Source: an uncultured Bacteroidales bacterium (lineage in GTDB: Bacteria > Bacteroidota > Bacteroidia > Bacteroidales > UBA3824). From it: a DNA stretch of 64,000 nucleotides. The DNA lies in NCBI GenBank assembly GCA_905234655.1, contig CAJOJG010000004.1:4111-68110 (forward strand). Direction: 5' to 3'. Below are positions 1-64,000 of the stretch, piece by piece. The notes under the pieces were generated by a model, which did not search any database, was not told the origin of the DNA, and worked only from the letters and a program-made list of their open reading frames with translations. Numbering within the stretch: the first letter of the stretch is position 1; each line of letters opens with the position of its first letter. Both the position numbers and the translations under genes were made by a program.

Positions 1-2552
1 AGGTCTTCTATTGGTCCCATTATCAACGTGAGCGGCGTGCGGAGTTCGTGGGTGATGTTGGTGTAGAATTTTAGGCGTTCTTCGTTGAGGTTGTTGTCTT
101 TTTCGCGGTTGTTGCGCTCCATGTCGTAGAGTGCTTTCATCTTCACGCGGCGTTTGTAGCCTTTCATCATGGCTGTGGCAGCGGCTATTATTAGTATGAA
201 ATACAATGCTTTAGCCCATGGTGTCTGCCACAACGGGGGCTTTATTCTTAATGTAATGGCTGTTGTTTCGTTGTCCCAATCCTGATTGCGCAAGTGAGAG
301 CGTATTTTCACTTTGTAGCGTCCGGGCGGCAGGTTTCGGAATGTTATCGTGCCGTCGGCATTGTTTACGTCAATCCATTTGTCGTCAAAACCAACGAGTT
401 TACATTCATGCTCGGCGCGCGGCGTATAGTCGTAGTCGCAGGTATTGATGCCTATTATCAAGGTGTTTTGCTCGTGGTCGAGTGTGAGTGTGCCTCTGGG
501 ATTGTGGATTATGGAGTCGCCGAGTTGTGGCGATGATGAGGCGATTATTATTTTGGTGATTCGTGGTGTGGGGGTCGGTATGTGGCGCAGTGCGTCGTCG
601 GGGTGTACTACACTGACGCCGTTAATACTGCCAAAAAATATCGAATGTTTTGACCGACAAACACTTGCACTTGTGTATGAACCTTCGCAAATGCCGTCGC
701 GTGTGTCAAAGTTTTGGATTTTACGGTCGTCTGTTAGGCAAGAAATTCCCTTGTTGGTGGAAAACCAAATGTTGCCTAACGAATCTTCGGCGATGGCGCG
801 GATATGTATGTTTGCCATACCGTCCTCCATGTTGTAAACGCTGTATGCGGTGTCGCTGGCTGTCTTGAACTTCACAAGCCCTTCGCCAGTGGCCACGTAA
901 ATGTCGCCGTGCGTGGTGGTTAAGATATGGTTGACGGTGTTTGAAGGGAAACCGTTTGACTTTTCCAAATGCCTGATGGCCTGCATATTGACATCAAGAA
1001 CAAAAAGACCACCTCCAAAAGTGCCCACCCAAATATTGCCGCGATGGTCGCGCAGGGCGCAACGTGTGAGGTTTTGTGTTAACGTTACCAAGCCTAATGG
1101 TTTCTTTCGGCTTTTGCTGACGACATACACGCCACCGCTCGACGATACGAGCAGAGTGTCGCCGCTGGTGGGTGCTATGTGGCGTATGTCAACTTCGCCG
1201 CCGTCGCCTTCGATTACTGTTGCAAATCGTGCTGTGCGGGTGTCCATGTATGCAAGTCCGGCGTTGAACATTCCAACCCATATTCCGCCGTCGCCGTCGT
1301 AATACAAGGCTTGAATGCTGTTGTTGGCTATCTGCGGGGTGTTTTCGGAGTTATATACGGCAATGCGTTTTCCCCTTTGGAAGATGTTGATGCCGCCGCC
1401 GTCGGTGCCAATGTAGAGTTTGTGGTCGCCGTCGATGGCTGTGGAAAGTACGCCACGGTTGTTGAGGCTGTTGCCAGTTGCGTCGGGCGTTGCGTCGATG
1501 TAGCCGAAATACGGGCGGTTTTTTGATATGAAGTTGATGCCGCCAGCCCAAATACCAGCCCAAATGTTGCCGTGGCGGTCTTGGTATATGCAGCGGACAG
1601 ACGCGCCTGAAAGCGAGTTTGGGCCTTCGCCTGCGCTGATTATTCGGCAACGGATGTCTTTTGGCGATGCAAACGGGCTTTGTGGACGGTCGATGACCAC
1701 AATGCCGCCAAGTTCCAAGGCTATCCATGTGCTGCCGTCGTTGGCGTGGCAGATGTCGAAGACCGACCTACCCCGCAATGGCTCTATGAAGTCTATCCGT
1801 GTAAATTTTTGATTGTGAGGATTATAAACCGCCAATCCCTGTGCAGTGCCTACCCAAATGCTGCCATAATTGTCGATGCGTATGCAGAGTACGTCGTCGG
1901 AGGGAATTGTGGCGTTGTCTTTCGGGTCGTGGCGCATGAAGGTAAGGCTTTTTGAGGCAGTGTCCAATATTGCCATGCCGTTGTCAGAGTAGCCGAGATA
2001 GACTTTGCCGTCCTTGCCGTCGGCTATTGTCCAGATATGGCTTGAATTGATGCCGGGGACGTTTTGAGAGTTGTATTGTCGGAACGAACCGGTTTTCTTG
2101 TCCAAATAGTTGATGCCGTCCCAATATGTTGCAACCCAAATGCTTGAATCTGCCGATGGCGCAATGTCGGTAACAGCCTCCGACGTTATCATGCCATTGC
2201 CATAGTGTTTCATGGTGTTGGTGTGATAATTATAGGCGTTAAGCCCGGCGCGTTGTGTGGCAATCCAAATGATGCTGTCCTTCGGGTCGTCGAGAATGTG
2301 GTTTAGTTCGTTGCCAGAGAGTTGTGGCTGCTGGTTGTTGTTATAGAAACATGTAAAACTGTTGCCGTCAAACCTGTTGAGGCCTTCCTCGGTGGCGGCC
2401 CAGATGTAGCCGTCCTTGTCTTCGGCAATGCTGTTGACATAATTGCTGCTCAACCCCTGCGCACTCGACAACCGCCGCACAGCAAAATGCTGGGCGCAAC
2501 AGTTAAAGGTCGCAAGAATAAACAATATGATGGATATAATTTTTTTCTGCAT
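1..2552 (-). CDS. Hybrid two-component system sensor kinase/regulator (HTCS), N-terminal ~850 codons; runs off the window start
   Basis: Absent from the ORF track because it is truncated. The minus-strand ATG at 2552-2550 (MQKKIISIILFILATFNCCAQ) opens a frame that I read as open to base 1. It has repeated periplasmic propeller-type motifs (GLSSNYVNSIAEDKDGYIWAAT, SIWVGTAQGL), a TM segment (ALYFILIIAAATAMM) and the HisKA H-box ITHELRTPLTLI at the window edge. It is divergent from the SusC/D operon. Confidence 0.85.
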   Translation of the reverse strand, partial: MQKKIISIILFILATFNCCAQHFAVRRLSSAQGLSSNYVNSIAEDKDGYIWAATEEGLNRFDGNSFTCFYNNNQQPQLSGNELNHILDDPKDSIIWIATQRAGLNAYNYHTNTMKHYGNGMITSEAVTDIAPSADSSIWVATYWDGINYLDKKTGSFRQYNSQNVPGINSSHIWTIADGKDGKVYLGYSDNGMAILDTASKSLTFMRHDPKDNATIPSDDVLCIRIDNYGSIWVGTAQGLAVYNPHNQKFTRIDFIEPLRGRSVFDICHANDGSTWIALELGGIVVIDRPQSPFASPKDIRCRIISAGEGPNSLSGASVRCIYQDRHGNIWAGIWAGGINFISKNRPYFGYIDATPDATGNSLNNRGVLSTAIDGDHKLYIGTDGGGINIFQRGKRIAVYNSENTPQIANNSIQALYYDGDGGIWVGMFNAGLAYMDTRTARFATVIEGDGGEVDIRHIAPTSGDTLLVSSSGGVYVVSKSRKKPLGLVTLTQNLTRCALRDHRGNIWVGTFGGGLFVLDVNMQAIRHLEKSNGFPSNTVNHILTTTHGDIYVATGEGLVKFKTASDTAYSVYNMEDGMANIHIRAIAEDSLGNIWFSTNKGISCLTDDRKIQNFDTRDGICEGSYTSASVCRSKHSIFFGSINGVSVVHPDDALRHIPTPTPRITKIIIASSSPQLGDSIIHNPRGTLTLDHEQNTLIIGINTCDYDYTPRAEHECKLVGFDDKWIDVNNADGTITFRNLPPGRYKVKIRSHLRNQDWDNETTAITLRIKPPLWQTPWAKALYFILIIAAATAMMKGYKRRVKMKALYDMERNNREKDNNLNEERLKFYTNITHELRTPLTLIMGPIED

Positions 2553-2576
2553 GGATGCTTTTTGTTTTGACGATTA

Positions 2577-2584
2577 CAAAGATA
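2577..2584 (-). promoter_or_regulatory. Putative Bacteroidetes -7 promoter box for the HTCS gene
   Basis: The minus strand reads TATCTTTG (TAnnTTTG consensus), 25 nt upstream of the ATG at 2552. Confidence 0.4.
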
Positions 2585-2708
2585 ATGTTTTTTTTTGAGT
2601 AAACAAAATAAGTGTTTATTTGCAATCTTTCTTGGTCTGTTTTCGTTCTTGAACGATTTGTTACCATTGTTGAACGGTTTATGTACCATGTTTTTACGTC
2701 GTGTAGCG

Positions 2709-2716
2709 TATATTTG
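2709..2716 (+). promoter_or_regulatory. Putative -7 promoter box for the PUL operon
   Basis: TATATTTG matches TAnnTTTG, 50 nt upstream of the ATG at 2766. Confidence 0.45.
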
Positions 2717-2765
2717 CTGTATGGAATGAAAAACAAAATCGTAACTACTAAAATTCTTAAAACTT

Positions 2766-4289
2766 ATGGAAAGATTTTCAAAATTGACACTTGCCGCATT
2801 GGTCTTTGCGGGCTTTGCGGTAACTGGCTGCTCCGATGACGACGGGTATTCCGCCGTGGACGGCAAGATGCCAACAATCGCCCTCGAACAATCCGAGGTG
2901 CACCTTGAGTATGGCATGACCGCCAACATCAAAGGCAAAATAACCGATGCCGACGGTATCCGCTCAATCAACATCAAAAACTCCGACCTCTATCTCAACA
3001 AGACTATCGACATCTTGAAGATTTATGGCGACTCTAAGACCGAGTACGACCTTGATTACAATGTTACGCCCAACGACACTCTCACAATCGAAAGTTTCCC
3101 GTTGCAAATTACTGTGGAAGACCTTGTTGGCAACACCGCAACGGCAACTTTCATCGCCAAGATGGACGGCGACTTCACCGCTCCTAAGTTCATCCTCGAG
3201 CCCAACGACGAAATCAATGTCATTATGCCAGTGATGACATTCAAGTTCTCTATTTCCGACAACAAGGGAATCACTTATTGCAGCATCGAAATTCCCGACC
3301 TTGACTATAAATCGGAATACACTGGCGGCGACAAGAATTACGAGTTTGTCGAAAAACTTAACCTTGGTGACGAAAACCGCGACTACACTGGAAAAATCAT
3401 CGCTTACGACGCTTTCAACAACACTCTCGAAAAAGAGTTCACAATCTCCAAGAGCGAACTCAAAGATTATGCAAAGATGTACCTTTGCGATGTTGCGGAG
3501 GCCGACTTGATAACGGACGTGTGCGGCGTGCCGATGCTCATCGACCATTCGGGCGAGTTTGAATATACCGCTTATTATTTCAACGCTGCGGTCGGCACCG
3601 AAATTCGTTTTATTCCACAGAACAATTCTTACGGACCGATTTGTTTCAGCCTTGACCCAACCAACCACGAATTGCTCACCGCCGACCCCGACCAAGGCGA
3701 ACCTCTCGTACTCGACAAGGCTGGCGTGTATTACAAAATTGTCCTTAATACAAAGCAAGGCACTTATTCTACAAGCACTTACACCATCGACGAGGCAGTT
3801 GACCCGTTGCCGGCAGAATTGGGCAGCAATAGCCTCAACACTTGGTGGACTGGCACTTGGAACCCCGAAACTGGAGAATGGGAAGGCGCAGACGATGCTT
3901 GGTGGCAGGAGTTTAAGGTTGGCATTATGACCGACAACCCAAGGGACGTAGAGCCTTTGTTTGAGTACAATCCGCAAAACAAACATATTATCCAAGTGCT
4001 TGGTTACGAACTTCCTATGGGCAAATTTGAATTTCACCCACACAACTGGCACCACGACGGCTGGTGGGACTACACAACATGGAAACCCGAGGCAGCAACG
4101 GAGACCGACCCCGAAATCTGGAGATATGTAGGCGGCGTCGCCAACCCAGCTTACAATAATGCCACCACTTCTTACAACAACGAAGTAGAAGTAGGCAACC
4201 ATGCAAAACTCACAATCCCAAAGGCGGGCAAGTACGACTTTATTTTCGACATGCACCTCGGCCGTATGAAGGTTGTACCCTCAAAATAA
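2766..4289 (+). CDS. Surface lipoprotein, probable glycan-binding protein of the PUL (family not recognised)
   Basis: 507-aa ORF with a lipobox (FAGFAVTG|CSDDDG). Two tandem ~95-aa Ig-like repeats (..DADGIRSINIKNSDL.. / ..DNKGITYCSIEIPDL..) are followed by a Trp-rich C-terminal domain (WWTGTWNPETGEWEG, WHHDGWWDYTTW). It lies directly upstream of SusC. Confidence 0.6.
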   Translation: MERFSKLTLAALVFAGFAVTGCSDDDGYSAVDGKMPTIALEQSEVHLEYGMTANIKGKITDADGIRSINIKNSDLYLNKTIDILKIYGDSKTEYDLDYNVTPNDTLTIESFPLQITVEDLVGNTATATFIAKMDGDFTAPKFILEPNDEINVIMPVMTFKFSISDNKGITYCSIEIPDLDYKSEYTGGDKNYEFVEKLNLGDENRDYTGKIIAYDAFNNTLEKEFTISKSELKDYAKMYLCDVAEADLITDVCGVPMLIDHSGEFEYTAYYFNAAVGTEIRFIPQNNSYGPICFSLDPTNHELLTADPDQGEPLVLDKAGVYYKIVLNTKQGTYSTSTYTIDEAVDPLPAELGSNSLNTWWTGTWNPETGEWEGADDAWWQEFKVGIMTDNPRDVEPLFEYNPQNKHIIQVLGYELPMGKFEFHPHNWHHDGWWDYTTWKPEAATETDPEIWRYVGGVANPAYNNATTSYNNEVEVGNHAKLTIPKAGKYDFIFDMHLGRMKVVPSK

Positions 4290-4319
4290 ACATTTAACTT
4301 ATTCAAAACTTGTAAGAAA

Positions 4320-7300
4320 ATGAAAAAAATAATCAGCATAATGCTTTTGATGTTGCTGACGGTTGCCGCGTTTGCGCAGAACGTCACAATCACTGGCAAC
4401 GTCAAGTCGGGCAACGACAACATGCCCCTCATCGGCACAACGATTGTGGAGAAAGGCTCTACCAACGGCACAATCTCCGACATCGACGGCAATTACAGCG
4501 TTACCGTTCCGTCAAACGCAACTCTCGTATTCTCGATGGTGGGCTTTGAAACTCAGGAAATCTCAGTCAAAGGACAGACCACAATCAACGTAATCCTCAT
4601 GGAAGACACAAAGAACATCGACGAGGTTGTGGTAATCGGTTACGGTACTGCAAAACGCAGCGAAGTAACAGGTTCAATCAGTTCCGTTGCCGCCGATGAC
4701 ATCACATCGTTCAACTCTGGCAACGCAATGAACGCCTTGCAGTCGAAAATCAACGGTGTCCAGATTTCCAACAACGGCACGCCTGGCAGCAGCCCCCGCG
4801 TCATTATCCGTGGCGTTACTACCGTCAACGGCTCCAACCCTCTCTACGTTGTGGACGGCATGCCCGTTGGCGACAACATCAACTTCCTCAACAATGAGGA
4901 TATCGAGAGCATGGAAGTATTGAAAGACGCTTCGGCGTCCGCCATCTACGGCACACGCGCATCAAACGGCGTTGTGCTTATCACCACCAAGAAAGGCAAG
5001 AAGGGACAAGCCAAGTTCCAATTCACCGCCAATGTCGGCATTAGCACCATTGGCGACCCCGACGTTGCCAAAGCATCTGAGTATGAGAAGGTTTATAAGA
5101 CCCGTTACACCAACGACAAACAAGTTCCCGCTTACAACGGCATCGACAACATCACCGACGCGGAAGGCACCGACTGGTGGGAGTCGACGGTCAACAAACT
5201 TGCTGTAACTCAAAACTATAACCTCAGTTTCTCTGGCGGCACAGACAATTTTGTGTACAGCGGAAGCTTTGGCTATTATCGTCAAGAAAGCCACTACAAT
5301 TACGGCTGGTGGGACAAGTTCAACGGACGCTTGAACACCGAATACACTTTCAACAAGTATGTGAAGCTCGGCGTTGAGTTCGCTCCCAAACTCGAGCGTT
5401 GGGACGACACTCCAAACCTCATGGGCGCGGCCATGTCAATGGACCCCACCACCGCAATTTTCCGTTACGACTGGGAAACCATCAGCAACGAATATTCGTG
5501 GTACTCGCGCTCAAACAACAACCAAGAATGGAATCCCGTGGCGTCTCTCAAGCGTCAGACCGCGCACAGCAACGAGTTTGGACTTTTGATGAATCCTTAC
5601 ATCGAAATCAAACCCCTTGAAGGTCTTACATTCCGCTCGCAGTTTGGCGACAACGCAAGGTTCAGAATCAGCGACGCTTTCACGCCCGAGTTCTTCATCG
5701 ACAACCTTGAACAAGCCACCACAAGCAAGGCAGAGCGCAACTCCCAAACGTGGAACGATTGGAACTGGACCAACACCCTCAACTATCAGAAGACATTTGC
5801 CGATGCCCACAACCTTAACGTGATGGTGGGCTACACAATGGAAAAATTCAGCCACTACTGGCTCACAGGCAGCCGTGAGGCCATTCCCAACAACAACGAG
5901 AACCTTTGGTACGTGTCTGCTGGTACAGAAAACCAACTCGCCAGTGGCAGCGACGATTTCAGCACCCTCGTTTCTTACCTCGGCCGTCTAATGTACAATT
6001 ACAAGAGCCGCTACTACCTGACAGCGAGCGTTCGTTTCGACGGTTCGTCCAAGTTCCCCGAAGGCAACAAGTTTGCAACATTCCCCGCCGTGTCGCTCGC
6101 ATGGCGTGTTACCGGCGAGGAGTTCATGCAAAACCAGCACATCTTCTCCAACCTCAAGCTCCGCGCTGGCTGGGGCAAAGTCGGCAACCAGAGCATCGAC
6201 AACTCCGCATATCTTTCCACGATTGGCACATCATACTACACCGTCAACGGGCAGATGGTAACAGGCAGCCAAGTTTCCTCTACCGCCAACACCGCAATCC
6301 AATGGGAAACTGTTGAGGACTACAACCTCGGTCTCGACATGGGTTTTTTGAACGACAGGCTCTCCGCTACATTTGAGATTTACAAGAAGAAAACTTCCGA
6401 CATGCTCCTCAAAGAAGCCAACCTCCTTATCCTCGGCTATCCCGAATGGGCTGGTCAGATTTGGACAAATGTGGGCAGCATGGAAGCCAACGGCTGGGAA
6501 CTTTCGCTCAACTGGAAGGACAACGTGAACCACGATTTCAAGTATGAAGTCGGCGTCAACATCTCTGGCGTAAAGAACAAGGCAAAAGACCTCGGTTTGA
6601 GCAGTCCGATTTTGACTGGCGGTTTTAACGGCGACTACATTATCCGCAACGAATCCGACGCAGAAATCTCTCGTTTCTATGGCTACAAGACGCTCGGATT
6701 GTTCCAAAATTGGGAGGATGTCAACTCCTACACCGACGAGCATGGCAATCTCCTTCAGCCCAACGCACAGCCCGGCGACCTCATTTTCGACGACCTCAAC
6801 AATGATGGCGTAATCGACGAAAACGACAAGACTTTCATCGGCAACGCTTTCCCGAAGATGTACATGGGCATCAACCTCGGCGCATCGTACAAGAATTGGG
6901 ACTTCTCGATGAATTTCTATGGCACATTTGGCAACGACATCTTCAACCGCACACGCGAACGCTACTCTGGCTCCGGCGGTCAGAACGTTTGGGCTGGCAC
7001 TCTCGAAGACGCTTGGCACTACGAAGGCCAGGACACCGACATTCCGCGCCTTTCGTACAACGATGCCAACGCCAACTACCTTACAGTATCCGACTGGTGG
7101 GTTGAGAACGGCAGTTACCTGCGTTGCAAACAATTGCAGATTGGCTACACTTTCCCGCAGCGAATGATTAAGTTTGGAACGCTCCGCGTTTCGGCATCGG
7201 CACAAAACCTCTTTACAATCACAAAATATTCTGGCTGGGATCCTGAAACCGCCGTTACAGGCAGCGTTACAGAAAGCGGCATAGACAATGTTGCTTATCC

Positions 7301-7343
7301 CAACACAAGAATCTTCATGTTTGGCGTAAACCTTAATTTCTAA
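4320..7343 (+). CDS. SusC/RagA-family TonB-dependent outer-membrane transporter
   Basis: 1007 aa with a signal peptide, a carboxypeptidase-regulatory-like N-domain (NVTITGNVKSG..GTTIVEKGSTNGTISDIDGNYSV), a plug region (DEVVVIGYGTAKRSEVTGSISSV) and a barrel ending FMFGVNLNF. A 6-nt gap separates it from the SusD homolog. Confidence 0.95.
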   Translation: MKKIISIMLLMLLTVAAFAQNVTITGNVKSGNDNMPLIGTTIVEKGSTNGTISDIDGNYSVTVPSNATLVFSMVGFETQEISVKGQTTINVILMEDTKNIDEVVVIGYGTAKRSEVTGSISSVAADDITSFNSGNAMNALQSKINGVQISNNGTPGSSPRVIIRGVTTVNGSNPLYVVDGMPVGDNINFLNNEDIESMEVLKDASASAIYGTRASNGVVLITTKKGKKGQAKFQFTANVGISTIGDPDVAKASEYEKVYKTRYTNDKQVPAYNGIDNITDAEGTDWWESTVNKLAVTQNYNLSFSGGTDNFVYSGSFGYYRQESHYNYGWWDKFNGRLNTEYTFNKYVKLGVEFAPKLERWDDTPNLMGAAMSMDPTTAIFRYDWETISNEYSWYSRSNNNQEWNPVASLKRQTAHSNEFGLLMNPYIEIKPLEGLTFRSQFGDNARFRISDAFTPEFFIDNLEQATTSKAERNSQTWNDWNWTNTLNYQKTFADAHNLNVMVGYTMEKFSHYWLTGSREAIPNNNENLWYVSAGTENQLASGSDDFSTLVSYLGRLMYNYKSRYYLTASVRFDGSSKFPEGNKFATFPAVSLAWRVTGEEFMQNQHIFSNLKLRAGWGKVGNQSIDNSAYLSTIGTSYYTVNGQMVTGSQVSSTANTAIQWETVEDYNLGLDMGFLNDRLSATFEIYKKKTSDMLLKEANLLILGYPEWAGQIWTNVGSMEANGWELSLNWKDNVNHDFKYEVGVNISGVKNKAKDLGLSSPILTGGFNGDYIIRNESDAEISRFYGYKTLGLFQNWEDVNSYTDEHGNLLQPNAQPGDLIFDDLNNDGVIDENDKTFIGNAFPKMYMGINLGASYKNWDFSMNFYGTFGNDIFNRTRERYSGSGGQNVWAGTLEDAWHYEGQDTDIPRLSYNDANANYLTVSDWWVENGSYLRCKQLQIGYTFPQRMIKFGTLRVSASAQNLFTITKYSGWDPETAVTGSVTESGIDNVAYPNTRIFMFGVNLNF

Positions 7344-7349
7344 AAAACT

Positions 7350-8932
7350 ATGAAAAACATTTTCAAATACAGCATAATAGCAGCCGCAGCGATGTTGACA
7401 GGCTGCACCGACGACTTCCTGTCGCAGGATGTCAAGGGTACGCAGGTACTCGACAACTATTTCACAACTTCCGAGGAGTGCCTTGCGTCGGTATATGGTT
7501 GCTACCAGTCTATTGCATTCGACGACTGGTGGCAGGTTTACAACACCTACGTTACTGCCGACATCTGCACCGACGATGGTTGGATGAACAACACCACACA
7601 AGGTCAGGACGGCTACATCGACCTCGCCCTCTACCAAGGCAAGACCACGAGCGGTACATTGTCAAACTTTTGGCAGTATCGCTACAAGGGCATTCACAAC
7701 TGTAATGTTGTTCTCGAATATGTGCCTGGCGTATCGTCGCTGCAAGAAGACGTGAAAAACCGCTACATCGCTGAGGCAAAGGCCTTGCGCGGATATTTCT
7801 ACTTCGAGTTGGTGAAAAATTTTGGCGGTGTGCCGCTCGTAACCACAATGGCAACGCCCGTTGACGCCGCCAACATGAAACGCGCATCTATCGCCGAGAC
7901 ATACGCACAGATTGAACAGGACTACAAGGACGCTATCGAGTATCTGCCGTTGCGCAGCGAAACTGTCAAGAACAGCGAACTTGGCCGCCTTACCAAGGGT
8001 GCGGTTCAGGGGCTATTGGCAAAGGCTTTGCTCTATCAGGAGAAATACGACGAGGCCAAGACTTCCTCGACGAGGTAATCAATAGCGGCGAGTACGACCT
8101 TTTGCCCGACTTCTCGCAAGTTTGGGACATGGATTACAACAACAGTGTAGAAGGTCTTTTTGAAATACAGACCAACGACAATTCGTCCTATAGCGTTGGT
8201 GAACGCATCAGCGTTGTTGTTGGCTCGCGCGACGACAGCGGCTGGAGCTGGAGCGGTCCGTCGTCCGACCTCGAGAACGCCTACATTGCCGCCGGCGACG
8301 AAATCCGACTTTTCAACACCATCATCAAGCATGGCGCAACGACATTGCCGCGCGAATCGCAAACTTTTGCTGACGGCTACACCGTGTCTCCTAACAAGCA
8401 CAAGTCAGGACGTGTGAACGGCAAACTTTACATTCCGCAATCCAAACGCCCCGACAATTACGATGCGCCACACATTCCATTGAACTACCGACTTTTGCGT
8501 TACGCCGACGTGCTTTTGATGGCTGCCGAAGTTGAAAACGCTCTTGGCAACGACACCAAGGCTCAGGAATACCTCAACAAAGTTCGCAATCGCGTAAACC
8601 TTGCCGATGTTTCTTCCTCTGGCAAAGCCCTCCGCGATGCTATCCGCCTCGAACGCCGCCTCGAACTCGCCTGTGAGGCCAACCGCCTCTACGACATTCG
8701 CCGTTGGACCGATGACAACGGCAAGAAAGTGGCTTGCAACCTCTTTGGTCCCAACGGTTCGTGGGTTAAGTACAACACTCAGGAATCCACCGACCCATTT
8801 GAGACCACTAACCTCATCGAGCCGCAGGACGAGGGCATCAACTTCAACGAGACCCGCGACCTACTTTTTCCGATTCCAAACACCGAAATCGTACAGAGCA
8901 ACGGAATGTTGGAACAGAACCCCGGGTATTAA
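7350..8932 (+). pseudogene. RagB/SusD-family lipoprotein, interrupted by a frameshift near 8060-8065 (or an assembly indel)
   Basis: ORFs 7350-8078 (lipobox AAAMLTG|C; AEAKALRGYFYFELVKNFGGVPL) and 8102-8932 (LLRYADVLLMAAEVENALG; ERRLELACEANRLYDIRRW) are the two halves of one SusD. Frame 0 ends ..YDEAKTSSTR-TAA (8076-8078). The shifted frame reads through from 8063 as FLDEVINSGEYDLLPDFSQVWD. Confidence 0.85.
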
Positions 8933-8950
8933 TTTTTAACACTTTTAAAC

Positions 8951-10636
8951 ATGAACAAAATAACTACAATCATATTGTCGGCGATGTTGATTTCGGGTTT
9001 GATTGCCTGTGATGACGACGAAATAACGCCAAACGCATCCAACACCGCCAAAAGTCCCGAAGAAATTGCCCAAGAAAACGAGGATAACAAGAACAACAAC
9101 GACACCCCGTCAGAATGGAAAGTCGTGGAATCTTCATCAGAACGCGCCGACGACGAGTTCTCTGTAATTATCGACGCATCAAAGACATACCAAACCATCG
9201 AAGGTTTTGGCGCGTCAGATTGCTGGCTCGGCGAATATGTCGGCACCAACTACAGCAGCAAGGACAAGATGGCAAAACTGCTTTTTAGCCAGGACACATT
9301 GTCGGACGGCTCAGTGGAGGGCATCGGACTTTCGATGTGGCGTGTCAATCTCGGCGCGGGAAGTTACGAGCAAGGCGATGAGTCTGGCATCACAACCGCC
9401 GACCGCCGCGCCCAAAGCTACCTCACTGGCGGACAGTACGACTGGTCAAAATGCCCCGGTCAGCAGTATTTTATGCAGCAAGCCAAGAAATACGGCGTTG
9501 AAAAAATGCTGATGTTCAGCAACTCGCCCATTGTGTCGTGTACAGACAACGGTCAGGCGCGTTCCGACAAGGGCGCATACGCCAACATCACCGACGAGGG
9601 CTATGACAAGTACGCCGAATACATCGCCGAAGTAACCAAACACTTTGATTCCGAGGGCATTCACATCGACTACATCAGCCCCGTCAACGAGCCACAGTAC
9701 AATTGGGAAGGACACGACCAAGAAGGCTCGGGCTGGCAAAACTCCGAAGTCGCGCGCCTTGTGAAGTCCATCGACTCCAAACTTGGCTCGCAGACCACAA
9801 AAATCGTTGTTCCAGAGGCGGGTGCGTGGGATTATCTATATGGCGGTTCTAATGCTGGTCGGTCAAACCAAATTGACGACTTTTTTGGCTCAGGCTCTGA
9901 CAATTACATCGGCGACCTCTCGCACGTTGCCAAGGTGGCTTGTGCGCATAGTTATTGGATTGACCGCAACTGGGACCAGCTCCACAACGTCCGCATATCT
10001 GCCCTCACGGCTGCCGAAGGTGCTGGCATCGGACTTTGGCAGACCGAATGGTCTATGCTTGACGAATACGCCGCAACCGAAGATTACGTTGGACTTGCCG
10101 ATGCCAAGTACATGGACAACGCAATCTACCTCTCGAAAGTGATCTACGCCGACATGGTATATGCCAACTGCGCATCATGGAGTTATTGGACAGTATGGGG
10201 ACAAGAGCGTTGGAGCCAGAAAAACCGTTTTTGGCTCATCAAACTCGGCGAAAACGTGTCCGACTACGCCGAATGTTACAACGACATCACCGTCGATAAT
10301 CCGTGGGCAGACAATCCAAACCTCTATGTGCTTGGCAATTACAGCCGTTTTGTCCGTCCAGGCTACAAGCGTGTAGAACTCACTACCGCCACACCCGAAA
10401 CATCGCTCTTTGCATCGGCATACGTGTCGGGCGACGGCAACACCCTCGTCGTTGTCTACACCAACCAGTCCGACAAAAAAATGCGCGTAAATCCAACTAT
10501 TACAGGCTTTTCGGGTAACACGAAGTTTGTCCGCTACGTAACCACCGACACCGATAAGCTTGCCCGCACAAACCTCAGCGATGGAAATATCGTAATCCCT
10601 GCAAAATCTGTAACAACAATAGTATTAAGCAAATAA
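8951..10636 (+). CDS. Glycoside hydrolase family 30 lipoprotein (subfamily and substrate not assignable by eye)
   Basis: 561 aa with a lipobox (ISGLIA|CDDDE) followed by an acidic linker. GH30-type motifs are present: YQTIEGFGASDCW, GIGLSMWRVNLG, FSNSPIV, the acid/base ISPVNEPQYNW and the nucleophile region LWQTEWSM. Confidence 0.85.
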   Translation: MNKITTIILSAMLISGLIACDDDEITPNASNTAKSPEEIAQENEDNKNNNDTPSEWKVVESSSERADDEFSVIIDASKTYQTIEGFGASDCWLGEYVGTNYSSKDKMAKLLFSQDTLSDGSVEGIGLSMWRVNLGAGSYEQGDESGITTADRRAQSYLTGGQYDWSKCPGQQYFMQQAKKYGVEKMLMFSNSPIVSCTDNGQARSDKGAYANITDEGYDKYAEYIAEVTKHFDSEGIHIDYISPVNEPQYNWEGHDQEGSGWQNSEVARLVKSIDSKLGSQTTKIVVPEAGAWDYLYGGSNAGRSNQIDDFFGSGSDNYIGDLSHVAKVACAHSYWIDRNWDQLHNVRISALTAAEGAGIGLWQTEWSMLDEYAATEDYVGLADAKYMDNAIYLSKVIYADMVYANCASWSYWTVWGQERWSQKNRFWLIKLGENVSDYAECYNDITVDNPWADNPNLYVLGNYSRFVRPGYKRVELTTATPETSLFASAYVSGDGNTLVVVYTNQSDKKMRVNPTITGFSGNTKFVRYVTTDTDKLARTNLSDGNIVIPAKSVTTIVLSK

Positions 10637-10638
10637 CT

Positions 10639-12126
10639 ATGAAACGTTACCTATTAATATCCTTGCTGCTTGCCGGTTGCGCGGTTGATAACAGTCCGTC
10701 AATCAGCATCGACAGCAGCAAGACTTATCAGACGATAGATGGTTTTGGAGCGTCAGACGCATGGACTATCCAATTTTCTGACAAGTGGCCAGCGGAAACC
10801 GTTGAGCGCGCCGCCGACCTGCTTTTCTCTCAGGACAAGGGCATTGGATTGAGCATTTGGAGGTTCAACCTCGGCGCAGGCAGCACTTATCAAGGCGACG
10901 ATGCACAAATACAACCGATGACGCGAACCGAATGTTTCCTCATGCCCGACGGTTCGTGGGACTTCGACAAGCAGAAGGCGCAAGTTGATTTTATGAATAT
11001 GGCGAAAGAGCGTGGTGTCAACACTTTCATCGCCTTCCTCAACTCACCGCCCGTGTATTTCACTCAAAATGGCCTCGCCACCAACACGGGACGCGGCGGC
11101 GACTTCAACCTCAAGCCCGATTGTTATGGCAAGTTTGCGGATTACATGGCAAAATCGGCGAAAGGTCTCAAAGAAAAGCATGGCATCGACATCGCTTATA
11201 TCTGCCCGGTGAACGAACCCGACGGACATTGGAACTGGCAAGGACCAAAGCAGGAAGGCTCGCCAGCCACAAATGCCGAGATTGCGCACATTACACGCGA
11301 ACTCGACGAGGCTCTCACGCGCGAGAATCTTGGCACAAAAATTCTTGTAAACGAATCGTCCGACTACCGCGCCATGGTTTCCACGCACCAGACCGATGCG
11401 GACAGAGGTTTTGCCATACAAACGCTGTTCAATGCCGACAGCGCGTCCAATGTCGTCGGACTTAAGCACGTGGAAAAACTTATTGCTGGTCATGGCTATT
11501 GGACTAACACGCCGCTCGACTTCCTGCGCACAATGCGAGTGAATCTTAACGACACGCTTACGAAATTTGGCGTAAAGTTTTGGATGACAGAGCAGTGTAT
11601 CATGGGAAATGATGAGGAGATTGGCGGCGGACAGCATTTTGATACGACGATGAAGACCGCCTTGTATGTTGCTCGGTGTATCCATCACGACTTGGTTTTT
11701 GCCAATGCATCGAGCTGGCAGTGGTGGCGCGCTATTGGCGAGGACTACAGAGATGGCTTGTTGGAGGATTTTGGCGAGGAGACGATTGAAACTGGCAAAC
11801 TAGTTGACAGCCGTTTACTGTGGTGCATGGGCAATTACAGCCGTTTTGTGCGTCCAGGCGCGGTGCGTGTCGGCGTAAGTGTCGACAGCCTCGATTCAGC
11901 CACGGATCCAACGTCAATCATGGCATCTGCATTTCGCAATATTGACGGCTCGGTTGTGTGTGTAATTATCAATTATTCTGACACCGACCATGAGTACAGC
12001 ATTGACGGCATCAAACCAAAAACGATGTACGTAACCTCCGATGAATCAGGCTTTAAACTTAAACCCATAGAACTTTCGGGAAAAAAAATAACGATTCCTG
12101 CGCGGAGCGTGGTGACGTTGAAGTAA
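10639..12126 (+). CDS. Glycoside hydrolase family 30, tandem paralog
   Basis: 495 aa with a lipobox (LLLAG|CAVD). It carries the same motif set as the upstream gene (YQTIDGFGASDAW, GIGLSIWRFNLG, LNSPPVYF, CPVNEPDGHWNW, FWMTEQCIMG). A 2-nt gap separates it from that gene. Confidence 0.85.
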   Translation: MKRYLLISLLLAGCAVDNSPSISIDSSKTYQTIDGFGASDAWTIQFSDKWPAETVERAADLLFSQDKGIGLSIWRFNLGAGSTYQGDDAQIQPMTRTECFLMPDGSWDFDKQKAQVDFMNMAKERGVNTFIAFLNSPPVYFTQNGLATNTGRGGDFNLKPDCYGKFADYMAKSAKGLKEKHGIDIAYICPVNEPDGHWNWQGPKQEGSPATNAEIAHITRELDEALTRENLGTKILVNESSDYRAMVSTHQTDADRGFAIQTLFNADSASNVVGLKHVEKLIAGHGYWTNTPLDFLRTMRVNLNDTLTKFGVKFWMTEQCIMGNDEEIGGGQHFDTTMKTALYVARCIHHDLVFANASSWQWWRAIGEDYRDGLLEDFGEETIETGKLVDSRLLWCMGNYSRFVRPGAVRVGVSVDSLDSATDPTSIMASAFRNIDGSVVCVIINYSDTDHEYSIDGIKPKTMYVTSDESGFKLKPIELSGKKITIPARSVVTLK

Positions 12127-12211
12127 CAACACTAAAAAAGTGCAATATGCCAACAATGACCAATTTTGTGCCGTTGGATTTTGGCTGTTGCAAAAACTAT
12201 TCTCAAATTTG

Positions 12212-12232
12212 CCTTGCGAAAGCAAGGTTTTT
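12212..12232 (+). terminator. Rho-independent terminator of the PUL operon
   Basis: CCTTGC-GAAA-GCAAGG forms a perfect 6-bp stem with a GAAA tetraloop and is followed by TTTTT. Confidence 0.6.
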
Positions 12233-12314
12233 ATTATCATATCGAATTTTATATCCTTGGGCGCGGAGCGGTATGCAACGCGCCTTTTTTATTTTCCAAT
12301 CCAAAATTTATTGC

Positions 12315-12322
12315 TACTTTTG
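12315..12322 (+). promoter_or_regulatory. Putative -7 promoter box for the lolD-like gene
   Basis: TACTTTTG matches TAnnTTTG, 51 nt upstream of the ATG at 12373. Confidence 0.45.
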
Positions 12323-12372
12323 CAGATAATTCCTGAAATTTCCCGCGAAAGCGGCAAAAAAATGTTAGATTT

Positions 12373-13026
12373 ATGATTCAACTCAAAAACATAACAAAAT
12401 CTTTTGGCAACCTTCAGGTTCTCAAGGGCATCACCCTTGACATCAACGATTCGGAGATTGTCTCGATAGTCGGTGCAAGTGGTGCTGGAAAGACTACGCT
12501 GCTACAGATTGCCGGTACATTGTTGAAGGCGGACACTGGCGAGGTCATCATTGACGGAACTGACGCCAACCGTCTTGCTGGCAATAGTTTGGCAGCGTTC
12601 CGCAACAAAAATATTGGCTTTGTGTTCCAGTTCCACCATCTCCTGCCGGAGTTTGACGCTGTGGAAAATGTCTGCATACCCGCGCTCATCGGCGGCACTC
12701 CGCAGAAAGAGGCTGTTGAACATGCCAGGGAATTGCTTTCGTACCTCAATCTTTCCCACAGGTTCACACACAAGCCCGCTGAACTCTCCGGCGGCGAACA
12801 ACAGCGCGTCGCCATTGCCCGTGCGCTTATCAACAGCCCGAGCGTGATATTCGCCGACGAGCCGTCCGGCAATCTCGATTCCAAGAACCGTGACGAGCTC
12901 CACAGCCTTCTGTTCGACCTCCGTGAAAAGTTCAAGCATACTTTTGTGATTGTCACCCACGACGAGCATTTCGCCGACATGAGCGACCGAATCATACGGA
13001 TCAAAGACGGAAAAATTGAAAGTTGA
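12373..13026 (+). CDS. lolD: ABC transporter ATP-binding protein, LolD-like (lipoprotein-releasing system ATPase)
   Basis: 217 aa with Walker [10 protein letters not shown], the LolD-type segment [18 protein letters not shown], the signature [14 protein letters not shown] and Walker [13 protein letters not shown]. Confidence 0.85.
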
Positions 13027-13050
13027 AAGTTGAAAATTGAAAGTTGAAAA
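13016..13050 (+). repeat. Tandem heptamer array (TTGAAAR)x5 spanning the lolD stop codon
   Basis: Reads ttgaaag ttgaaag ttgaaaa ttgaaag ttgaaaa directly in the sequence. The lolD TGA (13024-13026) lies inside the array. Confidence 0.9.
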
Positions 13051-13069
13051 TTAGCATCCGCCGGATGGC

Positions 13070-13097
13070 AATTATGAATTATGCATTATGAATTATG
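13070..13097 (+). repeat. Heptamer array (MATTATG)x4, copy A of a recurrent 5'-of-gene element
   Basis: Reads aattatg aattatg cattatg aattatg and is followed by aaTTGAAAG. The annotated ATG (13088) of the next gene is one of the repeat ATGs. The same unit order occurs on the minus strand at 40095-40122. Confidence 0.9.
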
Positions 13098-13867
13098 AAT
13101 TGAAAGAACTGCTTGACGAGAAGTATCGTCAATATAATAATCCGTCGTTTATTGCCACTGACCCGATTCAGATTCCACATTCGTTCACGATGCGCGAGGA
13201 TATTGAGATTTCGGGATTTTTGGCATCGACGATTGCATGGGGTAATCGGAAGATGATTATCTCGAACGCCAAGAAAATGATGGACATCATGGGCAACCGT
13301 CCGTATGATTTTGTGATGGAATTTGATGCAAAGAACGCCGCCGACATGCCGCCGTTTGTGCACAGGACGTTTCAAAACCAGGATTTCCAGTTTTGCGTGG
13401 CAAGCCTTCAGAATATCTACAAAAATCATGGCGGATTGAAAAATGTCTTTGAGTCCGCGTTCCGTAAGCATGGCAATATCCACGACACGCTCTTCGATTT
13501 CCGCAAGGTGTTTTTTGAGTGCGACTTTCCATTGCGCACCGGCAAGCATATTGCCGATGTCAGCAAAGGTGCTGCTGCAAAGCGTCTTAACATGTACCTC
13601 ATGTGGCTTTGCCGTAAGGACAAGTCGAATGTCCATTTTGGAATTTGGGACATTCCGTCGTCGTCGCTCATGCTGCCACTCGACACTCACACAGCCGCCA
13701 CAGGCCGCGCCCTCGGCCTCATAACCCGCAAGGCAAACGACTGGAAGACCGTGGAGGAGATAACGGCTGAATTGAGAAAATTTGACCCCGACGACCCCGT
13801 GAAATACGATTTCGCGCTGTTCGGAATGGGAATTAATGAAAAGTTCAACGCCACCGTCCAACTCTGA
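13088..13867 (+). CDS. TIGR02757 (DUF2400) family protein
   Basis: 259 aa. The N-terminus YNNPSFIATDPIQIPHSF..DIEISGFLASTIAWGNRKMII is typical of this conserved hypothetical family. Confidence 0.75.
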   Translation: MNYELKELLDEKYRQYNNPSFIATDPIQIPHSFTMREDIEISGFLASTIAWGNRKMIISNAKKMMDIMGNRPYDFVMEFDAKNAADMPPFVHRTFQNQDFQFCVASLQNIYKNHGGLKNVFESAFRKHGNIHDTLFDFRKVFFECDFPLRTGKHIADVSKGAAAKRLNMYLMWLCRKDKSNVHFGIWDIPSSSLMLPLDTHTAATGRALGLITRKANDWKTVEEITAELRKFDPDDPVKYDFALFGMGINEKFNATVQL

Positions 13868-14576
13868 AGCCATTTTCACCATGTTCACCTTCAAGCATTT
13901 CGTTATCCGCCAGGACAATACCGCCATGAAAGCCGGCACCGACGGCGTTCTGCTTGGAGCGTGGTGTGACCTTGACGGCGCGTCCGATATACTTGACATC
14001 GGCACTGGCACTGGACTGATTGCGTTGATGTGCGCGCAGAGAGCCGCCGATGCCACGGTAACGGCCATTGAGATTGACACCGATGCCTGCGAGGAGGCTC
14101 GACAAAACGTCCGTGCGTCCAAATTCCACGACAAGATTCGCGTTGTCAACTGTGACTTCAAGGATTTCGCGCCTGACCATAAATACAGCCATGTGGTGAG
14201 CAATCCGCCTTTTTTCACAGAGTCCACAGCCAGTCCGGACTTTAAGCGTCGGCTCGCCCGCCAGTCAAAATCTTTGCCGTTCGACACCTTAATAAAAGGT
14301 GTAAAAGAAATTCTTGAGCCGGGCGGTCGGTTTTCTGTGATAATCCCGTGGGGCGAAAAACTCGATTTTGTGCGCATTTGTGCGCATTGTGGACTTCATC
14401 TATACCGCAAAACTGCCGTCGTCAGCCGCGAAGGGCGCAGTCCGATACGCGCTTTGATGACCTTCGCCGACGAAATCCTGCCTTTGTCCCAAAATACACT
14501 CGTCATCCGCGACCTCGGCGGAAATTATACCATGCCTTACAAGCATCTGACAGCCGATTTTTACCTCAATTTCTAA
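13836..14576 (+). CDS. trmN6: tRNA1(Val) (adenine37-N6)-methyltransferase (TrmN6/YfiC family)
   Basis: Contains FKHFVIRQDNTAMKAGTDGVLLGAW, the SAM motif ILDIGTGTGLIALM and the catalytic VVSNPPFF. The ORF start at 13836 overlaps the upstream gene. An internal ATG at 13881 (MFTFKHF) is an equally plausible start. Confidence 0.85.
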   Translation: MKSSTPPSNSEAIFTMFTFKHFVIRQDNTAMKAGTDGVLLGAWCDLDGASDILDIGTGTGLIALMCAQRAADATVTAIEIDTDACEEARQNVRASKFHDKIRVVNCDFKDFAPDHKYSHVVSNPPFFTESTASPDFKRRLARQSKSLPFDTLIKGVKEILEPGGRFSVIIPWGEKLDFVRICAHCGLHLYRKTAVVSREGRSPIRALMTFADEILPLSQNTLVIRDLGGNYTMPYKHLTADFYLNF

Positions 14577-14636
14577 AAAACGCACGGCTTAACGTAAATT
14601 TAACACAAAAAAGTTGTTCATTTGGCTGCATAATTA

Positions 14637-14644
14637 TACATTTG
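14637..14644 (+). promoter_or_regulatory. Putative -7 promoter box
   Basis: TACATTTG matches TAnnTTTG, 48 nt upstream of the ATG at 14692. Confidence 0.35.
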
Positions 14645-14691
14645 TTGCAACTATTAAAGCAAATGTTTCACTAATTAATTTTTTAAGCATT

Positions 14692-14832
14692 ATGGCAACA
14701 ATTCTCACACTCGCAGTAGTAGCCGCAGCAGTAATCGCGGCCGTAGTAAATGGCTTGGACAACAACAACAAGTTCGATGCCAACAAGTCTAACTTCAAGA
14801 TTGAGGGCGATAGCCTGATATTCGGTAATTGA
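14692..14832 (+). CDS. Possible small hydrophobic peptide (46 aa)
   Basis: MATILTLAVVAAAVIAAVVNGLDNNNKFDANKSNFKIEGDSLIFGN contains one predicted TM helix. A promoter-like box lies upstream and a strong terminator about 100 nt downstream. No homology was recognised. Confidence 0.3.
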   Translation: MATILTLAVVAAAVIAAVVNGLDNNNKFDANKSNFKIEGDSLIFGN

Positions 14833-14930
14833 TTAAAATGCTGATTATCATGGAAGTAACCGACAATCAGGCATCTGACGGCAGGCAGAAGGATTCGCCT
14901 GCGCGACAGTCAGCACAAGACGGAAGAAAA

Positions 14931-14984
14931 GGGTGACGGCGAGGTCGATAGAAAATTTGAAGACCTCAAGCCGCCACCCTTTTT
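14931..14984 (+). terminator. Rho-independent terminator (long composite hairpin)
   Basis: GGGTGaCGGC-GAGGTC-[15-nt loop]-GACCTC-aa-GCCGCCACCC is followed by TTTTT. Confidence 0.6.
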
Positions 14985-15162
14985 GATTGGACAAAATTAC
15001 GTGAAATACGTAAATATTTTTACGAATTTCACTGAATATTAATTCAAAATGTTCATTTCCCATTACAAGTTACAACTATTCTTCCCTTTCCTTGTGTTAC
15101 TTATGAATCGTATAAGCCAAATTATTCTTTTTTTAGCCTCCGAACTGACAGTTTTTTTGTTT

Positions 15163-15200
15163 GATTTGAAAAAAATTTGAGTGATTTCTCGCGAAGCGAC
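15163..15200 (+). repeat. 38-nt dispersed repeat with a CGCGAAGCG mini-hairpin (copy upstream of metY)
   Basis: gatttgaaaaaaatttgagtgatttctcgcgaagcgac is near-identical to 16941-16977. Confidence 0.85.
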
Positions 15201-15419
15201 AAAATATGTATTTATAAGGTGTGGGTTTTGTGGTTCTGTCGAAGCGTCTGTGGCGCGATTTTATATTCCGTTAGTGGGGCTTGTGTTTTTGTGTTGAAAA
15301 AAATTCCGCTGTAATGTGTGTTATGGTCAAAATTCAAGAAAATAATTCGGCTAATTCACTCGTATATAGAAATTATCTCCAAAGATTTACATTTTCTTGG
15401 ATAGATGTTTCATTCGCCA

Positions 15420-15427
15420 TAACTTTG
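15420..15427 (+). promoter_or_regulatory. Putative -7 promoter box for metY
   Basis: TAACTTTG matches TAnnTTTG, 58 nt upstream of the ATG at 15485. An A-rich leader follows. Confidence 0.45.
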
Positions 15428-15484
15428 CAGTATCAAAATTGAAACAAAAAACGTAATTAATAACATAAAAAAATTAAAAACAAA

Positions 15485-16771
15485 ATGAGCACACAGAAAC
15501 TTCACTTCGAGACTTTGCAGATTCATGTCGGACAAGAGCAGCCCGATCCCGCATCAGACGCACGCGCAGTGCCGATCTACCAGACCACTTCGTATGTGTT
15601 CCACAACTCGCAGCACGCTGCCGACAGGTTCGGACTCCGTGACGCCGGCAACATCTACGGCCGTCTCACAAACTCCACCGAAGGTGTCCTTGAGCAGAGG
15701 GTAGCAGCGCTCGAAGGTGGTGTCGCAGCGCTCGCTACTGCATCCGGCGCATCGTCAATCACATACGCAATCGAGGCTATCGCGAAGAAAGGCGACCACA
15801 TTGTAGCACAGAAGACCATCTACGGCGGCACATACAACCTCCTCGCACACACTCTTCCGCTCCTCGGCATCGAGACTACTTTCGTCGACGCCCACAATCT
15901 CCAGGAACTCGAAGACGCTATCCGCGACAACACAACCCTCGTGTTCCTCGAGACCCTCGGCAACCCCAATTCCGACATTCCGGACGTTGACGCAATCTCC
16001 ACAATCGCCCACAAATACGGAATCCCGGTTCTCATCGACAACACATTCGCAACTCCGTTCCTATTCCGTCCTATCGAGCATGGCGCAGACGTTGTAATAC
16101 ACTCCGCCACAAAGTTCCTCGGCGGACATGGTACGACACTTGGCGGCGTGATTGTCGACTCCGGCAAGTTCGACTGGGCAAAATCCGGCAAGTATCCGCA
16201 GATTGCAGAACCGAACCCGAGCTACCACGGCATCTCGTTTGTGAAGGCTGTCGGTCCAGCAGCATACGTGACCTACATCCGCGCAATCCTTCTCCGCGAC
16301 ACCGGCGCTGCCATCTCGCCATTCAATGCTTTCTTGCTCCTCCAGGGCGTCGAGACACTCTCATTGCGCATCGAGCGTCACGCAGAGAACACGAAGAAGG
16401 TTCTCGAGTTCCTTCAGAACCACCCCAAGGTCGCAAGCATCAACCACCCCGCGCTCCCCGGCCATCCCGACCACGAGCTCTACAAGAAGTACTTCCCCAA
16501 CGGTGGCGGTTCGATCTTCACCTTCAACATCAAGGGCGGACAGGCAGAGGCTTACAAGTTCATCGACAACCTCAAGATTTTCTCGCTCCTTGCTAACGTG
16601 GCCGACGTGAAGTCGTTGGTAATCCACCCTGCGACCACCACCCACTCCCAGCTTTCGGACGAGGAACTCGCCGACCAGGGCATCTTCCAGAGCACAATTC
16701 GTCTTTCCATAGGCACAGAACATGCTGACGACATCATCGCAGACCTGAGCCAAGCATTTGACCTTATTTAA
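15485..16771 (+). CDS. metY: O-acetylhomoserine aminocarboxypropyltransferase / sulfhydrylase (PLP enzyme)
   Basis: 428 aa. Contains FETLQIHVGQEQPDP.S.ARAVPIYQTTSYVF and the PLP-lysine region HSATKFLGGHGT. The protein is collinear with Cys/Met-metabolism PLP enzymes over its full length. Confidence 0.92.
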   Translation: MSTQKLHFETLQIHVGQEQPDPASDARAVPIYQTTSYVFHNSQHAADRFGLRDAGNIYGRLTNSTEGVLEQRVAALEGGVAALATASGASSITYAIEAIAKKGDHIVAQKTIYGGTYNLLAHTLPLLGIETTFVDAHNLQELEDAIRDNTTLVFLETLGNPNSDIPDVDAISTIAHKYGIPVLIDNTFATPFLFRPIEHGADVVIHSATKFLGGHGTTLGGVIVDSGKFDWAKSGKYPQIAEPNPSYHGISFVKAVGPAAYVTYIRAILLRDTGAAISPFNAFLLLQGVETLSLRIERHAENTKKVLEFLQNHPKVASINHPALPGHPDHELYKKYFPNGGGSIFTFNIKGGQAEAYKFIDNLKIFSLLANVADVKSLVIHPATTTHSQLSDEELADQGIFQSTIRLSIGTEHADDIIADLSQAFDLI

Positions 16772-16799
16772 TTTTTGTCTGATTATTAATTACCATGTC

Positions 16800-16842
16800 G
16801 CCCGCCGGCCGGAAGTATGTTTTTCCGGCGGCGGGCTTTTGG
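16800..16842 (+). terminator. Rho-independent terminator of metY
   Basis: GCCCGCCGGCCGGAA-[8-nt loop]-TTCCGGCGGCGGGC (one bulge) is followed by TTTTGG. Confidence 0.6.
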
Positions 16843-16859
16843 TATTTGAAAAAACAAAA

Positions 16860-16977
16860 AGAGGTTTTTGAAAGGTATTCGACAGATATTCTATAAAGAT
16901 TTCGAAAGATTTTGACAGATATTCGAAAAAGATTTTGAAAGATTTGAAAAAATTTGAAAGATTTCTCGCGAAGCGAC
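16860..16977 (+). repeat. AT-rich degenerate tandem repeats ending in the second copy of the CGCGAAGCG repeat
   Basis: Contains repeated gacagatattc (x2) and gaaagattt(t) (x5) units. The stretch gatttgaaaaaatttgaaagatttctcgcgaagcgac follows at 16941-16977. A further aatcgcgaagcgac lies at 16987-17000. Confidence 0.85.
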
Positions 16978-17008
16978 CCGAAGCACAATCGCGAAGCGAC
17001 CAACACAC

Positions 17009-17046
17009 AAAAAAGCCGATGTCCTTAAAGAAACACCGGCTTTTTT
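17009..17046. terminator. Bidirectional terminator (between metY and the tRNA operon)
   Basis: AAAAAA-GCCGATG..[loop]..CACCGGC-TTTTTT has an A-run and a T-run flanking the hairpin. Confidence 0.5.
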
Positions 17047-17061
17047 AATTGCTGTCCCGTG

Positions 17062-17134
17062 TCGGTCTCCAGGGGATCGAACCCTGGACCCACTGATTAA
17101 GAGTCAGTTGCTCTACCAACTGAGCTAGAGACCG
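17062..17134 (-). tRNA. tRNA-Lys (anticodon CTT)
   Basis: 73 nt. I folded the cloverleaf by hand: acceptor CGGTCTC/GAGACCG, D-arm GCTCAGTTGGTAGAGC, anticodon loop CTCTTAA and T-arm CAGGG-TTCGATC-CCCTG. Confidence 0.9.
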
Positions 17135-17143
17135 AAATAAGAG

Positions 17144-17216
17144 AGCGGGAGACGAGACTCGGACTCGCGACCCCAACCTTGGCAAGGTTGTGCTCTACCA
17201 ACTGAGCTACTCCCGC
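17144..17216 (-). tRNA. tRNA-Gly (anticodon GCC), copy 1
   Basis: 73 nt: GCGGGAGTAGCTCAGTTGGTAGAGCACAACCTTGCCAAGGTTGGGGTCGCGAGTCCGAGTCTCGTCTCCCGCT. The anticodon loop is TTGCCAA. Confidence 0.9.
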
Positions 17217-17276
17217 ATGAATGCCGTCCTGATAAAATCAATAACGGCAAATTATGAAAACAGTCTAAATTTCTCG

Positions 17277-17349
17277 AGCGGGAGACGAGACTCGGACTCG
17301 CGACCCCAACCTTGGCAAGGTTGTGCTCTACCAACTGAGCTACTCCCGC
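17277..17349 (-). tRNA. tRNA-Gly (anticodon GCC), copy 2
   Basis: Identical 73-nt sequence to copy 1. Confidence 0.9.
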
Positions 17350-17380
17350 ATCAATAACAAAATATCTTCAAAAATCTTTG

Positions 17381-17466
17381 TGCCCGAAACCGGCATCGAA
17401 CCGGTACTGTCATTGCTGACAACAGGATTTTAAGTCCTGCGCGTCTACCAATTCCGCCATCCGGGC
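17381..17466 (-). tRNA. tRNA-Leu (anticodon TAA)
   Basis: 86 nt with acceptor GCCCGGA/TTCGGGC, anticodon loop CTTAAAA, a long variable arm TTGTCAGCAATGACAGT and T-arm ACCGG-TTCGATG-CCGGT. Confidence 0.9.
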
Positions 17467-17476
17467 GACTTGTTAG

Positions 17477-17549
17477 AGCGGGAGACGAGACTCGGACTCG
17501 CGACCCCAACCTTGGCAAGGTTGTGCTCTACCAACTGAGCTACTCCCGC
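17477..17549 (-). tRNA. tRNA-Gly (anticodon GCC), copy 3
   Basis: Identical 73-nt sequence to copies 1 and 2. Confidence 0.9.
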
Positions 17550-17615
17550 AGTTAACTATCTTGTTATTGTGAGTCTTGAAAGAACTTCGCAATCCGTCTT
17601 TTGCGTTTTGCGTTG

Positions 17616-17623
17616 CAAAGGTA
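17616..17623 (-). promoter_or_regulatory. Putative -7 promoter box for the tRNA operon
   Basis: The minus strand reads TACCTTTG (TAnnTTTG), 67 nt upstream of the first tRNA 5' end. Confidence 0.4.
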
Positions 17624-17802
17624 AGTCGAATTTCCCGTTCTTACAAATTTTTTTGATGTTTTTTTTCTTTTTTTTTCATCTCCCGTCGTTAGTCGTTATC
17701 AGCCAAGTGTTTAGCACCGCCATTATTTCACGCGCGATGCCAGTGCCTGTGGCTGTAAGAAAAAAAAGCATATATTAACACCAATTAAAGTAATAAATTT
17801 AC

Positions 17803-17810
17803 TACTTTTG
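17803..17810 (+). promoter_or_regulatory. Putative -7 promoter box for the S41 peptidase gene
   Basis: TACTTTTG, 47 nt upstream of the ATG at 17857. Confidence 0.45.
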
Positions 17811-17856
17811 CCATATAGAAATATATGATTCACATAAAAAAACATAGACAGAAAAC

Positions 17857-19332
17857 ATGAAAACAAAGTATTTCGGATGGTTACTTTCGGCTGTGATGGT
17901 GCTGACGGCCGTCGGCTGTAACTACAATGACAAGGACGACGACATAATTTCGCGCAAGGTCATTGAAAACATTGACAATAACAACGGCACTACCGACACA
18001 AAGGACTACACAATTTGGGAGTTTGTACACGCCATGTCGTCTGTGTACTACCTTTGGAACGAGAATGTGCCGAGCATTGGCAAAATCGACTACGCAAAAT
18101 ATGAAAGCCCGGAGGCTTTGTTTGAGAGCTTCAGGCACGAGGACGACAGGTTTTCGGCGGTGTTCTCCAACTACAGCACTGTCGTCGGCGAGTTGTCAAA
18201 CTCCTACGAGACCGACGGAATTAACTACCATCTCTACCTCGACAATGGCGACAACGTGATTGCCTTGGTGCAATACGTGTATGACGACTCGCCAGCGAAG
18301 GCGGCGGGCATAGAGCGTGGTTTCGTAATCCACAAAGTCAACGGCACACAACTCACTGTCGACAACTATTCCGAACTGCTCGACCAGCCTACATGCGCCT
18401 ACACGTACAGCGTCGTCAAGGCCACCGACAATCCGACCGGCGCGCCGTCGCTCTCGTATGGCGACGACCTCAAGACTACTGAAAAAATCACCAAAATTCA
18501 GATGGACATCGACCCGATTCTTTTGACAAAAGTGTTCACTAAGGGCGACCGCCGCATCGGCTACCTTCTTTACGACGGATTTACCGACGACCCGACGACA
18601 CTGCTGCAAGCGATGGAAAAATTTGAGGCACAGCAGGTTAATGAACTCGTACTTGACCTAAGGTTCAATGGCGGCGGTTATGTCACGACGTTGGACACCC
18701 TCGCCTCAATCCTTGTCCCGGACGGTAACGGTGGCAAAACATTCATAACAGAAACCTACAACTCCGAACTTCAAGCCGAGTTTAGACGCAGCGGCAGTGA
18801 CGGCCATATTCACAGGTTCGCCAAGAACATGTCGCCAAAACTCGAGCTTAACAACTTGTACGTCCTCACTTCCGGCGGCACGGCGAGTGCGAGCGAGGAG
18901 TTGATTTCAGGTTTGAGTCCATACATGCCGGTAACGCTCATCGGCGAGACTACATACGGCAAGTTCACCGCAAATTCACTTTTTGGTTATGAGACTGTCA
19001 TGAAGGAATTGGACGATAGTTATGTCGGCGGCGGCACGGACGACGACGGAATCCCGTACAGCGAGTGGGCTTTGTACCTCAGCATTTCGTCGTGCAAGAA
19101 CTGCAGGAACGAAATGAATTTCAAGAATGGCTTTACGCCGGACTATGAGATTAAGGACACTTACCAGTACGAACTCGGCGACGAAAACGAGCCTTTACTC
19201 GCCAAGGCACTCGAACTTTGCACTGGCACATTGGCAAAATCCACAACCGTCTACCCCGAGCCGCTCCAAGGTTATGTGGGTTTCCACGGCCCGCGCGCCA
19301 AACGCTACGGTCTGATAACGAACATGAAGTAG
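17857..19332 (+). CDS. S41-family (C-terminal processing / tail-specific type) peptidase lipoprotein
   Basis: 491 aa with a lipobox (MVLTAVG|CNYND), a PDZ-like segment (SPAKAAGIERGFVIHKVNG) and the S41 core LVLDLRFNGGGYV..LTSGGTASASEELISGL. Confidence 0.8.
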   Translation: MKTKYFGWLLSAVMVLTAVGCNYNDKDDDIISRKVIENIDNNNGTTDTKDYTIWEFVHAMSSVYYLWNENVPSIGKIDYAKYESPEALFESFRHEDDRFSAVFSNYSTVVGELSNSYETDGINYHLYLDNGDNVIALVQYVYDDSPAKAAGIERGFVIHKVNGTQLTVDNYSELLDQPTCAYTYSVVKATDNPTGAPSLSYGDDLKTTEKITKIQMDIDPILLTKVFTKGDRRIGYLLYDGFTDDPTTLLQAMEKFEAQQVNELVLDLRFNGGGYVTTLDTLASILVPDGNGGKTFITETYNSELQAEFRRSGSDGHIHRFAKNMSPKLELNNLYVLTSGGTASASEELISGLSPYMPVTLIGETTYGKFTANSLFGYETVMKELDDSYVGGGTDDDGIPYSEWALYLSISSCKNCRNEMNFKNGFTPDYEIKDTYQYELGDENEPLLAKALELCTGTLAKSTTVYPEPLQGYVGFHGPRAKRYGLITNMK

Positions 19333-19452
19333 CGATATAGTCAAACTTCACCGGTTAAAATGCCGCCAAAGTTTTGCACGGAACAATTTTTGCATTATCT
19401 TTGGCGGTAATTAAAATATATAATAACAGCATTCAAAAACATCAAAAACGAA

Positions 19453-20517
19453 ATGATTAAGACAGAAAAGTACGACGCGGCCAAGGACGTGGAAATCTAC
19501 ACCCTTGGTAATAAGAACGGCATGACGGCATCATTCATCAGGCGTGGTGCGACCGTGACAAGTATCCGCGTACCTGACAAGGACGGAAAGATAGAGAACG
19601 TTGTCGTGGAGCTCAAGGACTACGACGAATACCTCAGGAACCAGTCATACATCGGCGTTGTGCCGGGCAGGTTCGCCAACCGGATCGGCGGCGCAAAATT
19701 CTCCATCGACGGCGTTGAATATACGCTCAATCCCAACGACGGCCCCAACTCGCTCCACGGCGGACCCTCTGGTTTCAGCACGAAGGATTGGACTGTGACG
19801 GACTTCAAGGAGGACGAGCAGAACGGCCCGCAGATTACATTCGTCTACCAAAGTCCCGACGGCGAGGAGAATTTCCCGGGAAACCTCACAGCCTCTGTGA
19901 CTTACAGGCTCACCGAACAGAACGAACTCGTCATACACTACCAGGCGACGACCGACAAGGCTACACCCGTCAACCTCACACAGCACGCCTACTTCAACCT
20001 CAGTGGCGACTTCAAGAACCCTTCCATCGCCGACTACGCCATCCTCATTAACGCAAACTCCATCACCGAAATCACCGACGACTGCATTCCGACAGGACAA
20101 TTGACGCCGGTGGAGGGTACTGTGTTCGACTTCAAGTCCTTCCGCCGTCTTAAGACGATAAAGGACTTCTATTACGACCACAATTTTGTGCTGAACACGA
20201 AGGGCGACGGCGAGCTCAACCTTGCCGCCGAGGTCGAGGATCCTCACAGCGGCCGTATAATGAAGGTGTTCACGACATGTCCGGGAATGCAGTTCTACAC
20301 CGGCAACTGGCTCGACGGCACTCTCACAACAAAAACCGGTCAAAAGGTCACACGCCAGAGCGCGTGCTGCTTCGAGACGCAGTTCTTCCCGGACTCGCCA
20401 AACAAGCCTAACTTCCCGGACACAATCCTGCGCCCCGGTCAGAAGTTCTGCCACAAGACCGTCTTCAAGTTTGAGGTCGAGACCGAAAACGACAAGGCGT
20501 TCTTCCCGGCGGTTTAG
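19453..20517 (+). CDS. galM: Aldose 1-epimerase (galactose mutarotase)
   Basis: 354 aa. Contains VVPGRFANRIGGAKFSIDGVEYTLNPNDGPNSLHGG, FPGNL..VTYRL and NLTQHAYFNL. Confidence 0.9.
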   Translation: MIKTEKYDAAKDVEIYTLGNKNGMTASFIRRGATVTSIRVPDKDGKIENVVVELKDYDEYLRNQSYIGVVPGRFANRIGGAKFSIDGVEYTLNPNDGPNSLHGGPSGFSTKDWTVTDFKEDEQNGPQITFVYQSPDGEENFPGNLTASVTYRLTEQNELVIHYQATTDKATPVNLTQHAYFNLSGDFKNPSIADYAILINANSITEITDDCIPTGQLTPVEGTVFDFKSFRRLKTIKDFYYDHNFVLNTKGDGELNLAAEVEDPHSGRIMKVFTTCPGMQFYTGNWLDGTLTTKTGQKVTRQSACCFETQFFPDSPNKPNFPDTILRPGQKFCHKTVFKFEVETENDKAFFPAV

Positions 20518-20571
20518 CATGGCGGAGTTCCTTTTCACGTAAAATGTTTTTTTTCAAACGCGACATTCTAT

Positions 20572-22761
20572 ATGCCGGCATCCGATTCCATATCAATCCT
20601 GATGAGCATTTTGCTGCTCGTGATGTTCTGTATCGCCTTCGAGGTATATGCAATGCGGAACAGGGACACGTCTCGCCCGATTATAAAGGTTGGGGTGGGG
20701 GCGTTGCTCGGGCTTATTGCCGTCGGGATGATGCACTTCAGCGTATGGCATGGGAATGTCGAGTTTGATTTCAGGACAGTCATGCTGTGCTTGTGCGGAC
20801 TGTTCTTCGGCACGATACCCACTGTCGTCGCGCTCGTTGTCGCAGTCGCGGCGTTGCTATTACAAAATATTGGTGTAGAGCCGTTTAGAATATTGGCTGT
20901 CGAGTGTACATACACCGTCGCGGCAGGCGTTGCGGGCATGATATTCCACGACGGCAAGCGGAAGTGGCATCCTGTAAGGACTTATGTGATTTTTGCGGCC
21001 GTGGCGTTAATCTCACAGTCGGTCATGGCTCTGTGCGTCTATATCGTCAACCCCGACATCGACCACGAGACAATAATCCATTACGCCATAATCCTGTTCG
21101 CAATAATGCCGCTGATGATGGTGCTTGTCGGGAAGATGATGACGGCGCGAATCAGCCATTTTGAAACCGAGACCAAGCTAAGAATCATCGAGGACAAGTA
21201 TTACAAACTCACGCTCTGCAACGACGACATATTGTGGGAGTTCGACCCGTCGGCAAAGGTGTCGTATGTCTCCGATAATGTCACAGAGTCGCTTGGATAC
21301 CTGCCTGACGAGCTTATCGGCCATAAGCCACACTATTTCATCGACGATGTTCAGTCCATGAGACTCGTCACTGACTTCATCAAAAACAGCGAGGCTCCGG
21401 GCAGCGGCTATTTCCGGCATGAACTCGTCCTGCGGCACAAGAAAGGCCACAATATCTATTTCGACACACGCTGCATGGCACTCATCGACCCCGAGACAGA
21501 GAAGGCGTCAGGCGTTGTGTGTGTCACTCATAATGTCACCAACAGGCATCTCCACGACGAACTTTCACGCAACAACCAGAAATATTTCCGCGAGCAAGTC
21601 CTCAAGCTTGACAAACTCCAAAACGAAATCAAGGACTACAAGTTCAAGCTCGAGCAGTCAAAAATGGAGCTTTCCGAGGCGCACAACTCAAAAAATGCAA
21701 ACGCAATCAAGCAGATGTCGCTGATTGCCAACGTGTGCTGCGAGGTAACGCCCACTGTCGACGACATGCAAAAGTACATCAACATCGTCCGCGACAGCTC
21801 TCAGCCGGAGTCACTGAAGTCCCATGTATTTGAGCAGATGCAGGCTGCCGTCGACTTCCTGAAGTCCGCGACTTCCGACCTCATAGAGAGCGACTTGCTT
21901 GCCCGGGGGCTTACAAAACTTTCTATCGGGATTTGTAACATCGGCGAGCTTGTCGGGGAAGTGTGCGACTTCTACAGTTCACGAAACATCTACCTTCTTA
22001 AAAAGCCGATTTACCTGTCGAGCGACATTGACCTCGAGGACGACGAGAAAACCATCAAGACCGACATTCAGCATCTGCGCCGTATCCTGAACATCTTGTT
22101 GACAAACGCATATTCCTTCACAAACGCCGGACAGGTAACGCTCTCATGCGCCAAGAAGTCTGACAGCGAGCTTGTTTTCAGCGTGTCGGACACCGGCATA
22201 GGCATCCCCGACGACGCTTATAAAAACACATTCCTGCCCATGGGACAGCAGGAGACAATGATAATAAAGAAATACACCGACCGTCATTCCGGCATCGGGC
22301 TTAATATCTGCAAGTCGCTCGTCGAGCTGATGGGCGGGCATATTTGGTTCGATTCTAAGATTGGCAAGGGGACTAATATCTGTTTCACAATCCCATTCCT
22401 GAAGGCTGGCGAAATCGCCTCGCAGACTAACGCACAGTATAACTGGAGCGCGCACACTGCGCTTGTGGCGACTTCCGACCGCTATACAAACATCTTCATC
22501 GGCAGCAGCATCGACCGGACGCGCATTAAGCACCGCTGCCTGCTTGTGAGCGATGAAAACGTCGACAATGTAGCCGCCGCGACTTCCCGATATTTTAAGA
22601 ATTACGACATCATCATAACCGACCCGCAGGCGGCGAATACGCCTTTAATCAGGTCGATAGTGGACGATAATAAGGACGCCGCGACTATCTTCGTCGACGG
22701 CTCGCCCAACATCGCCGACATCTATAAGCAAATGAACAAACATCTAACCTCAAGAAAATGA
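20572..22761 (+). CDS. Membrane sensor histidine-kinase-like protein (5TM LytS-type N-domain, PAS, DHp lacking the His, HATPase, REC-like tail)
   Basis: 729 aa with a multi-TM N-terminus and a PAS-like region (ILWEFDPSAKVSYVSDNVTESLGY). The H-box position reads SLIANVCCEVTPTV instead of ..SHEIRTP.. The N-box (LNILLTNAYSFTNAG), G1 (SDTGIGIP) and G2 (SGIGLNICKSLVELMGG) are intact. The C-terminal segment is REC-like (RCLLVSDEN..YDIIITD). Confidence 0.75.
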   Translation: MPASDSISILMSILLLVMFCIAFEVYAMRNRDTSRPIIKVGVGALLGLIAVGMMHFSVWHGNVEFDFRTVMLCLCGLFFGTIPTVVALVVAVAALLLQNIGVEPFRILAVECTYTVAAGVAGMIFHDGKRKWHPVRTYVIFAAVALISQSVMALCVYIVNPDIDHETIIHYAIILFAIMPLMMVLVGKMMTARISHFETETKLRIIEDKYYKLTLCNDDILWEFDPSAKVSYVSDNVTESLGYLPDELIGHKPHYFIDDVQSMRLVTDFIKNSEAPGSGYFRHELVLRHKKGHNIYFDTRCMALIDPETEKASGVVCVTHNVTNRHLHDELSRNNQKYFREQVLKLDKLQNEIKDYKFKLEQSKMELSEAHNSKNANAIKQMSLIANVCCEVTPTVDDMQKYINIVRDSSQPESLKSHVFEQMQAAVDFLKSATSDLIESDLLARGLTKLSIGICNIGELVGEVCDFYSSRNIYLLKKPIYLSSDIDLEDDEKTIKTDIQHLRRILNILLTNAYSFTNAGQVTLSCAKKSDSELVFSVSDTGIGIPDDAYKNTFLPMGQQETMIIKKYTDRHSGIGLNICKSLVELMGGHIWFDSKIGKGTNICFTIPFLKAGEIASQTNAQYNWSAHTALVATSDRYTNIFIGSSIDRTRIKHRCLLVSDENVDNVAAATSRYFKNYDIIITDPQAANTPLIRSIVDDNKDAATIFVDGSPNIADIYKQMNKHLTSRK

Positions 22762-23786
22762 ATGATATGACAAACTTCACGAAGATAAAGGACATTGGCG
22801 AGTTTGGCTTAATAAGGCGGATTGGCGAGTTGACATCGCACAGTCTGCCGTCGGGTTTTACGGGCATAGGCGACGACTGCGCGATAATCCCCGGTTCACT
22901 CGGCGCGCAATACGCCGTCAGCACGGACTTGCTTGTGGAAGGTGTGCATTTTGTCAAGAGTGAAATTGGCGGGCGCGACCTTGGATACAAGTCCTTGGCA
23001 GTCAATTTGAGCGACCTCGCCGCTGCCGGTGCGACGCCGTGTGGCGCATTCCTGTCGTTGGCATTGCCGGAGGACACCGACGTGGAGTTTGTGGACGAGT
23101 TTTCAAAAGGTTTTGACGAAATCAGCAAGGCTTATGGTTGTCCGCTGCTTGGCGGCGACACAACCGGCTCAAAATCAGGCATTGTCGTCAATGTCTGTGT
23201 CATTGGCCATCGCGGAAAGAACGCCACGGTCTCGCGCTCCGGCTCAAAGCCCGGCGACATAATTTGTGTCACAGGTGCATTGGGCGATTCGGGAGCGGGG
23301 CTGGAATATGTGCTCAATCCTGCGCTTGAACGTGACGAAATCGCCGTTGAACTTATCAAACGCCACCACCGCCCCGTCCCGCGCGTCGAGGAGGGCAAAT
23401 TCTTGGCACAACGTCCAGAGGCCCACTCGATGATGGACATTTCTGATGGCGTTGCGTCCGACCTGCCGCACATACTCGAGCGCAGTTCGGTTTCGGCGGA
23501 GGTCGAACTTGAAAATCTGCCAGTGAGCGACCTCTTGCAGAATAAATATGGTTCCCAGCCGTCCAAACTCTACCACTACGCGCTGCATGGCGGCGAGGAT
23601 TATGAACTGCTGTTGACTGTGGACTCGAGGTATTACGCCGACCTTAGCGCAGGTTTCGAGAAGAAGTTTGGAAAGCCGCTATGCGCAATCGGCAGGATTG
23701 TGGCTGGTGACGAATGTAAGGCCAGGTATATCGAGAACGGGTTCGGCATGATGCCGGGCGGCGCGCCATGGTCTCATTTTTGTTAG
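22758..23786 (+). CDS. thiL: Thiamine-monophosphate kinase
   Basis: 342 aa. Contains IGEFGLIRRI, GIGDDCAII, STDLLVEGVHF and LLGGDTT. The ATG overlaps the upstream TGA (ATGA). Confidence 0.9.
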   Translation: MNDMTNFTKIKDIGEFGLIRRIGELTSHSLPSGFTGIGDDCAIIPGSLGAQYAVSTDLLVEGVHFVKSEIGGRDLGYKSLAVNLSDLAAAGATPCGAFLSLALPEDTDVEFVDEFSKGFDEISKAYGCPLLGGDTTGSKSGIVVNVCVIGHRGKNATVSRSGSKPGDIICVTGALGDSGAGLEYVLNPALERDEIAVELIKRHHRPVPRVEEGKFLAQRPEAHSMMDISDGVASDLPHILERSSVSAEVELENLPVSDLLQNKYGSQPSKLYHYALHGGEDYELLLTVDSRYYADLSAGFEKKFGKPLCAIGRIVAGDECKARYIENGFGMMPGGAPWSHFC

Positions 23787-23834
23787 ACTGCTAATTTTCA
23801 AATATTCATAACAACACACATCAAAAACACAAAA

Positions 23835-25115
23835 ATGAAGTTACGACTTATCATAATGAATTTCTTGCAGTTCGGCGTATGGGGCGCATACCTGACCTGC
23901 ATGGGAACTTTTCTCGCCGCTAATGGACACGCCGACGGCATCGGTCTGTTCTACTCGGCGCAGGGTTTCGCCTCGCTGTTCATGCCGGCGATTGTGGGCA
24001 TTATAGCCGACCGGTGGATTCAGGCGCAGAAGACTTACGGCATCTGCCACCTGATTTCAGCCGCCGCGATGCTTGCGCTCTCGATGTACGGAATCACAAA
24101 CGGCGCGGACGCAAAAATATCGGTGATGTATCCGCTGTATTTTACGGCGATTGCGTTCTATATGCCGTCACTCTCACTGTCATACTCCGTGGCGTACAAC
24201 GCATTGGAACTGAATGGGTTGGATACTGTCAAGAGTTTCCCGCCAATACGTACATTCGGCACTGTGGGATTCATAGCGAGCATGTGGGCTGTGGACTTGT
24301 TGGGGTATCAGGACAACGCCCGGCAGTTCCTCGTCAGCGGCATTCTCGGCCTTGTCCTCGGTGTCTATGCCTTCACGCTCCCCGAGTGCAAAATCTCGCA
24401 GTCCGGCGGCAAGAAGTCGCTGGCGGAGGCGTTTGGTCTCGATGCGTTCAAGTTGTTGAAGGACAAGCGCATGGCTATTTTCATGCTGTTTTCCGCGCTT
24501 ATCGGCATCTGCCTTCAGATTACCAATGGTTTTGCAAATCCATACATCACCAGTTTTTCCGCCATTGACCAGTTCAAGGACACTTTCGGCGTCCAGCACG
24601 CCAATATCCTCATTTCGCTCTCCCAAGTCTCCGAGACGTTCTGCATACTGCTCATACCGTTCTTCCTGCAAAAGTTTGGCATTAAGAAAGTTGTGCTGAT
24701 TTCGATGGCGGCATGGGTTTTGAGGTTTGGATTCTTCGGCTTGGGCGACCCGGGCAGTGGCGTGTGGCTCTTCGTCCTGAGCTGCATTGTGTACGGTGTG
24801 GCGTTCGACTTCTTTAATGTCTCCGGCTCGTTGTACGTCGACCAGGTTGTCGACACGAGCCAACGCTCCTCGGCTCAAGGACTCCTGATGCTTATGACAA
24901 ACGGCATCGGCGCGACCGTCGGCACTTTGGCAGCCCAGGCTGTCATTAATGCAAATGTGTATTCTCAGACGGATCCCGTCGCGCAGTGGGGCGGATGGTC
25001 GATGTCGTGGTACATGTTCGCCGCGTATGCGCTGGTGATAACTGTGGCTTTCGCAGCGATTTTTAAGTACAATCACAATCCCGACGCAAAAAAAATATCG
25101 AAAGAGGACAATTGA
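23835..25115 (+). CDS. MFS nucleoside:H+ symporter (NupG/XapB-like)
   Basis: 426 aa with about 12 predicted TM segments. The N-terminus MKLRLIIMNFLQFGVWGAYLTCMGTFL is typical of Bacteroidetes nucleoside permeases. Confidence 0.8.
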   Translation: MKLRLIIMNFLQFGVWGAYLTCMGTFLAANGHADGIGLFYSAQGFASLFMPAIVGIIADRWIQAQKTYGICHLISAAAMLALSMYGITNGADAKISVMYPLYFTAIAFYMPSLSLSYSVAYNALELNGLDTVKSFPPIRTFGTVGFIASMWAVDLLGYQDNARQFLVSGILGLVLGVYAFTLPECKISQSGGKKSLAEAFGLDAFKLLKDKRMAIFMLFSALIGICLQITNGFANPYITSFSAIDQFKDTFGVQHANILISLSQVSETFCILLIPFFLQKFGIKKVVLISMAAWVLRFGFFGLGDPGSGVWLFVLSCIVYGVAFDFFNVSGSLYVDQVVDTSQRSSAQGLLMLMTNGIGATVGTLAAQAVINANVYSQTDPVAQWGGWSMSWYMFAAYALVITVAFAAIFKYNHNPDAKKISKEDN

Positions 25116-25160
25116 TTTGAAAATTTTTCTTAAATTGCCACATCAAAAAAACACGAACCG

Positions 25161-27458
25161 ATGAACAAAATATGCAAAACAATTGCATTCGCAATCGCGG
25201 TCGTGGCATTTTTTGTTGTGGCGACAAAGGATGCCGACGCGCAGAGAAGGCTGTCACAGGCTCAAGTGGACAGCATCTATGCGTCGTTGCCCACTATGAA
25301 AGACGAAGATAGGCTCAAGGCGTACTATGACCTTGCGCGGACTTACCACCCGATGGATTCCATCATAAAGTATTCGATGAAGACCTACAAGCTCGCCAAG
25401 CAGCTTAAGAAAATGGATGTCGTCGCCAGTTCGTGCGAGGTTATCGGGTGGTACTATAACACGGTCGGCAAGTACGAGGAAGCTCCGGGTTATTTCCAGG
25501 AGGCCGGTGAGTTTTTCCTGAAAAGCGGATTGAACATTAGCTACGCGATGATGCTTTCCGGCATAGGCGATTCGTATATCGGTCTCGGGTTGTTCGACGA
25601 GGGCATTGATGTCAAGTTACAGGCACTCAAGTTTTTTGACGAGGAGGACGACCATGGGAGCGCGGCGTTAATTTTCAGGACGATAGGCAGCGCGTGCACC
25701 GAGTTCCAGCAGTACAAGATTGCCATGACAAACCTTGACAAGGCCCTCGAATGTGACAAACTGATAAAGACTGACACGCCCGTCAATCAGTTCAAGGCCG
25801 ACCGTGGACTGGGACGTGACTATTTTTATCTCGGGCAGAATGTCAACTTGTGCGCCGAGAACGACAACATCGGAAGTAAGATGCTCGCCAAGGATTTGCT
25901 TATCCACGGCATTGAGTATCAGGAGAAAGCGCGCGACTATATCTTCGTCATAAAGTCATGCGCCCTGCTGTCGTTCATCTATAATGACATGATACTTTTC
26001 ACTGACAACTGGGACTTCGCCGACAGCAGCCTGCACTATTATAAGAAGGGGCGCGGGTTGATAGAACGCAATGGATATAAGATGTTTGACGATGTTTATG
26101 AAATTGCGCACACGGAACATACGCTCCTTTCCGGCAATTATTTCGCCGCGCTGAAGACTTTGCAGACAAAGATTGAGGACAACTCCCTCGACCCGATAAC
26201 GCTCCTGCTGCTTAACCAGGCTTTCAGGTTTTATTTCCATTATAACAACGACTACAAGGGCTTGCTCGAACTCATGGAACGTATCGAGGCTGAGCGGAAA
26301 CGGTTGTATATCAGTGAGTTCTCCCTGCAAATTCAAAAGATTAACAACATCAAGAGCCTCTCCGACCAGTATGCGATGATAAAGCGCACGTCCGAGAGCC
26401 GTAAGTCGGAATTTGAGTCCACGCGGCACCACCATTCCCAAATCCGACGGATTGCCATTATCCTGCTTGTGCTTTCCGTCGCCGCCATCGCCGCAATCAC
26501 CTACCTCAATATCCGAAACCGCCAATACAGCAAGAGGCTCCGCGAGCAGTCTGACGAAATCGAGGCTGCGAACGAGGAGTTGAGCACCCTGATGCTTGAA
26601 AACCAGCGGCAGAGCGAACTCATCACCAAGCAGACTGCCGAGATGAAACGCCAGCGCAACAAGCTCGCCTCCATCAATCTCCGCATCGTCCTTAACCTCG
26701 ACATAGCGAGCCGTTTTCAGGCGTCGCTCATGCCGTCCATAGATACCGTCAAGCGCATTTTCAAGGATGTTTTTGTGCTGTGGCGGCCGTTGGAGGAGGT
26801 CAGTGGCGATTTTTATTGGTGCACGGAAATCGGCGGGCTTAAGTATGTCGCCGTCGCCGACTGTACCGGACACGGTATCCCCGGCGCGTCGCTCTCGATG
26901 TTGGGCATTTCGTTCCTTAACGGCATTGTCGCGCGGACTGACCGCGAGTCCATGAACGCTGCGGATATTCTTGTCGCGCTGCGTGAGCGTATTGTCGAGT
27001 CGTTGACGCGGGGCAGTGTCCATAATGAGGACATCCATGACGGCATGGACATCGCCGTCTGCATTTTTGACCCGAAGCGTTCCACCCTTTCATACGCGGG
27101 CGCGTACCGTCCGCTGTGGATTGTGGACGGCGGCGGCGAGCTGACGGAATACAAGGCGGACAAGATTCCTGTGGCGGTTGACAAGGATCGCACCGACCAG
27201 TACACGAACCATGAGATTGACCTCCACTCGGGCGACTGCGCATACATTTTCAGCGACGGTGTCACCGACCAGTTCGGCGTGCGCGAGAATGGCAAACTCT
27301 CCAAGCTCAAGCCCAAACGCCTCCGCGACCTTCTTTGTAAAATCCACAGCTATCCGCCCCAGCAGCAACAATCCGAGATTGAACACATCATCGACGACTG
27401 GCGCGGCGACAACGAACAGACCGACGACATGATTATGGTCGGAGTAATGAATATATAA
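25161..27458 (+). CDS. TPR-repeat, membrane-anchored PP2C/SpoIIE-family protein phosphatase
   Basis: 765 aa with a signal peptide, TPR-like repeats, a TM helix (IAIILLVLSVAAIAAITYL) and a coiled coil. The SpoIIE core follows: WRPLEEVSGDFYW..VADCTGHGIPGASLSMLG..FSDGVTDQ..QTDDMIMVG. Confidence 0.85.
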   Translation: MNKICKTIAFAIAVVAFFVVATKDADAQRRLSQAQVDSIYASLPTMKDEDRLKAYYDLARTYHPMDSIIKYSMKTYKLAKQLKKMDVVASSCEVIGWYYNTVGKYEEAPGYFQEAGEFFLKSGLNISYAMMLSGIGDSYIGLGLFDEGIDVKLQALKFFDEEDDHGSAALIFRTIGSACTEFQQYKIAMTNLDKALECDKLIKTDTPVNQFKADRGLGRDYFYLGQNVNLCAENDNIGSKMLAKDLLIHGIEYQEKARDYIFVIKSCALLSFIYNDMILFTDNWDFADSSLHYYKKGRGLIERNGYKMFDDVYEIAHTEHTLLSGNYFAALKTLQTKIEDNSLDPITLLLLNQAFRFYFHYNNDYKGLLELMERIEAERKRLYISEFSLQIQKINNIKSLSDQYAMIKRTSESRKSEFESTRHHHSQIRRIAIILLVLSVAAIAAITYLNIRNRQYSKRLREQSDEIEAANEELSTLMLENQRQSELITKQTAEMKRQRNKLASINLRIVLNLDIASRFQASLMPSIDTVKRIFKDVFVLWRPLEEVSGDFYWCTEIGGLKYVAVADCTGHGIPGASLSMLGISFLNGIVARTDRESMNAADILVALRERIVESLTRGSVHNEDIHDGMDIAVCIFDPKRSTLSYAGAYRPLWIVDGGGELTEYKADKIPVAVDKDRTDQYTNHEIDLHSGDCAYIFSDGVTDQFGVRENGKLSKLKPKRLRDLLCKIHSYPPQQQQSEIEHIIDDWRGDNEQTDDMIMVGVMNI

Positions 27459-27463
27459 AAAAA

Positions 27464-27497
27464 CAGGCGCGTCCAAAATTGGGTTTGGACGCGCCTG
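27464..27497. terminator. Strong bidirectional terminator
   Basis: CAGGCGCGTCCAAA-[6-nt loop]-TTTGGACGCGCCTG forms a 14-bp perfect stem. An A-run precedes it and it sits between convergent genes. Confidence 0.75.
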
Positions 27498-27602
27498 GGG
27501 GAAATTTTCTGACGCTGGCTAACTTAGCAGTTTCATAATTTTGTTCATTTGCCGCTCAATTCCCGGAACATTTCCAAATGCTGCCGTGCAACTCTTTGGA
27601 TG

Positions 27603-27887
27603 TCAAATTTTTCGTAAACTTTTGACAATGCTTTTTGACGCATCAACATTGAGAGCCGCATATCCGTATAACCGGCGGTTTTTGTATTGTGGGATTTTCT
27701 TAATATCTGACATCCAAGAATTTATGGACATTCGACTGACTGAAATGTAGTATTCTTTTGTGCCATCCTTGAAAACTCTCAACGCAAATGCTGCGAGCAA
27801 TAATCGACCGCTGCCGTCAATCATCTTTGGTGAAAAGACTGCCCTTGCAACATCCTCATTATTTGGCAATTTCGCTTTCATCCGCAT
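27603..27887 (-). CDS. Unknown-family protein B2 (short paralog of 28671-29156); module 2, second gene
   Basis: 94 aa. It shares ..DVARAVF..AFALR..E.YISVSRMS..S..D....LNV with the 161-aa paralog but ends near the equivalent of residue ~96. The internal ATG at 27881 forms an ATGA overlap with the upstream stop. Confidence 0.5.
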   Translation of the reverse strand: MRMKAKLPNNEDVARAVFSPKMIDGSGRLLLAAFALRVFKDGTKEYYISVSRMSINSWMSDIKKIPQYKNRRLYGYAALNVDASKSIVKSLRKI

Positions 27888-28312
27888 TGTTCGTTTATAA
27901 AACGGATTGTTGCAATTATTGCGTCAGGCGAGAACGTTATTTGGTTTTGACCGCCGATGTTTATCCCAACCTTGAAATAATACGAAAAACTGGTTGCGCC
28001 AAGGCTGATTGCCGCATTGTCGCGGCGGATAATAATCGTTCCGTTGATGTTTGGCTCTATGTTCCAACTATGCCAGTCGTTGTTTTTGCTGATTCGGATT
28101 GAGGATTCGATGTTGTTGATGACTGATTTGCTGACCGGCAGCGCATCCATCCCGTCCCATCCATTCCGCAGATATGCGAGTTTGTCGATTGAAACTTTTA
28201 TCCGCGACTTTTCGCTTTCGACGGACAACACGGCATCTTACACCGCGTTATAACTCGATGTCCCGAACGCCACTGCCGGCTCGCTTGCTATGTTGGGGGC
28301 TTTGCTGTCCAT
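27878..28312 (-). pseudogene. Unknown-family protein A2 (paralog of 29157-29621) with an in-frame TAA at codon 25
   Basis: The ATG at 28312 is followed by 24 codons (MDSKAPNIASEPAVAFGTSSYNAV), then a TAA (28240-28238), then the same frame continues as DA-VLSVESEK..LRNGWDGMDALPVS... The track ORF (27878-28231) starts at a GTG just after the stop. The upstream 24 codons align to the N-terminal region of the long paralog (SSYNAV / PSYFDT). Confidence 0.6.
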
Positions 28313-28334
28313 AAGTTCTTGCTTTTTGATGGGG

Positions 28335-28342
28335 CAAATATA
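28335..28342 (-). promoter_or_regulatory. Putative -7 promoter box for module 2
   Basis: The minus strand reads TATATTTG, 23 nt upstream of the ATG at 28312. Confidence 0.4.
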
Positions 28343-28670
28343 GTGAGGAAATTCGAGATTTGCAAAAAAATCACCGCTTAATCTCGCCGCCGCCGTGCAA
28401 CTTCTTGAAAATCTTTTTCATCAGTTTGTAGATGCCGAGGCGGTTGGACCAGAGGCGGGCTTGCTTTTCGAGGCGGTGGCGGAACGTCAGAGGAAAATAT
28501 TTGGCGAAGACCGCCGCCGCCGGAAGCGTGTCGAGGCATAAAGGATTACGACTTGCTTTTTCTCTCTTGTGATGTTAAGCCGTTTCAGTATTTCCATCGG
28601 ACAAATATCGTTGTTCCAACGCCGCGAGTTTTTGCTTTGTTAATTGTTGCTTGCTTCGCAGGGGCCGCCT

Positions 28671-29156
28671 TTATATCTTTTCCTGAACCACCTCTGACAG
28701 TTCAAGAAGTTTGTACCTGACTTTCAACAAAATATCGTCGGTAGAAACGTTTTCTTTCAGTTCAGGAACAAATATGTTGCCGCTTGGCTTTATATTTTTG
28801 TCATCTTGCCTTGTGAAAATTCCGGCGTGGGACTTGATATGCTTGTCGCGAGGCTCAACTTCAACATTCACAGACACTTGAACCCCACCTAAACTGACGT
28901 TTATTTTTCTTATGTCGCCGACATTAAGTTTGGCGTACCGAAGTTTGTCAAAATCGTTGCCAAATGTAAAATCGTCGTGGTCTTTCGCAAAATTCCTTAC
29001 ATCATCGCTGAAAGATTCCACGGATGTACGATTGACAGAAATATAAGTTTCGTTGTACCTCAACGCAAATGCAATGTGCATCAACTCGTCATCCATAAAC
29101 CAATTGCGGTTGAGGATTCGTGCAACATTCTCAGTATCAAGTACAACGTCATTCAT
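28671..29156 (-). CDS. Unknown-family protein B1; module 1, second gene
   Basis: 161-aa ORF whose ATG abuts the upstream TAG (TAG|ATG). The N-terminal half is conserved with B2 (ENVARIL..HIAFALRYNETYISVNRTSVESFSDD..AKLNVGD). I could not place it in any known family. Confidence 0.65.
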   Translation of the reverse strand: MNDVVLDTENVARILNRNWFMDDELMHIAFALRYNETYISVNRTSVESFSDDVRNFAKDHDDFTFGNDFDKLRYAKLNVGDIRKINVSLGGVQVSVNVEVEPRDKHIKSHAGIFTRQDDKNIKPSGNIFVPELKENVSTDDILLKVRYKLLELSEVVQEKI

Positions 29157-29621
29157 CTATCCGATAGTGCGAATTAAATCCAAAAAAGAGTTTGGCGTGA
29201 AAGTCAAATGATTCCCGTGCAGTTCCAAACCGTCAATCACTGCGTAATACGAATATTCCTGTGTCCCAACGCTGATGCAAGCCTTGGTCTTTTTGGATTG
29301 CAAACCCAAAGTGGCGTTAGTTTCGGGACCAATCATCCAACCGTCCCAATCAGCGTCGTCAGAAATCATCAATACCCTTTTGATATTGTCAACCGTCTGT
29401 CTTGCAATCGGCAACGCACCCTCGCCATCCCAATTCTTTTTGAGTTGGCCGATAGCGTCAAGTCTTGAATACATTTTGGACAAGTTTTTGCCGGTCGCTT
29501 CCTCAACGAGCCTACGACCAATCACTTCCTTGTCTTGATTGCTGATATTCAAAGAGTTAATCAACATCATTGTATCAAAATATGACGGCGAATAACTTTG
29601 TATGTTGCCAGTGTATGCCAT
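29157..29621 (-). CDS. Unknown-family protein A1; module 1, first gene
   Basis: 154-aa ORF. The conserved core shared with A2 is LKKNWDGEGALPIARQTVDNIKRVLMISDDADWDGWMIGPETNATLGL..ISVG..YSYY..LTFTP. No family was recognised. Confidence 0.65.
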   Translation of the reverse strand: MAYTGNIQSYSPSYFDTMMLINSLNISNQDKEVIGRRLVEEATGKNLSKMYSRLDAIGQLKKNWDGEGALPIARQTVDNIKRVLMISDDADWDGWMIGPETNATLGLQSKKTKACISVGTQEYSYYAVIDGLELHGNHLTFTPNSFLDLIRTIG

Positions 29622-29646
29622 AAGCGGTTCTATTTCTGTTTCGACG

Positions 29647-29654
29647 CAAACTTA
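29647..29654 (-). promoter_or_regulatory. Putative -7 promoter box for module 1
   Basis: The minus strand reads TAAGTTTG, 26 nt upstream of the ATG at 29621. Confidence 0.4.
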
Positions 29655-29689
29655 CAAATACTTTTTCATTCTGCCAAATCTTTTTCGCG

Positions 29690-30061
29690 CTACTTATAAT
29701 ACCCCCCATACCATTCCGCGAATTTCCTCAATCCTTCCCTTAACCCTGTCTTCGGCTTGAATCCAAATTCCTTTCTAACCGACTTCCCGTTTTTGATGTC
29801 TTCTCTCTCGGGATTTGGCTGAAGGGTATAGTTCCGTTCAAAGCCTTCGGCGACGCCGCTATGCATTTGGTTCAATTCTGCCATTTTGCGTTGACAAATT
29901 TGATTGCCGGTAAAGTGAACTCTCGATGGAAAACTCCATGTTCCTTTTTCCGCTGCAAAGTTATGTAATAATTCTAAAATGTCAACTGTTTTTTTTTGGC
30001 CAGCGAACTTTACATCGAGGTTCCAGGTGTCTGTTATACAGGATTTTAAATATGATTTCAT
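29690..30061 (-). pseudogene. C-terminal remnant of an NAD-dependent nucleotide-sugar epimerase/dehydratase
   Basis: The ORF ends ..KEFGFKPKTGLREGLRKFAEWYGGYYK, the characteristic C-terminus of UDP-glucuronate/UDP-sugar 4-epimerase-type SDRs. The Rossmann N-terminus and the catalytic middle are absent. Confidence 0.7.
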
Positions 30062-30110
30062 TCGTCGGGTGTTTTTGCTATTGTGTGAGATTAAGTGGCA
30101 TGTATATAAT

Positions 30111-30149
30111 CAAAAAGAGGACACAAAGTTTTTTACGACTCTGTGTCCT
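30111..30149 (-). terminator. Rho-independent terminator of the ABC exporter gene
   Basis: The minus strand reads AGGACACA-[loop]-TGTGTCCT followed by CTTTTTG. Confidence 0.55.
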
Positions 30150-30184
30150 CTGTGCAAAAATCCTCTGTGTTCTATGTGCTTAAA

Positions 30185-31975
30185 CTATCCCTCCGTCATC
30201 TTGACAATCTTGTCGATGTTGAGGCTGCGGGCGGAGGCGTCGATGATGTCCTTGTAGATGCCGCCTTGTTTATACACCTCGTCGGGGTTGCCGCCTTGCT
30301 CGACACGGCCGGTATTGAGGGCGTAAATCATCTCTGAATCAATGATTTGCGATATTGAGTGTGAGATGATGACCACGGTGCGGTTTTGCTTGATGGCGTC
30401 GATGGCGTTCTTTATCTGCTCGGTGGCGATGGCGTCGAGGCTCGCGGTGGGCTCGTCGAGGAAAATAATCGGCGGATTTTTCAGGAACATGCGCGCAATG
30501 GCGATGCGCTGCTGCTGCCCGCCCGAAAGGTCGGCGGCGTTGGTCTTGAAGCCGTCGGGCATCTTCTCTATCATGTCGTAGATGTACGCCTTCTTGGCGG
30601 CGTCGCAGACTTCCTCAAATGTGGCGTCGGGACGGCCGTAGCGGATGTTTTCTTCGACCGAGCCGTCAAAGATGTGGTTCTTTTGAAGGACGAGGCCGAT
30701 GTTTTCGCGAAGGTATTGCGTGTCCCAGTCACGGATGTCAACGCCGTCGATTTTGATGGTGCCGTCGTCGGGTTCGTAAAACTTGTCCAAGAGGTTGACG
30801 ACGGTGCTTTTGCCCGCGCCAGACAGTCCGACAAAGGCGGTAATCTTGCCGTGAGGTATCGACATGCTTACGTCTGTAAGTGCCTTGCAGCCATTGGGAT
30901 AGGTGAAGTTGACGTGCGAAATCTCGATGTCGCCGCGCACGGTTTCGGGTCGGTATGTGCCGGTCTGTTCTGCGCTGTCTTTGGCGTCGAGGATGTCAAA
31001 ATAGCCTTCGGCGTAGATAAGTGCCTCATTGACATCGTCGTAGATGCGGTGAAGCTGGCGGATGGGCGCGGTAACGTTGGAAAACAGCATTATGTGGTAC
31101 ATTATCTTGCCGATGGTCATGCCCGGATAGTCGGTGAGCACCAGGTAAGCCGTCAGGATAATGATGAATACCGTGCCTATCTGTTCCACGAAGGTCTTGA
31201 TGCCGTCGTAGATGAAACTGTATTTGCGGGTGTTCAACTGATTGTCGGTCAGGTTGTTGATGATGTCGGTCTGCTTGGTGTACTCTATTTCCTCGCGGTT
31301 GAACGACTTGATGACGTTGATGTTTTGAAGGATGTTCATGATGCCGCTGCTCTTGGCCTCGCGGTAGTTGCGCATGTTGGTGCGCCAGTTTTTGAGTTTG
31401 CCGGCCTGTAAGTACGTGACGTAGAAGTAGATAGGCACTATCACCAACGCCACGAGACCGACGTAGAAATTGGCGGCAAACATCAGCACCAACGCCAATA
31501 CCGCGCTCGTGCCGAGGGGCAGGATGTCGATGAAGAAGTTTTTGATGGTCATCGTGATGAAATCCACGCCACGGTCGATGCGGGTCTGTACTTTGCCGGG
31601 CTTGTTGTCGTCGCGGGTGAAGAAGGCGACTTTGAAGGTCAGGACTTTTTTGATGACCGCCGCCGCCAAGTCTTGCGAAATCAGCACTTTGATGCGTTCT
31701 CCGTAGTATTTTTGGACGAAGTTGATGAGCAATACGAGCAATTCTTTGCCCAGCAATATCGTCGAAATCACTACCATTACGTATGACGCCTGGCTCCACT
31801 CGAAGTGTTCGAGGTGAAGTAGGCGGTTGACTTCATCGACGGTCTTGTCGAGGACGACGGCGTTGACCTGCGCGGCGAGCGACCCTATGAAGGTCATCAC
31901 GAGGGTCAGGACGACGAGCCATTTGTAGGGTTTTACAAATGGCATTATCTTTATGAACAACTGTTTGAGCGACAT
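30185..31975 (-). CDS. ABC exporter, fused permease/ATPase (MsbA/multidrug type)
   Basis: 596 aa with a 6-TM N-domain, Walker A GLSGAGKST, the signature LSGGQQQRIAIARM and Walker B IIFLDEPT. Confidence 0.9.
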   Translation of the reverse strand: MSLKQLFIKIMPFVKPYKWLVVLTLVMTFIGSLAAQVNAVVLDKTVDEVNRLLHLEHFEWSQASYVMVVISTILLGKELLVLLINFVQKYYGERIKVLISQDLAAAVIKKVLTFKVAFFTRDDNKPGKVQTRIDRGVDFITMTIKNFFIDILPLGTSAVLALVLMFAANFYVGLVALVIVPIYFYVTYLQAGKLKNWRTNMRNYREAKSSGIMNILQNINVIKSFNREEIEYTKQTDIINNLTDNQLNTRKYSFIYDGIKTFVEQIGTVFIIILTAYLVLTDYPGMTIGKIMYHIMLFSNVTAPIRQLHRIYDDVNEALIYAEGYFDILDAKDSAEQTGTYRPETVRGDIEISHVNFTYPNGCKALTDVSMSIPHGKITAFVGLSGAGKSTVVNLLDKFYEPDDGTIKIDGVDIRDWDTQYLRENIGLVLQKNHIFDGSVEENIRYGRPDATFEEVCDAAKKAYIYDMIEKMPDGFKTNAADLSGGQQQRIAIARMFLKNPPIIFLDEPTASLDAIATEQIKNAIDAIKQNRTVVIISHSISQIIDSEMIYALNTGRVEQGGNPDEVYKQGGIYKDIIDASARSLNIDKIVKMTEG

Positions 31976-31984
31976 TGTGTTGGA

Positions 31985-33154
31985 TTATTTTAGGATTTCG
32001 TCGGCGAGGGTTTCGAGGGCGGCGCGGTCGGTGTCTTTCAGCGCGCCACGGACGGTGGCGACGGTGGGGCAGATTTCCACGTCCTTGAAGTCGGCAAACA
32101 TCTCGCGCATTATGCGTGCCGCCTGCGGTGCCCAAGAGCCGTTTTCGACGAGGGCGACGCGGCGTTTTTGGTAGTTTTTGATTTTGAGGTGGTGGACGAA
32201 ATCGACCATCTTCGGGAACAATCCGCCGTCATACGTGGGCGCGGCGAGGACGAGTTTGCCATATTTGAATGCGTCTTCGATGCCCTCCGCCCAGTCTTCT
32301 TCGCAGAGGTTTGAGATTGCGACTTTGGGTGCGCCTTTTTGGCGAAGGATTTCGGCGAGAGCCTCGGCGACTTTGCCGGTATTGCCGTGCATCGTGCAGT
32401 ATGCGATGAAAACGCCCTCGCTCTCAACGTCATACGCGCTCCAGATGGTGTAGAGCCTGAGTGCTTCGGCGAGCATTTCGCCTTTCAAAATCGGGCCGTG
32501 AAGTGGGCAGATGGTTTCGATTGAGAGTGCGGACGCTTTTTTGAGCAACGCCTGCACCTGTGCGCCGTATTTGCCGCAGATGTTGAAGTAATAGCGACGC
32601 GCCTCGCATGCCCAGTCGTCAGGCTCTGCGTCGTAAACGCCAAATTTTCCGAAGCCGTCGGCGCTGAACAGAACTTTGCTCGTCTGGTCGTAGGTTACGA
32701 TTACTTCGGGCCAGTGGACCATCGGCGCGGTGAAAAATTGCAGTGTGTGTTTGCCGAGCGCGAGGGTTTCGCCTTCCTTGACGGTCTTGACGTTGGCGGC
32801 TAAATCCGCGCCGGGGAAGTATAGGGCGAGCATCTTGTTGGCGGCGGCAGACATCACGAGCTGGATTCCGGGGTATTTTTTGACGGCTTCGGCGATGAGC
32901 GACGAGTGGTCGGGTTCCATGTGCTGGACGACGAGGTAGTCGGGTGTGCGGCCGTTGAGGGCTTGGTCGAGGTTGGCGAGCCACTGCGCCCCGCAGCGGT
33001 CGTCGATGGTGTCCATGATGGCGATTTTGTCGTCGAGGATTAGGTACGAATTGTAGCACATGCCTTCTTCGAGCATGTACTGGCCTTCAAATTGTGTGAT
33101 CTCGCTGTCGTCGCAGCCTATGTAGATGATGTCGTTGTTGATTGTCTTGTCCAT
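31985..33154 (-). CDS. FprA-family A-type flavoprotein (metallo-beta-lactamase domain plus flavodoxin domain)
   Basis: Contains the di-iron motif VVQHMEPDHSS and a flavodoxin-like C-domain (IAYCTMHGNTGKVAEAL). The likely start is MDKTINND at 33154. The track ORF start at 33229 would overlap the upstream toxin gene. Confidence 0.85.
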   Translation of the reverse strand: MDKTINNDIIYIGCDDSEITQFEGQYMLEEGMCYNSYLILDDKIAIMDTIDDRCGAQWLANLDQALNGRTPDYLVVQHMEPDHSSLIAEAVKKYPGIQLVMSAAANKMLALYFPGADLAANVKTVKEGETLALGKHTLQFFTAPMVHWPEVIVTYDQTSKVLFSADGFGKFGVYDAEPDDWACEARRYYFNICGKYGAQVQALLKKASALSIETICPLHGPILKGEMLAEALRLYTIWSAYDVESEGVFIAYCTMHGNTGKVAEALAEILRQKGAPKVAISNLCEEDWAEGIEDAFKYGKLVLAAPTYDGGLFPKMVDFVHHLKIKNYQKRRVALVENGSWAPQAARIMREMFADFKDVEICPTVATVRGALKDTDRAALETLADEILK

Positions 33155-33173
33155 TTTTGTTTGAATATGTTTT

Positions 33174-33500
33174 TTATTGATTGTTTTCTTCGATTGATTT
33201 TGCAAGATTTTCGGGGCTACGCCGCACATCCCAAATGGCGACGATTTCCAAAATGTCTTCCTTTAAAATTCTGTAAACCACTTTGTTAAGTGGATTAATG
33301 ACGACACTTCGGTATGTACTCGCTTTCTCCACCAGATTAGGTTCAATTTTACCCATGTAGGGATTAGTTTCGAGACGGTCAATGTTGTCCAGAACTTCAG
33401 AAACAAACTTTGCTTTGGAACGTTCTCCATTGTGGGTTAGGATATAATTGCTTATAGAGTCGAATTTTTCCTGTGCTTCGTCAAGGATGCGTACTTTCAT
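33174..33500 (-). CDS. Type II toxin, RelE/ParE family
   Basis: 108 aa: MKVRILDEAQEKFDSI..NPYMGKIEP......YRSVVINPLNKVVYRILKEDILEIVAIWDVRRSP. A 4-nt overlap links it to the upstream antitoxin gene. Confidence 0.8.
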   Translation of the reverse strand: MKVRILDEAQEKFDSISNYILTHNGERSKAKFVSEVLDNIDRLETNPYMGKIEPNLVEKASTYRSVVINPLNKVVYRILKEDILEIVAIWDVRRSPENLAKSIEENNQ

Positions 33501-33775
33501 ACTGCTTGTCTTTCTAAGATTTCGTACTCTGTTCCAATGAGTTCCCTGCGCAGCCGTTCCTTGAACTCCTCTCCTGATATGTATTGACCATTCTCGGATT
33601 GCCGCTCTGCCTCGTCAATCATTGCGTATATTTGCTCTTTTGTGTAGGGCACAAGTTCCTCCGCTTCTTTCTTCTCGACATCTTCCAACAGTTGGCTGGC
33701 GACCCAGCGTTTGTCGCGAAATGAAAGAGTGTCTTTCAGATAGTCCAACAGGCTATTTAATGCTTTTTCGCTCAT
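33497..33775 (-). CDS. Cognate antitoxin (small acidic protein)
   Basis: The likely start is MSEKALNSLLDYLK at 33775. It is 92 aa, lies immediately upstream of the ParE-like toxin and overlaps it. The family was not recognised. Confidence 0.6.
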   Translation of the reverse strand: MSEKALNSLLDYLKDTLSFRDKRWVASQLLEDVEKKEAEELVPYTKEQIYAMIDEAERQSENGQYISGEEFKERLRRELIGTEYEILERQAV

Positions 33776-33848
33776 AATGTTTCTGTTTAATGGTTTCGTG
33801 CGGTAAAGGTACGACAATATTTTAAAATTCCAAAAAATAATCTACAAA

Positions 33849-33889
33849 CAAAAAATCCCGTATGCAGTTTTTTGACATGCATACGGGAT
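33849..33889 (-). terminator. Rho-independent terminator of the serpin gene
   Basis: A 12-bp perfect stem ATCCCGTATGCA/TGCATACGGGAT is followed on the minus strand by TTTTTTG. Confidence 0.7.
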
Positions 33890-33911
33890 TTCGGTTTTAT
33901 GGGGGAGTTGG

Positions 33912-35261
33912 TTATTTTATGCTTTTCACAACGCCGGTGAAGAGCGGGATGCCGTTTCTGGTAAGGATGTAGACGAAGTCGCGGTCGACGACGAAGTCTT
34001 CATAAACGTCTTTGAGGACGTTTTCGCCGGGGCCGGGGGCTCCGCACAACATTTCAAATTCGGTTATCGCCGCACCCTCGATGCCGGATTTTGTGACTTC
34101 GAGGTTTGTCACGTGCTTGACTTTGCCACAGTAGACTGAGTGGTTTGTGATGTTGCTGAAATCACAGCTGTTAGCGTCGAACAACTTCTTGACACCCAAG
34201 TCTTTGAGCGTTTTTTTTATGTCGTTGTCGAAAGTCGCTTTGAACTCCGGGAAGAGGCAACGTGTGTGGTAGCGGTTGGCATCGTCGGTGTAGACGTATG
34301 GCGTCGGGTTGTCGAGGACTTCTGGTGTGTAGATGTCCTCGACGGTATGTCCGTCTGTGGGAACGTAGAATGTAAGTCCGATGCCATTCTCCGTATATGT
34401 CACGAATTTACGGAAAAGTTCGGTCCGTAGTGCGCGTCCGCTATTGTAATAGCCTTGCAGGAGTTTTATGCTGGTTTTGGAGTTGTTGAAGTTCTTGAAG
34501 TCGTACTTCTCGGATGTAAATTCGAGGTCTTCGTTAAACTCGTTCCATATATCTCTGAGGTACACGACGTTAAGCAATACCATCGCCATGTCGTCTGATA
34601 CTTCCAAGTTGGGGCTGAGAAGGCCGTTAGTCTCATTCTTGATGTACGAGGTTATGACGCTATTTACATTAGTGGTGAAATCCAGCGTGAACAGGTCGCT
34701 GAAGTAGTTGGTGGTTAGTGACTTTATTCCGCTGTCCTTTACGTCAAAGCCTTCGCGGAGCCACAGCGAGTTGACGCATTTGACCTGGTTTTCGGAAACA
34801 TGGTAGCCGAGAGCCTGATTGCAGTCGTAGTTCAGAGCCTGGATGTTCGAGGAGAGTTCCTCGTATGAGACTCCGAGTACGTCGAGGAGTTCCTGCCGTG
34901 TCTCGCCGCTTGCACATTCTGTCGCCATGCCCAAGCCCATGAAGATTGAAACCGGCGATACTGCGATGTTCTTGTCGCCTTTGCAGCCGATTGAAGTGGC
35001 GACTTTGTTGGAGAAATGGTTGACCTTGCCGACGAAGTTGGAGTACTCGTCGCCCCATGTCTTGCCGTACATGGATTCATCGTCGGGCGCGACCTTGCTG
35101 GCGATTTTTGCCTTTGAGATGGCGGCCTCGTTCTCCACCTCGTAGTTGTCGGGGGTGACGTGGTCGGGTCTTGGGTTCTCGGATTCGTCCTTGCAGGACG
35201 GGGTTGCCGCGAGGAGAGCGGCGGCGGCGAGTGCCGCGAGTGTGTGTTTCGTGATGTTCAT
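33912..35261 (-). CDS. Serpin-family lipoprotein (serine protease inhibitor fold)
   Basis: The likely start is MNITKHTLAALAAAALLAATPS|CKDE at 35261 (lipobox). The serpin C-terminal signature is present: GIEGAAITEFEM..(reactive-loop region)..FVVDRDFVYILTRNGIPLFTGVV. Confidence 0.85.
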   Translation of the reverse strand: MNITKHTLAALAAAALLAATPSCKDESENPRPDHVTPDNYEVENEAAISKAKIASKVAPDDESMYGKTWGDEYSNFVGKVNHFSNKVATSIGCKGDKNIAVSPVSIFMGLGMATECASGETRQELLDVLGVSYEELSSNIQALNYDCNQALGYHVSENQVKCVNSLWLREGFDVKDSGIKSLTTNYFSDLFTLDFTTNVNSVITSYIKNETNGLLSPNLEVSDDMAMVLLNVVYLRDIWNEFNEDLEFTSEKYDFKNFNNSKTSIKLLQGYYNSGRALRTELFRKFVTYTENGIGLTFYVPTDGHTVEDIYTPEVLDNPTPYVYTDDANRYHTRCLFPEFKATFDNDIKKTLKDLGVKKLFDANSCDFSNITNHSVYCGKVKHVTNLEVTKSGIEGAAITEFEMLCGAPGPGENVLKDVYEDFVVDRDFVYILTRNGIPLFTGVVKSIK

Positions 35262-35400
35262 GTTACTTTTATGAAAAATTAGTAAGTAGTTTGTGTTAAT
35301 TTCATATTTATAACACATGTAAACTTCAAAACCCTATAAAATTTTCAACTAAATATCTCTTTTAGCAGTGTTTAATCGACATTATGAGTTGATATATAAC

Positions 35401-35441
35401 AAAATACGCCACGCAATCTTTTTGAGCGTTTTGCGGGGCGT
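35401..35441 (-). terminator. Rho-independent terminator of the nitroreductase gene
   Basis: Stem ACGCCaCGCAA/TTGCGgGGCGT (one mismatch) is followed on the minus strand by a T-run. Confidence 0.45.
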
Positions 35442-35454
35442 AGTGTCGTGATTT

Positions 35455-36207
35455 TTATTCAATGCGGAAACTTTTCTTTACAAAATCGAGGTATTTTTTT
35501 GAGAAAGTTGCACCGTCTTTGGCAGTGTAGCGGACTTGGGTGAACACTTCGGCAAGGTTGGCGAGTTTGTTGTCGGCGACAAACTGCTTCATCTTGTCGA
35601 GGTTTTCGATTTCGGAGTAGTACTCGTCAATCTGTTCGGGAGTGTATTGGCGGTATTTCTCGAAATGAACGACGGCCTCAAACGGCAGACGCTCAGTAAG
35701 TTCGCCAGTGGGCTGCTCCTCCGGGTAGCCTGCGGCCATCGTCACTACCGGCACGACGCCTTGTGGCAGGTTAAGTACCTTAGAAATCTCCTCGGCGTTG
35801 TACATAGTCGTCCCGAGAAAACATATTCCAAGTCCTTTACTCTCAGCGGCTAATGCGGCGTTCTCCGCAGCAAGGACAGTGTCCACTAATGCCGTCGAGA
35901 ACCACAGGAAGTTGTCGTAGCATGGCTCCGTGCCGCGCTGTCTGCACCATTGGGAAAACCGGTTGACGTCGGCGCAGAATGTGAACACTAACGGGGCTTC
36001 CTGGACCATCTTTTGGTTGAAGTGGAGCGGCAGGAGCTCGTTCTTAATCTTCGGCTGTGTGGACAGTATGACGCTGTATAGTTGCATGTTGCCGGTGTTG
36101 GAGGCGCGGATTGTCGCCTCGAAGATGTCCTTGATTATTGTCTCGTCGACAATGCGCCGTGTGAAGTTCCTGACGGAGGCGTGGTTTTTAAGTATCGGAA
36201 TGTTCAT
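35455..36207 (-). CDS. Nitroreductase-family NAD(P)H-dependent oxidoreductase
   Basis: 250 aa. Contains HASVRNFT, RASNTGNMQLYS and a core collinear with NfsA-like enzymes. Confidence 0.8.
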   Translation of the reverse strand: MNIPILKNHASVRNFTRRIVDETIIKDIFEATIRASNTGNMQLYSVILSTQPKIKNELLPLHFNQKMVQEAPLVFTFCADVNRFSQWCRQRGTEPCYDNFLWFSTALVDTVLAAENAALAAESKGLGICFLGTTMYNAEEISKVLNLPQGVVPVVTMAAGYPEEQPTGELTERLPFEAVVHFEKYRQYTPEQIDEYYSEIENLDKMKQFVADNKLANLAEVFTQVRYTAKDGATFSKKYLDFVKKSFRIE

Positions 36208-36273
36208 TTGCTTAGATTTTGGTTTGGCGGCGTCCGTGACGCTTCTGTCCGAGGGTCACGTGGAGCCGGGTTA

Positions 36274-36765
36274 TCATTGGTGGTGGTTCTTCTTGATGTT
36301 CCTCGTGATCGGGATTTTGTACGACTGTTTTACGACGCCCATCACAAAGCTGCTGCTCAGGCTGCCGATGCAGTCGAGCTGGCCAAGGATGCGGAGTATG
36401 AACTCCTGGTACTCTTTCATGGAGGCGACGTATATTTTGAGCTGGAAGTCGTAGTCGCCGGTCACGTTATAACATTCGGCGATTTCGTCCATTTCCTGCA
36501 CTGCCTGCATGATTTTCTGGGCGTTCTCGAATGAGTGCTGCTTGAGCTTGATGTTGCATATCGCCATGAATGCGCAGTCGAGCTTGTCGACGTCGAGGAT
36601 TGCCACATACTTTTTTATGTAGCCCTCCTCCTTCATCCTCTTGACGCGCTCGAAGACCGGGGTGGGGGAGCGGTGGACTTTCTGGGCGAGTTGGCGGTTC
36701 GTCATTGATGCGTCCTCTTGGAGTGCGTCGAGGAGCATGAGGTCGGTTTCGTCGAGTTTTTCCAT
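36274..36765 (-). CDS. Lrp/AsnC-family transcriptional regulator
   Basis: 163 aa with an HTH (LDETDLMLLDALQEDASMTNRQLAQKVHRSPTPVFERVKRMKEEGYI) and a RAM/AsnC_trans_reg domain. Confidence 0.9.
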   Translation of the reverse strand: MEKLDETDLMLLDALQEDASMTNRQLAQKVHRSPTPVFERVKRMKEEGYIKKYVAILDVDKLDCAFMAICNIKLKQHSFENAQKIMQAVQEMDEIAECYNVTGDYDFQLKIYVASMKEYQEFILRILGQLDCIGSLSSSFVMGVVKQSYKIPITRNIKKNHHQ

Positions 36766-36766
36766 G

Positions 36767-37789
36767 TTAGCTGATTATTTTGAAGTGTTTCTTGATGAAC
36801 TGCTGTGACATTACGTTTATTTCCTTGTTGAGGAGTTTCTGCTCGGACTTCTCGAGGTTGTAATAGTCTGACGACGAGTCCTTTATGAGGTCTTCGACGA
36901 CATCCTTGGAGTACATGCCGAGGAGTTTGCCGAGGTCTTTGGGCATGGAGACGTGGCCGATGTGGCTGATGACGTTGTTAAGGCGGTTTTCGGTCACGTA
37001 GAGCGATGCCTTGGCGACGAGAGTGTTAAGTTCCTCGGAATATACGGGGTCGACTTTCTGCACTTTTGGCGCGCGCTTAATGCCTTTTTTCTCGGCGAAT
37101 CGCTCGTTCTTGTTCTTTATAAGCACACGCTCGCCGTAGTTTATGTATGTCGGCTCGACGGGGCGGATTACGATGCCTTCGCAGATGTTGTCGTCGATGG
37201 GCGGATAGCCAAGCCACTGCGAGATTTTGCTCGGGAACTTGTTGGGGTATTCCAGGCACTCGGCGAGCGTGCCCTCGAACAGTGTCTTTGCGTATATGAA
37301 ACCGTGCTTTTCGAACAGCTCGTTAGTCTGCTCGACGGTCAGGTAGTGCTTCCCCTCGGGGTGGGCGACGTAGATGTCAAACCCGTAAAACTCGTGGTTA
37401 GGGCAGTAGTAGACGCCTTTTTGGATTGCGCTGAAACGTGTGTCGCGTTTGATGTCCTTGTGCGGGTACGCGCCGCCGAACATCTCGCCGTATATTATGG
37501 CGAACTCGAGGTCTTTGAACATCTTCTGCAAGTCTGCGTAGAGTTTCAGGACTTTTGGCTTGTAGCGTTCGAAGAGTTCCTCGTAGTCGTAGAACTTCTC
37601 GCCGTCCGACAGCAGGTCGGTGCGCTTTGCGAACTTAATCTCGTGGCCGTCGGTGATGAAGCTTGTGTTCGCGCCGTGGACTTTCTCCTGGACGACGTAG
37701 CGGAGAGCGGCAGGTGTCTCGGCTTTCACCTTGTCCACAAACTCGGTGTTGAACGAGTTTTCTATTGAGCTGTATTTCTTAAATTCCAT
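36767..37789 (-). CDS. Rnl2-type ATP-dependent RNA ligase
   Basis: 340 aa. The nucleotidyl-transferase motif I reads VVQEKVHGANTSF (compare T4 Rnl2 EKIHGTN). The size and collinear motifs (IYGEMFGG, LIKNKNERF) fit the Rnl2 family. Its stop lies 1 nt from the Lrp ATG. Confidence 0.75.
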   Translation of the reverse strand: MEFKKYSSIENSFNTEFVDKVKAETPAALRYVVQEKVHGANTSFITDGHEIKFAKRTDLLSDGEKFYDYEELFERYKPKVLKLYADLQKMFKDLEFAIIYGEMFGGAYPHKDIKRDTRFSAIQKGVYYCPNHEFYGFDIYVAHPEGKHYLTVEQTNELFEKHGFIYAKTLFEGTLAECLEYPNKFPSKISQWLGYPPIDDNICEGIVIRPVEPTYINYGERVLIKNKNERFAEKKGIKRAPKVQKVDPVYSEELNTLVAKASLYVTENRLNNVISHIGHVSMPKDLGKLLGMYSKDVVEDLIKDSSSDYYNLEKSEQKLLNKEINVMSQQFIKKHFKIIS

Positions 37790-37893
37790 TGTTTGACAAG
37801 TTTTTTTTCGTTTGCATCAACAAAAATACGAAAACTATTTTTTGAAAACAAATTTTTTCCATAATTTTGTTTTGTTTTTTTGAGGAACACCAA

Positions 37894-39132
37894 ATGAAAT
37901 CACCCAAAATCGCAATCATAGGCGGCGGCGCGTCGGGCTTTTTCTGCGCCGCCAACGTCAAGCAGATGATGCCGAAGGCTGACGTGACGGTCTTCGAGTC
38001 CGGCATACAGCCATTGCGCAAACTCGGAATGACTGGCGGTGGCCGTTGTAATATAACAAACACATTCGCCGCCGTCGACGACCTGCGCATGGCGTATCCG
38101 CGTGGGCATAACCTGATGAAAAAACTTTTCCATGAGTTTGACCACGAGGACACTTTTGAGTGGTTTGCCGGTCATGGCGTGGAACTCTACGCGCAGGACG
38201 ACGGGAGGGTTTTCCCGGTTTCAGAGAGCGCGCAGATGGTCTGTTCGGCATTATTATGCACCGTCAGTGGCCTTGGAGTGTGGCTCATGACGGGTCATAA
38301 GGCCGTTGGGATTAAGAAAATGGAAGATGGGAAATTTTCGGTGATTTTTTCTGACGGCGAATTTGAGGACGGATTTGACGCTGTGGTAGTAGCGACTGGC
38401 GGGTGGTCAAAAGACAGGCTGTACGAATCGTTGGAAACGCTTGGCATAGAGTTAGTTCCGCCAGTCCCGTCGCTGTTTTCCCTGAAGGTTAAGAGTAACA
38501 CTCTCACAAGTCTCATGGGTGCGTCCGTGGAGAGTGCGATTGTCGGAATCCCTGGTCAAAAATTTCGCGGCGATGGTGGCTTGATTGTCACGCATTTTGG
38601 ATTTTCAGGACCGTCGGTGTTGAAACTGTCGTCGTATGCGGCGAGGTTTTTGGCGGATAATAATTATAAATGCGACATCCTTATTAACTGGCTCGGAAAG
38701 ACCGACGAGGAAGTTCGCAATGAGATTTTGGGCATCGCCAATGTCAATCCTCTGAAATCCACCGCCACTGTCCACCCAAAGGGCCTGACGCAGCGGCTTT
38801 GGGAATTTCTGCTTTCGCGGGCTGAAATCGACCCGTCAACGAAATACTGTGAACTCGGGAAGAAGAACCTCAACAAGTTGACCAGCACACTCTCCGCCGA
38901 CTTGTACCACGTCTCGGGGCGCGGGCAATACAAGGACGAATTTGTAACGTGCGGCGGCGTGTCGTTGGATTGTGTAAACTCCAAAACGCTTGAATCAAAG
39001 GTTGTGAAAAATCTCTATTTCACCGGCGAGGCTCTCGACGTGGACGCAATCACCGGCGGGTTCAACCTGCAAAACTGTTGGACGACGGGAATGGTGGTTG
39101 CAAAGGCGATTGTAAAAGAACAAACGAATTAG
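37894..39132 (+). CDS. HI0933/BaiN-like NAD(P)/FAD-dependent oxidoreductase
   Basis: The likely start is MKSPKIAIIGGGASGFFCA at 37894. Contains GGGRCNITN and the C-terminal FTGEALDVDAITGGFNLQ. Confidence 0.85.
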   Translation: MKSPKIAIIGGGASGFFCAANVKQMMPKADVTVFESGIQPLRKLGMTGGGRCNITNTFAAVDDLRMAYPRGHNLMKKLFHEFDHEDTFEWFAGHGVELYAQDDGRVFPVSESAQMVCSALLCTVSGLGVWLMTGHKAVGIKKMEDGKFSVIFSDGEFEDGFDAVVVATGGWSKDRLYESLETLGIELVPPVPSLFSLKVKSNTLTSLMGASVESAIVGIPGQKFRGDGGLIVTHFGFSGPSVLKLSSYAARFLADNNYKCDILINWLGKTDEEVRNEILGIANVNPLKSTATVHPKGLTQRLWEFLLSRAEIDPSTKYCELGKKNLNKLTSTLSADLYHVSGRGQYKDEFVTCGGVSLDCVNSKTLESKVVKNLYFTGEALDVDAITGGFNLQNCWTTGMVVAKAIVKEQTN

Positions 39133-39153
39133 TGCATTGCGCATCGAATTGTG

Positions 39154-39188
39154 CGTTATGCATTATGAATTATGAATTATGCATTGAT
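39154..39188 (+). repeat. Heptamer array, copy B (cgttatg cattatg aattatg aattatg cattgat)
   Basis: Same MATTATG unit family as 13070-13097. It ends 3 nt before the ATG at 39192. Confidence 0.85.
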
Positions 39189-39191
39189 AAA

Positions 39192-39908
39192 ATGAAATAC
39201 GAAATGGAACAAGTGCTTGATTTTCTGAGGGAAATCAAGGTCAACAACAACACAGAATGGATGCACGCCCACCGTGCGGAATACGAGCGTGCGAGAGACA
39301 CTTTCAAGGCGTTGAGCCAGGAAATATTGACCAAAATGCAGGTCATCGACCCATTTTTGCGCGGTCTGGAACTGAAAAACTGCATTTTCCGTTTCAACCG
39401 CGACACCCGTTTTTCGGCGGACAAGGCACCGTACAAGCGGCATTTTGGCGTGTATTACGTGCCGGGCGGCAAGAAGGTGGTCGGCGCGGGCTATTACCTT
39501 CATATCCAGCCGGTTGATAGCGACGACCCCGACCCATTGTTCAGCCGAAGCATGGTTGACATCGGCATCTACATGCCGCCGTCCAAGGCCGCCAAAATCA
39601 TCCGCGAAGAAATCTATTACGGTGGCGGACAGCAACTTGTAGAGTTTTTGTCGCAGAAGAAGGTGAAGCAAACTTTCACCCTCGACAACGCCGACCCCTT
39701 GCGCGTCCTGCCCAAAAACCTCAAGGATTCGCCCTACGACCAGCTAATCCGCATGCGCAACTGGGACATGAGCCGCACCCTGACCGACGAGGAAGTATTG
39801 GCTGACGATTTCGTGGACCGCGTCATCGACATGTTTGCGCTCGGCAAGCCCTGGAACGATTTTTTCAACAATGTCTTGGACGGCGCAGATTTCGAGTCGG
39901 CGTTCTGA
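39192..39908 (+). CDS. DUF2461 / TIGR02453 family protein
   Basis: Contains MKYEMEQVLDFLREIKVNNNTEWMHAHRAEYE..CIFRFNRDTRFSADKAPYKRHFG. The track ORF start at 39078 reads through the repeat element and is unlikely to be real. Confidence 0.8.
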   Translation: MKYEMEQVLDFLREIKVNNNTEWMHAHRAEYERARDTFKALSQEILTKMQVIDPFLRGLELKNCIFRFNRDTRFSADKAPYKRHFGVYYVPGGKKVVGAGYYLHIQPVDSDDPDPLFSRSMVDIGIYMPPSKAAKIIREEIYYGGGQQLVEFLSQKKVKQTFTLDNADPLRVLPKNLKDSPYDQLIRMRNWDMSRTLTDEEVLADDFVDRVIDMFALGKPWNDFFNNVLDGADFESAF

Positions 39909-39929
39909 TGAAGTAATTGTCGCAACCGT

Positions 39930-40083
39930 CGAACCAACCCAAACGATGGTATTTGAGGTTGACATCGTAATAATCGTTGAGATTGTCGATGCCGATTATT
40001 TTCGTGTCGGGCTGTTCGTTAATGATGCGCTTGCAAAGATGCGAGCCGATGAAGCCCGCCGCGCCTGTGATGAGAATTGTCAT
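39930..40083 (-). pseudogene. N-terminal remnant (~50 codons) of an NAD-dependent nucleotide-sugar epimerase
   Basis: MTILITGAAGFIGSHLCKRIINEQPDTKIIGIDNLNDYYDVNLKYHRL is a Rossmann GxxGxxG N-terminus. Homology then ends and the frame runs into the 3' end of the convergent DUF2461 gene. Confidence 0.7.
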
Positions 40084-40094
40084 ATTTTTCAATG

Positions 40095-40122
40095 CATAAT
40101 TCATAATGCATAATTCATAATT
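40095..40122 (-). repeat. Heptamer array, copy C (minus strand: aattatg aattatg cattatg aattatg)
   Basis: Same unit order as copy A. The flanks are also shared (cgccRRatggc upstream, attgaaa downstream). It ends 11 nt before the epimerase-remnant ATG at 40083. Confidence 0.9.
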
Positions 40123-40136
40123 GCCATTCGGCGTTT

Positions 40137-40320
40137 TCAAACCCGTCTTATCCACGCCCCCGGCACATACGCCGTCGCATATCTTCCCACGCCCTGCAAT
40201 TCCACGAATACCCTTTTCTGATGCTTGTATTTCATCACAATGCCCTCGACCCCAGCGAACGGCCCGCCGATGACAACCACGCGGTCGCCGGTCAAGAGTG
40301 TTTTTTTTAGTGGCGTGTTG
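40137..40320 (-). pseudogene. C-terminal (KOW) remnant of a UpxY/NusG-like capsule-locus antiterminator
   Basis: ..LLTGDRVVVIGGPFAGVEGIVMKYKHQKRVFVELQGVGRYATAYVPGAWIRRV matches the UpxY C-terminal pattern (GD.V.V..GPF.G.EG.V....RV.V.L.G...ATAY.P). The N-terminal NGN domain is missing. Confidence 0.65.
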
Positions 40321-40358
40321 CACTCAAAAAAAGTGTCGCCTGATGTTGTTTGAAAAAA

Positions 40359-40374
40359 TATTTTTGTATTTTTG
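40359..40374 (+). promoter_or_regulatory. Two tandem putative -7 boxes for metA
   Basis: TATTTTTG TATTTTTG, 29-37 nt upstream of the ATG at 40403. Confidence 0.45.
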
Positions 40375-40402
40375 CATCGTATTAAATGAAAAGGAGGTAA
40401 TA

Positions 40403-41320
40403 ATGCCGCTGACAATTCCTGACAAACTTCCGGCAATAGAATTGCTGAAGAAGGAGAATATCTTTGTGATTGACAATTCAAGAGCCAACTCGCAGGACAT
40501 CAGGCCCTTGAAGATTGCCATTCTTAATCTCATGCCCATAAAGGAGACTACTGAGACTGACTTGCTGCGTCTGTTGAGCAACTCGCCGCTCCAGATTAAC
40601 ATAGATTTCATAAAGCTCCGCAGCCATGTCTCGAAGAACACTCCGATAGAGCACATGCAGCAGTTCTACCTCTATTTTGACATTGTTAAAAAGCGGAAGT
40701 ACGATGGACTGATTGTGACAGGTGCGCCTGTGGAACAGTATGAGTACGAGCAGGTTAATTATTGGAGCGAACTCACTGAGGTCTTCGACTGGGCGCGGAC
40801 TAATGTCACTTCAAAGATGTTCATCTGCTGGGGCGCGTGTGCCGCTCTGTACCATTATTATGGGATTCCGAAGCATGACACTTACGAGAAGGTTTTCGGC
40901 GTATTCAAGCACAATGTCCTCGAGCCGTTGAACCCGATTTTCAGAGGGTTTGACGATGTGTTCTATGTCCCTCATTCAAGGCACACGGAGATTGTGGCGG
41001 AGGATGTGGACAAGGTTCCGGAGATAAAAATCATGGCGTCGAGTGTCGATGCCGGGCTGTACATGATGATGGCCAAGGGTGGGCGTGAGCTCTATCTCAC
41101 TGGCCATGCGGAGTACAATGCGCGCACGCTTGACGCTGAATATAAGCGTGACCTCCAGAAGGGGCTGCATATCGACATTCCTAAAAACTACTATCCATAC
41201 GACGATCCCGACCTCGACCCGCTCGTAAGGTGGCGGTCTACGGCTAACCTCATGTTTTCCAACTGGTTGAACTATTTTGTATATCAGGAGACACCGTATA
41301 ATATTGATGATATTAAGTAG
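40403..41320 (+). CDS. metA: Homoserine O-acyltransferase (MetA family)
   Basis: Contains MPLTIPDKLPAIELLKKENIFV, IRPLKIAILNLMP.K..TE and GLIVTGAPVE. The track ORF start at 40298 is upstream of the promoter boxes. Confidence 0.92.
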   Translation: MPLTIPDKLPAIELLKKENIFVIDNSRANSQDIRPLKIAILNLMPIKETTETDLLRLLSNSPLQINIDFIKLRSHVSKNTPIEHMQQFYLYFDIVKKRKYDGLIVTGAPVEQYEYEQVNYWSELTEVFDWARTNVTSKMFICWGACAALYHYYGIPKHDTYEKVFGVFKHNVLEPLNPIFRGFDDVFYVPHSRHTEIVAEDVDKVPEIKIMASSVDAGLYMMMAKGGRELYLTGHAEYNARTLDAEYKRDLQKGLHIDIPKNYYPYDDPDLDPLVRWRSTANLMFSNWLNYFVYQETPYNIDDIK

Positions 41321-41344
41321 CTTCTTTTTAAGACCACACATCAC

Positions 41345-41390
41345 AAAAAAATCCCCGACGTCCGTAAGTTTGGCCGGCGGGGATTTTGTT
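41345..41390. terminator. Bidirectional terminator between metA and clpB
   Basis: AAAAAA-ATCCCCG..[loop]..CGGGGAT-TTTGTT. Confidence 0.5.
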
Positions 41391-41414
41391 ATCAAAAAAA
41401 GCTATGGAAGGATT

Positions 41415-44000
41415 CTATTCAAAAACAATCTCGCTGCGCTGCATGTGGGCGTGGATTTGGGGCTTTTTGCCGACTTTGCCCGAGATGAGGTCGGTGGCGA
41501 GTTTGTTGAGGATTTCCTTTTGGATGACGCGCTTGACGGGACGCGCACCAAATTCGGGTTCGTAGCCCAGCTCGGCAATCCAGTCGAGGACGTCGTCGTC
41601 GAGGATTATCTCGAGGCCTTGCTCTTTGAGGGCCTTGTTGACGCCGCGCATCTGTATCTTGACCACTTCCGCTATCTGTTCCCTCGTGAGCGGCGAGAAG
41701 ATTACGGTCTCGTCGATACGGTTGAGGAACTCGGGGCGGATGGTGTTTTTCAAGAGGTCGAGCACCTCGTTTTTGGTGGCCTCAAGGACTTGTTCGCGGT
41801 TGGTGTCGTTGATGTCCTCCATGTTCTTGCGGATGAGGTCGCTGCCGAGGTTCGAGGTCATTATTATGATGGTGTTCTTGAAATTGACCGTCCTGCCCTT
41901 GCCGTCGGTAAGTCGCCCGTCGTCAAGCACTTGCAGAAGGATGTTGAACACGTCGGGGTGCGCCTTTTCGATTTCGTCGAGAAGGATTACGGAATACGGC
42001 TTGCGGCGCACGGCTTCTGTGAGCTGGCCTCCCTCGTCGTAGCCAACGTAGCCGGGGGGCGCGCCGATGAGCCTCGTTACCGCAAAACGCTCCTGGTATT
42101 CGCTCATGTCGATGCGCACCATGAGGTTTTCGTCGTCGAAGAGGAACTCCGCCAACGCCTTCGCCAGTTCGGTCTTGCCGATGCCGGTGGTGCCGAGGAA
42201 GATGAACGAGCCGATGGGTTTCTTGCTGTCTTGAAGCCCCGCGCGGCTGCGGCGCACTGCGTCGGCGATGACGTTGATGGCGTTGTCTTGGCCTACGACG
42301 CGCTTGTGAAGCTCTTTTTCGAGGTTGAGAAGTTTTTCCTTCTGGGTCTGCAACAGTTTGGTGAGCGGGATGCCGGTCTGTCGGCTTACTATCTCCGCAA
42401 TGTCCTCATAGCCAATCTCTTCCTTGATGAGCGCGGAATCCGACTGGGTCTGTTGAAGTTTTGATTTGAGCTCCTCGATCTGATGCTCCGCGCTCTGGAT
42501 TTTGCCGTAGCGAAGTTCGGCGACAAGCCCGTAGTCGCCGTTGCGCTCGGCGTTGGCGGCCTGCGTCTTGAAGGATTCGATTTCGTTTTTGATGTCCTGC
42601 ATCTGTTTCACGAGGTTCTTCTCCTCCTGCCACTTGGCGTTGAGCTGGGCGCGTTGCTCGTTGAGGTCGGCGAGGATTTGGGCGTTCTTTTGGATTTTGG
42701 TCTCGTCGCCCTCGCGCTTGATGGCCTCGCGCTCTATCTCGTACTGGCGGATTTTGCGGTTGACTTCGTCAAGAGGCTCGGGGACAGAGTTCATCTCGAT
42801 GCGCAGTTTTGCCGCGCTCTCGTCGATGAGGTCGATGGCTTTGTCGGGCAGGAAACGGTCTGATATATAGCGGTTTGAGAGTTCCACGGCGGCTATTATC
42901 GCCTCGTCCTTGATTCGTATCTGGTGGTGGCTCTCGTAGCGTTCTTTCAGGCCACGCAGTATCGAGATGGCGTCCTCGACGTTTGGCTCGTCGATGAGCA
43001 CGGGCTGGAATCGACGCTCCAACGCCTTGTCTTTTTCAAAGTATTTTTGGTACTCGTTGAGGGTGGTCGCGCCGATGGCTTTGAGTTCGCCACGGGCAAG
43101 GGCGGGTTTGAGGATGTTGGCGGCGTCCATCGCGCCCTCGCCGCCGCCCGCACCTACAAGGGTGTGGATTTCGTCGATGAACAGGATGATTTCGCCGTCG
43201 GATTCGGTTACTTCCTTAATGACGGACTTGAGGCGTTCCTCAAATTCGCCTTTGTATTTTGCGCCCGCGATGAGCGCGCCCATGTCGAGCGAGTAGAGGG
43301 TCTTGGACTTGAGGTTTTCGGGTACGTCGCCGTTTACGATTCGATGCGCAATTCCCTCTGCGATAGCGGTTTTGCCCACGCCAGGCTCGCCGACGAGTAT
43401 CGGGTTGTTTTTGGTGCGGCGGCTCAGGATTTGAAGTACGCGGCGGATTTCCTCGTCGCGGCCGATGACAGGGTCGAGTTTGCCTTTGAGCGCCTGGGCG
43501 TTGAGGTTGACGGCGTATTTGGCGAGGCTCTGGTAGGTGTCTTCCGCCGACTGCGCCGTTACTTTCTGTCCGCCACGCAGTTCCTTGATTGCAAGGTCGA
43601 GGTCTTTGGCGGTGAATCCGCTGTCTTTCATCATTGCCGACACGTCGTCGCCGGCGTTGAGCATCGACTGGTAGATGTGCTCGATTGAGACGTACTGGTC
43701 GCCGTTTTTCTCAGCCGCCGACTGCGCTTCAAGAAGCACTTTCTGGGTGTTGCTACTCAGGAACGGGTCGCCGCCCTGCACTTTGGTATATCGGGAACAG
43801 ATGGCCTCCAAGGCTTTTTGGAAGGTGCCAATGTTGATGTTCAACTTCCTGAAAATGAAGTTGGTGATGTTTCCGTCGGCCTTCATAATCGCCGTCAAGA
43901 GGTGCCCCGTCTCGATTGCCTGGCATCCCGAGCGTTGGCTCAGGGCGACGGCCTCCTGGACGGCTTTCTGACTTTTGATTGTAAACTTGTCGAAATTCAT
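41415..44000 (-). CDS. clpB: ATP-dependent chaperone ClpB
   Basis: 861 aa with a Clp N-domain, two AAA+ modules ([10 protein letters not shown]; [15 protein letters not shown]) and a long coiled-coil middle domain. Confidence 0.97.
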
Positions 44001-44131
44001 GGTCTTTCGTTTTTTTGTTGTTTTTTCTGATTAGGTGGGTTGCAATAGGCTTGCCAAAGTGGATTTTATGACAAGATGGCAGGGATTGGCGGCGAGATGG
44101 CAGATGTGGGATGTCAGAATGGCGGAAAGAG

Positions 44132-44410
44132 TTAATTTTTTCCAAACAATTCCGAATGAGAACCAAGCCTCACCAATTCGACAATGTTGTTTTTTTCGTC
44201 AATCCAAATCAGAAGGAAATCACCTTGTATATGACATTCCATGCAGCCATTATATTTGCCGTGAAGCATGTGCGGCTGATATTCGGCAGGTATTGCCTGT
44301 TCATTTTGAAGCATTTCCAAAACTTCTTGAAGTGCTTTTATTTTGTTTGGATTGTTCTTAAACCTTTTGTAGTCTTTCCTATATTGTGTTGTAGGTTGAA
44401 GTGTTCTCAT
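44132..44410 (-). CDS. Type II toxin, YafQ/RelE family
   Basis: 92 aa. Contains QYRKDYKRFKNNPNK, HMLHGKYNGCMECHIQGDFLLIW and LVRLGSHSELF. A 4-nt overlap links it to the upstream gene. Confidence 0.85.
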   Translation of the reverse strand: MRTLQPTTQYRKDYKRFKNNPNKIKALQEVLEMLQNEQAIPAEYQPHMLHGKYNGCMECHIQGDFLLIWIDEKNNIVELVRLGSHSELFGKN

Positions 44411-44661
44411 TCCTCTGCGTCAAGGTCTTTAAAAAGTTCTTCCACACTATTGTATATTTTGTTCGGATTGTTGCCTGATATCGCTTCTTCAATAGCCGCC
44501 TTTGTAACCGCATTCGGTTCATTATAGACATCATCGAGAAGAACTGTCTCTACGTAGTAATTAAGCGACCACTTTCTGCGAGCCGCTTTTTCTTTTAGCA
44601 TATCCAAAAGGTCTGTCCTCAGACGAAAAGATGTTGGTTTTCTGATAGTTGCTGTTGCCAT
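44407..44661 (-). CDS. Cognate antitoxin (RHH-like)
   Basis: The likely start is MATATIRKPTSFRLRTDLLDMLKEKAARRKWSLNYYVETVLL at 44661. Confidence 0.65.
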   Translation of the reverse strand: MATATIRKPTSFRLRTDLLDMLKEKAARRKWSLNYYVETVLLDDVYNEPNAVTKAAIEEAISGNNPNKIYNSVEELFKDLDAEE

Positions 44662-44950
44662 TTTGTGTTGATTTGATTGCAAATATAATGCAGTTGCCCG
44701 AGAATCCAAAATTTTTGTGAAAAATTTTTCATTTTCTTCCCATAAAACTCGCCCTCGTCCGCTTTGATACTGCCGTGCTGGATGTCGCTAAGAGGACCGA
44801 GTTTGCTTGTCCACAGAACATTTCGATGCCCGGAGTGAGATTTTTTGTAAAAAATTCGTGGCTTTTTTTGCTGCAATCCAAAATTTTGTATACATTTGCC
44901 ATGCTACTCAAAAATGAAAACGTAAAAATATTTATTACTTTAGGTCGTAA

Positions 44951-45811
44951 ATGATGGAATATTCTATCAAAGAAGTTTCGCAACTGACTGGCATCAAGGA
45001 CTTTACCATACGGATGTGGGAAAAGCGTTATAAGATGTCACTGCCGGAGCGGGGCGACAACAAGGCAAGGAAATACAAAGAAAATGACCTCCATAACCTC
45101 CTGAGAATCGCCGCCCTCATAAAAAGAGGGTTCCGAATCTCGGAAATCATGGGAATGTCGCCGGACGAAGTGTCCGAGAAAATTGGTATGGTATTTGTAC
45201 CTAAAAGGTTAGATTTAAAAATCAACCGTCTTATGAAACTGGCACAGACATTCAGCGACACGGAGTTTGACAAGGAACTCAAGCACGAAATCATCGATTC
45301 GGGGCTTGAGGCGGCTATAGCAAACGTCATCATACCGATGATGGAGGCTATGGAAGCCAAGTACATACAGAACGCCGACTATCTGGCGGTCAAGCAGTTC
45401 GCCTACGACACGATACGCCGCAGGCTCATCGTCGCCGCAGATGTCGAGGAGCAGGAACAAGGGGAGAAGGTTCTCGTGTTCTCGCCGATGCAGGACAGCA
45501 GCGAACTGTCGTTGCTCATAACGGACTATATGATAAAGAAATACAAGAAGACGCCCATCTACTGCGGCGATAATGTCAAAATCGCACAGGCTAAGGCGGC
45601 TTTCCAAAAGTCCGATTGCGGGAGCATATTCATGGTCGGGCATTTCTATGATTCGACCGAAGACCTCGCGCCGCTGCTCGATTCGTTCTCGAAGATTGAG
45701 TGCGACACTAAGATTGTGTTGGACAGAAACGCCGCCAGTCATGCCGCCGAATACCCGACATTGAAGTTCCTGCAAACTTTTGACGACTTGAAGAAACAGT
45801 TGCAAAATTAA
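44951..45811 (+). CDS. MerR-family transcriptional regulator with a B12-binding-domain-like C-terminal half
   Basis: The N-terminal MerR HTH reads YSIKEVSQLTGIKDFTIRMWEKRY..RKYKENDLHNLLRIAALIKRGFRISEI. The C-terminus resembles the helical-bundle plus Rossmann layout of CarH/LitR-type sensors. Confidence 0.7.
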   Translation: MMEYSIKEVSQLTGIKDFTIRMWEKRYKMSLPERGDNKARKYKENDLHNLLRIAALIKRGFRISEIMGMSPDEVSEKIGMVFVPKRLDLKINRLMKLAQTFSDTEFDKELKHEIIDSGLEAAIANVIIPMMEAMEAKYIQNADYLAVKQFAYDTIRRRLIVAADVEEQEQGEKVLVFSPMQDSSELSLLITDYMIKKYKKTPIYCGDNVKIAQAKAAFQKSDCGSIFMVGHFYDSTEDLAPLLDSFSKIECDTKIVLDRNAASHAAEYPTLKFLQTFDDLKKQLQN

Positions 45812-45836
45812 AGACGAAGTTTTTTAAAGAGAAAAT

Positions 45837-47948
45837 ATGCCTTCGCTGCTCGACACGGACATAAAATTTTTGGCCGGAGTAGGTCCGCAACGCGCTGAGA
45901 GCCTGCGAAAAGAACTCGGAATCAGCACGTTTGGGGATTTGGCGTATTATTTCCCGTATAAGTACATCGACAAGAGCAAGTTCTATTACACCACCGACAT
46001 ACACTCCGACGCTGTGAGCGTCCAATTAAAAGGTGTCATCTCCGATTTCCGCACCGAAGGCACTGGCCATAAGCAACGCCTTGTCGCGCGGTTCACCGAC
46101 GAGAAGGGCAGCATCGAGTTGATATGGTTCAAAGGCTTGCAGTGGGTCGAGAAGTCAGTCATAAAGGGCAAGGAGTACATCATCTACGGAAAACCGGCAT
46201 ATTATAATGGTGTCTATAACATTCCGCACCCCGAAATCGACGACCCTATTAAGGTTCAGCAGTCGGGTTTCCAGTATAAGTTCACTGCCCAATATTCGAC
46301 CTCCGAAGGCCTGAAAAACAGCAAGATAACGAGCCGCGCCATTGGAAAGATTGTTCAGAACCTGTGGAAGGCGGTGACACAGCCGCTGCCCGAGACCCTG
46401 CCGCAATACCTTATCCAGCAGTTCAAACTCATGCCGCTTACAGACGCCCTGCGCGCCGTCCATCTTCCGACGAGCGAGAGCCAACTCGAGGCGGCGAGGG
46501 CAAGGCTGAAGTTCGAGGAACTGTTCTATATCCAGCTGAACATACTGCGGTTCAAGCGTGACAAAATGGCAAAGTCGCGCGGCTTTGTATTCTCGAAAGT
46601 CGGCGATGTGTTCAATAATTTCTATTCCCACTATCTCCCTTTCCCATTGACAAACGCGCAAAAGCGTGTCATAAAGGAAATCCGAGCCGACTTCCTTTCC
46701 GGCCGCCAGAGCAACCGCCTTATCCAGGGCGATGTCGGCAGCGGAAAGACGCTCGTGGCGTTGATGAGCATGTTGATAGCCATCGACAACGGCTTTCAGA
46801 CCTGCATAATGTCACCGACTGAAATACTTGCAAACCAGCATTTCGCGACTATAAAAGAGTTCCTGAAGGACATGCCGCTTAAGGTCGCGCTTTTGACAGG
46901 CTCTTCGACTGCTAAGGAACGCCGCTCAATCCATGCCGCGCTCCAGGACGGCTCGATGAACATACTTGTCGGCACTCATGCGCTCATAGAGGACGACGTC
47001 AAGTTCCTAAACCTCGGGCTTGCCGTCATCGACGAGCAGCACCGTTTTGGCGTTGCGCAGAGGGCAAAACTCTACGCAAAAAACAGCGTCATGCCGCCTC
47101 ACGTCCTGGTCATGACAGCCACGCCAATCCCACGGACGCTCTCGATGACATTATACGGCGACCTCGACATCAGCGTCATAGACGAGCTGCCGCCCGGACG
47201 AAAGCCTGTGAAAACTATACATTCGTATGATTCCAAACGCCTGATGGTCTTTAAGTTCCTACGCGACCAGATAGCCGAGGGCAGGCAGGTGTATATCGTG
47301 TATCCATTGATAGAGGAGTCGAAGAATTTTGACTATAAAGACCTCACTGACGGCTATGAGGCTATAACGAGGGCATTCCCGCCGCCTGAATACCACGTGA
47401 GCGTTGTCCACGGACGGTTAAAGCCCGACGAGAAGGAGTACGAGATGCAGCGTTTCATAAAGGGCGAGACCCAAATCATGGTCGCGACGACGGTCATCGA
47501 GGTCGGCGTCAATGTGCCAAACGCCTCGATAATGGTCATCGAAAGCGCGGAAAAGTTTGGACTGTCACAGCTCCACCAGCTCCGTGGGCGTGTCGGGCGG
47601 GGCGCGAGCCAGAGTTATTGCATACTGATGAGCGACTACAAACTCTCCTCGGACGCACGGCGGCGGCTCGACATAATGTGCGAGACGACGGACGGTTTCA
47701 GGATTTCGGAAGAAGACCTCAAGCTTCGCGGCCCCGGCGACATGGACGGCACCCAGCAGAGCGGCACTCCGCTTCAACTCCACATCGCCGACCTCAACCA
47801 TGACGGTCAACTCCTCATGGCGGCGCGTAACGCTGCGTCCGACATACTCGACAAGGATCCTGGGCTTGAAAGGCCGGAGAACGAGATTTTGAGGACGAGG
47901 CAGAGTGTGATTTTTAACAAACAACAGAACTGGAGCAGGATTTCATAA
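45837..47948 (+). CDS. recG: ATP-dependent DNA helicase RecG
   Basis: 703 aa with a wedge domain, helicase motifs QGDVGSGKT, VIDEQHRFGV and MTATPIPRT, and the C-terminal HQLRGRVGRG. Confidence 0.95.
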   Translation: MPSLLDTDIKFLAGVGPQRAESLRKELGISTFGDLAYYFPYKYIDKSKFYYTTDIHSDAVSVQLKGVISDFRTEGTGHKQRLVARFTDEKGSIELIWFKGLQWVEKSVIKGKEYIIYGKPAYYNGVYNIPHPEIDDPIKVQQSGFQYKFTAQYSTSEGLKNSKITSRAIGKIVQNLWKAVTQPLPETLPQYLIQQFKLMPLTDALRAVHLPTSESQLEAARARLKFEELFYIQLNILRFKRDKMAKSRGFVFSKVGDVFNNFYSHYLPFPLTNAQKRVIKEIRADFLSGRQSNRLIQGDVGSGKTLVALMSMLIAIDNGFQTCIMSPTEILANQHFATIKEFLKDMPLKVALLTGSSTAKERRSIHAALQDGSMNILVGTHALIEDDVKFLNLGLAVIDEQHRFGVAQRAKLYAKNSVMPPHVLVMTATPIPRTLSMTLYGDLDISVIDELPPGRKPVKTIHSYDSKRLMVFKFLRDQIAEGRQVYIVYPLIEESKNFDYKDLTDGYEAITRAFPPPEYHVSVVHGRLKPDEKEYEMQRFIKGETQIMVATTVIEVGVNVPNASIMVIESAEKFGLSQLHQLRGRVGRGASQSYCILMSDYKLSSDARRRLDIMCETTDGFRISEEDLKLRGPGDMDGTQQSGTPLQLHIADLNHDGQLLMAARNAASDILDKDPGLERPENEILRTRQSVIFNKQQNWSRIS

Positions 47949-47966
47949 CACAAACTACTAAATATC

Positions 47967-48656
47967 ATGGCAATAGCAGCGTCATACGTGACTCCGAAAA
48001 TGGAGCTCCACGACCTCATAGAGCGCAACAACAGGCTTTTGTTGCTGATGGAACATTTCGGCACTGGATTTACGGTGGCCGACATGGACATCGTGCATTT
48101 TTGTGAGCAGCACAACATCAACCCCGACATTTTCACATCGTTCTGCAACCTATATAACGGCAACACTTCAGCCCTCTACGTCCCGAAGAATGCGGAAGAT
48201 GTGGAACAGATAATCTCGTTCCTCGAAAACTCCCACCGCTACTACCTCGACGAGATGTACCCAGAGATTAAGTATTATATCCACAAACTCAGCGAGATAA
48301 ACACCGACACTGACAATGTGGCGTTGTTGGAAAGTTTCTTCGAGTCGTACATCAAGGAGGTCACTAAGCACCTCGAATGGGAACAGAATGTGATTTTCCC
48401 GCTGTTGAGGAGCGTGTGCGACGGGTCGCTGCCGATAGAGGACTTCCGCCGCAGGATTAAACGCACGCGCCACGATTCGCACGAGGACATCGCCATCAAG
48501 CTCCGTGACCTCAAGAACCTTTTGCTCAAGCACATACGCCTGAAAGATTCTAATGGCTACAAGCGCAAGCTCCTTTCGGCGATTTTCGAGTTCCAGTTTG
48601 ACCTCGACATACATTCTATCATCGAGGACAAGGTGCTGATGGCGATTAAACAGTGA
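47967..48656 (+). CDS. Hypothetical protein, possibly a hemerythrin-like/RIC-type metal-binding domain
   Basis: 229 aa. The spaced His/Glu segments (HRYYLDEMYPEI, HLEWEQNVIFPLL, HDSHEDI) are reminiscent of hemerythrin cation-binding repeats. This is a weak assignment. Confidence 0.4.
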   Translation: MAIAASYVTPKMELHDLIERNNRLLLLMEHFGTGFTVADMDIVHFCEQHNINPDIFTSFCNLYNGNTSALYVPKNAEDVEQIISFLENSHRYYLDEMYPEIKYYIHKLSEINTDTDNVALLESFFESYIKEVTKHLEWEQNVIFPLLRSVCDGSLPIEDFRRRIKRTRHDSHEDIAIKLRDLKNLLLKHIRLKDSNGYKRKLLSAIFEFQFDLDIHSIIEDKVLMAIKQ

Positions 48657-48665
48657 TTGAAGTGA

Positions 48666-49169
48666 TTGAATAATAGAATTATGAGGAAAATTTTGTGCGC
48701 GGCTTTGGCTGCGGTGATTCCGTTTTTGATGTTTTCATGCAATAAGTCGGACAATCCGGACGCGATAATGTCGGTTCAATGGTATCCAATAGAGCTGCAT
48801 ATCTACGTCCAGGACAAGGATTCAGTGGATTTGCTCAACTACGATTCGGTGTATTATGTCGGCAACGATTTCACGCTGACATACGGCGGCAAGACTTATC
48901 GGGTCGAAACTAAGTACACAGACGAAGACCCGGAACTCGTGCTGCTGATTGACAATGCCAAGCGCAAGTACTGCGCGTATTTCGGCGAGCTCGACGGCAG
49001 CAAGGAGTACGACACTGACTTCATCCTCTGCTGGAGGGACGGCAGCCGTGACACAATCCATTTCACGCGGAAGATAACCGACTTCGCCACCTCCGAGGAC
49101 ACATGGCTGCTAAACGGATCTGACACAGGTCAAAAGACATACATCGGCGAATTCCTGTTGACGAAATGA
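48666..49169 (+). CDS. Hypothetical lipoprotein
   Basis: 167 aa with a lipobox (IPFLMFS|CNKSD). No family was recognised. Confidence 0.55.
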   Translation: MNNRIMRKILCAALAAVIPFLMFSCNKSDNPDAIMSVQWYPIELHIYVQDKDSVDLLNYDSVYYVGNDFTLTYGGKTYRVETKYTDEDPELVLLIDNAKRKYCAYFGELDGSKEYDTDFILCWRDGSRDTIHFTRKITDFATSEDTWLLNGSDTGQKTYIGEFLLTK

Positions 49170-49172
49170 TGT

Positions 49173-49223
49173 GTTATATTTTGCGCAATCTGTGTTTTTT
49201 AAGGAGATTGCGCAAAATATAAC
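49173..49223. repeat. 19-bp perfect inverted repeat (possible terminator or operator)
   Basis: GTTATATTTTGCGCAATCT-[13 nt]-AGATTGCGCAAAATATAAC lies 4 nt after the stop at 49169. Confidence 0.8.
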
Positions 49224-49247
49224 ATGCCATGAAGGCCAATTGACAAT

Positions 49248-49284
49248 AAAAAAGAGCCGCCTTGATTCGATTGTCAGGCGGCTC
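49248..49284 (-). terminator. Rho-independent terminator of the lipoprotein operon
   Basis: Stem GAGCCGCCT/AGGCGGCTC is followed on the minus strand by TTTTTT. Confidence 0.65.
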
Positions 49285-49351
49285 GGTCGTTGAGTTAATG
49301 TTCGATTACTTGTTGTTCGCTATTCGATGACGAGGTGGCTGCCGTTATCGT

Positions 49352-51649
49352 CTATTTTGCAGCGTTATATGCTTCTCTGACTTCTTCTGCGGTTATGGGA
49401 TAGCATGAAACGACAGGTGCTGTGTACATGCATGGTATATCAGGATCCATCCAGCCATTTGTCTGTGCGCCACCGATAGCGAAGAAGTTGATATTGGTCA
49501 AGTTGTCGATGAATCCATCTGTTGTGTTACCATCAGTTCCATTGGGTGAACATGTACTGAGCACTTCTCCATCGACATAGAGTGTCAGTTCGTTGCGGGA
49601 TACGGTTGTTACTACATAGTGCCACTTGTCGTTGCCGTTTAGCCAATCGTTGTATTCAGCCCAGCTGTCTGGCATAGGGCTGTCTACCCATCCAGCATAG
49701 TTGACCAAAAGTTGTCCTTTGTGTCGGAATGTGTAATACTGCCAGTCAGAGTCAACATCACCGTTCTTCATCATGAATATGGGCGACCATTCGTTGATAA
49801 GTATGCCATTGTAATTCTTGATCCAGAAAGATACTGTGAGCGTTCCTGTGTTGGCGCAATCGCCATTCCAAGTACTTGTTGGTAATAATAAATAATTTGA
49901 CCTAATGGCACTACCGTCTGTGTTGTTTTTGTACACAATACCAAACTTGTCGTCGTAGACAAATTCTCCGTCGCCTACAATCTGACATCCGACAAAAGGC
50001 CCATCAGTGATTATTGCTGCTGGTTGGGTCTTGATGTTGAATGTTGTGGATAGTTCGTGGCCGTCATATTCTTTGTATTTTAATGTTACGACAATATCCT
50101 CTCCCAGTGTGGCAGGTATTGAAATTTCGGAGTCATAATACCAAACTGGAACGTTAATTTCGTTAGATTCTGTCCACATCCGAGCCGATACCGACTGTAT
50201 GTAAGATGCAATATTGATATCTGAAGAAAGTATTTCTGTCTGTGTGGGATAATACTCATACGTGTCCTTCGTCAGTTCTACCTTCATGTCATATAACCAT
50301 GGCGACGAAATCTGCTCTTTCTTTACGCTTGCGATTGTGTAGGAAGAACGTTCACCGGTGAGGAAGAAGTTGATTGTGCCTTCTGCATGACCAATGGCAG
50401 ACCAGGTGTACGTTTTGCCCTCAGGATTTGTGGCGACAGAGCGTATGTACAAATAGTTGTTGCCATAGTAGTCGATGGTTATTGTCCATTCTGTGCCGTC
50501 GAGCATAAAGTCTTTGAACTCCTCTGCGGCGATGCCCATTTTATCGTCGGTCGTGACGCTGATTTGTCCGTTGTTTGTCGAGCCTCTCCAATTGCCGCCG
50601 TCGGCACGTACAACAAAGTGTTCTGCGTAGTTATTGTCGTTTATCACAGACCATCCGCTGGTCGATGCAACCAACGCCCAATTATTCCAAAGAAACTCTC
50701 GAGAGGACTTGAAATCGTTGATTTTGATGGTCATTCTTTGATATTGGTAGAGGGGGTATGTGGACGACCAGTTTGTCCACCAGTCACCGAAGGTTAATGT
50801 CTCCGGTTCGAAGTAGGAGATGTTGCCATACCTGTAGCATACGCCGCGTTCAAGGGTTACGTCGTGGTCGTTGACTTCGCTGTATGTTTTGCCGTCTGTG
50901 GTGGTGAATGTGAATTTCAGCGCACCGGCTTTCACCGTGCAGGGTTTGAGCATTGCAGCGTATGCCCAGCCGCTGTTCGCAGTGCCGGAGAGTGTGATTT
51001 TGTTCGAAGTGCCGCCTTTAATCACTGGCGCGAGGCTGTCTTTTGAGACTTCGATGTCGATGTCGCCGGCGATTGGTGTGCCGTCTGTAGCCTCGATGGT
51101 GATGTTGCTGAAGTACGAGTCTCTTGCCACGAACGAAATCATTGTTGTCGCGTTCTGGAATGCGAACTTCTTGGCGTCGCCGGTGGTGTATGCCACGCTC
51201 AGTGCTGCGTTGCCGTCCATGTTGTCGCCCACGAAGTTCTGTTCGGTGGGGATTGTGGCGGAGATTACGTTGCCGTCGATTTTCGCGGTGGACTGGTAGG
51301 GGTAGAGCGCAAAGTACTCTTTCGCTTCTGGTGCTTGGCCTTCGAAGATGGCTTTTGAACCGTCTACAAGGGATGCACCGAATTTGGATGCCACGGAATC
51401 GGTGGAGAACACGGCGATTTGGTCGGTCTGAAGGAAGTTGACTTCTGACGATGAGCCGTAAGCCAACATGGACCAGCCGTTGGAGAGCGTCGTCTTGGAG
51501 AGCGAGGCGGGGGTGCCGTTGACAGCGGTGAATTGTATCTGTCCGCTGCCGCTGCCGCTGATGTTTTGCAGCAGTTCTTCGTCGTCGGTACATGCCGAGA
51601 GTGCCAAGAGTGCTGCTGGCAGTATGTATTTGAATTTGTTTAGTTTCAT
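49352..51649 (-). CDS. Surface lipoprotein: fimbrillin-like N-domain plus LamG/concanavalin-like C-domain
   Basis: 765 aa with a lipobox (LLALSA|CTDDE). The N-domain is paralogous to the next gene (AIFEGQAPEAKEYFALYPYQSTAKIDGNVISATIPTEQ). The C-terminal jelly-roll-like segment reads TLTVSFWIKNYNG..WHYVVTTVSRNELTLYVDGEV. Confidence 0.7.
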   Translation of the reverse strand: MKLNKFKYILPAALLALSACTDDEELLQNISGSGSGQIQFTAVNGTPASLSKTTLSNGWSMLAYGSSSEVNFLQTDQIAVFSTDSVASKFGASLVDGSKAIFEGQAPEAKEYFALYPYQSTAKIDGNVISATIPTEQNFVGDNMDGNAALSVAYTTGDAKKFAFQNATTMISFVARDSYFSNITIEATDGTPIAGDIDIEVSKDSLAPVIKGGTSNKITLSGTANSGWAYAAMLKPCTVKAGALKFTFTTTDGKTYSEVNDHDVTLERGVCYRYGNISYFEPETLTFGDWWTNWSSTYPLYQYQRMTIKINDFKSSREFLWNNWALVASTSGWSVINDNNYAEHFVVRADGGNWRGSTNNGQISVTTDDKMGIAAEEFKDFMLDGTEWTITIDYYGNNYLYIRSVATNPEGKTYTWSAIGHAEGTINFFLTGERSSYTIASVKKEQISSPWLYDMKVELTKDTYEYYPTQTEILSSDINIASYIQSVSARMWTESNEINVPVWYYDSEISIPATLGEDIVVTLKYKEYDGHELSTTFNIKTQPAAIITDGPFVGCQIVGDGEFVYDDKFGIVYKNNTDGSAIRSNYLLLPTSTWNGDCANTGTLTVSFWIKNYNGILINEWSPIFMMKNGDVDSDWQYYTFRHKGQLLVNYAGWVDSPMPDSWAEYNDWLNGNDKWHYVVTTVSRNELTLYVDGEVLSTCSPNGTDGNTTDGFIDNLTNINFFAIGGAQTNGWMDPDIPCMYTAPVVSCYPITAEEVREAYNAAK

Positions 51650-51672
51650 GATTTGTGATGTTTAGTTAGGGG

Positions 51673-53493
51673 TTAAAATGGTTGGGATGTCCAGCCTTCG
51701 TGCGAGGAGGCGTTTTCGTCGCTCTCGAGTATTGGCGTGAACTTCAGGTCTTTTAGTTCCTCAAGGATGCTTACGGAAACTTGCTGTCCGTTCTTGTAGA
51801 TGTTGCCGTCTTGGTCTTTCCATCCTTTGAGGATTTTTCCGTCTTCGTGGTAGTAGGATGATACGTAGAACGATGTGTGGTTTTCGGTGAAGTAGTTGTT
51901 GCCGACGTTCAGTGTGTCGCCGTTTTCTGTGTAGTAGTCGAGGGCGTATTTCTTGTACCATTTTGTGTGGATGGTAAGGTCGGAGTACGAGAAATTGTAT
52001 CCATATCCGTATACTTGCCAAACGCTTTGGTTTTCGTCTGTTGTGTAGTAGTAACCGAAGTCGTATCCGTCGCGTGTGGGATAGTACGTACTGCTCAAAA
52101 CAGCATTTTCGCTCCACCAGTTTTTGTACAGTATGATTTGGTATTGATAAGTTTCGTTGTTCCAAGACTGCAATTCCAAGCCGTCAGTTGCATTGAAACT
52201 TGTGTCAATCCTACTGTTGCCCTCGGCGAATACGCCGCCGTCAGCGTCGATAGTAAGCCTGTAATTGATTGCTTCTGTGCTTGTGTAGACTGTAAGGCTC
52301 GTGTCGGATGTTATTACGTCGCCGGGCTGCTTGAGTTCGCCATTGACGCTCCAGCCGAGGAACTTATAGCCGTGGAGTTCAGGCGCGGCTGCGAGCGTGA
52401 TTTCGTCGCCGGGTTGGAATATGACAGGGTCGATGCTGCCATCTGCATAGTTCAATACAAAGCCATCCACCCATTCTGCGGTCAGTTCGGTATCTTCGTA
52501 GAAATGTGCGGAAATCCAAGTGTTGGCGGCATGCAGTTTGCCGTCGGGAGTTTTCCAACCTGCGAAATGGAGGGTGCCGTTAGTTACGTCGCCGATTGAC
52601 GGTGTGGAAAAGCCATTGCCTTCGAGAACTGTGAGTGTGTCGAATGTAACACCCTCGACACCTGCGTTGAACGTTACTTTGCGGTAGTTGATGTAATCCA
52701 AATTGGCGATTGTGTTTCGTTTGAGGTTGACGTTGTTGTAGGTTCGTGTGCCCGAAACTTTGCCGTCGCGGTAGTATTTTACTTCGAGGTCTACTGTGCC
52801 GACAGGTATTACAGAAACGAAGTTGTCGTAATTGCCGACAAATGGATTGTTGATAGTGACGGTCTTGGAGTCGCCGCCCTCAATCGTCGGGGTGCCGTCG
52901 TCGCCGATCGTGATTTTCACGTCGCCGACGATGTTCTGAGTGGCTGTGATTTCCACTTTTTCGACTGCGAGTGTGTCGGAAAATAAGAACATTATTTCTG
53001 CACCTGCGTTCTTTAGGGCGAACGCTTTTTCCTGTTCGGTGGTTACGCCGACGCTGAGGACGGAGTTGTTGTAGCGGTTGAACTGGCCGTTGATTGTAGT
53101 TGTGTCATAGGACTGCACGGCGGGAATGTTCACTGAGATTACGTTGCCGTCTATGGTCGCGCCTTCCGTGTATGGGAAGAGTGCGTAGTATGTAGCGGCA
53201 TCGTCGGCGTTGCCTTCGAATATTGCGTTGCCGGTATTGATGAACTTGTTGTTCGCGTTGCCTGAGAATACGGATATTTCATCGCCGGTTACAAACTTCT
53301 GCCAGTCGAAAGATTGATACGCCTTCGATAGCGAGCCTGTGTTTTCTGTGCTGGCAGAGAACGCCTTGTTGAATGATGCTGCAACGGGGTTTTGCTGTGG
53401 CGTTTGGTCGGCAAAATCCTCATAGTCGGTGTTGCAGGCTGCTATGCCCACGCTCAGTGCGAGCAGCGCGTATGTTGATTTTTTTAGTTTCAT
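51673..53493 (-). CDS. Surface lipoprotein: fimbrillin-like N-domain plus Listeria-Bacteroides (InlB B-repeat-type) repeats
   Basis: 606 aa with a lipobox (SVGIAA|CNTD). Contains AIFEGNADDAATYYALFPYTEGATIDGNVISVNIPAVQ. Repeated aromatic-GW modules are present (HFAGWKTPDG, YKFLGWSVNGE, ILKGWKDQDGN). Confidence 0.7.
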   Translation of the reverse strand: MKLKKSTYALLALSVGIAACNTDYEDFADQTPQQNPVAASFNKAFSASTENTGSLSKAYQSFDWQKFVTGDEISVFSGNANNKFINTGNAIFEGNADDAATYYALFPYTEGATIDGNVISVNIPAVQSYDTTTINGQFNRYNNSVLSVGVTTEQEKAFALKNAGAEIMFLFSDTLAVEKVEITATQNIVGDVKITIGDDGTPTIEGGDSKTVTINNPFVGNYDNFVSVIPVGTVDLEVKYYRDGKVSGTRTYNNVNLKRNTIANLDYINYRKVTFNAGVEGVTFDTLTVLEGNGFSTPSIGDVTNGTLHFAGWKTPDGKLHAANTWISAHFYEDTELTAEWVDGFVLNYADGSIDPVIFQPGDEITLAAAPELHGYKFLGWSVNGELKQPGDVITSDTSLTVYTSTEAINYRLTIDADGGVFAEGNSRIDTSFNATDGLELQSWNNETYQYQIILYKNWWSENAVLSSTYYPTRDGYDFGYYYTTDENQSVWQVYGYGYNFSYSDLTIHTKWYKKYALDYYTENGDTLNVGNNYFTENHTSFYVSSYYHEDGKILKGWKDQDGNIYKNGQQVSVSILEELKDLKFTPILESDENASSHEGWTSQPF

Positions 53494-53509
53494 GGTTGTT
53501 GCGGTTTAA

Positions 53510-54268
53510 TTAGTGGCCTTCATAATATTCTGAGTTCCATTGCTCCAGGCTTGACGACTTAGCGACTACTGGATAGAGGACCATGTCCTTGTATGTGTCG
53601 AACTTTTCGGAGAGTTTATAGACGACGTCGCTGTCCTGCTCTTTCCAGCCGAGGAGGGAATAGCCGGAGGGAAGGTGGTTTAGCCAGGAGTAGAGGGAGA
53701 ATCGTCCGTTTTCTACGTCGACTGCAGTGTAGGCTATTTGATCTGTATAGCTTGGATTCGTGTAGTCGTAGTGGAAGGTGAGGGTGTACATCTCCAGTTT
53801 CCAAACTGCGTAGAGCGTGGTCGATTGGGCTTCGATGCTGTCTCCGGCGTTGTAGGTGATTTCCTTGGAGTCTTTTGATGTGCTCCAGCCGAGGAAGGAG
53901 TAGCCTTTGCGCGATGCCGACGGGAGTGTTGCCGCGTCGTCGAACTGCAGGTTCTCGACTTCGATGTCCGAGCCGGTCACGTCGAATGTTACTGTGAAGG
54001 CTGGTTCAGGAGGATTGATTGTCGTGGTGTCCGTCGGATTGGTGGTTGTGGTGTCCGTCGGGTTGGTGGTTGTGGTGTCCGTCGGATTGTCGGGTTTGAC
54101 CGTCGGGTCGTCGGGTTTGTTTTGGTTGGACGTTGTGTCCTGCGTGGATGGGGTAGGGGAGGGTGTTGGCTCTGGGTCGTCGTCATCGTCGCTGCCGCAT
54201 GATGAAAGCGTCAGTGAGTATGATAACGCCACTGCAAGTCCTACCATGATGAAAAAGCGTTTTTTCAT
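53510..54268 (-). CDS. Lipoprotein with a Thr/Pro-rich tandem-repeat linker and two Listeria-Bacteroides-type repeats
   Basis: The likely start is MKKRFFIMVGLAVALSYSLTLSS|CGSDDDDD at 54268. The linker is (NPTDTTTT)x3. The repeats are GYSFLGWSTSKD and GYSLLGWKEQDSD. The track ORF start at 54385 lies on the promoter box. Confidence 0.7.
   Translation of the reverse strand: MKKRFFIMVGLAVALSYSLTLSSCGSDDDDDPEPTPSPTPSTQDTTSNQNKPDDPTVKPDNPTDTTTTNPTDTTTTNPTDTTTINPPEPAFTVTFDVTGSDIEVENLQFDDAATLPSASRKGYSFLGWSTSKDSKEITYNAGDSIEAQSTTLYAVWKLEMYTLTFHYDYTNPSYTDQIAYTAVDVENGRFSLYSWLNHLPSGYSLLGWKEQDSDVVYKLSEKFDTYKDMVLYPVVAKSSSLEQWNSEYYEGH
54017..54088 (-). repeat. 24-bp in-frame tandem repeat x3 (encodes NPTDTTTT)
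   Basis: The plus strand shows ggtggttgtggtgtccgtcgg(a/g)tt repeated three times. Confidence 0.85.
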
Positions 54269-54382
54269 TTTAGTTGGTGGATTAATAGTTAATTTTTCCC
54301 GCCTAAACTGTCCCAAAATGGCGGAGTTGTCTGTTTTTTTATGGAATTTGGACGTTTGTTTAAAGTTTGTTAAAACTTTTTG

Positions 54383-54390
54383 CAAATGTA
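54383..54390 (-). promoter_or_regulatory. Putative -7 promoter box for the lipoprotein operon
   Basis: The minus strand reads TACATTTG, 115 nt upstream of the ATG at 54268. Confidence 0.35.
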
Positions 54391-54425
54391 TGAAAATACA
54401 GAGGTGGTAAAAAATTTTTGGACTG

Positions 54426-54440
54426 TTTTTTTTTTTTTTT
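54426..54440. repeat. Homopolymer T15 (A15 on the operon strand)
   Basis: I counted 15 consecutive T in gactgTTTTTTTTTTTTTTTgataac. The tract lies 36-57 nt upstream of the putative -7 box. Confidence 0.9.
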
Positions 54441-54600
54441 GATAACGCGTTGATTTTTAGTTAGTTGCAAGGGTTGGAATTTGGCTTTTTTGGCAGTTTT
54501 AGGATTCTATTTGTTGAATAATGGTTATAAATAATTTGCATATAGGGTTGTATATTTGACTTGTTGGTGGTATTTTTATGTGGATACGTTGAATTTATAC

Positions 54601-54655
54601 AAAAAAATCGCGATTGTCTGCTGTAATCTCGATTTTTTTTTTGAGATTACAGCAG
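54601..54655 (-). terminator. Hairpin/terminator overlapping the 3' end of the BASS gene
   Basis: A 13-bp perfect stem CTGCTGTAATCTC/GAGATTACAGCAG with a T-rich loop encloses the TAA (54649-54647). A T-run follows on the minus strand about 10 nt downstream. Confidence 0.45.
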
Positions 54656-55576
54656 GGTATCGCCATTTTTTTGTTTTTCAGCGTCTTTTTTGCGCTTGTG
54701 GTTCAACTGCCAGCTGTTAAAGAGGTTCTGCCAAAGGATGTAGAAGCTGCAACCGACGGCTGAAAGGGGCGTGAGGTATGTGTGGGCGACCCAGATGGCG
54801 AAGATTGTGTTCTTTTGCCCGATGGCCTGGCCACAACTTACGCGGTCGTCGTAGCGGCTGCCGATTTTCTTGCCGACGATGTAGAGTATGACGCAGATGA
54901 CGAGGCTGGCCAATGCCATCAGGATGTCGATGTGGTAGTTTTGGGGATTGTCAAGTATGGAGTTCATCATGTTAGCCATCAGGATTACTATCGAGCATGC
55001 CCATAGGTAGAACGATGCGGAGTTGTATTTGACGAGGAAGGAGTTGAACTTTGGCAGGGCGTGCTTGACGATTTCGGAGGCTACCATCGGCAGGACGAGC
55101 AGCGCGAACACCTTTTTTAATATAGTCCAAAATCCTTGGATGAATGTCAGCCCTTCTTGTGGGTGTATCAGCGGGAACAGGACTGGGATTATAATGGAGA
55201 CGGCGATGTTGCTGATGATGGTGTATGTTATGAGGTTTGCGCCGTCGCCGCCGAGTTTGTTGACAACGACGATAGCGGATGTGGCTGTCGGCGTCATGGC
55301 GACTACGAGTATGCTCTCGGCGAGTATCGGGTCGAAGTCCCTGACTATCAGGTAGCCCACGAGCGCGAAGACGAGGACGAACCCGAGCAACAGGAAATGC
55401 ACTTTCTTTGGGCGGAGTTCCCTTACCGGCACTTTCGAGAACGATATGAAGAGCATCAGGAAGAGATTGTATGGCAGTATCGCGCTGAACTGTCCGAAGA
55501 AGTCATGGAACAGGCATCCGATTATTATCGCAATCGGAAGTGCTTGGTTTTTAATGAATTGAATTATGTTGCCCAT
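54647..55576 (-). CDS. Bile acid:sodium symporter (BASS) family transporter
   Basis: 309 aa, polytopic. Contains VVAMTPTATSAIVVVNKLGGDGAN and a layout typical of SBF-like transporters. Confidence 0.75.
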   Translation of the reverse strand: MGNIIQFIKNQALPIAIIIGCLFHDFFGQFSAILPYNLFLMLFISFSKVPVRELRPKKVHFLLLGFVLVFALVGYLIVRDFDPILAESILVVAMTPTATSAIVVVNKLGGDGANLITYTIISNIAVSIIIPVLFPLIHPQEGLTFIQGFWTILKKVFALLVLPMVASEIVKHALPKFNSFLVKYNSASFYLWACSIVILMANMMNSILDNPQNYHIDILMALASLVICVILYIVGKKIGSRYDDRVSCGQAIGQKNTIFAIWVAHTYLTPLSAVGCSFYILWQNLFNSWQLNHKRKKDAEKQKNGDTLL

Positions 55577-55684
55577 TTATGTGTCCTTGTTATGATTGAT
55601 GTGCAAAGTTCGCATGATTCTGTTAATTTAAGGCAAAGTAATCATTATTTTTTCAAATAATTGGCATTTGTCAGTAAAAATGAA

Positions 55685-55692
55685 TATTTTTG
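55685..55692 (+). promoter_or_regulatory. Putative -7 promoter box for tilS
   Basis: TATTTTTG lies just upstream of the ATG cluster at 55697-55715. Confidence 0.4.
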
Positions 55693-55696
55693 CCGT

Positions 55697-57070
55697 ATGC
55701 AAATGGGCATGACTATGGACGTTTTGACAACATATAAGCAATTCGTTGAGCATCAGGGATTATGGACATCCGGCGACAAGGTTCTGTTGGCGGTGAGCGG
55801 CGGGCCGGACTCGGTGTGCATGGTCGACTTGACGGCTCAGTCGGGCATCGAGTTCGGAATCTCGCACGTCAATTTTGGACTTCGCGGCGACGAGAGCGAC
55901 GGCGATGAGGCTTTTGTGCGCGAGTTGGCTAAGAAATATGGTGTCGATGTATATGTAACACACGCCGACACAAGGCGTTATGCGGCGATGAGGGGTATTT
56001 CGATAGAGATGGCGGCGCGGGAGATTCGGTATGCGGAGTTCGACAGGATAATGGACAAGCGCGGGTATGACGTGACGGCTGTTGCGCACCACAGGGACGA
56101 CGCCATCGAGACTTTCATGCTCAACCTCATGCGCGGCTCCGGCATACGCGGGCTTACCGGCATGAGGGTCAGGAACGGCCGCATTGTCAGGCCGATGCTG
56201 TGTTTCTCTCGCGCGGAGATTGAAGGTTTCTTGAATGCTAACTATCTGAGTTACAGGACAGATACGACAAACCTTGAGAATGACTTTGCGCGAAACCGTA
56301 TCCGCAACCTTGTCATGCCGGTTATCGACGGCATTTCGCCATCGGCGCGGCAGTCGATAACGGAGAGCATCGGCTATCTTGGAATGGCGAAGCGGATTTA
56401 TGACGACTCCATCGCCAATGCCGTAAAGACGGCTGTCGCGGAGAGTGGCAGTTCGGTCGTCGTCAGCATCGGCGGCGTAAGGCGGTACGTGGAGCCGGAA
56501 TGTCTTTTGTTTGAGATACTTAGCCGCTACGGGTTCAGCAAGGTTCAGATGCGTGAGATTTACCGGCAGTTGGACGCGGAGAGCGGAAAGATTTTCTACA
56601 GCAACACACACCGTTTGGTCAAGGATCGCACAGTGTTGATAATCAGCCGCATAGAGGACGTGCAGTCTTTGAGCGGCCGTCAGCCTGTGGAGATATATCG
56701 GAAGACAGTGGACTTTGGCGAGGTCAGGACAAGGCAGTGGCGTTTGACATTCAGCCGCATGGAGCGTGACGAGTTCACTCCCGAGCGCGACCCCATGACG
56801 GTCTATTATGACATCGACAAGCTCAAGTTCCCGATGACCGTGACGGGATGGGTGTCCGGCGACAGCTTCATGCCTTTCGGCGGGCATAACCGCAAGAAAC
56901 TTTCAGACCTTTTTGTGGACAATAAGTTGAGCATCGCGGACAAGGACCGTGTCGAAATCCTGAGGTGCAACGGCGAAATCCTCTGGGTCATAGGCATAAG
57001 GGCGGGGAATTACTGCCGTGTGGACGCTAATACAAAACAAATTCTAAAAATTAGTGCAAATAAAAGTTGA
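55697..57070 (+). CDS. tilS: tRNA(Ile)-lysidine synthetase
   Basis: Contains the PP-loop VLLAVSGGPDSVCM, then HVNFGLRG.ESD and AHHRDD. The start is uncertain: in-frame ATGs occur at 55697, 55703, 55709 and 55715. The track start at 55661 is TTG and lies upstream of the promoter box. Confidence 0.88.
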   Translation: MQMGMTMDVLTTYKQFVEHQGLWTSGDKVLLAVSGGPDSVCMVDLTAQSGIEFGISHVNFGLRGDESDGDEAFVRELAKKYGVDVYVTHADTRRYAAMRGISIEMAAREIRYAEFDRIMDKRGYDVTAVAHHRDDAIETFMLNLMRGSGIRGLTGMRVRNGRIVRPMLCFSRAEIEGFLNANYLSYRTDTTNLENDFARNRIRNLVMPVIDGISPSARQSITESIGYLGMAKRIYDDSIANAVKTAVAESGSSVVVSIGGVRRYVEPECLLFEILSRYGFSKVQMREIYRQLDAESGKIFYSNTHRLVKDRTVLIISRIEDVQSLSGRQPVEIYRKTVDFGEVRTRQWRLTFSRMERDEFTPERDPMTVYYDIDKLKFPMTVTGWVSGDSFMPFGGHNRKKLSDLFVDNKLSIADKDRVEILRCNGEILWVIGIRAGNYCRVDANTKQILKISANKS

Positions 57071-57134
57071 ATGTACGAAAACTTTTTTTAAATTTGCGTG
57101 GACAAATAATTAACAATTAAACACAATTGTCAGC

Positions 57135-57872
57135 ATGAAAAAGATATTGTATGGCATAGGGGCTGTCGCGGTCATTGGTGGCCTGGTTTCGATGTTCAAC
57201 CATCCCTTCTTGGGGCTTATAGCCGCCGGTGCGGGCTTTGCGTTGGTCGTCGGCACGTTCATCGTCGGCAAACTCATGGACAAGAATATTCAGGACGGCT
57301 TCGACCGTGGTAACTCGTCGGACATGTCGCTTGAGATGAAGGTCAACCACCAGATTTCTAACTCAAGGCAGAACAAGTTCAAGGCGCAGAGCGAGATACG
57401 CAGGTTGACAGCTTGGTGTAACGATGCTATCTTCAGTACGTACCACGACGAGTTCGAGAAGGTCGGCGTGTATTACGATAAGGAGAAACTGCTCGACAAT
57501 TATGGTGAGATTAAGGAAAAATATGGAACGTCGCTGAGCTTCGAGACTACCGACAAGTGCGACCGTATCGTCGGCGACTATAAGTCGAAGATAGACGGCT
57601 ACAAGGAAAGAATCGGCATTTTTGAGAAGCAGCAGGAGGAATATGCCGAGCTCAAGGCCAAGCTCCAGGCTCTCAAGCAGCAGGAAAAGCGCATGAACAA
57701 GCTTGATGCCCATCAAGGCAAACTTGAACAGGCGTCACAGGCAGAAGGATTGTCCATCGTGGAGTCCCAGAGCGACTTCCGGCAGCTTTCAGAAGGCGAC
57801 ATTGCAAGAGAAGTCGCCGAGAAGGAGGCTTATTACAAGCAACTCGAAGAACTTAATTACAAGTATAAGTAA
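57135..57872 (+). CDS. Hypothetical membrane protein with a C-terminal coiled coil
   Basis: 245 aa with two N-terminal TM helices, followed by heptad-rich segments (EKQQEEYAELKAKLQALKQQEKRMNKL). No family was recognised. Confidence 0.55.
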   Translation: MKKILYGIGAVAVIGGLVSMFNHPFLGLIAAGAGFALVVGTFIVGKLMDKNIQDGFDRGNSSDMSLEMKVNHQISNSRQNKFKAQSEIRRLTAWCNDAIFSTYHDEFEKVGVYYDKEKLLDNYGEIKEKYGTSLSFETTDKCDRIVGDYKSKIDGYKERIGIFEKQQEEYAELKAKLQALKQQEKRMNKLDAHQGKLEQASQAEGLSIVESQSDFRQLSEGDIAREVAEKEAYYKQLEELNYKYK

Positions 57873-57879
57873 GAGGAAA

Positions 57880-57903
57880 GATTTATTGATTTATTGATTT
57901 ATT
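57880..57903 (+). repeat. 8-bp tandem repeat (GATTTATT)x3 followed by a 29-nt polypurine tract
   Basis: Read directly from the sequence. The purine-only run 57904-57932 contains gaggaaagag twice. Confidence 0.9.
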
Positions 57904-57939
57904 GAGGAAAGAGGAGAGAGGAAAGAGAAAAATCAGTAA

Positions 57940-58014
57940 ATCATAAATCAACAAATCATAAATCAACAAATCATAAATCAACAAATCGAAAATCAACAAA
58001 TCAATAAATAACAT
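57940..58014 (+). repeat. 15-bp tandem repeat (ATCATAAATCAACAA), 3 perfect plus 2 degenerate units
   Basis: Units start at 57940, 57955, 57970, 57985 and 58000. The array is roughly the inverse complement of the GATTTATT array and ends 11 nt before the tpiA ATG. Confidence 0.9.
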
Positions 58015-58025
58015 AAATAACAGAA

Positions 58026-58793
58026 ATGAGAAAACTTATCGTAGCAGGCAACTGGAAGATGAACACATCGGTTGCCGAAGGTGTTGAACTCGCCAAGAAA
58101 ATCAGCGCATACGCTGAGCAGAAGAACCTTCCCGCAGGCAAGCAGATTGTCATCGCTCCGCCTTTCACACACTTGGCTCCCGTAGCCGGTGCAATCAATG
58201 CAGACAAGGTAATCCTCGCCGCACAGGACTGCGCAGCGACTACTAACGGCGCGTACACTGGCGAAGTTTCGGCATCAATGCTCAAGGGCATCGGCGTAAA
58301 GGCCGTAATCCTCGGCCACTCAGAACGCCGCCAGTACTTCAAGGAGAACAGCGAAATCCTCCTCAAGAAAATCAAACTCGCTCTCGCTGAGGGTCTTGAC
58401 GTGATTTTCTGCATCGGTGAGACTAAGGAGCAGCGCGAGGCTGGCGCCAACCTCTACAACAATGTAATCAAGGCTCAGCTCGTGGACACTGTGTTCACCC
58501 TCACCGCTGACGAGTTCAAGAAGGTCATCATCGCCTACGAACCCGTTTGGGCTATCGGCACTGGCCTTACCGCCACACCCGACCAGGCTCAGGAAATCCA
58601 CGCGATGATCCGCAAGGCCATCGCCGACAACTTCGGTCAGGCTGTTGCCGACGACACCACAATCCTCTACGGCGGCAGCTGCAAGGCTTCTAACGCTGCT
58701 GAAATCTTCGCAAAGAAGGACGTTGACGGCGGTCTTATCGGCGGCGCGTCGCTCAAGGCCGACGATTTCGGCAAGATTATCGACGCAAGATAA
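58026..58793 (+). CDS. tpiA: Triose-phosphate isomerase
   Basis: 255 aa. Contains LIVAGNWKMN, ILGHSERR and IAYEPVWAIGTG. Confidence 0.97.
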   Translation: MRKLIVAGNWKMNTSVAEGVELAKKISAYAEQKNLPAGKQIVIAPPFTHLAPVAGAINADKVILAAQDCAATTNGAYTGEVSASMLKGIGVKAVILGHSERRQYFKENSEILLKKIKLALAEGLDVIFCIGETKEQREAGANLYNNVIKAQLVDTVFTLTADEFKKVIIAYEPVWAIGTGLTATPDQAQEIHAMIRKAIADNFGQAVADDTTILYGGSCKASNAAEIFAKKDVDGGLIGGASLKADDFGKIIDAR

Positions 58794-58828
58794 TTTTTTT
58801 TCCAAATTTCAAATTTTATTTCATGTTG

Positions 58829-58862
58829 GCCATGCGTCGTGGTGACGCATGGCATTTTTTTT
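58829..58862 (+). terminator. Rho-independent terminator of tpiA
   Basis: GCCATGCGTC-GTGGT-GACGCATGGC forms a 10-bp perfect stem followed by A-TTTTTTTT. Confidence 0.8.
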
Positions 58863-58925
58863 AGTTTTCATATCCAAAAAATATTTGTTACCTTTGGGCG
58901 TTGTATCTTATATAATGAACCAAAC

Positions 58926-61900
58926 ATGAAAACAACCATTAGACTTATCCTGACTATAGCGTTGATGATAGGCATGACTGCCATCACGTCGGCGCAGATA
59001 AAGGCTTTGCTGCCGGATTCGCCGGAACTCCCGAAGGAGTTGGAGAACTTCATGGGCGTCAGGTCGTCCAAGAATGACGAGATGAAGGCGGATGTTAAGA
59101 AGTTCGTCGACAAACTCATGACGCGGAAGATAACAGACGACTACCGCTCTGAGATTGTGATACTTATGAACAGTTATATCCAAAAGCGAGCCACACCGAC
59201 CCCCCACATGCACAACCTAATCCGTGCCCTTAACGGATTTTGGGACAAGGGGAACATCAACGAGTTCAACCCCTGGGCGGAGTACATGAAGGAGATGCTT
59301 GACAATGCGCAGGTGTCCATGTCGAGGATTAACGACGTGGCGGACTTCACGGCAAACCTGCTCTCGTCGTACAGCCTCGAGACTACGTCCGCAAAGTCAT
59401 GGTACATGTCCACTGGAAGTTTTACGATGACGATAGTGGACGCCGGTAATGGCGACAAGGACATAAATGTAAAGTGCGACAAGACGGATTTGCGCTGTAA
59501 GATACGCCAGGACAGCACATTGGCGATATACGGCACAAGCGGTGTCTATAGTTATAACGACCATGTTTGGAGAGGCAAAGGCGGAAAGGTCGACTGGCGG
59601 CGCGGCGACATCTCGGCGGACAGCGTGTATGCGACGCTGCCGTCATACGAGATTGACACAAAGCGCGCCGAGTTCGAGGCCGACGACGTCGAGTTCTTTA
59701 ACATCAAGTACTTCCGCAAGCCTATCAAAGGACATTACAGGGACAAGCTTGTGTTGAACGGCGTTGGCGAGAAGGCGAGGTTCCCCCAGTTTTTGAGTTA
59801 CGACACCGACATCAAGATTCCCAACCTTGCCGCCGGAATCGACTACGAAGGCGGTTATGCGCAGAACGGCGTGATATTCCAGGGCGAGGTCAAGGACAGT
59901 GCAAAATACGCAAAACTTGTCTTCAAGAACAACGACAAGCCGTTCATAACCGCCGAGGCGAAAGCGTTCGTGTTCGGTCTTAAGAAACTCGAGGCGCAGT
60001 CCGCAATCGTCTCTATAAAAATCGGCCCCGACAACGACTATATAACGCACAAGGGCGTCAAGCTCAAATATGATTCCGAGACAGAGAAGCTTGTGCTTTT
60101 CAAAGGCTCAACCGGCATGGAGAACGCGCGCTACAAGGACACGTACCACCATTTTGAGATTGATGTCAACCAGGTCGAATGGACGCGCAACGACACTGCC
60201 ATTTACCTCTGCACACGTCCCGCCGCACCTTATAATTATGCCACATTCGAGTCCATCGACCACTTCTCCATGCAGCGTTACAACCAGATGCAGGGCATGG
60301 ACAAAGTTCACCCGCTCGTTGCGTTACGCGACTACATGAGGGCTAATTCCACAGACAAGTTCACCGCGAGGGACATTCAGCGTTACCTCAACAGGGAGGA
60401 AGGCATGTTGTTGACCGAAGTCCAGGCTCACCAGATGCTTATGAAACTGTCGTTCCAGGGTTTCTTGGAGTATGACGTCAACACCCGCGTCGCGAAGGTC
60501 GAGCAGAAGATGAACGACTACATCGGCGCGCATAATGGCAAGAAGGACTACGACGGTATCTCCATTATTTCGCTCATGGAAAATAAAAACGGTGTCAATG
60601 CAGTCATAAACCTGAAGACCGCCGACATGGAAATCTTCAACGCCCAGCCTTTCGACCTCAGCCAGGCGCGCATGGTGAAGGCTTTGCCGGACAGCTCGAT
60701 AACCGTCCACAAGCACCTCGACATGGAACTCCGTGGTAAGATTCAGGCGGGTCTCGCGGACTTCTACGGCGACGACTTCAAGTTTGACTATAAGAAGTTC
60801 TGCATCAACATCCCGAAATGCGACTCGATGGCGATGCTTACCGTCAACTACAACGAGGAGACTAAGAAGAACCAAATCGACTCCGTGCACTCCGTGCTGG
60901 AGCGCGTGAAAGGTGTCCTCTACCTCGACTCAGCATCCAACAAGTCAGGTCGAAAGACCTACGACCAGTACCCGAGGATTATCACGAGCGACACGGCGTA
61001 TGTGTATTATGACAAACTCATTTCCGAAAGCTACGACCGCGACAAGTTCCACATGAAGGTGACACCGTTTAAGCTGGACAGTCTTAACTTCCTTAAACTC
61101 AACGGTGTGCAAGCGAAAGGAGATTTTGTGTCGGGTATTTTTGACGACATGGACGTTACGCTTACGGTGCAGCAGGACATGTCGCTTGGATTTGACCTCC
61201 CGACACCGGAGGAAGGCATGAGGCTGTTCGGCGGCAAAGGGCGGTTCTACCAAGGCGTTGCGTTGAACGGCGGCGGCTTGGGCGGCAATGGCAAAATCGA
61301 GTACCTGACCGCCACCGCCGAAAGTTATAATTTTGTGTTCTACCCGGACTCTGTGATTGGCGGTTGCCATAGGCTCGACGTTGATCCTGTCACGGTGTCC
61401 CAGATAAGCAGCACCAAGGATGTCGAGGCTGAATACCCGAAAGTACATTCCGATACCTGCAACATTTTGTGGTATCCCCATGAGGACAACTTCGCAATCT
61501 ACACTTCCGACACAACACTCACTGTCTTCGACAAAAAGCTGCGTTTCAACGGCAACATCGACTATTCGCCGAAAAGCATGAAGGCTCAGGGCGAGTTGCT
61601 CTATAAAGGCACGGCGTTCTTCTCCGACAAGATGCTGCTCAAGAACTCGTCGTTCGATGCGGGATACGCAATGTTCTGTAATTTTGACGAGCGGACACCG
61701 GGCGACTCGACGGGCTTCTTCTACACAGACAGGTACGATGCAAAATGCGACCTTAATGTCGACCGGGCTCAGTTTGTCGTGTCGGACGACTCGGCGAGGG
61801 TTCATTTCCCTCATCACAAGTACTTGCAGCGGACAGAATTTTTCGAATGGAACGTCGCGGACAACACGTATAGTTTTGGCAATAAGCTTTCTAACTACGA

Positions 61901-63812
61901 CGAGACGCGCATAACTCGTTCTGTGGCGGAGTACCGCAAGATGAAGAAGGTGAAGTCCGAGTACAAGCCTTTGCTCGCCGGCGCGACGATGGTAAGCCAG
62001 AAGGACTCGTTGAGGTTCGATGCTTTGTACACGACATTTAACGAGGCTGAGAACGTCATCAATGTCCACGAGCCTGGCATCATAAAGGTTGTGGATTCTA
62101 AGGTGAAGCCGTCCGGCGTCATTAAGGTCATGCCCGGCGGCGAAATCGACAGGTTTGACGATGCTGTCATAACCGCAAATCTCGACACCTTGATTCATAG
62201 GATTGTGAAGACTTCTGTCAAAATCCGTGACAAACGCTATTTCAAGGCTGTCGGCGGCCAGTACGAGTACCAGAACTACAACAAGGACAGGGCTTATCTC
62301 GACCTCGACTCCATGGAAATCCGCCTTATCAAACTTGACACGGCAGCCAAAGCACCGAGGGTGCGTGTGTCGTTCGGTATCGGCAGCGTGCCGGAGGAGC
62401 AGAACTTCTACATAAGCCCGCAGTTTAAGTTTGAGGGCAAGTATTCGTTCAACGGCGCGACACCGGGTATTAAGTTCAACGGTTTTGCCCATATCCAGCA
62501 GACCTGCGACTCGACAATCATGCCGTTCAAGTTCGAGGGCAACATCAACCCGGACTCGATTATGTTCCCGATTTCGGAGAGGGTTGCCGACCCGAGGAAA
62601 CGCCGTCTGTACACCGGCTTCTTCTATGACGACAATACGCAGGAACTATATTCCCTTTTCATGGGACATAAGCACAACCTCAGCGACCAGGAGGTCATCG
62701 CTGTCAACCGAGGCCTGACATACGACCCGAAGCAGAAGGAGTTCCGTGAGGCTACGCCGCGCCGTCTGCGCGACAGCAGCAACACTGGCAATTATGTCGC
62801 CTTCCAAAACAGCCTATGCAACCTTTATGGTTCGGGTACTATAACGACAAACGTCGACATGAAGCCGGTTCAGGTAGTGTCTTCCGGCGAACTATACCAC
62901 AACAGGGACGCGCAGAGGATTTCGGGCGGAATGATGATGTCAGTCAACTTCCCGATACGTGCCGATGTCATAAAGCAGATGGCCGAGGAGTTGAACGACG
63001 TGTTCAACCTTGCGCCCGTGTTCTTTAACGACCACAAGATACGCCGCCGCATGGAGTATGTGCTCGGTAACGATACCGTCCAGGCGTTGCTCAAGAACTA
63101 CGAACTTTCCGGCGACCTCGGCAAGACGCCTAACGGTCTTAACAAGACCATTGTCCTGAACGACGTGCAGATGTACTACGACACGACGACATTGTCCTAC
63201 AGGTCGTCAGGCGACATCGGCGTTGGCTTTGTAGGCGGTAATGCCATCGGAAAGTACATGAAGGGCTACGTCGAAATCATACGCAACAAGAAGAAGGGCG
63301 ACCAGATAAGCATCTTCCTCCAGCCGACCCCGCAGATTTGGTATTACTTTAACTACAAGGCGGGATTCATGTACTGCCTGGCGTCCAATGACGACTTTAA
63401 CAACAAGATTATCAACACCAAGGAGAAGGATCGCGTCACAAAGGTCGACCGTAACGAGTACCAGTTTGTCGTCGGCGCGGACGAGAATAAGAACAAGTTC
63501 ATCCGCTCGTTCTCGGACGCTGGCGTTATCGACAACGCCGACGACATGAGCAATGTCAACAGCGACATCGAGTCCGATGGCGGCGACGGCGGCGACGGCG
63601 CGTCCACAAAGCCTTCGTCCGACAATCCTTCCGGCAAGTCCAAGCCTGCCGATGACGATGAAAGCGATTTTATCCTCGAGGACGACCCGACGCCGGAGGA
63701 CGACAGCCATGCCCAGCCTAAGCAGACTAAACCGGCTGACCAGCCCAAGAAACAGGACAAGCCTGCCAAGCCTGCCGACGACGGGGAGGAAGTTGACTAT
63801 ATCGACGATTAA
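58926..63812 (+). CDS. Very large secreted protein of unknown function (1628 aa) with an acidic low-complexity C-terminal tail
   Basis: The likely start is MKTTIRLILTIALMIGMTAITSAQ at 58926 (signal peptide, no lipobox Cys). It is one uninterrupted ORF. The last ~110 aa are D/E/P/K-rich (..SDIESDGGDGGDG..DDDESDFILEDDPTPEDD..DDGEEVDYIDD). I recognised no catalytic or repeat motifs. Confidence 0.8.
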   Translation: MKTTIRLILTIALMIGMTAITSAQIKALLPDSPELPKELENFMGVRSSKNDEMKADVKKFVDKLMTRKITDDYRSEIVILMNSYIQKRATPTPHMHNLIRALNGFWDKGNINEFNPWAEYMKEMLDNAQVSMSRINDVADFTANLLSSYSLETTSAKSWYMSTGSFTMTIVDAGNGDKDINVKCDKTDLRCKIRQDSTLAIYGTSGVYSYNDHVWRGKGGKVDWRRGDISADSVYATLPSYEIDTKRAEFEADDVEFFNIKYFRKPIKGHYRDKLVLNGVGEKARFPQFLSYDTDIKIPNLAAGIDYEGGYAQNGVIFQGEVKDSAKYAKLVFKNNDKPFITAEAKAFVFGLKKLEAQSAIVSIKIGPDNDYITHKGVKLKYDSETEKLVLFKGSTGMENARYKDTYHHFEIDVNQVEWTRNDTAIYLCTRPAAPYNYATFESIDHFSMQRYNQMQGMDKVHPLVALRDYMRANSTDKFTARDIQRYLNREEGMLLTEVQAHQMLMKLSFQGFLEYDVNTRVAKVEQKMNDYIGAHNGKKDYDGISIISLMENKNGVNAVINLKTADMEIFNAQPFDLSQARMVKALPDSSITVHKHLDMELRGKIQAGLADFYGDDFKFDYKKFCINIPKCDSMAMLTVNYNEETKKNQIDSVHSVLERVKGVLYLDSASNKSGRKTYDQYPRIITSDTAYVYYDKLISESYDRDKFHMKVTPFKLDSLNFLKLNGVQAKGDFVSGIFDDMDVTLTVQQDMSLGFDLPTPEEGMRLFGGKGRFYQGVALNGGGLGGNGKIEYLTATAESYNFVFYPDSVIGGCHRLDVDPVTVSQISSTKDVEAEYPKVHSDTCNILWYPHEDNFAIYTSDTTLTVFDKKLRFNGNIDYSPKSMKAQGELLYKGTAFFSDKMLLKNSSFDAGYAMFCNFDERTPGDSTGFFYTDRYDAKCDLNVDRAQFVVSDDSARVHFPHHKYLQRTEFFEWNVADNTYSFGNKLSNYDETRITRSVAEYRKMKKVKSEYKPLLAGATMVSQKDSLRFDALYTTFNEAENVINVHEPGIIKVVDSKVKPSGVIKVMPGGEIDRFDDAVITANLDTLIHRIVKTSVKIRDKRYFKAVGGQYEYQNYNKDRAYLDLDSMEIRLIKLDTAAKAPRVRVSFGIGSVPEEQNFYISPQFKFEGKYSFNGATPGIKFNGFAHIQQTCDSTIMPFKFEGNINPDSIMFPISERVADPRKRRLYTGFFYDDNTQELYSLFMGHKHNLSDQEVIAVNRGLTYDPKQKEFREATPRRLRDSSNTGNYVAFQNSLCNLYGSGTITTNVDMKPVQVVSSGELYHNRDAQRISGGMMMSVNFPIRADVIKQMAEELNDVFNLAPVFFNDHKIRRRMEYVLGNDTVQALLKNYELSGDLGKTPNGLNKTIVLNDVQMYYDTTTLSYRSSGDIGVGFVGGNAIGKYMKGYVEIIRNKKKGDQISIFLQPTPQIWYYFNYKAGFMYCLASNDDFNNKIINTKEKDRVTKVDRNEYQFVVGADENKNKFIRSFSDAGVIDNADDMSNVNSDIESDGGDGGDGASTKPSSDNPSGKSKPADDDESDFILEDDPTPEDDSHAQPKQTKPADQPKKQDKPAKPADDGEEVDYIDD

Positions 63813-63818
63813 AGAAAG

Positions 63819-64000
63819 ATGAAAGAGAACTCACACGTTTTTTATGCCCCGGACGCCGTCGGCGCGTCCGTCGGTCAACAGGTATACCTCGACGAGGAGG
63901 AGAGCGCGCACTGTAACAAGGTTTTGCGCCTTCGTCCCGGCGATGGCATAACGATAATAGACGGCGCGGGCGGGATGTACGATGCAGAACTGACATTGTC
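63819..64000 (+). CDS. rsmE: 16S rRNA (uracil1498-N3)-methyltransferase RsmE, N-terminal part (runs off the window)
   Basis: I translated from the ATG at 63819 to give MKENSHVFYAPDAVGASVGQQVYLDEEESAHCNKVLRLRPGDGITIIDGAGGMYDAELTL. This is the typical RsmE N-terminal PUA-like region. Confidence 0.75.
   Translation, partial: MKENSHVFYAPDAVGASVGQQVYLDEEESAHCNKVLRLRPGDGITIIDGAGGMYDAELTL

Follow-up and report, generated by a model that had tools for sequence, protein, structure and literature searches.

A heptanucleotide-array element filling a lolD/DUF2400 spacer in a Bacteroidales genome probably belongs to a scattered family of intergenic repeats

What is a spacer that consists almost entirely of tandem heptanucleotides, and that appears to lend its letters to the genes on both sides? 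The window analysed here, a single stretch of 64 kb, raises this question at 13016-13106, where 91 bases of heptamer repeat (copy A) join a lolD-like ABC ATPase gene (12373-13026, + strand, from the list of open reading frames; Pfam ABC_tran, E=2.5e-32) to a DUF2400/TIGR02757 gene (13088-13867, +; Pfam DUF2400, E=1.3e-76). The letters agree with the first-pass annotation, which described two different 7-bp arrays around a small palindrome, and Tandem Repeats Finder calls both as period-7 arrays (5.4 copies at 13012-13049 and 4.6 copies at 13070-13101). The gap, given there as 60 nt, measures 61 nt, and the element fills all of it. Chance is excluded as a source of the heptamer repeats because MATTATGMATTATG has nine matches with at most one mismatch where 0.07 are expected, and TTGAAARTTGAAAR has four where 0.30 are expected. 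An assembly artefact was also rejected, since many independent assemblies carry such arrays, as do the isolates Ruminococcus flavefaciens FD-1 and ATCC 19208.

The element is built of four parts, all read on the + strand. Array 1, (TTGAAAR)5 at 13016-13050, has the units TTGAAAG, TTGAAAG, TTGAAAA, TTGAAAG and TTGAAAA; every unit contains TGA, closing all three forward frames, and the lolD stop (TGA, 13024-13026) falls in unit 2, as had been noticed. It is followed by a GC-rich centre or foot, TTAG-CATCCGCCGGATG-GC, at 13051-13069. Array 2, (MATTATG)4 at 13070-13097, consists of AATTATG, AATTATG, CATTATG and AATTATG, and each unit does carry an ATG in the shifting frames first described (13074, 13081, 13088 and 13095; frames 0, 1, 2 and 0). 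A decayed last unit or tail, AATTGAAAG, occupies 13098-13106, corresponds to the MATTR and A-rich tail of the wider family (consensus AATTATGCATTaAaAAAa), and codes for E-L-K of DUF2400. The terminal TTGAAAG that had been counted as part of the repeat is present, but it lies within coding sequence, where GAA TTG AAA GAA reads ELKE and aligns with homologues. The palindrome CATCCG-C-CGGATG is likewise present, at 13055-13067, but it is conserved neither in copy C of the window (below) nor at the orthologous loci of relatives L122 and L123, and was rejected as an independent signal.

The claim that the next gene starts inside array 2 agrees with the gene call, which places the ATG at 13088 in unit 3, and the identical start is called on the public contig. 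The array supplies the first five DUF2400 codons (MNYEL). The N-terminus aligns as MNY-ELKELLD with MxxxELKEFLD of homologues; starts borne by an array are also found in the homologues P0005 (MNYELLKD) and P0002 (MDYALLKE), other homologues begin MTEIELKE or METADLKE at the same position, and the MNYELK start of the window recurs at loci L130 and L147. Because gene call and homologue N-termini agree, the DUF2400 start codon was most probably donated by the array, and the in-frame TTG at 13100 may still serve as an alternative start. A potential mini-ORF of eight codons (ATG GCA ATT ATG AAT TAT GCA TTA TGA, MAIMNYAL*) can be read at 13065-13091 on the + strand. It begins in the foot, its TGA overlaps the DUF2400 ATG as ATGA, and every family copy with GGATGGCAATTATGAATTATGCATTATGA has the same frame. 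A role as a Bacteroidetes promoter was rejected, with no TAnnTTTG -7 box in or beside any of the three window copies; the nearest boxes to the element are at 12315 (TACTTTTG, the lolD promoter, 5' of the gene) and at 12939 (within lolD).

Two further copies bring the total to three in 64 kb. The first-pass annotation had pointed to a variant at 39154-39188, and this proved to be part of copy B (39133-39191, +), which takes up the whole 59-nt spacer from an HI0933-like gene (stop TAG, 39130-39132) to a DUF2461 gene (ATG at 39192). Copy B is in heptamer phase from about 39126, shows clear units CGTTATG, CATTATG, AATTATG, AATTATG and CATTGAT at 39154-39188, and is recovered with nhmmer at E=2e-6; in L122, the region upstream of DUF2461 lacks the element. 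Copy C (40084-40140, - strand) is a single module, TTGAAAA-CGCCGAAT-GGC-(AATTATG AATTATG CATTATG AATTATG)-CATTG-AAAAAT, followed by an ATG at 40083-40081. It is recovered with nhmmer at E=2.6e-17 and matches copy A over 47 nt at 95.7% identity. The 31-nt core said to recur identically does so at 40125-40095 on the minus strand, and the likeness extends into shared flanks, CGCCGRATGGCA to one side of it and MATTGAAA to the other. On its 5' side lies the remnant 3' end of a KOW-domain gene (40137-40300, -; Pfam KOW, E=3e-6), which we read as NusG/UpxY-like, and on its 3' side a truncated NAD-epimerase N-terminal fragment of 72 codons (39865-40083, -) that covers only positions 1-42 of the 240 in the Pfam Epimerase profile. 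The module in L185 precedes what reads as a longer epimerase-like frame (MKRILVTGGAGFIGSH...). The sequence at 40147-40291 is 85-89.5% identical to that 5' of the same module in L148, L186 and L198, where the next ORF begins MLNITVAGTGYVGMSLA. The 12-mer foot shows no enrichment elsewhere within the window.

Does the element extend beyond this contig? We gathered wider samples by exact sequence patterns, and the counts of arrays and modules below are of the matches listed. At least 120 genome stretches, from many phyla, carry arrays of (MATTATG)n; among the listed matches the carriers include Bacteroidales, Flavobacteriales, Chitinophagales, Ruminococcus (isolates among them), Treponema, Lentisphaeria, cyanobacteria and others. 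In these loci 143 of 144 arrays are intergenic (outside long ORFs), period-7 arrays number 335 against 30 for period 6 and 29 for period 8, and there are 120 different heptamer units. On viral contigs, too, arrays of both heptamers are in excess over those of composition-matched permutations, with at least 119 and at least 120 where the permutations have 36 and 49. The exact 24-mer GGCAATTATGAATTATGCATTATG gave 70 listed metagenome matches, which de-duplicate to 47 distinct loci, on contigs of 36-59% GC and sometimes several to a contig (for example, five in 14 kb of L160). Local duplication as the sole source of the three window copies is therefore ruled out, with arrays and module at many loci outside the window. 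By BLAST, the element had no match among PLSDB plasmids and, among GenBank phages, a single 38-nt match in an unannotated record.

The 47 listed loci share foot, arms and tail. The family has as its conserved unit a directional module, about 45 nt long, composed of a GC-rich foot (CYGCCGRATGGC; CCGCCGGATGGC at the 47 listed loci), four to five MATTATG units, MATTR and an A-run. Copy A fits this plan: array 2 is the conserved right arm, array 1 is the counterpart of the variable left arm, and the sequence at 13051-13069 fits the family centre GGC(A/G/T)TCCGCCGGATGGC. The order of a TTGAAAR array followed by a MATTATG array recurs in L136, L177 and the viral contig L255. The proposal that the element is something other than random low complexity is upheld, with copy A belonging to a dispersed repeat family that has conserved non-repeat flanks.

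Comparison of close strains reveals how these arrays change. A 7-nt indel separates L144 from L171, whose flanks are 96% identical, L138 has two more 20-nt repeats than L155, L147 and L177 are 100% identical downstream while their left arms differ, and unit numbers differ between L131 and L158; array length and units turn over between close relatives, as in heptamer repeat families. The lolD/DUF2400 junction itself holds differing heptamers or none in six relatives. Orthologous junctions have GGAAAGA, TTAAAGA, GGATAGA or YAATGGA (x11) in the place of array 1, and the junction is filled in the window, L122 and L123 and lacks the element in L126 and L128, where the spacer is 15 nt. The filled and empty junctions have flanks too diverged (75-83% protein identity) to set insertion boundaries, and the T-run and A-run of family copies are inverted rather than direct. 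Within the filled junctions the module stands out: in the 35 nt that run from GGC to the tail, the window sequence is matched in full by L122 (35/35) and largely by L123 (31/35), compared with 76-82% identity in flanking coding sequence and only 58-61% in the array 1 region. Array 2 has four units in all three of these species, which are at about 80% protein identity, and it has changed there by substitution. The first-pass annotation had suggested that a change in unit number would shift the reading frame. This finds no support at the present locus, where the unit number is the same in three of three species and where, judged from the letters, the ATG 10 nt from the end of the array would keep its frame however many units there were; because unit number is equal among them no frame switch is seen, and on the reading favoured below the element at this junction is not a phase-variation switch.

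In its first description the element sits directly 5' of a start codon. This holds for all three window copies but fails as a rule, since the array side of the module faces a gene start at 20 and a gene end at 19 of the 47 de-duplicated listed loci (7 versus 7 for modules standing singly). Modules sit in short spacers that are mostly co-directional (24, with 6 convergent and 1 divergent), adjoin both stops and starts, and avoid divergent promoter regions. Within the co-directional spacers 17 are in sense and 7 in antisense orientation (p=0.06), a bias that is suggestive and not significant. Arrays of (MATTATG)n without the flanks, at the genome loci numbering at least 120, have no orientation bias (59 versus 71 downstream, 67 versus 63 upstream). 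Where a sense gene follows and an ATG is found at +7 to +22 after the last unit, that ATG lies at +9 to +12 in 19 of 25 copies.

Folding distinguishes two forms of the family. The window copies are singlets, or half-elements, and are not strongly structured. In copy A, full pairing of the palindrome is impossible with its 1-nt centre, and CAUCC pairs with GGAUG in a 5-bp stem with a 3-nt loop (z=+0.89 for the whole region); copy B has a local hairpin of -18 kcal/mol that is not significant (z=-0.74), and copy C has no significant structure (z=-0.89). Inverted head-to-head doublets make up 27 of the 47 listed loci. Their layout is a (CATAATK)n arm, a centre of 15-18 nt that forms an apical stem-loop, and a (MATTATG)n arm, and their hairpins have stems of about 27 bp or more (about 27 contiguous pairs in the clearest example) that the T-run and A-run lengthen, with free energies of -31 to -46 kcal/mol (median -33.8) and a median z of -5.4. 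A test of covariation between the arms gave p=0.41, with the right arm fixed by the search pattern. The doublet was rejected as an intrinsic terminator, as on either strand its stem is preceded by the T-run and followed by the A-run, the reverse of the order in a terminator. Rfam 15 at gathering score gave no match at the element and only five tRNAs in the window, a search around the element at E<=10 gave nothing meaningful, and six full-length doublets gave only sub-threshold matches to generic hairpins (miRNA precursors).

Taken together, we favour the reading, with a probability of roughly 0.6, that the element belongs to a dispersed family of intergenic repeats made of heptanucleotide arrays, and is tolerated, or has been co-opted, as an unstructured intercistronic leader. 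Replication slippage or unequal exchange of the 7-nt units would account for the origin and turnover of the arrays, and the module may have been spread or homogenised by a REP/MITE-like or recombinational process, our candidate for this step. Its tolerance in intercistronic spacers may be due to units that close all frames (TGA, or TAA on the other strand), to the offer of an ATG in every frame, and to the AU-rich, unstructured leader that singlets would provide, suiting Shine-Dalgarno-independent initiation in Bacteroidetes. At the present junction the element would form the entire lolD-DUF2400 spacer of a probably polycistronic mRNA, and would have been co-opted by donating the lolD stop and, most probably, the DUF2400 start.

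A purely neutral form of this reading meets a difficulty in the module being more conserved than flanking coding sequence between species at about 80% protein identity. Neutral slippage alone is insufficient, because the module exceeds its coding flanks in conservation and the 24-mer spans contigs of 36-59% GC. Such conservation calls for selection, gene conversion or, as a candidate, a mobilising factor acting in trans. The tight ATG spacing also counts against the favoured reading and, judged from sequence, could indicate a functional translation-initiation region.

Heptamer repeats are over-represented among the long simple-sequence repeats of bacteria; they are intergenic, lie near ORFs and vary between relatives, with polymerase slippage given as the cause (PMC4679880, PMC4692102). 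Known families are STRR of Calothrix and Nostoc, GGGAATC of Xanthomonas and GGGGAYT of Nostoc (PMC4692102; Mrazek 2007, via PMC4679880 and PMC4692102). The present family resembles these in its 7-nt tandem units, and over the contigs sampled its arrays of a single unit are likewise scattered (three in the window, up to five in 14 kb elsewhere). In both, some 90% or more of the arrays are intergenic and within tens of nucleotides of an ORF, mostly between co-directional genes and on both strands, with length and sequence that vary in close relatives, occasional inverted pairs and slippage as the proposed origin. It differs in its AT-rich unit (MATTATG or TTGAAAR) without G-quadruplex potential, in the conserved non-repeat GC-rich foot to which arrays are joined, in the frequent and precise head-to-head doublets, and in a 24-mer that spans very different GC, with footless arrays in several phyla and viral contigs. 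A second relative is the TAACTGA direct repeat of marine Beggiatoaceae, cyanobacteria and some Bacteroidetes (MacGregor 2015, PMC4679880). It also forms short sets of two to six heptamers, often a few nucleotides 5' of starts in forward orientation, with stop codons in the unit and a patchy phylogenetic distribution that suggests transfer (PMC4679880). The present unit has another sequence and contains an ATG that can supply a start codon; the upstream-of-start rule fails in our sample, and for TAACTGA no doublets that are palindromic about a GC-rich centre have been described. A full-text literature search for the repeat strings found no paper with ATTATGAATTATG or its complement, and one on REP or MITE sequences in Prevotella or the rumen found nothing relevant.

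In Proteobacteria, REP sequences are imperfect palindromes, rich in GC and about 35 nt long, that carry a 5' GTAG and owe their mobility to RAYT transposases. The REP/BIME/REPIN group shares with the present family short, high-copy extragenic repeats, a place in intercistronic and 3' spacers with few in divergent promoters, and a family sequence kept across loci. REPs also occur as singlets and as inverted doublets that fold into hairpins, to which the doublets at 27 of the 47 listed loci would correspond, but the three window copies show no significant structure. Unlike REPs, the present arms are AT-rich tandem heptamers, and the GTAG tetranucleotide is absent from the family consensus and the window copies. 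Bacterial MITEs (Correia elements of Neisseria, ERIC, RUP, BOX) are also non-coding, about 100 nt long with inverted arms, and lie beside genes with which they are co-transcribed; MITE stems are long enough for RNase III and can alter the expression of neighbours. Terminal inverted repeats around a short core, as in MITEs, are found in the doublets of the family only. Between flanks of 75-83% protein identity, neither a target-site duplication nor a clean empty site could be recognised, and, in contrast to MITEs, the present arms are tandem repeats that drift in unit number and identity, with singlet half-elements common. The best reading is that the REP/MITE-like doublets belong to the family, which joins the known class of dispersed heptanucleotide repeats.

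The strongest alternative, which we consider unlikely, is a functional intercistronic RNA element in which the singlet is a portable, unstructured, AU-rich initiation region and the doublet a long hairpin whose base joins the upstream stop (by its U-run) to the downstream start (by its A-run). The outcome might be translational coupling, mRNA stabilisation or RNase III processing in Bacteroidetes that lack Shine-Dalgarno sites. The tight ATG spacing, the conservation of the module above its coding flanks, the sense bias in co-directional spacers and the energies of the doublet hairpins with their T-run and A-run extensions all agree with this proposal, as do the window copies, which are no more structured than shuffled sequence. 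The array ATG is apparently the start in the window, L122, L123 and L130/L147, and the mini-ORF ends as ATGA on the DUF2400 start. A similar proposal exists for the TAACTGA repeats (PMC4679880). Against it, half of the modules, singlets included, face the 3' end of a gene, left arms are freely swapped for non-complementary heptamers with loss of the hairpin, and copy C precedes a dead gene fragment. What follows the same arrays in Firmicutes-like loci, moreover, is either a stretch rich in purines that we read as a Shine-Dalgarno site, or terminators.

Bacteroidetes do not use Shine-Dalgarno pairing, and a bolder and rather improbable idea is that the module is a portable intercistronic cassette, traded among gut and rumen bacteria and phages, that forms a dedicated device for translational coupling or re-initiation in this group. 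One arm would close all frames, the hairpin would set the upstream stop beside the downstream start, and the other arm would contribute an AU-rich leader in which each frame has an ATG.

We give slightly less credence still to arrays as sites for a DNA- or RNA-binding factor or for complementary transcripts, bound one per 7-nt unit and defining a regulon of unrelated genes. The identical 24-mer at 47 listed unrelated loci, its conservation across species and the excess of both heptamers over composition-matched permutations would suit such sites. Transcripts of CAUAAU arms would, by the logic of their letters, be complementary to every AUUAUG arm, and cold-shock proteins bind heptamer repeats with one protein per unit (reviewed in PMC4679880). 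However, no candidate factor was identified, the neighbours (ABC ATPase, DUF2400, DUF2461, an epimerase fragment and unrelated metagenome ORFs) have no functional theme, modules occur in both orientations and as often at gene ends as at starts, and unit number and arm identity drift freely.

Least credible is a phase-variation (contingency) locus in which gain or loss of units would shift the frame or start and switch DUF2400 on or off: as in the simple-sequence-repeat contingency loci of Haemophilus, Neisseria and Campylobacter, a tandem repeat whose period is not a multiple of 3, here with ATGs in different frames, stands at the 5' end of a gene, and close strains differ in unit number elsewhere (L144/L171, L131/L158), but the four units are short for efficient slippage and constant in number across species, the in-frame ATG is always kept and the linked genes are housekeeping rather than surface genes.

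The origin and function of bacterial heptanucleotide repeats remain unexplained (PMC4692102, PMC4679880). The dispersed family favoured here is unusual among them in its conserved non-repeat foot and precise inverted doublets, in an identical 24-mer on contigs of very different GC with bare arrays across phyla and viral contigs, and in stop and start codons that are given directly to housekeeping genes. The analysis suggests that heptamer arrays mark synteny breakpoints. It also carries a warning for annotation, as starts and N-termini such as MNYEL can derive from repeat arrays. If a carrier can be cultured, the family would offer a tractable test between selfish DNA and a part for Shine-Dalgarno-independent initiation, and would let one ask what keeps the array sequence constant.

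The element at 13016-13106 is one copy (copy A) of a dispersed, conserved module based on heptamer arrays. At the lolD/DUF2400 junction, the order is five TTGAAAR units (array 1, 13016-13050), TTAG, the palindrome CATCCG-C-CGGATG (13055-13067), GC, four MATTATG units (array 2, 13070-13097), and the tail AATTGAAAG (13098-13106). This composite layout, described in the first-pass annotation, is borne out by the sequence and by Tandem Repeats Finder, which recovered both arrays at period 7. Nor is it random low complexity, since the two-unit patterns MATTATGMATTATG (9 matches vs. 0.07 expected) and TTGAAARTTGAAAR (4 vs. 0.30) greatly exceed chance. As proposed, array 1 contains the stop codon (TGA, 13024-13026) of the lolD-like ABC ATPase ORF, and the DUF2400/TIGR02757 ORF opens within array 2, at ATG 13088 in the third MATTATG unit. 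The same start is called on the public contig (an ENA metagenome scaffold) holding the window. The idea that each unit carries an ATG in a different frame holds for frames 0, 1, and 2, but the fourth unit is again in frame 0. Mini-ORFs from the ATGs at 13074, 13081, and 13095 span 5, 5, and 2 codons. One more ATG, the fifth, lies at 13065 in the GC-rich centre (the foot) and opens MAIMNYAL*, whose TGA, as read from the sequence, overlaps the DUF2400 ATG as ATGA. This potential mini-ORF (window 13065-13091) is common to every module with GGATGGCAATTATGAATTATGCATTATGA among the fetched loci L130-L199, and in family copies its closing TGA overlaps the ATG of the next unit.

Two further copies reported in the window were confirmed. 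Copy C (40140-40084, minus strand) has 95.7% identity to copy A over 47 nt that include both the foot CGCCGRATGGC and the tail MATTGAAA, and copy B, the variant at 39154-39188, is a diverged version (nhmmer E=2e-6). Each of the three occupies a spacer flanked by reading frames of the same direction: lolD and DUF2400 for copy A, an HI0933-like gene (stop 39130-39132) and DUF2461 (ATG 39192) for copy B, and, for copy C, what is left of the 3' end of a KOW-domain gene (in our reading NusG/UpxY-like) and a 72-codon epimerase fragment. None of these spacers contains a Bacteroidetes -7 box (TAnnTTTG), a motif that is present for lolD at 12315. We infer that the three copies are intercistronic. An Rfam search returned no family matching the element, and, as RNA, copies A, C, and B fold no better than shuffled sequence (z +0.89, -0.89, and -0.74).

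The region 39865-40300 (minus) is a fossil gene junction between DUF2461 and HTS, comprising the C-terminal part of the KOW gene, copy C, and the epimerase fragment; in the relative L122 only 51 nt separate DUF2461 and HTS. The 3' end of this KOW gene and the module recur together at three other loci (L148, L186, L198), where an ORF beginning MLNITVAGTGYVGMSLA follows. In L122, DUF2400 adjoins HTS and DUF2461, which in the window lie 26 kb away (12373-13867 vs. 39192-41320). Copies B and C sit at points of gene-order difference, which suggests that the repeats mark rearrangement breakpoints.

Orthologous lolD/DUF2400 junctions were fetched via homologues of the DUF2400 protein. Source names of homologues and promoter motifs suggest that the organism belongs to Bacteroidales and probably lives in the rumen or gut. 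L122 (79% protein identity) has a 71-nt spacer with CCGRAWGGC and four MATTATG-type units that include the start codon, and L123 (83%, 78 nt) has the same module with substitutions. The spacer is degenerate in L125 (81-82%, 28 nt), repeat-free in L126 and L128 (75-76%, 15 nt), and built of eleven YAATGGA units in L129 (77-78%, 233 nt). In the latter (1268-1500), the heptamers directly follow the stop codon and precede a duplicated segment of ~40 nt. The DUF2400 proteins begin MNYELL in L122 and MDYALL in L123, so that these N-termini too are array-encoded; array-less homologues begin MTEIEL or METADL at the equivalent alignment position. The 35-nt array part matches the window at 35/35 positions in L122 and 31/35 in L123, flanking coding DNA is 76-82% identical, and the array-1 region is only 58-61% identical, with other heptamers instead (GGAAAGA, TTAAAGA, GGATAGA). 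At this junction, therefore, the right arm is conserved without change in unit number, and it is the left part that is subject to turnover.

In metagenome contigs, the exact 24-mer GGCAATTATGAATTATGCATTATG had 70 matches representing 47 distinct loci, with the consensus T-run, (CATAATK)n, GGC(A/G/T)TCCGCCGGATGGC, (MATTATG)4-5, MATTR, A-run. Inserts separate the two halves of the centre in L134, L163, and L181, so the repeating unit is a directional module of foot, array, and tail. Head-to-head inverted pairs (doublets) occur at 27/47 loci and fold strongly (median dG -33.8 kcal/mol, median z -5.4), the clearest, in L137, with ~27 contiguous base pairs. The remaining loci are single modules (singlets) or have left arms built from other heptamers; those of L136, L139, L167, and L177 are TTGAAAA-type, exactly like copy A. 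A single contig can carry more than one copy; L160 (CEAC01032537.1; 55% GC), for instance, has five module matches within 14 kb. At its exact 24-mer match, purine-rich GGGGAGGG precedes an ATG 19 nt downstream. We read this as a Shine-Dalgarno-type start, so L160 may come from a bacterium outside the Bacteroidetes. L141 and a Ruminococcus MAG (L033) resemble L160. PLSDB plasmids gave no match to the family and GenBank phages almost none, and the exact 24-mer was found in only 2 viral contigs.

Gene context was counted on de-duplicated family loci among the matches listed, using simple longest-ORF calls for the fetched loci; array and family samples were picked by exact patterns. The module occupies short spacers, shuns divergent promoter regions (24 co-directional, 6 convergent, and 1 divergent spacers), and abuts stop and start codons. 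Within co-directional spacers, 17 copies are sense and 7 antisense (p=0.06). The foot side faces 26 gene ends and 10 gene starts (p=0.011), and the array side 20 starts and 19 ends (7 and 7 among singlets). A position 5' of a start codon thus describes all three window copies but is not supported as a rule for the family. A sense gene that follows usually has its ATG nearby: counted from the last unit, it is at +7 to +22 in 25 copies, including 19 with +9 to +12, and in a few (e.g., L130, L147; MNYELK...) the array ATG is the sole candidate start. Such tight spacing, together with module conservation, favours a possible functional intercistronic role, as a putative initiation region or in hairpin-mediated coupling or stabilisation; the 20:19 split, the free replacement of left arms, and the position of copy C before a dead gene (the epimerase fragment) argue against it.

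Module turnover consists of unit changes. Strain comparison, suggested in the first-pass annotation, revealed that, at other loci, closely related strains diverge in how many units they carry or in which heptamers form an arm: the difference between L144 and L171 amounts to 7 nt, two additional 20-nt repeats are present in L138 relative to L155, and L147 and L177 are identical downstream with unrelated left arms. The expected frame shift with unit number is not supported at the lolD/DUF2400 junction, and phase variation was rejected: species do not differ in unit number there, the ATG 10 nt ahead of the end of the array is in frame whatever that number, and the linked genes are housekeeping.

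Across species, each represented by a single genome, ATTATGMATTATGMATTATG occurred in at least 120 stretches (rough expectation ~4 for random equal-base sequence). Among the matches listed, rumen and gut Bacteroidales MAGs predominate, and others come from Flavobacteriales, Chitinophagales, Ruminococcus (including two isolate genomes), Treponema, Lentisphaeria, Verrucomicrobia, Chloroflexi, and many cyanobacteria. Also among the matches listed, 143/144 arrays lie outside long ORFs, and bare arrays are randomly oriented to neighbouring genes (downstream, 59 same and 71 opposite; upstream, 67 and 63). Arrays of period 7 number 335, vs. 30 of period 6 and 29 of period 8, with 120 different, often concatenated units in these listed loci. 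In viral contigs, the two heptamers of the element form arrays in no fewer than 119 and 120 stretches, and two composition-matched permuted units in 36 and 49. A TTGAAAR array passes directly into (AATTATG)n, without a GC-rich centre, twice in viral contig L255 (IMGVR_UViG_3300020048_000510; ~1930-2110 and ~4450-4640); this order of TTGAAAR and MATTATG arrays occurs at four independent loci vs. one for every other arrangement together. Several other viral contigs (L246, L229, L280, L476) carry 4-6 arrays each.

The repeat class is known, and a full-text literature search found no paper containing the repeat string. Heptameric repeats are described as over-represented long simple repeats in bacteria, with polymerase slippage as the proposed cause (Mrazek 2007, summarised in PMC4679880 and PMC4692102). 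GGGAATC (Xanthomonas) and GGGGAYT (Nostoc) repeats are dispersed, ~90% intergenic, and near ORFs; they occur on both strands, mainly in co-directional spacers, and differ among close relatives (PMC4692102). TAACTGA repeats of Beggiatoaceae, cyanobacteria, and some Bacteroidetes precede start codons by a few nt, and a translational role was proposed (PMC4679880).

The window has other repeats. Nested tandem repeats (16866-16965; periods 10-11, 23, and 33 nt) adjoin five tRNA genes (17062-17549, minus), and 54012-54119 holds a 24-nt repeat (3.2 copies) and then a 21-nt repeat (2 copies). A second intercistronic spacer made wholly of short tandem repeats (57873-58025) lies between an ORF at 57135-57872 and one beginning MRKLIVAGNWKMN at 58026; the TAA is followed by GAGGAAA, (GATTTATT)x3, (GAGGARA)x4, and ~11 units of AAATCAAC/AAATCATA reaching the ATG. 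With this second case, repeat-built spacers seem characteristic of this genome. The arrays probably arose by slippage, and a REP/MITE-like or recombinational process would have spread or homogenised the module. It would be tolerated in spacers because its units leave no reading frame open and provide an ATG in each, and copy A has probably been co-opted as lolD stop, DUF2400 leader, and DUF2400 start.

Follow-up and report, generated by a model that had tools for sequence, protein, structure and literature searches.

Two probable stray relics of a capsular polysaccharide operon head in housekeeping DNA of an uncultured Bacteroidales bacterium

UpxY (NusG-SP, NF033644), a family of transcription antiterminators related to NusG, is encoded by the first gene of Bacteroides capsular polysaccharide (CPS) operons. 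Its NGN domain was shown to determine recruitment to ops and has been modelled as bearing the interface for RNA polymerase binding and UpxZ contact (PMC11685472). UDP-glucuronate 4-epimerase-like extended SDRs (PF01370/PF16363; PDB 5u4q; about 340-360 aa) are frequently encoded by the first biosynthetic CPS gene in Bacteroidales, and in the related intact loci considered here the epimerase gene directly follows upxY, with no upxZ between them. Two further systems invite comparison, namely the phase-variable CPS loci of B. fragilis and B. thetaiotaomicron with their invertible promoters, and the gene relics or 'filler' DNA found at bacterial break-repair junctions, which are short, promoterless, truncated and intergenic.

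Here we describe remnants of these two CPS genes in the window, the 64-kb stretch of DNA analysed, which belongs to an uncultured rumen or gut Bacteroidales bacterium (species GC content about 50%) and otherwise consists of ordinary housekeeping DNA. A search of all 64 kb found no CPS genes besides the two remnants, relic A and relic B. With a probability of roughly 0.6 they are two separate, non-functional relics of a CPS operon head held in native housekeeping DNA, stray pieces of a CPS locus elsewhere in the genome that were dispersed by illegitimate recombination.

Relic A lies between a DUF2461 gene (39192-39908, plus strand; PF09365, 187.5 bits) and metA, encoding homoserine O-acyltransferase (40403-41320, plus strand; PF04204, 444.8 bits). 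Both flanks are native: the orthologues in L005, the closest relative with this arrangement, share 82% and 93% amino acid identity, respectively, and the order there is RNA ligase, HI0933, DUF2461, a 46-bp spacer and metA, with CPS sequence absent. By blastn, window positions 39189-39909 and 40347-40690 correspond to L005 positions 2299-3013 and 3060-3404, leaving 46 bp between the two blocks in L005 versus 437 bp in the window. Relative to L005 the whole insert is about 410 bp long (39909-40321) and reaches from the DUF2461 stop to the remaining ancestral spacer, both halves of the L005 spacer region being recognisable on either side of it. The junction DNA at 40297-40346 appears, from an alignment by eye to the L005 spacer, to be in part leftover ancestral spacer (TCAAAAAAAGTG..GATGTTGTTTGAAAAAATAT) with about 22 bp of untraced source. 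DUF2461 and metA adjoin in the window and in one relative only, L005; with this single outgroup an insertion in the window and a clean loss in L005 are not strictly distinguishable. In other relatives the neighbour of metA is a GH97 gene (L170-L177) or HI0933 (L012, L014, L017, L018, L021), and an epimerase or UpxY gene within 10 kb of metA was found at none of the relatives' 80 metA loci.

The first part of relic A on the minus strand is a UpxY C-terminal KOW stub of about 52 codons plus stop (40137-40296; LTGDRVVVIGGPFAGVEGIVMKYKHQKRVFVELQGVGRYATAYVPGAWIRRV). The Pfam KOW model scores 27.3 bits (cut-off 22.3) and NF033644 scores 48.6 bits (E 8e-13), below its cut-off of 100 bits; the latter match is confined to profile positions 114-162 of 164, which establishes that the NGN domain is missing, as the original prediction had said. 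The 5' UTR/ops region and an own start codon are likewise absent. The stub fits the KOW part of UpxY better than LoaP, RfaH or NusG, whose profiles score far below NF033644, and its protein is 96-98% identical to the tails of full-length UpxY-like genes preceding CPS genes: 49 of 50 residues agree with upxY of L178 (DNA identity 86.8%) and 48 of 50 with that of L168. The codon differences from L168 comprise 23 synonymous and 2 nonsynonymous changes (dN 0.018, dS 1.32), and the resulting dN/dS of about 0.014 indicates that the truncation is recent. The N-terminal 60 residues of the open reading frame that contains the stub are antisense to the 5' coding region and promoter of metA, since they align antisense to the metA start in L005, L013, L019 and L020; the earlier proposal that the metA promoter region had taken the place of the 5' part of the gene is thereby borne out.

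The KOW stub is followed by the native upxY-epimerase spacer (40084-40136, minus strand), which carries an (AATTATG)n heptamer array at 40091-40122 (period 7, 4.6 copies in Tandem Repeats Finder); the corresponding spacer of L168 holds a heptamer array of like kind in opposite orientation. DUF2461 and the epimerase stub are flanked by the arms of a 36-nt inverted repeat (92% complementarity), which resembles the invertible promoters of phase-variable CPS loci. It differs from these in that its arms are heptamer arrays, which also occur upstream of unrelated genes, in that no invertase gene lies nearby and in that the orientation is constant in all assemblies; an invertible promoter was rejected on these grounds.

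The epimerase N-terminal stub (39904-40083, minus strand) comprises codons 1-60 of a UDP-glucuronate-4-epimerase-like SDR without the catalytic region. It retains its start codon (ATG, 40083-40081), native leader, the Rossmann GxxGxxG motif (TGAAGFIGS) and the conserved motif 'DNLNDYYDV.LK'. PF01370 scores 32.9 bits (cut-off 20.9), the best solved structure is PDB 5u4q (residues 4-50, E 1.5e-12), and independent assemblies carry the stub as a 72-aa product of the gene caller. Its identity and its end at the end of DUF2461 agree with what had been proposed, whereas the length, previously put at about 50 codons, is 60 by homology to P0227, the epimerase of L168: the two are 77% identical over 48 aa and the alignment runs on to codon 60, where the window reads '..KYHRLGWFDGCDNYFIR' and P0227 '..KLHRLEWFKDCVNFEFR'. 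The stub runs to 39904 and overlaps the stop codon of DUF2461 (39906-39908). The N-terminus of P0123, the trp-linked epimerase of L178, is only 58% identical, the median pairwise identity of N-termini within the family being 68%. Among 5.8 billion protein clusters searched, identity to the stub nowhere exceeded 78%, and none of them qualifies as the donor.

Relic B is an epimerase tail at 29690-29776 (minus strand), consisting of the last 28 codons (29693-29776; RKEFGFKPKTGLREGLRKFAEWYGGYYK) and a stop, and carries the conserved tail 'FGFKPKT.LREGLRKFAEWY'. It matches the C-terminus of P0001, the epimerase remnant of locus L085, in 25 of 26 residues; BLAST carries the match to 44 aa at 64% identity, and at the DNA level relic B shares 82-85% identity with the 3' termini of complete epimerase genes (L178, L168, L169). 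The original prediction had read the whole of 29690-30061 as a C-terminal third, of which only these 28 codons stand. The upstream 95 aa of the chimeric 123-aa open reading frame are no more similar to epimerases than shuffled sequence (Smith-Waterman score 23, shuffle mean 25.4; 1488 of 2000 shuffles reached at least the observed score). This part (29777-30061, minus strand) gave no Pfam or NCBIfam hit, no PDB match at E<=10 and no blastn match in any fetched locus; its source is untraced, the gene caller made no call, and it is probably not a gene. Since DNA homology ends abruptly at 29775 and just 28 epimerase codons are present, the gap between the pieces amounts to about 255-265 codons instead of the roughly 170 first estimated, and relic B is not the complementary half of the N-terminal piece.

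The tail forms part of a 190-bp tract (29585-29775, minus strand), where it is followed by a spacer of 65 bp and by unkA1 codons 1-12; the counterpart of the tract in L085 is at 7244-7429. The tract is 94-100% identical to L085/L086 (94% overall versus L085 counting a 4-nt gap). Sliding-window identity to L085 is 0.84-1.0 inside it, against 0.3-0.5 on the upstream and 0.4-0.76 on the downstream side; the 5' edge falls sharply at 29775, and on the 3' side homology fades to 50-70%. The tail thus stands as the upstream leader of a minus-strand two-gene module, unkA1 (29157-29621) and unkB1 (28671-29156), of which a second copy, unkA2/unkB2, lies at 27603-28231. L085 holds a paralogous unkA/unkB pair at 7393-8318 (54% and 48% amino acid identity); searches including Pfam and NCBIfam assigned the modules to no family. 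Relic B thus duplicates the terminal part of the L085 epimerase remnant, which lies downstream of the trp operon, and it co-travels with an unrelated two-gene module. On its other side, a hairpin resembling an intrinsic terminator as read from the sequence (30112-30150, minus strand; GAGGACACAGAG..CTTTGTGTCCTC, then TTTTT) is placed after the ABC exporter gene and parts that gene from the tail region. DNA homology with the ABC loci of relatives stops at the ABC stop codon, the closest of them have a 16S rRNA operon directly downstream instead, and an epimerase or UpxY gene lies within 10 kb in none of about 75 ABC-exporter loci of relatives.

Intact CPS heads in relatives (L168; L178/L180) are colinear with relic A: upxY, a spacer of 60-70 bp, epimerase and further CPS genes, with window positions 40289-39915 aligning to L168 positions 358-755. 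In L168, P0227 is followed by FdtA, DegT, flippase and GT2 genes; in L178 the order is trpF, trpA, upxY, P0123 and CPS genes. L085 has a decayed CPS locus downstream of its trp operon, in which the CPS 5' UTR is followed by upxY codons 1-13 that continue in frame into epimerase codons ~140-352 (P0001), and then by unkA, unkB, a truncated flippase and EpsG. About 1.13 kb between upxY codon ~13 and epimerase codon ~140 has been lost there, and the position of the relic A counterpart falls wholly within the lost segment. The 190-bp tract in L085/L086 is the true 3' end of this 5'-truncated epimerase. P0001 and P0227 differ with a dN/dS of about 0.065. Divergence from L178 is the same for the relic A KOW tail (versus upxY) and for L085 trpA (versus trpA), 86.8% identity each. 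Neither upxY codons 13-174 nor epimerase codons 61-140, the lost pieces that would flank relic A, could be found.

L085/L086 most likely belong to the same genome as the window. The two ENA samples that yielded window contigs L002/L003 also yielded L085/L086, (ATTATGN)>=3 heptamer arrays are common to the window contigs and L085/L086 and absent elsewhere in the scan (about 160-165 loci), and of 137 loci compared, L086 has the tetranucleotide profile that correlates best with that of the window (r = 0.89; internal range of the window 0.82-0.93). The two are not physically linked, and co-occurring strains could also account for these observations.

The history that best accommodates these observations would start with a recent break-up of the trp-linked CPS head. 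Illegitimate (non-homologous) joining at a break in the DUF2461-metA spacer would have trapped a piece of about 0.4 kb, relic A, which is one uninterrupted internal stretch of a upxY-epimerase junction (last 50 upxY codons, spacer, first 60 epimerase codons) and would have entered in reverse orientation, precisely at the boundary of the DUF2461 stop and the ancestral spacer. In a separate event, a one-sided homologous exchange between unkA paralogues would have pulled the epimerase tail ahead of unkA1, relic B being the 5' edge of a 190-bp tract recently copied from the trp-linked source locus. The source gene of both relics may thus be the same, with their arrivals as separate events. The likeness to filler DNA extends to the empty site in the related L005; relic A departs from that pattern in that it probably comes from the inside of a stretch that a different locus has lost, a sign of cut-and-capture more than of mere erosion in place. 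We know of no documented break-repair capture mechanism of this kind in Bacteroidales.

Other explanations were weighed against this history. That the N- and C-terminal epimerase pieces are the ends of one gene of a resident CPS wreck, split by an intervening 10-kb block (ABC exporter through DUF2461), was the view originally put forward. They do lie on the same strand in the correct order, belong to one family and share a best match, PDB 5u4q being the best entry and full-length P0136 and P0227 being among the best for both. The view has nonetheless become very improbable. RNA ligase, HI0933, DUF2461 and metA are syntenic in L005 without CPS genes, an outcome that the original prediction itself had named as refuting it; the C piece reproduces almost exactly the 3' end of the epimerase remnant in L085, and its sharp edge and unkA linkage show that it came with the unk module; CPS genes near metA or the ABC gene occur in 0 of about 155 loci of relatives; and the GC content of the block stays within the normal range of the window. 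What survives is the origin from a CPS head region, not its wreckage at this place. Decay in place of a full ancestral CPS locus between DUF2461 and metA, of which the window kept 0.4 kb and L005 lost everything, is unlikely, even though CPS loci are often gained and lost in Bacteroidales and one outgroup leaves the direction of change unprovable. It requires two independent deletions, both flush with the ancestral spacer, and the low dN/dS leaves little time for long decay; moreover no metA locus among the 80 has CPS genes, and the head matching the KOW stub is intact beside trpA in a relative, the same site in L085 having lost the relic A counterpart.

An origin of relic A in another CPS locus of the same genome or in foreign DNA (e.g. 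by transformation), with a coincidental overlap of the L085 gap, is doubtful but deserves a place among the candidates. Bacteroidales usually possess multiple CPS loci with a UpxY for each (PMC11685472), and because the epimerase stub is nearer to P0227 than to P0123 the donor could have been a different CPS locus or the N-terminal part a mosaic. Databases hold no closer donor, however, the spacer heptamer array was seen only in contigs of this species and L085/L086 (about 165 loci scanned), and the divergence of the KOW tail from L178 equals that of L085 trpA. It is highly unlikely that the stubs were retained for a function, whether as short peptides, one KOW-only and one a 72-aa Rossmann product, or with the insert as an insulator or terminator separating DUF2461 from metA. 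Neither stub contains a frameshift or stop codon, the dN/dS of the KOW tail is very low, the epimerase stub keeps its start and leader, and the insert is fixed across all assemblies; but that dN/dS was taken against a distant homologue and mostly reflects time within an intact gene, the KOW stub has neither start codon nor NGN domain, a search of the insert revealed no terminator-like hairpin, and comparison by sequence alone brought up no similar family of conserved short ORFs. A metagenome assembly chimera of mis-joined CPS-locus reads has a probability close to nil. The window does match metagenome-assembled contigs, and repeats such as heptamer arrays can mislead assemblers, but the relic A junctions are 100% identical in contigs of three samples with three naming conventions (k141_, k87_, scaffold_), and this agreement, with the presence of relic B in L004, shows that the relics are no assembly artefact.

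Of the approximately 345 epimerase codons 60 and 28 are left, in two non-contiguous stubs with separate histories. Neither stub includes the substrate-binding domain or the catalytic Ser/Tyr-x-x-x-Lys region; with these losses, and with a KOW stub devoid of both NGN domain and start codon, relics A and B are unable to act. For the organism they represent ordinary genome decay, with a mildly curious history.

The window contains neither a capsular polysaccharide (CPS) locus nor the wreck of one, as the original prediction had supposed; it contains two small stray pieces of the head of a capsule operon whose main remnant lies downstream of a trp operon. Both pieces are on the minus strand. Relic A (about 39909-40321), located between the DUF2461 gene and metA, consists of a UpxY KOW stub, a spacer and an epimerase N-terminal stub; relic B (29690-29776) is an epimerase tail. 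The organism is an uncultured Bacteroidales bacterium of ruminant or other animal gut origin. The window is present at 100% identity in contigs assembled independently from three metagenome samples, which excludes an assembly error. Relic A and its junctions are found in contigs of all three samples, and relic B is found in L004, a contig of the window species.

The KOW domain is located at the end of an open reading frame of 114 amino acids (40137-40481, minus strand; Pfam KOW, 27.3 bits at a cut-off of 22.3). The last 50 residues are of the UpxY family (NCBIfam NF033644, 48.6 bits, E 8e-13) and score lower against the profiles of LoaP (24.6), RfaH (21.7) and NusG (17.4). Since the alignment covers only positions 114-162 of the 164 positions of the UpxY profile, the N-terminal NGN domain is missing and only the C-terminal KOW domain of UpxY type is present, with a score below the whole-protein cut-off of 100 bits. 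The KOW tail shares 49 of 50 amino acids and 86.8% DNA identity with the full-length upxY of L178, a relative with an intact upxY-epimerase head. Roughly the first 60 residues of the reading frame are not UpxY but antisense to the start of metA and its promoter; this antisense match to metA also occurs in L005, L013, L019 and L020. The stub has no start codon. It directly adjoins the metA promoter and lacks the long 5' UTR and ops-like site that precede upxY in CPS operons. Experiments have shown that the NGN domain determines ops recognition by UpxY; this domain was also modelled as the RNA polymerase-binding interface and the surface occupied by UpxZ (PMC11685472).

The stop codon of the KOW stub (40137-40139) is followed by a 53-bp spacer with a 4.6-copy array of the heptamer AATTATG. 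The epimerase N stub then starts with an ATG at 40083 (minus strand; PF01370, 32.9 bits; residues 4-50 of PDB entry 5u4q, E 1.5e-12) and contains the Rossmann GxxGxxG motif as TGAAGFIGS. Profiles and the 5u4q match thus confirm the predicted head fragment, a KOW tail without NGN followed by an epimerase N-terminus. The N-terminus had been put at about 50 codons, but comparison with full-length relatives extends its homology to codon 60 (window KYHRLGWFDGCDNYFIR, P0227 of the relative L168 KLHRLEWFKDCVNFEFR), so that the stub ends at 39904, over the DUF2461 stop codon (39906-39908). The 115 full-length epimerase relatives have 340-371 amino acids, whereas the window has two stubs 10 kb apart and no continuous reading frame of about 340-360 amino acids; tblastn found no further epimerase sequence in the window. 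The catalytic Ser/Thr and Tyr-x-x-x-Lys (approximately residues 125-160) are absent, as the N stub stops at codon 60 and the C stub comprises the last 28 residues. Judged from sequence, no function would be expected of the relics, because the KOW stub is devoid of NGN domain and start codon and the epimerase stubs are devoid of the catalytic region.

No terminator-like hairpin was found in or around the insert. A scan of 39.0-40.5 kb for sigma-70 promoters and terminators gave nothing above shuffle expectation, with a tool that does not model Bacteroidetes promoters, and an Rfam scan of 27.0-41.5 kb gave no family and one sub-threshold chance match. A 36-nt inverted repeat (92%) around the DUF2461 gene was considered as an invertible element and rejected: its arms are dispersed heptamer arrays, no site-specific recombinase is among the neighbouring genes, and the segment has a single, fixed orientation in three assemblies. 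Invertible (phase-variable) DNA segments comprise a flanked promoter or gene, a nearby recombinase and both orientations, whereas the segment in the window shares the inverted repeat only.

The two arms of this repeat belong to a set of AATTATG (ATTATGA/ATTATGC) arrays of 4-5 copies located immediately 5' of four unrelated start codons, those of DUF2400 (13070-13101, plus strand), DUF2461 (39146-39185, plus strand), the epimerase stub (40091-40122, minus strand) and, in the trp-linked contig L085, trpA (5324-5351). The motif TCCGCCGGATGGCAA precedes the array at 13056 and occurs as an exact copy in the upxY-epimerase spacer of L178; a version with one mismatch, CGCCGAATGGCAA, precedes the array of relic A. 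The arrays could serve as regulatory sites or as a mutable leader. Other AT-rich tandem arrays with short periods (7-33) are located between genes at 13012-13049, 16866-16965 and 57880-58027, and this genome seems to have microsatellite-like arrays in its intergenic regions as a general feature.

At the distal site, 29690-30061 had been taken for the C-terminal third of an epimerase; only its last 28 codons (29693-29776, minus strand, RKEFGFKPKTGLREGLRKFAEWYGGYYK) are derived from one. The complete reading frame (123 amino acids) has no Pfam or NCBIfam match, and its match to 5u4q (E 9.7e-5) is due to the C-terminal residues; after removal of the last 28, no PDB match is left at E<=10. DNA homology to epimerase genes begins abruptly at 29775. 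The upstream 95 amino acids reach a Smith-Waterman score of 23 against the nearest epimerase homologue (shuffle mean 25.4, 1488 of 2000 shuffles reaching 23), and the other frames of 29600-30250 contain no frameshifted epimerase. The reading frame as a whole was therefore rejected as an epimerase; it is a chance chimera and was left uncalled by the gene caller. The best homologue of the tail is P0001, a truncated epimerase of 213 amino acids in L085. Relic B forms the edge of a tract (29585-29775) that is 94-100% identical to L085, whereas the adjoining bodies of two predicted genes, unkA and unkB, are only 50-70% identical (54% and 48% for the proteins), which points to a recent transfer between old paralogues. 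The transfer ends in a non-homologous join at 29775 and, on the other side, in the 5' part of unkA.

The 10 kb of DNA around the relics is native. The closest species with the gene order of the window, L005 (metA 93% identical in amino acids), likewise has genes for RNA ligase, HI0933, FKBP, DUF2461 and metA. DNA homology to L005 ends at the DUF2461 stop codon (39909) and restarts in the metA promoter (40347), with 46 bp in between in L005 and 437 bp in the window; the metA side of the insert still shows recognizable pieces of the ancestral spacer. It had been stated beforehand that relatives sharing the gene order but lacking CPS genes here would speak against a ruined CPS locus, and L005 is such a relative; UpxY and epimerase are absent within 10 kb of metA in 80 species, and neither epimerase nor unkA/unkB is found downstream of the ABC exporter in about 75 loci of relatives, so that about 155 loci combined have no UpxY or epimerase near metA or the ABC gene. 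In other close relatives a GH97 gene or HI0933 adjoins metA. The window has no other capsule gene in its 64 kb, and the Pfam families of flippase (Polysacc_synt), polymerase/EpsG, glycosyltransferase and sugar-modifying enzymes are absent from its genes. L168 and L178 have a CPS gene cluster, and L085 has a decayed one. The proposed check of base composition shows the 10-kb block between the relics not to be compositionally foreign: its GC profile stays inside the normal range of the window, with low GC confined to the toxin-antitoxin-like modules and the unkA/unkB region.

The close relatives L170-L177, whose metA is more than 90% identical, have a GH97 gene beside metA and, immediately after metA, a Cys_Met_Meta_PP gene, encoding an O-acetylhomoserine sulfhydrylase-like enzyme. 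In the window the latter gene (15485-16771) is 24 kb from metA (40403-41320), which is followed by ClpB. The metA neighbourhood is repeatedly reshuffled in this clade. Homology to the closest ABC exporter relatives, L088-L091 (96-97% amino acid identity), extends no further than the ABC stop codon, and in these relatives a 16S rRNA operon follows at a distance of about 250-300 bp; the window counterpart of this flank (30185) is occupied by the epimerase tail and the unkA/unkB modules. The flank downstream of the ABC exporter is a rearrangement hotspot.

The main remnant of the operon head is found in L085 and L086. In L085, trpE, G, D, C, F and A are followed by about 555 bp, epimerase codons ~140-352, unkA, unkB, a truncated flippase and EpsG. 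P0123, the epimerase of L178, is the closest full-length relative of P0001 (88.5% amino acid identity). The head is intact in L178 and L180, with trpF, trpA, a 428-bp UTR, upxY (225 amino acids), a 62-bp spacer, the epimerase gene (352 amino acids) and further CPS genes. Aligned to L178, L085 retains the UTR and upxY codons 1-13 and then jumps to about epimerase codon 140; the deletion of approximately 1.13 kb leaves an in-frame upxY-epimerase fusion (L085 6650-7328, product MNFLSDGKYLKCSMFGCVYGSNKK...). The flippase is of half length (209 amino acids) and EpsG is short (240 amino acids), so that together with the deletion the whole capsule locus looks inactivated. Relic A corresponds to positions ~1917-2321 of L178, entirely within the gap of L085, and the trpA genes of L085 and L178 have diverged as far as the KOW tail has from L178 upxY (86.8% DNA identity). 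Another intact head, that of L168, matches relic A colinearly over 398 bp. Its upxY is followed by a spacer, the epimerase gene of P0227 and then FdtA, DegT, flippase and GT2 genes; the spacer contains the heptamer of relic A in opposite orientation.

Between the KOW tail and L168 there are 23 synonymous and two conservative nonsynonymous codon differences (dN 0.018, dS 1.32), and dN/dS between P0001 and P0227 is about 0.065. Both remnants thus belonged to functional genes for nearly all of their divergence time, which makes the break-up a recent one. L085 and L086 originate from the same two ENA samples as L002 and L003, contigs of the window species. A scan of about 165 Bacteroidales loci detected arrays of (ATTATGN)>=3 only in L085/L086 and in window-species contigs. 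In tetranucleotide correlation with the window L086 ranks top of 137 loci (r = 0.89, with 0.82-0.93 for 11-kb chunks of the window itself), and the near-identical 190-bp tract is common to the window and L085/L086. These observations are compatible with L085 and the window being parts of the same genome, though none of them proves it.

Relic A most likely arose when about 410 bp were inserted in one step into the spacer between DUF2461 and metA, because it is one continuous internal piece with ancestral spacer on both sides. The in-situ decay of a CPS locus at this junction would require two deletions, each flush with the ancestral spacer, and is very improbable. Both epimerase stubs may well go back to one gene, but they are not its two halves, as most of that gene, including a tail of its own, is found at the trp-linked locus. 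The proposed splitting of an epimerase gene by insertion of the 10-kb block has to be abandoned. The donor of the inserted piece was probably the trp-linked head, although the epimerase stub is closer to P0227 (77% identity) than to P0123 (58%). This resemblance weighs little, because the N-terminal region is variable in the family (median identity 68% among the 115 relatives) and P0001 is equidistant from both. No near-identical donor of the stub was found among 5.8 billion protein clusters, the best match being 78%. More specifically, relic A could be the captured middle of the excised 1.13-kb segment, with one event both deleting the regulator and joining a shortened piece of it to a break in intergenic DNA far away; this is possible, though rather doubtful.

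Two tandem two-gene modules, with abutting or overlapping stop and start codons, adjoin relic B (27603-29621, minus strand): unkA1 and unkB1 (154 and 161 amino acids), unkA2 and unkB2 (117 and 94 amino acids). A third paralogous pair is located inside the decayed CPS locus (L085 7393-8318). The proteins have no significant match in Pfam, NCBIfam, PADLOC or PHROG; the unkB family comprises 88 representative clusters among 1.84 billion proteins. AlphaFold single-sequence models (pLDDT 32 and 37) are too poor for a fold search. The organization of the modules resembles toxin-antitoxin pairs, and the near-identical 190-bp 5' region next to diverged bodies in the window and L085 copies suggests recombination between paralogues. 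Low-GC toxin-antitoxin-like pairs interrupt housekeeping genes at 33174-33817 (minus strand; ParE toxin and an upstream partner of 92-106 amino acids), adjoining a serpin gene (33912-35318), and at about 44130-44660 (minus strand; YafQ toxin and a partner of 84 amino acids), adjoining ClpB. A split susD-family gene on the plus strand, with a SusD-like_3 N-terminal (7350-8078) and a SusD_RagB C-terminal reading frame (8102-8932), lies downstream of a gene for a SusC-like TonB-dependent receptor and ahead of two GH30 genes; the split is probably due to a nonsense or frameshift mutation that made it a pseudogene, or to an error in sequencing.

For annotation, the 72-amino acid "epimerase" call and the KOW reading frame should be marked as gene remnants, and counts of capsule loci should leave this site out. 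Gene remnants are an ordinary kind of feature, and no new system or function is revealed here; mildly interesting is that a piece from within a deleted segment is present far away, between other genes. If this piece was indeed captured from the excised segment, it would be a natural case of cut-and-capture ('shrapnel') repair in a Bacteroidales genome, with a capsule operon silenced by loss of its UpxY antiterminator and an in-frame upxY(1-13)-epimerase(140-352) fusion left behind. Should the link to the trp-linked deletion hold, it would offer a concrete, datable example of capsule operon inactivation via UpxY loss and of short DNA pieces captured at distant sites in this phylum. In this uncultured rumen or gut Bacteroidales the head of a capsule locus was taken apart recently, and small fragments of it ended up at intergenic sites unrelated to it.
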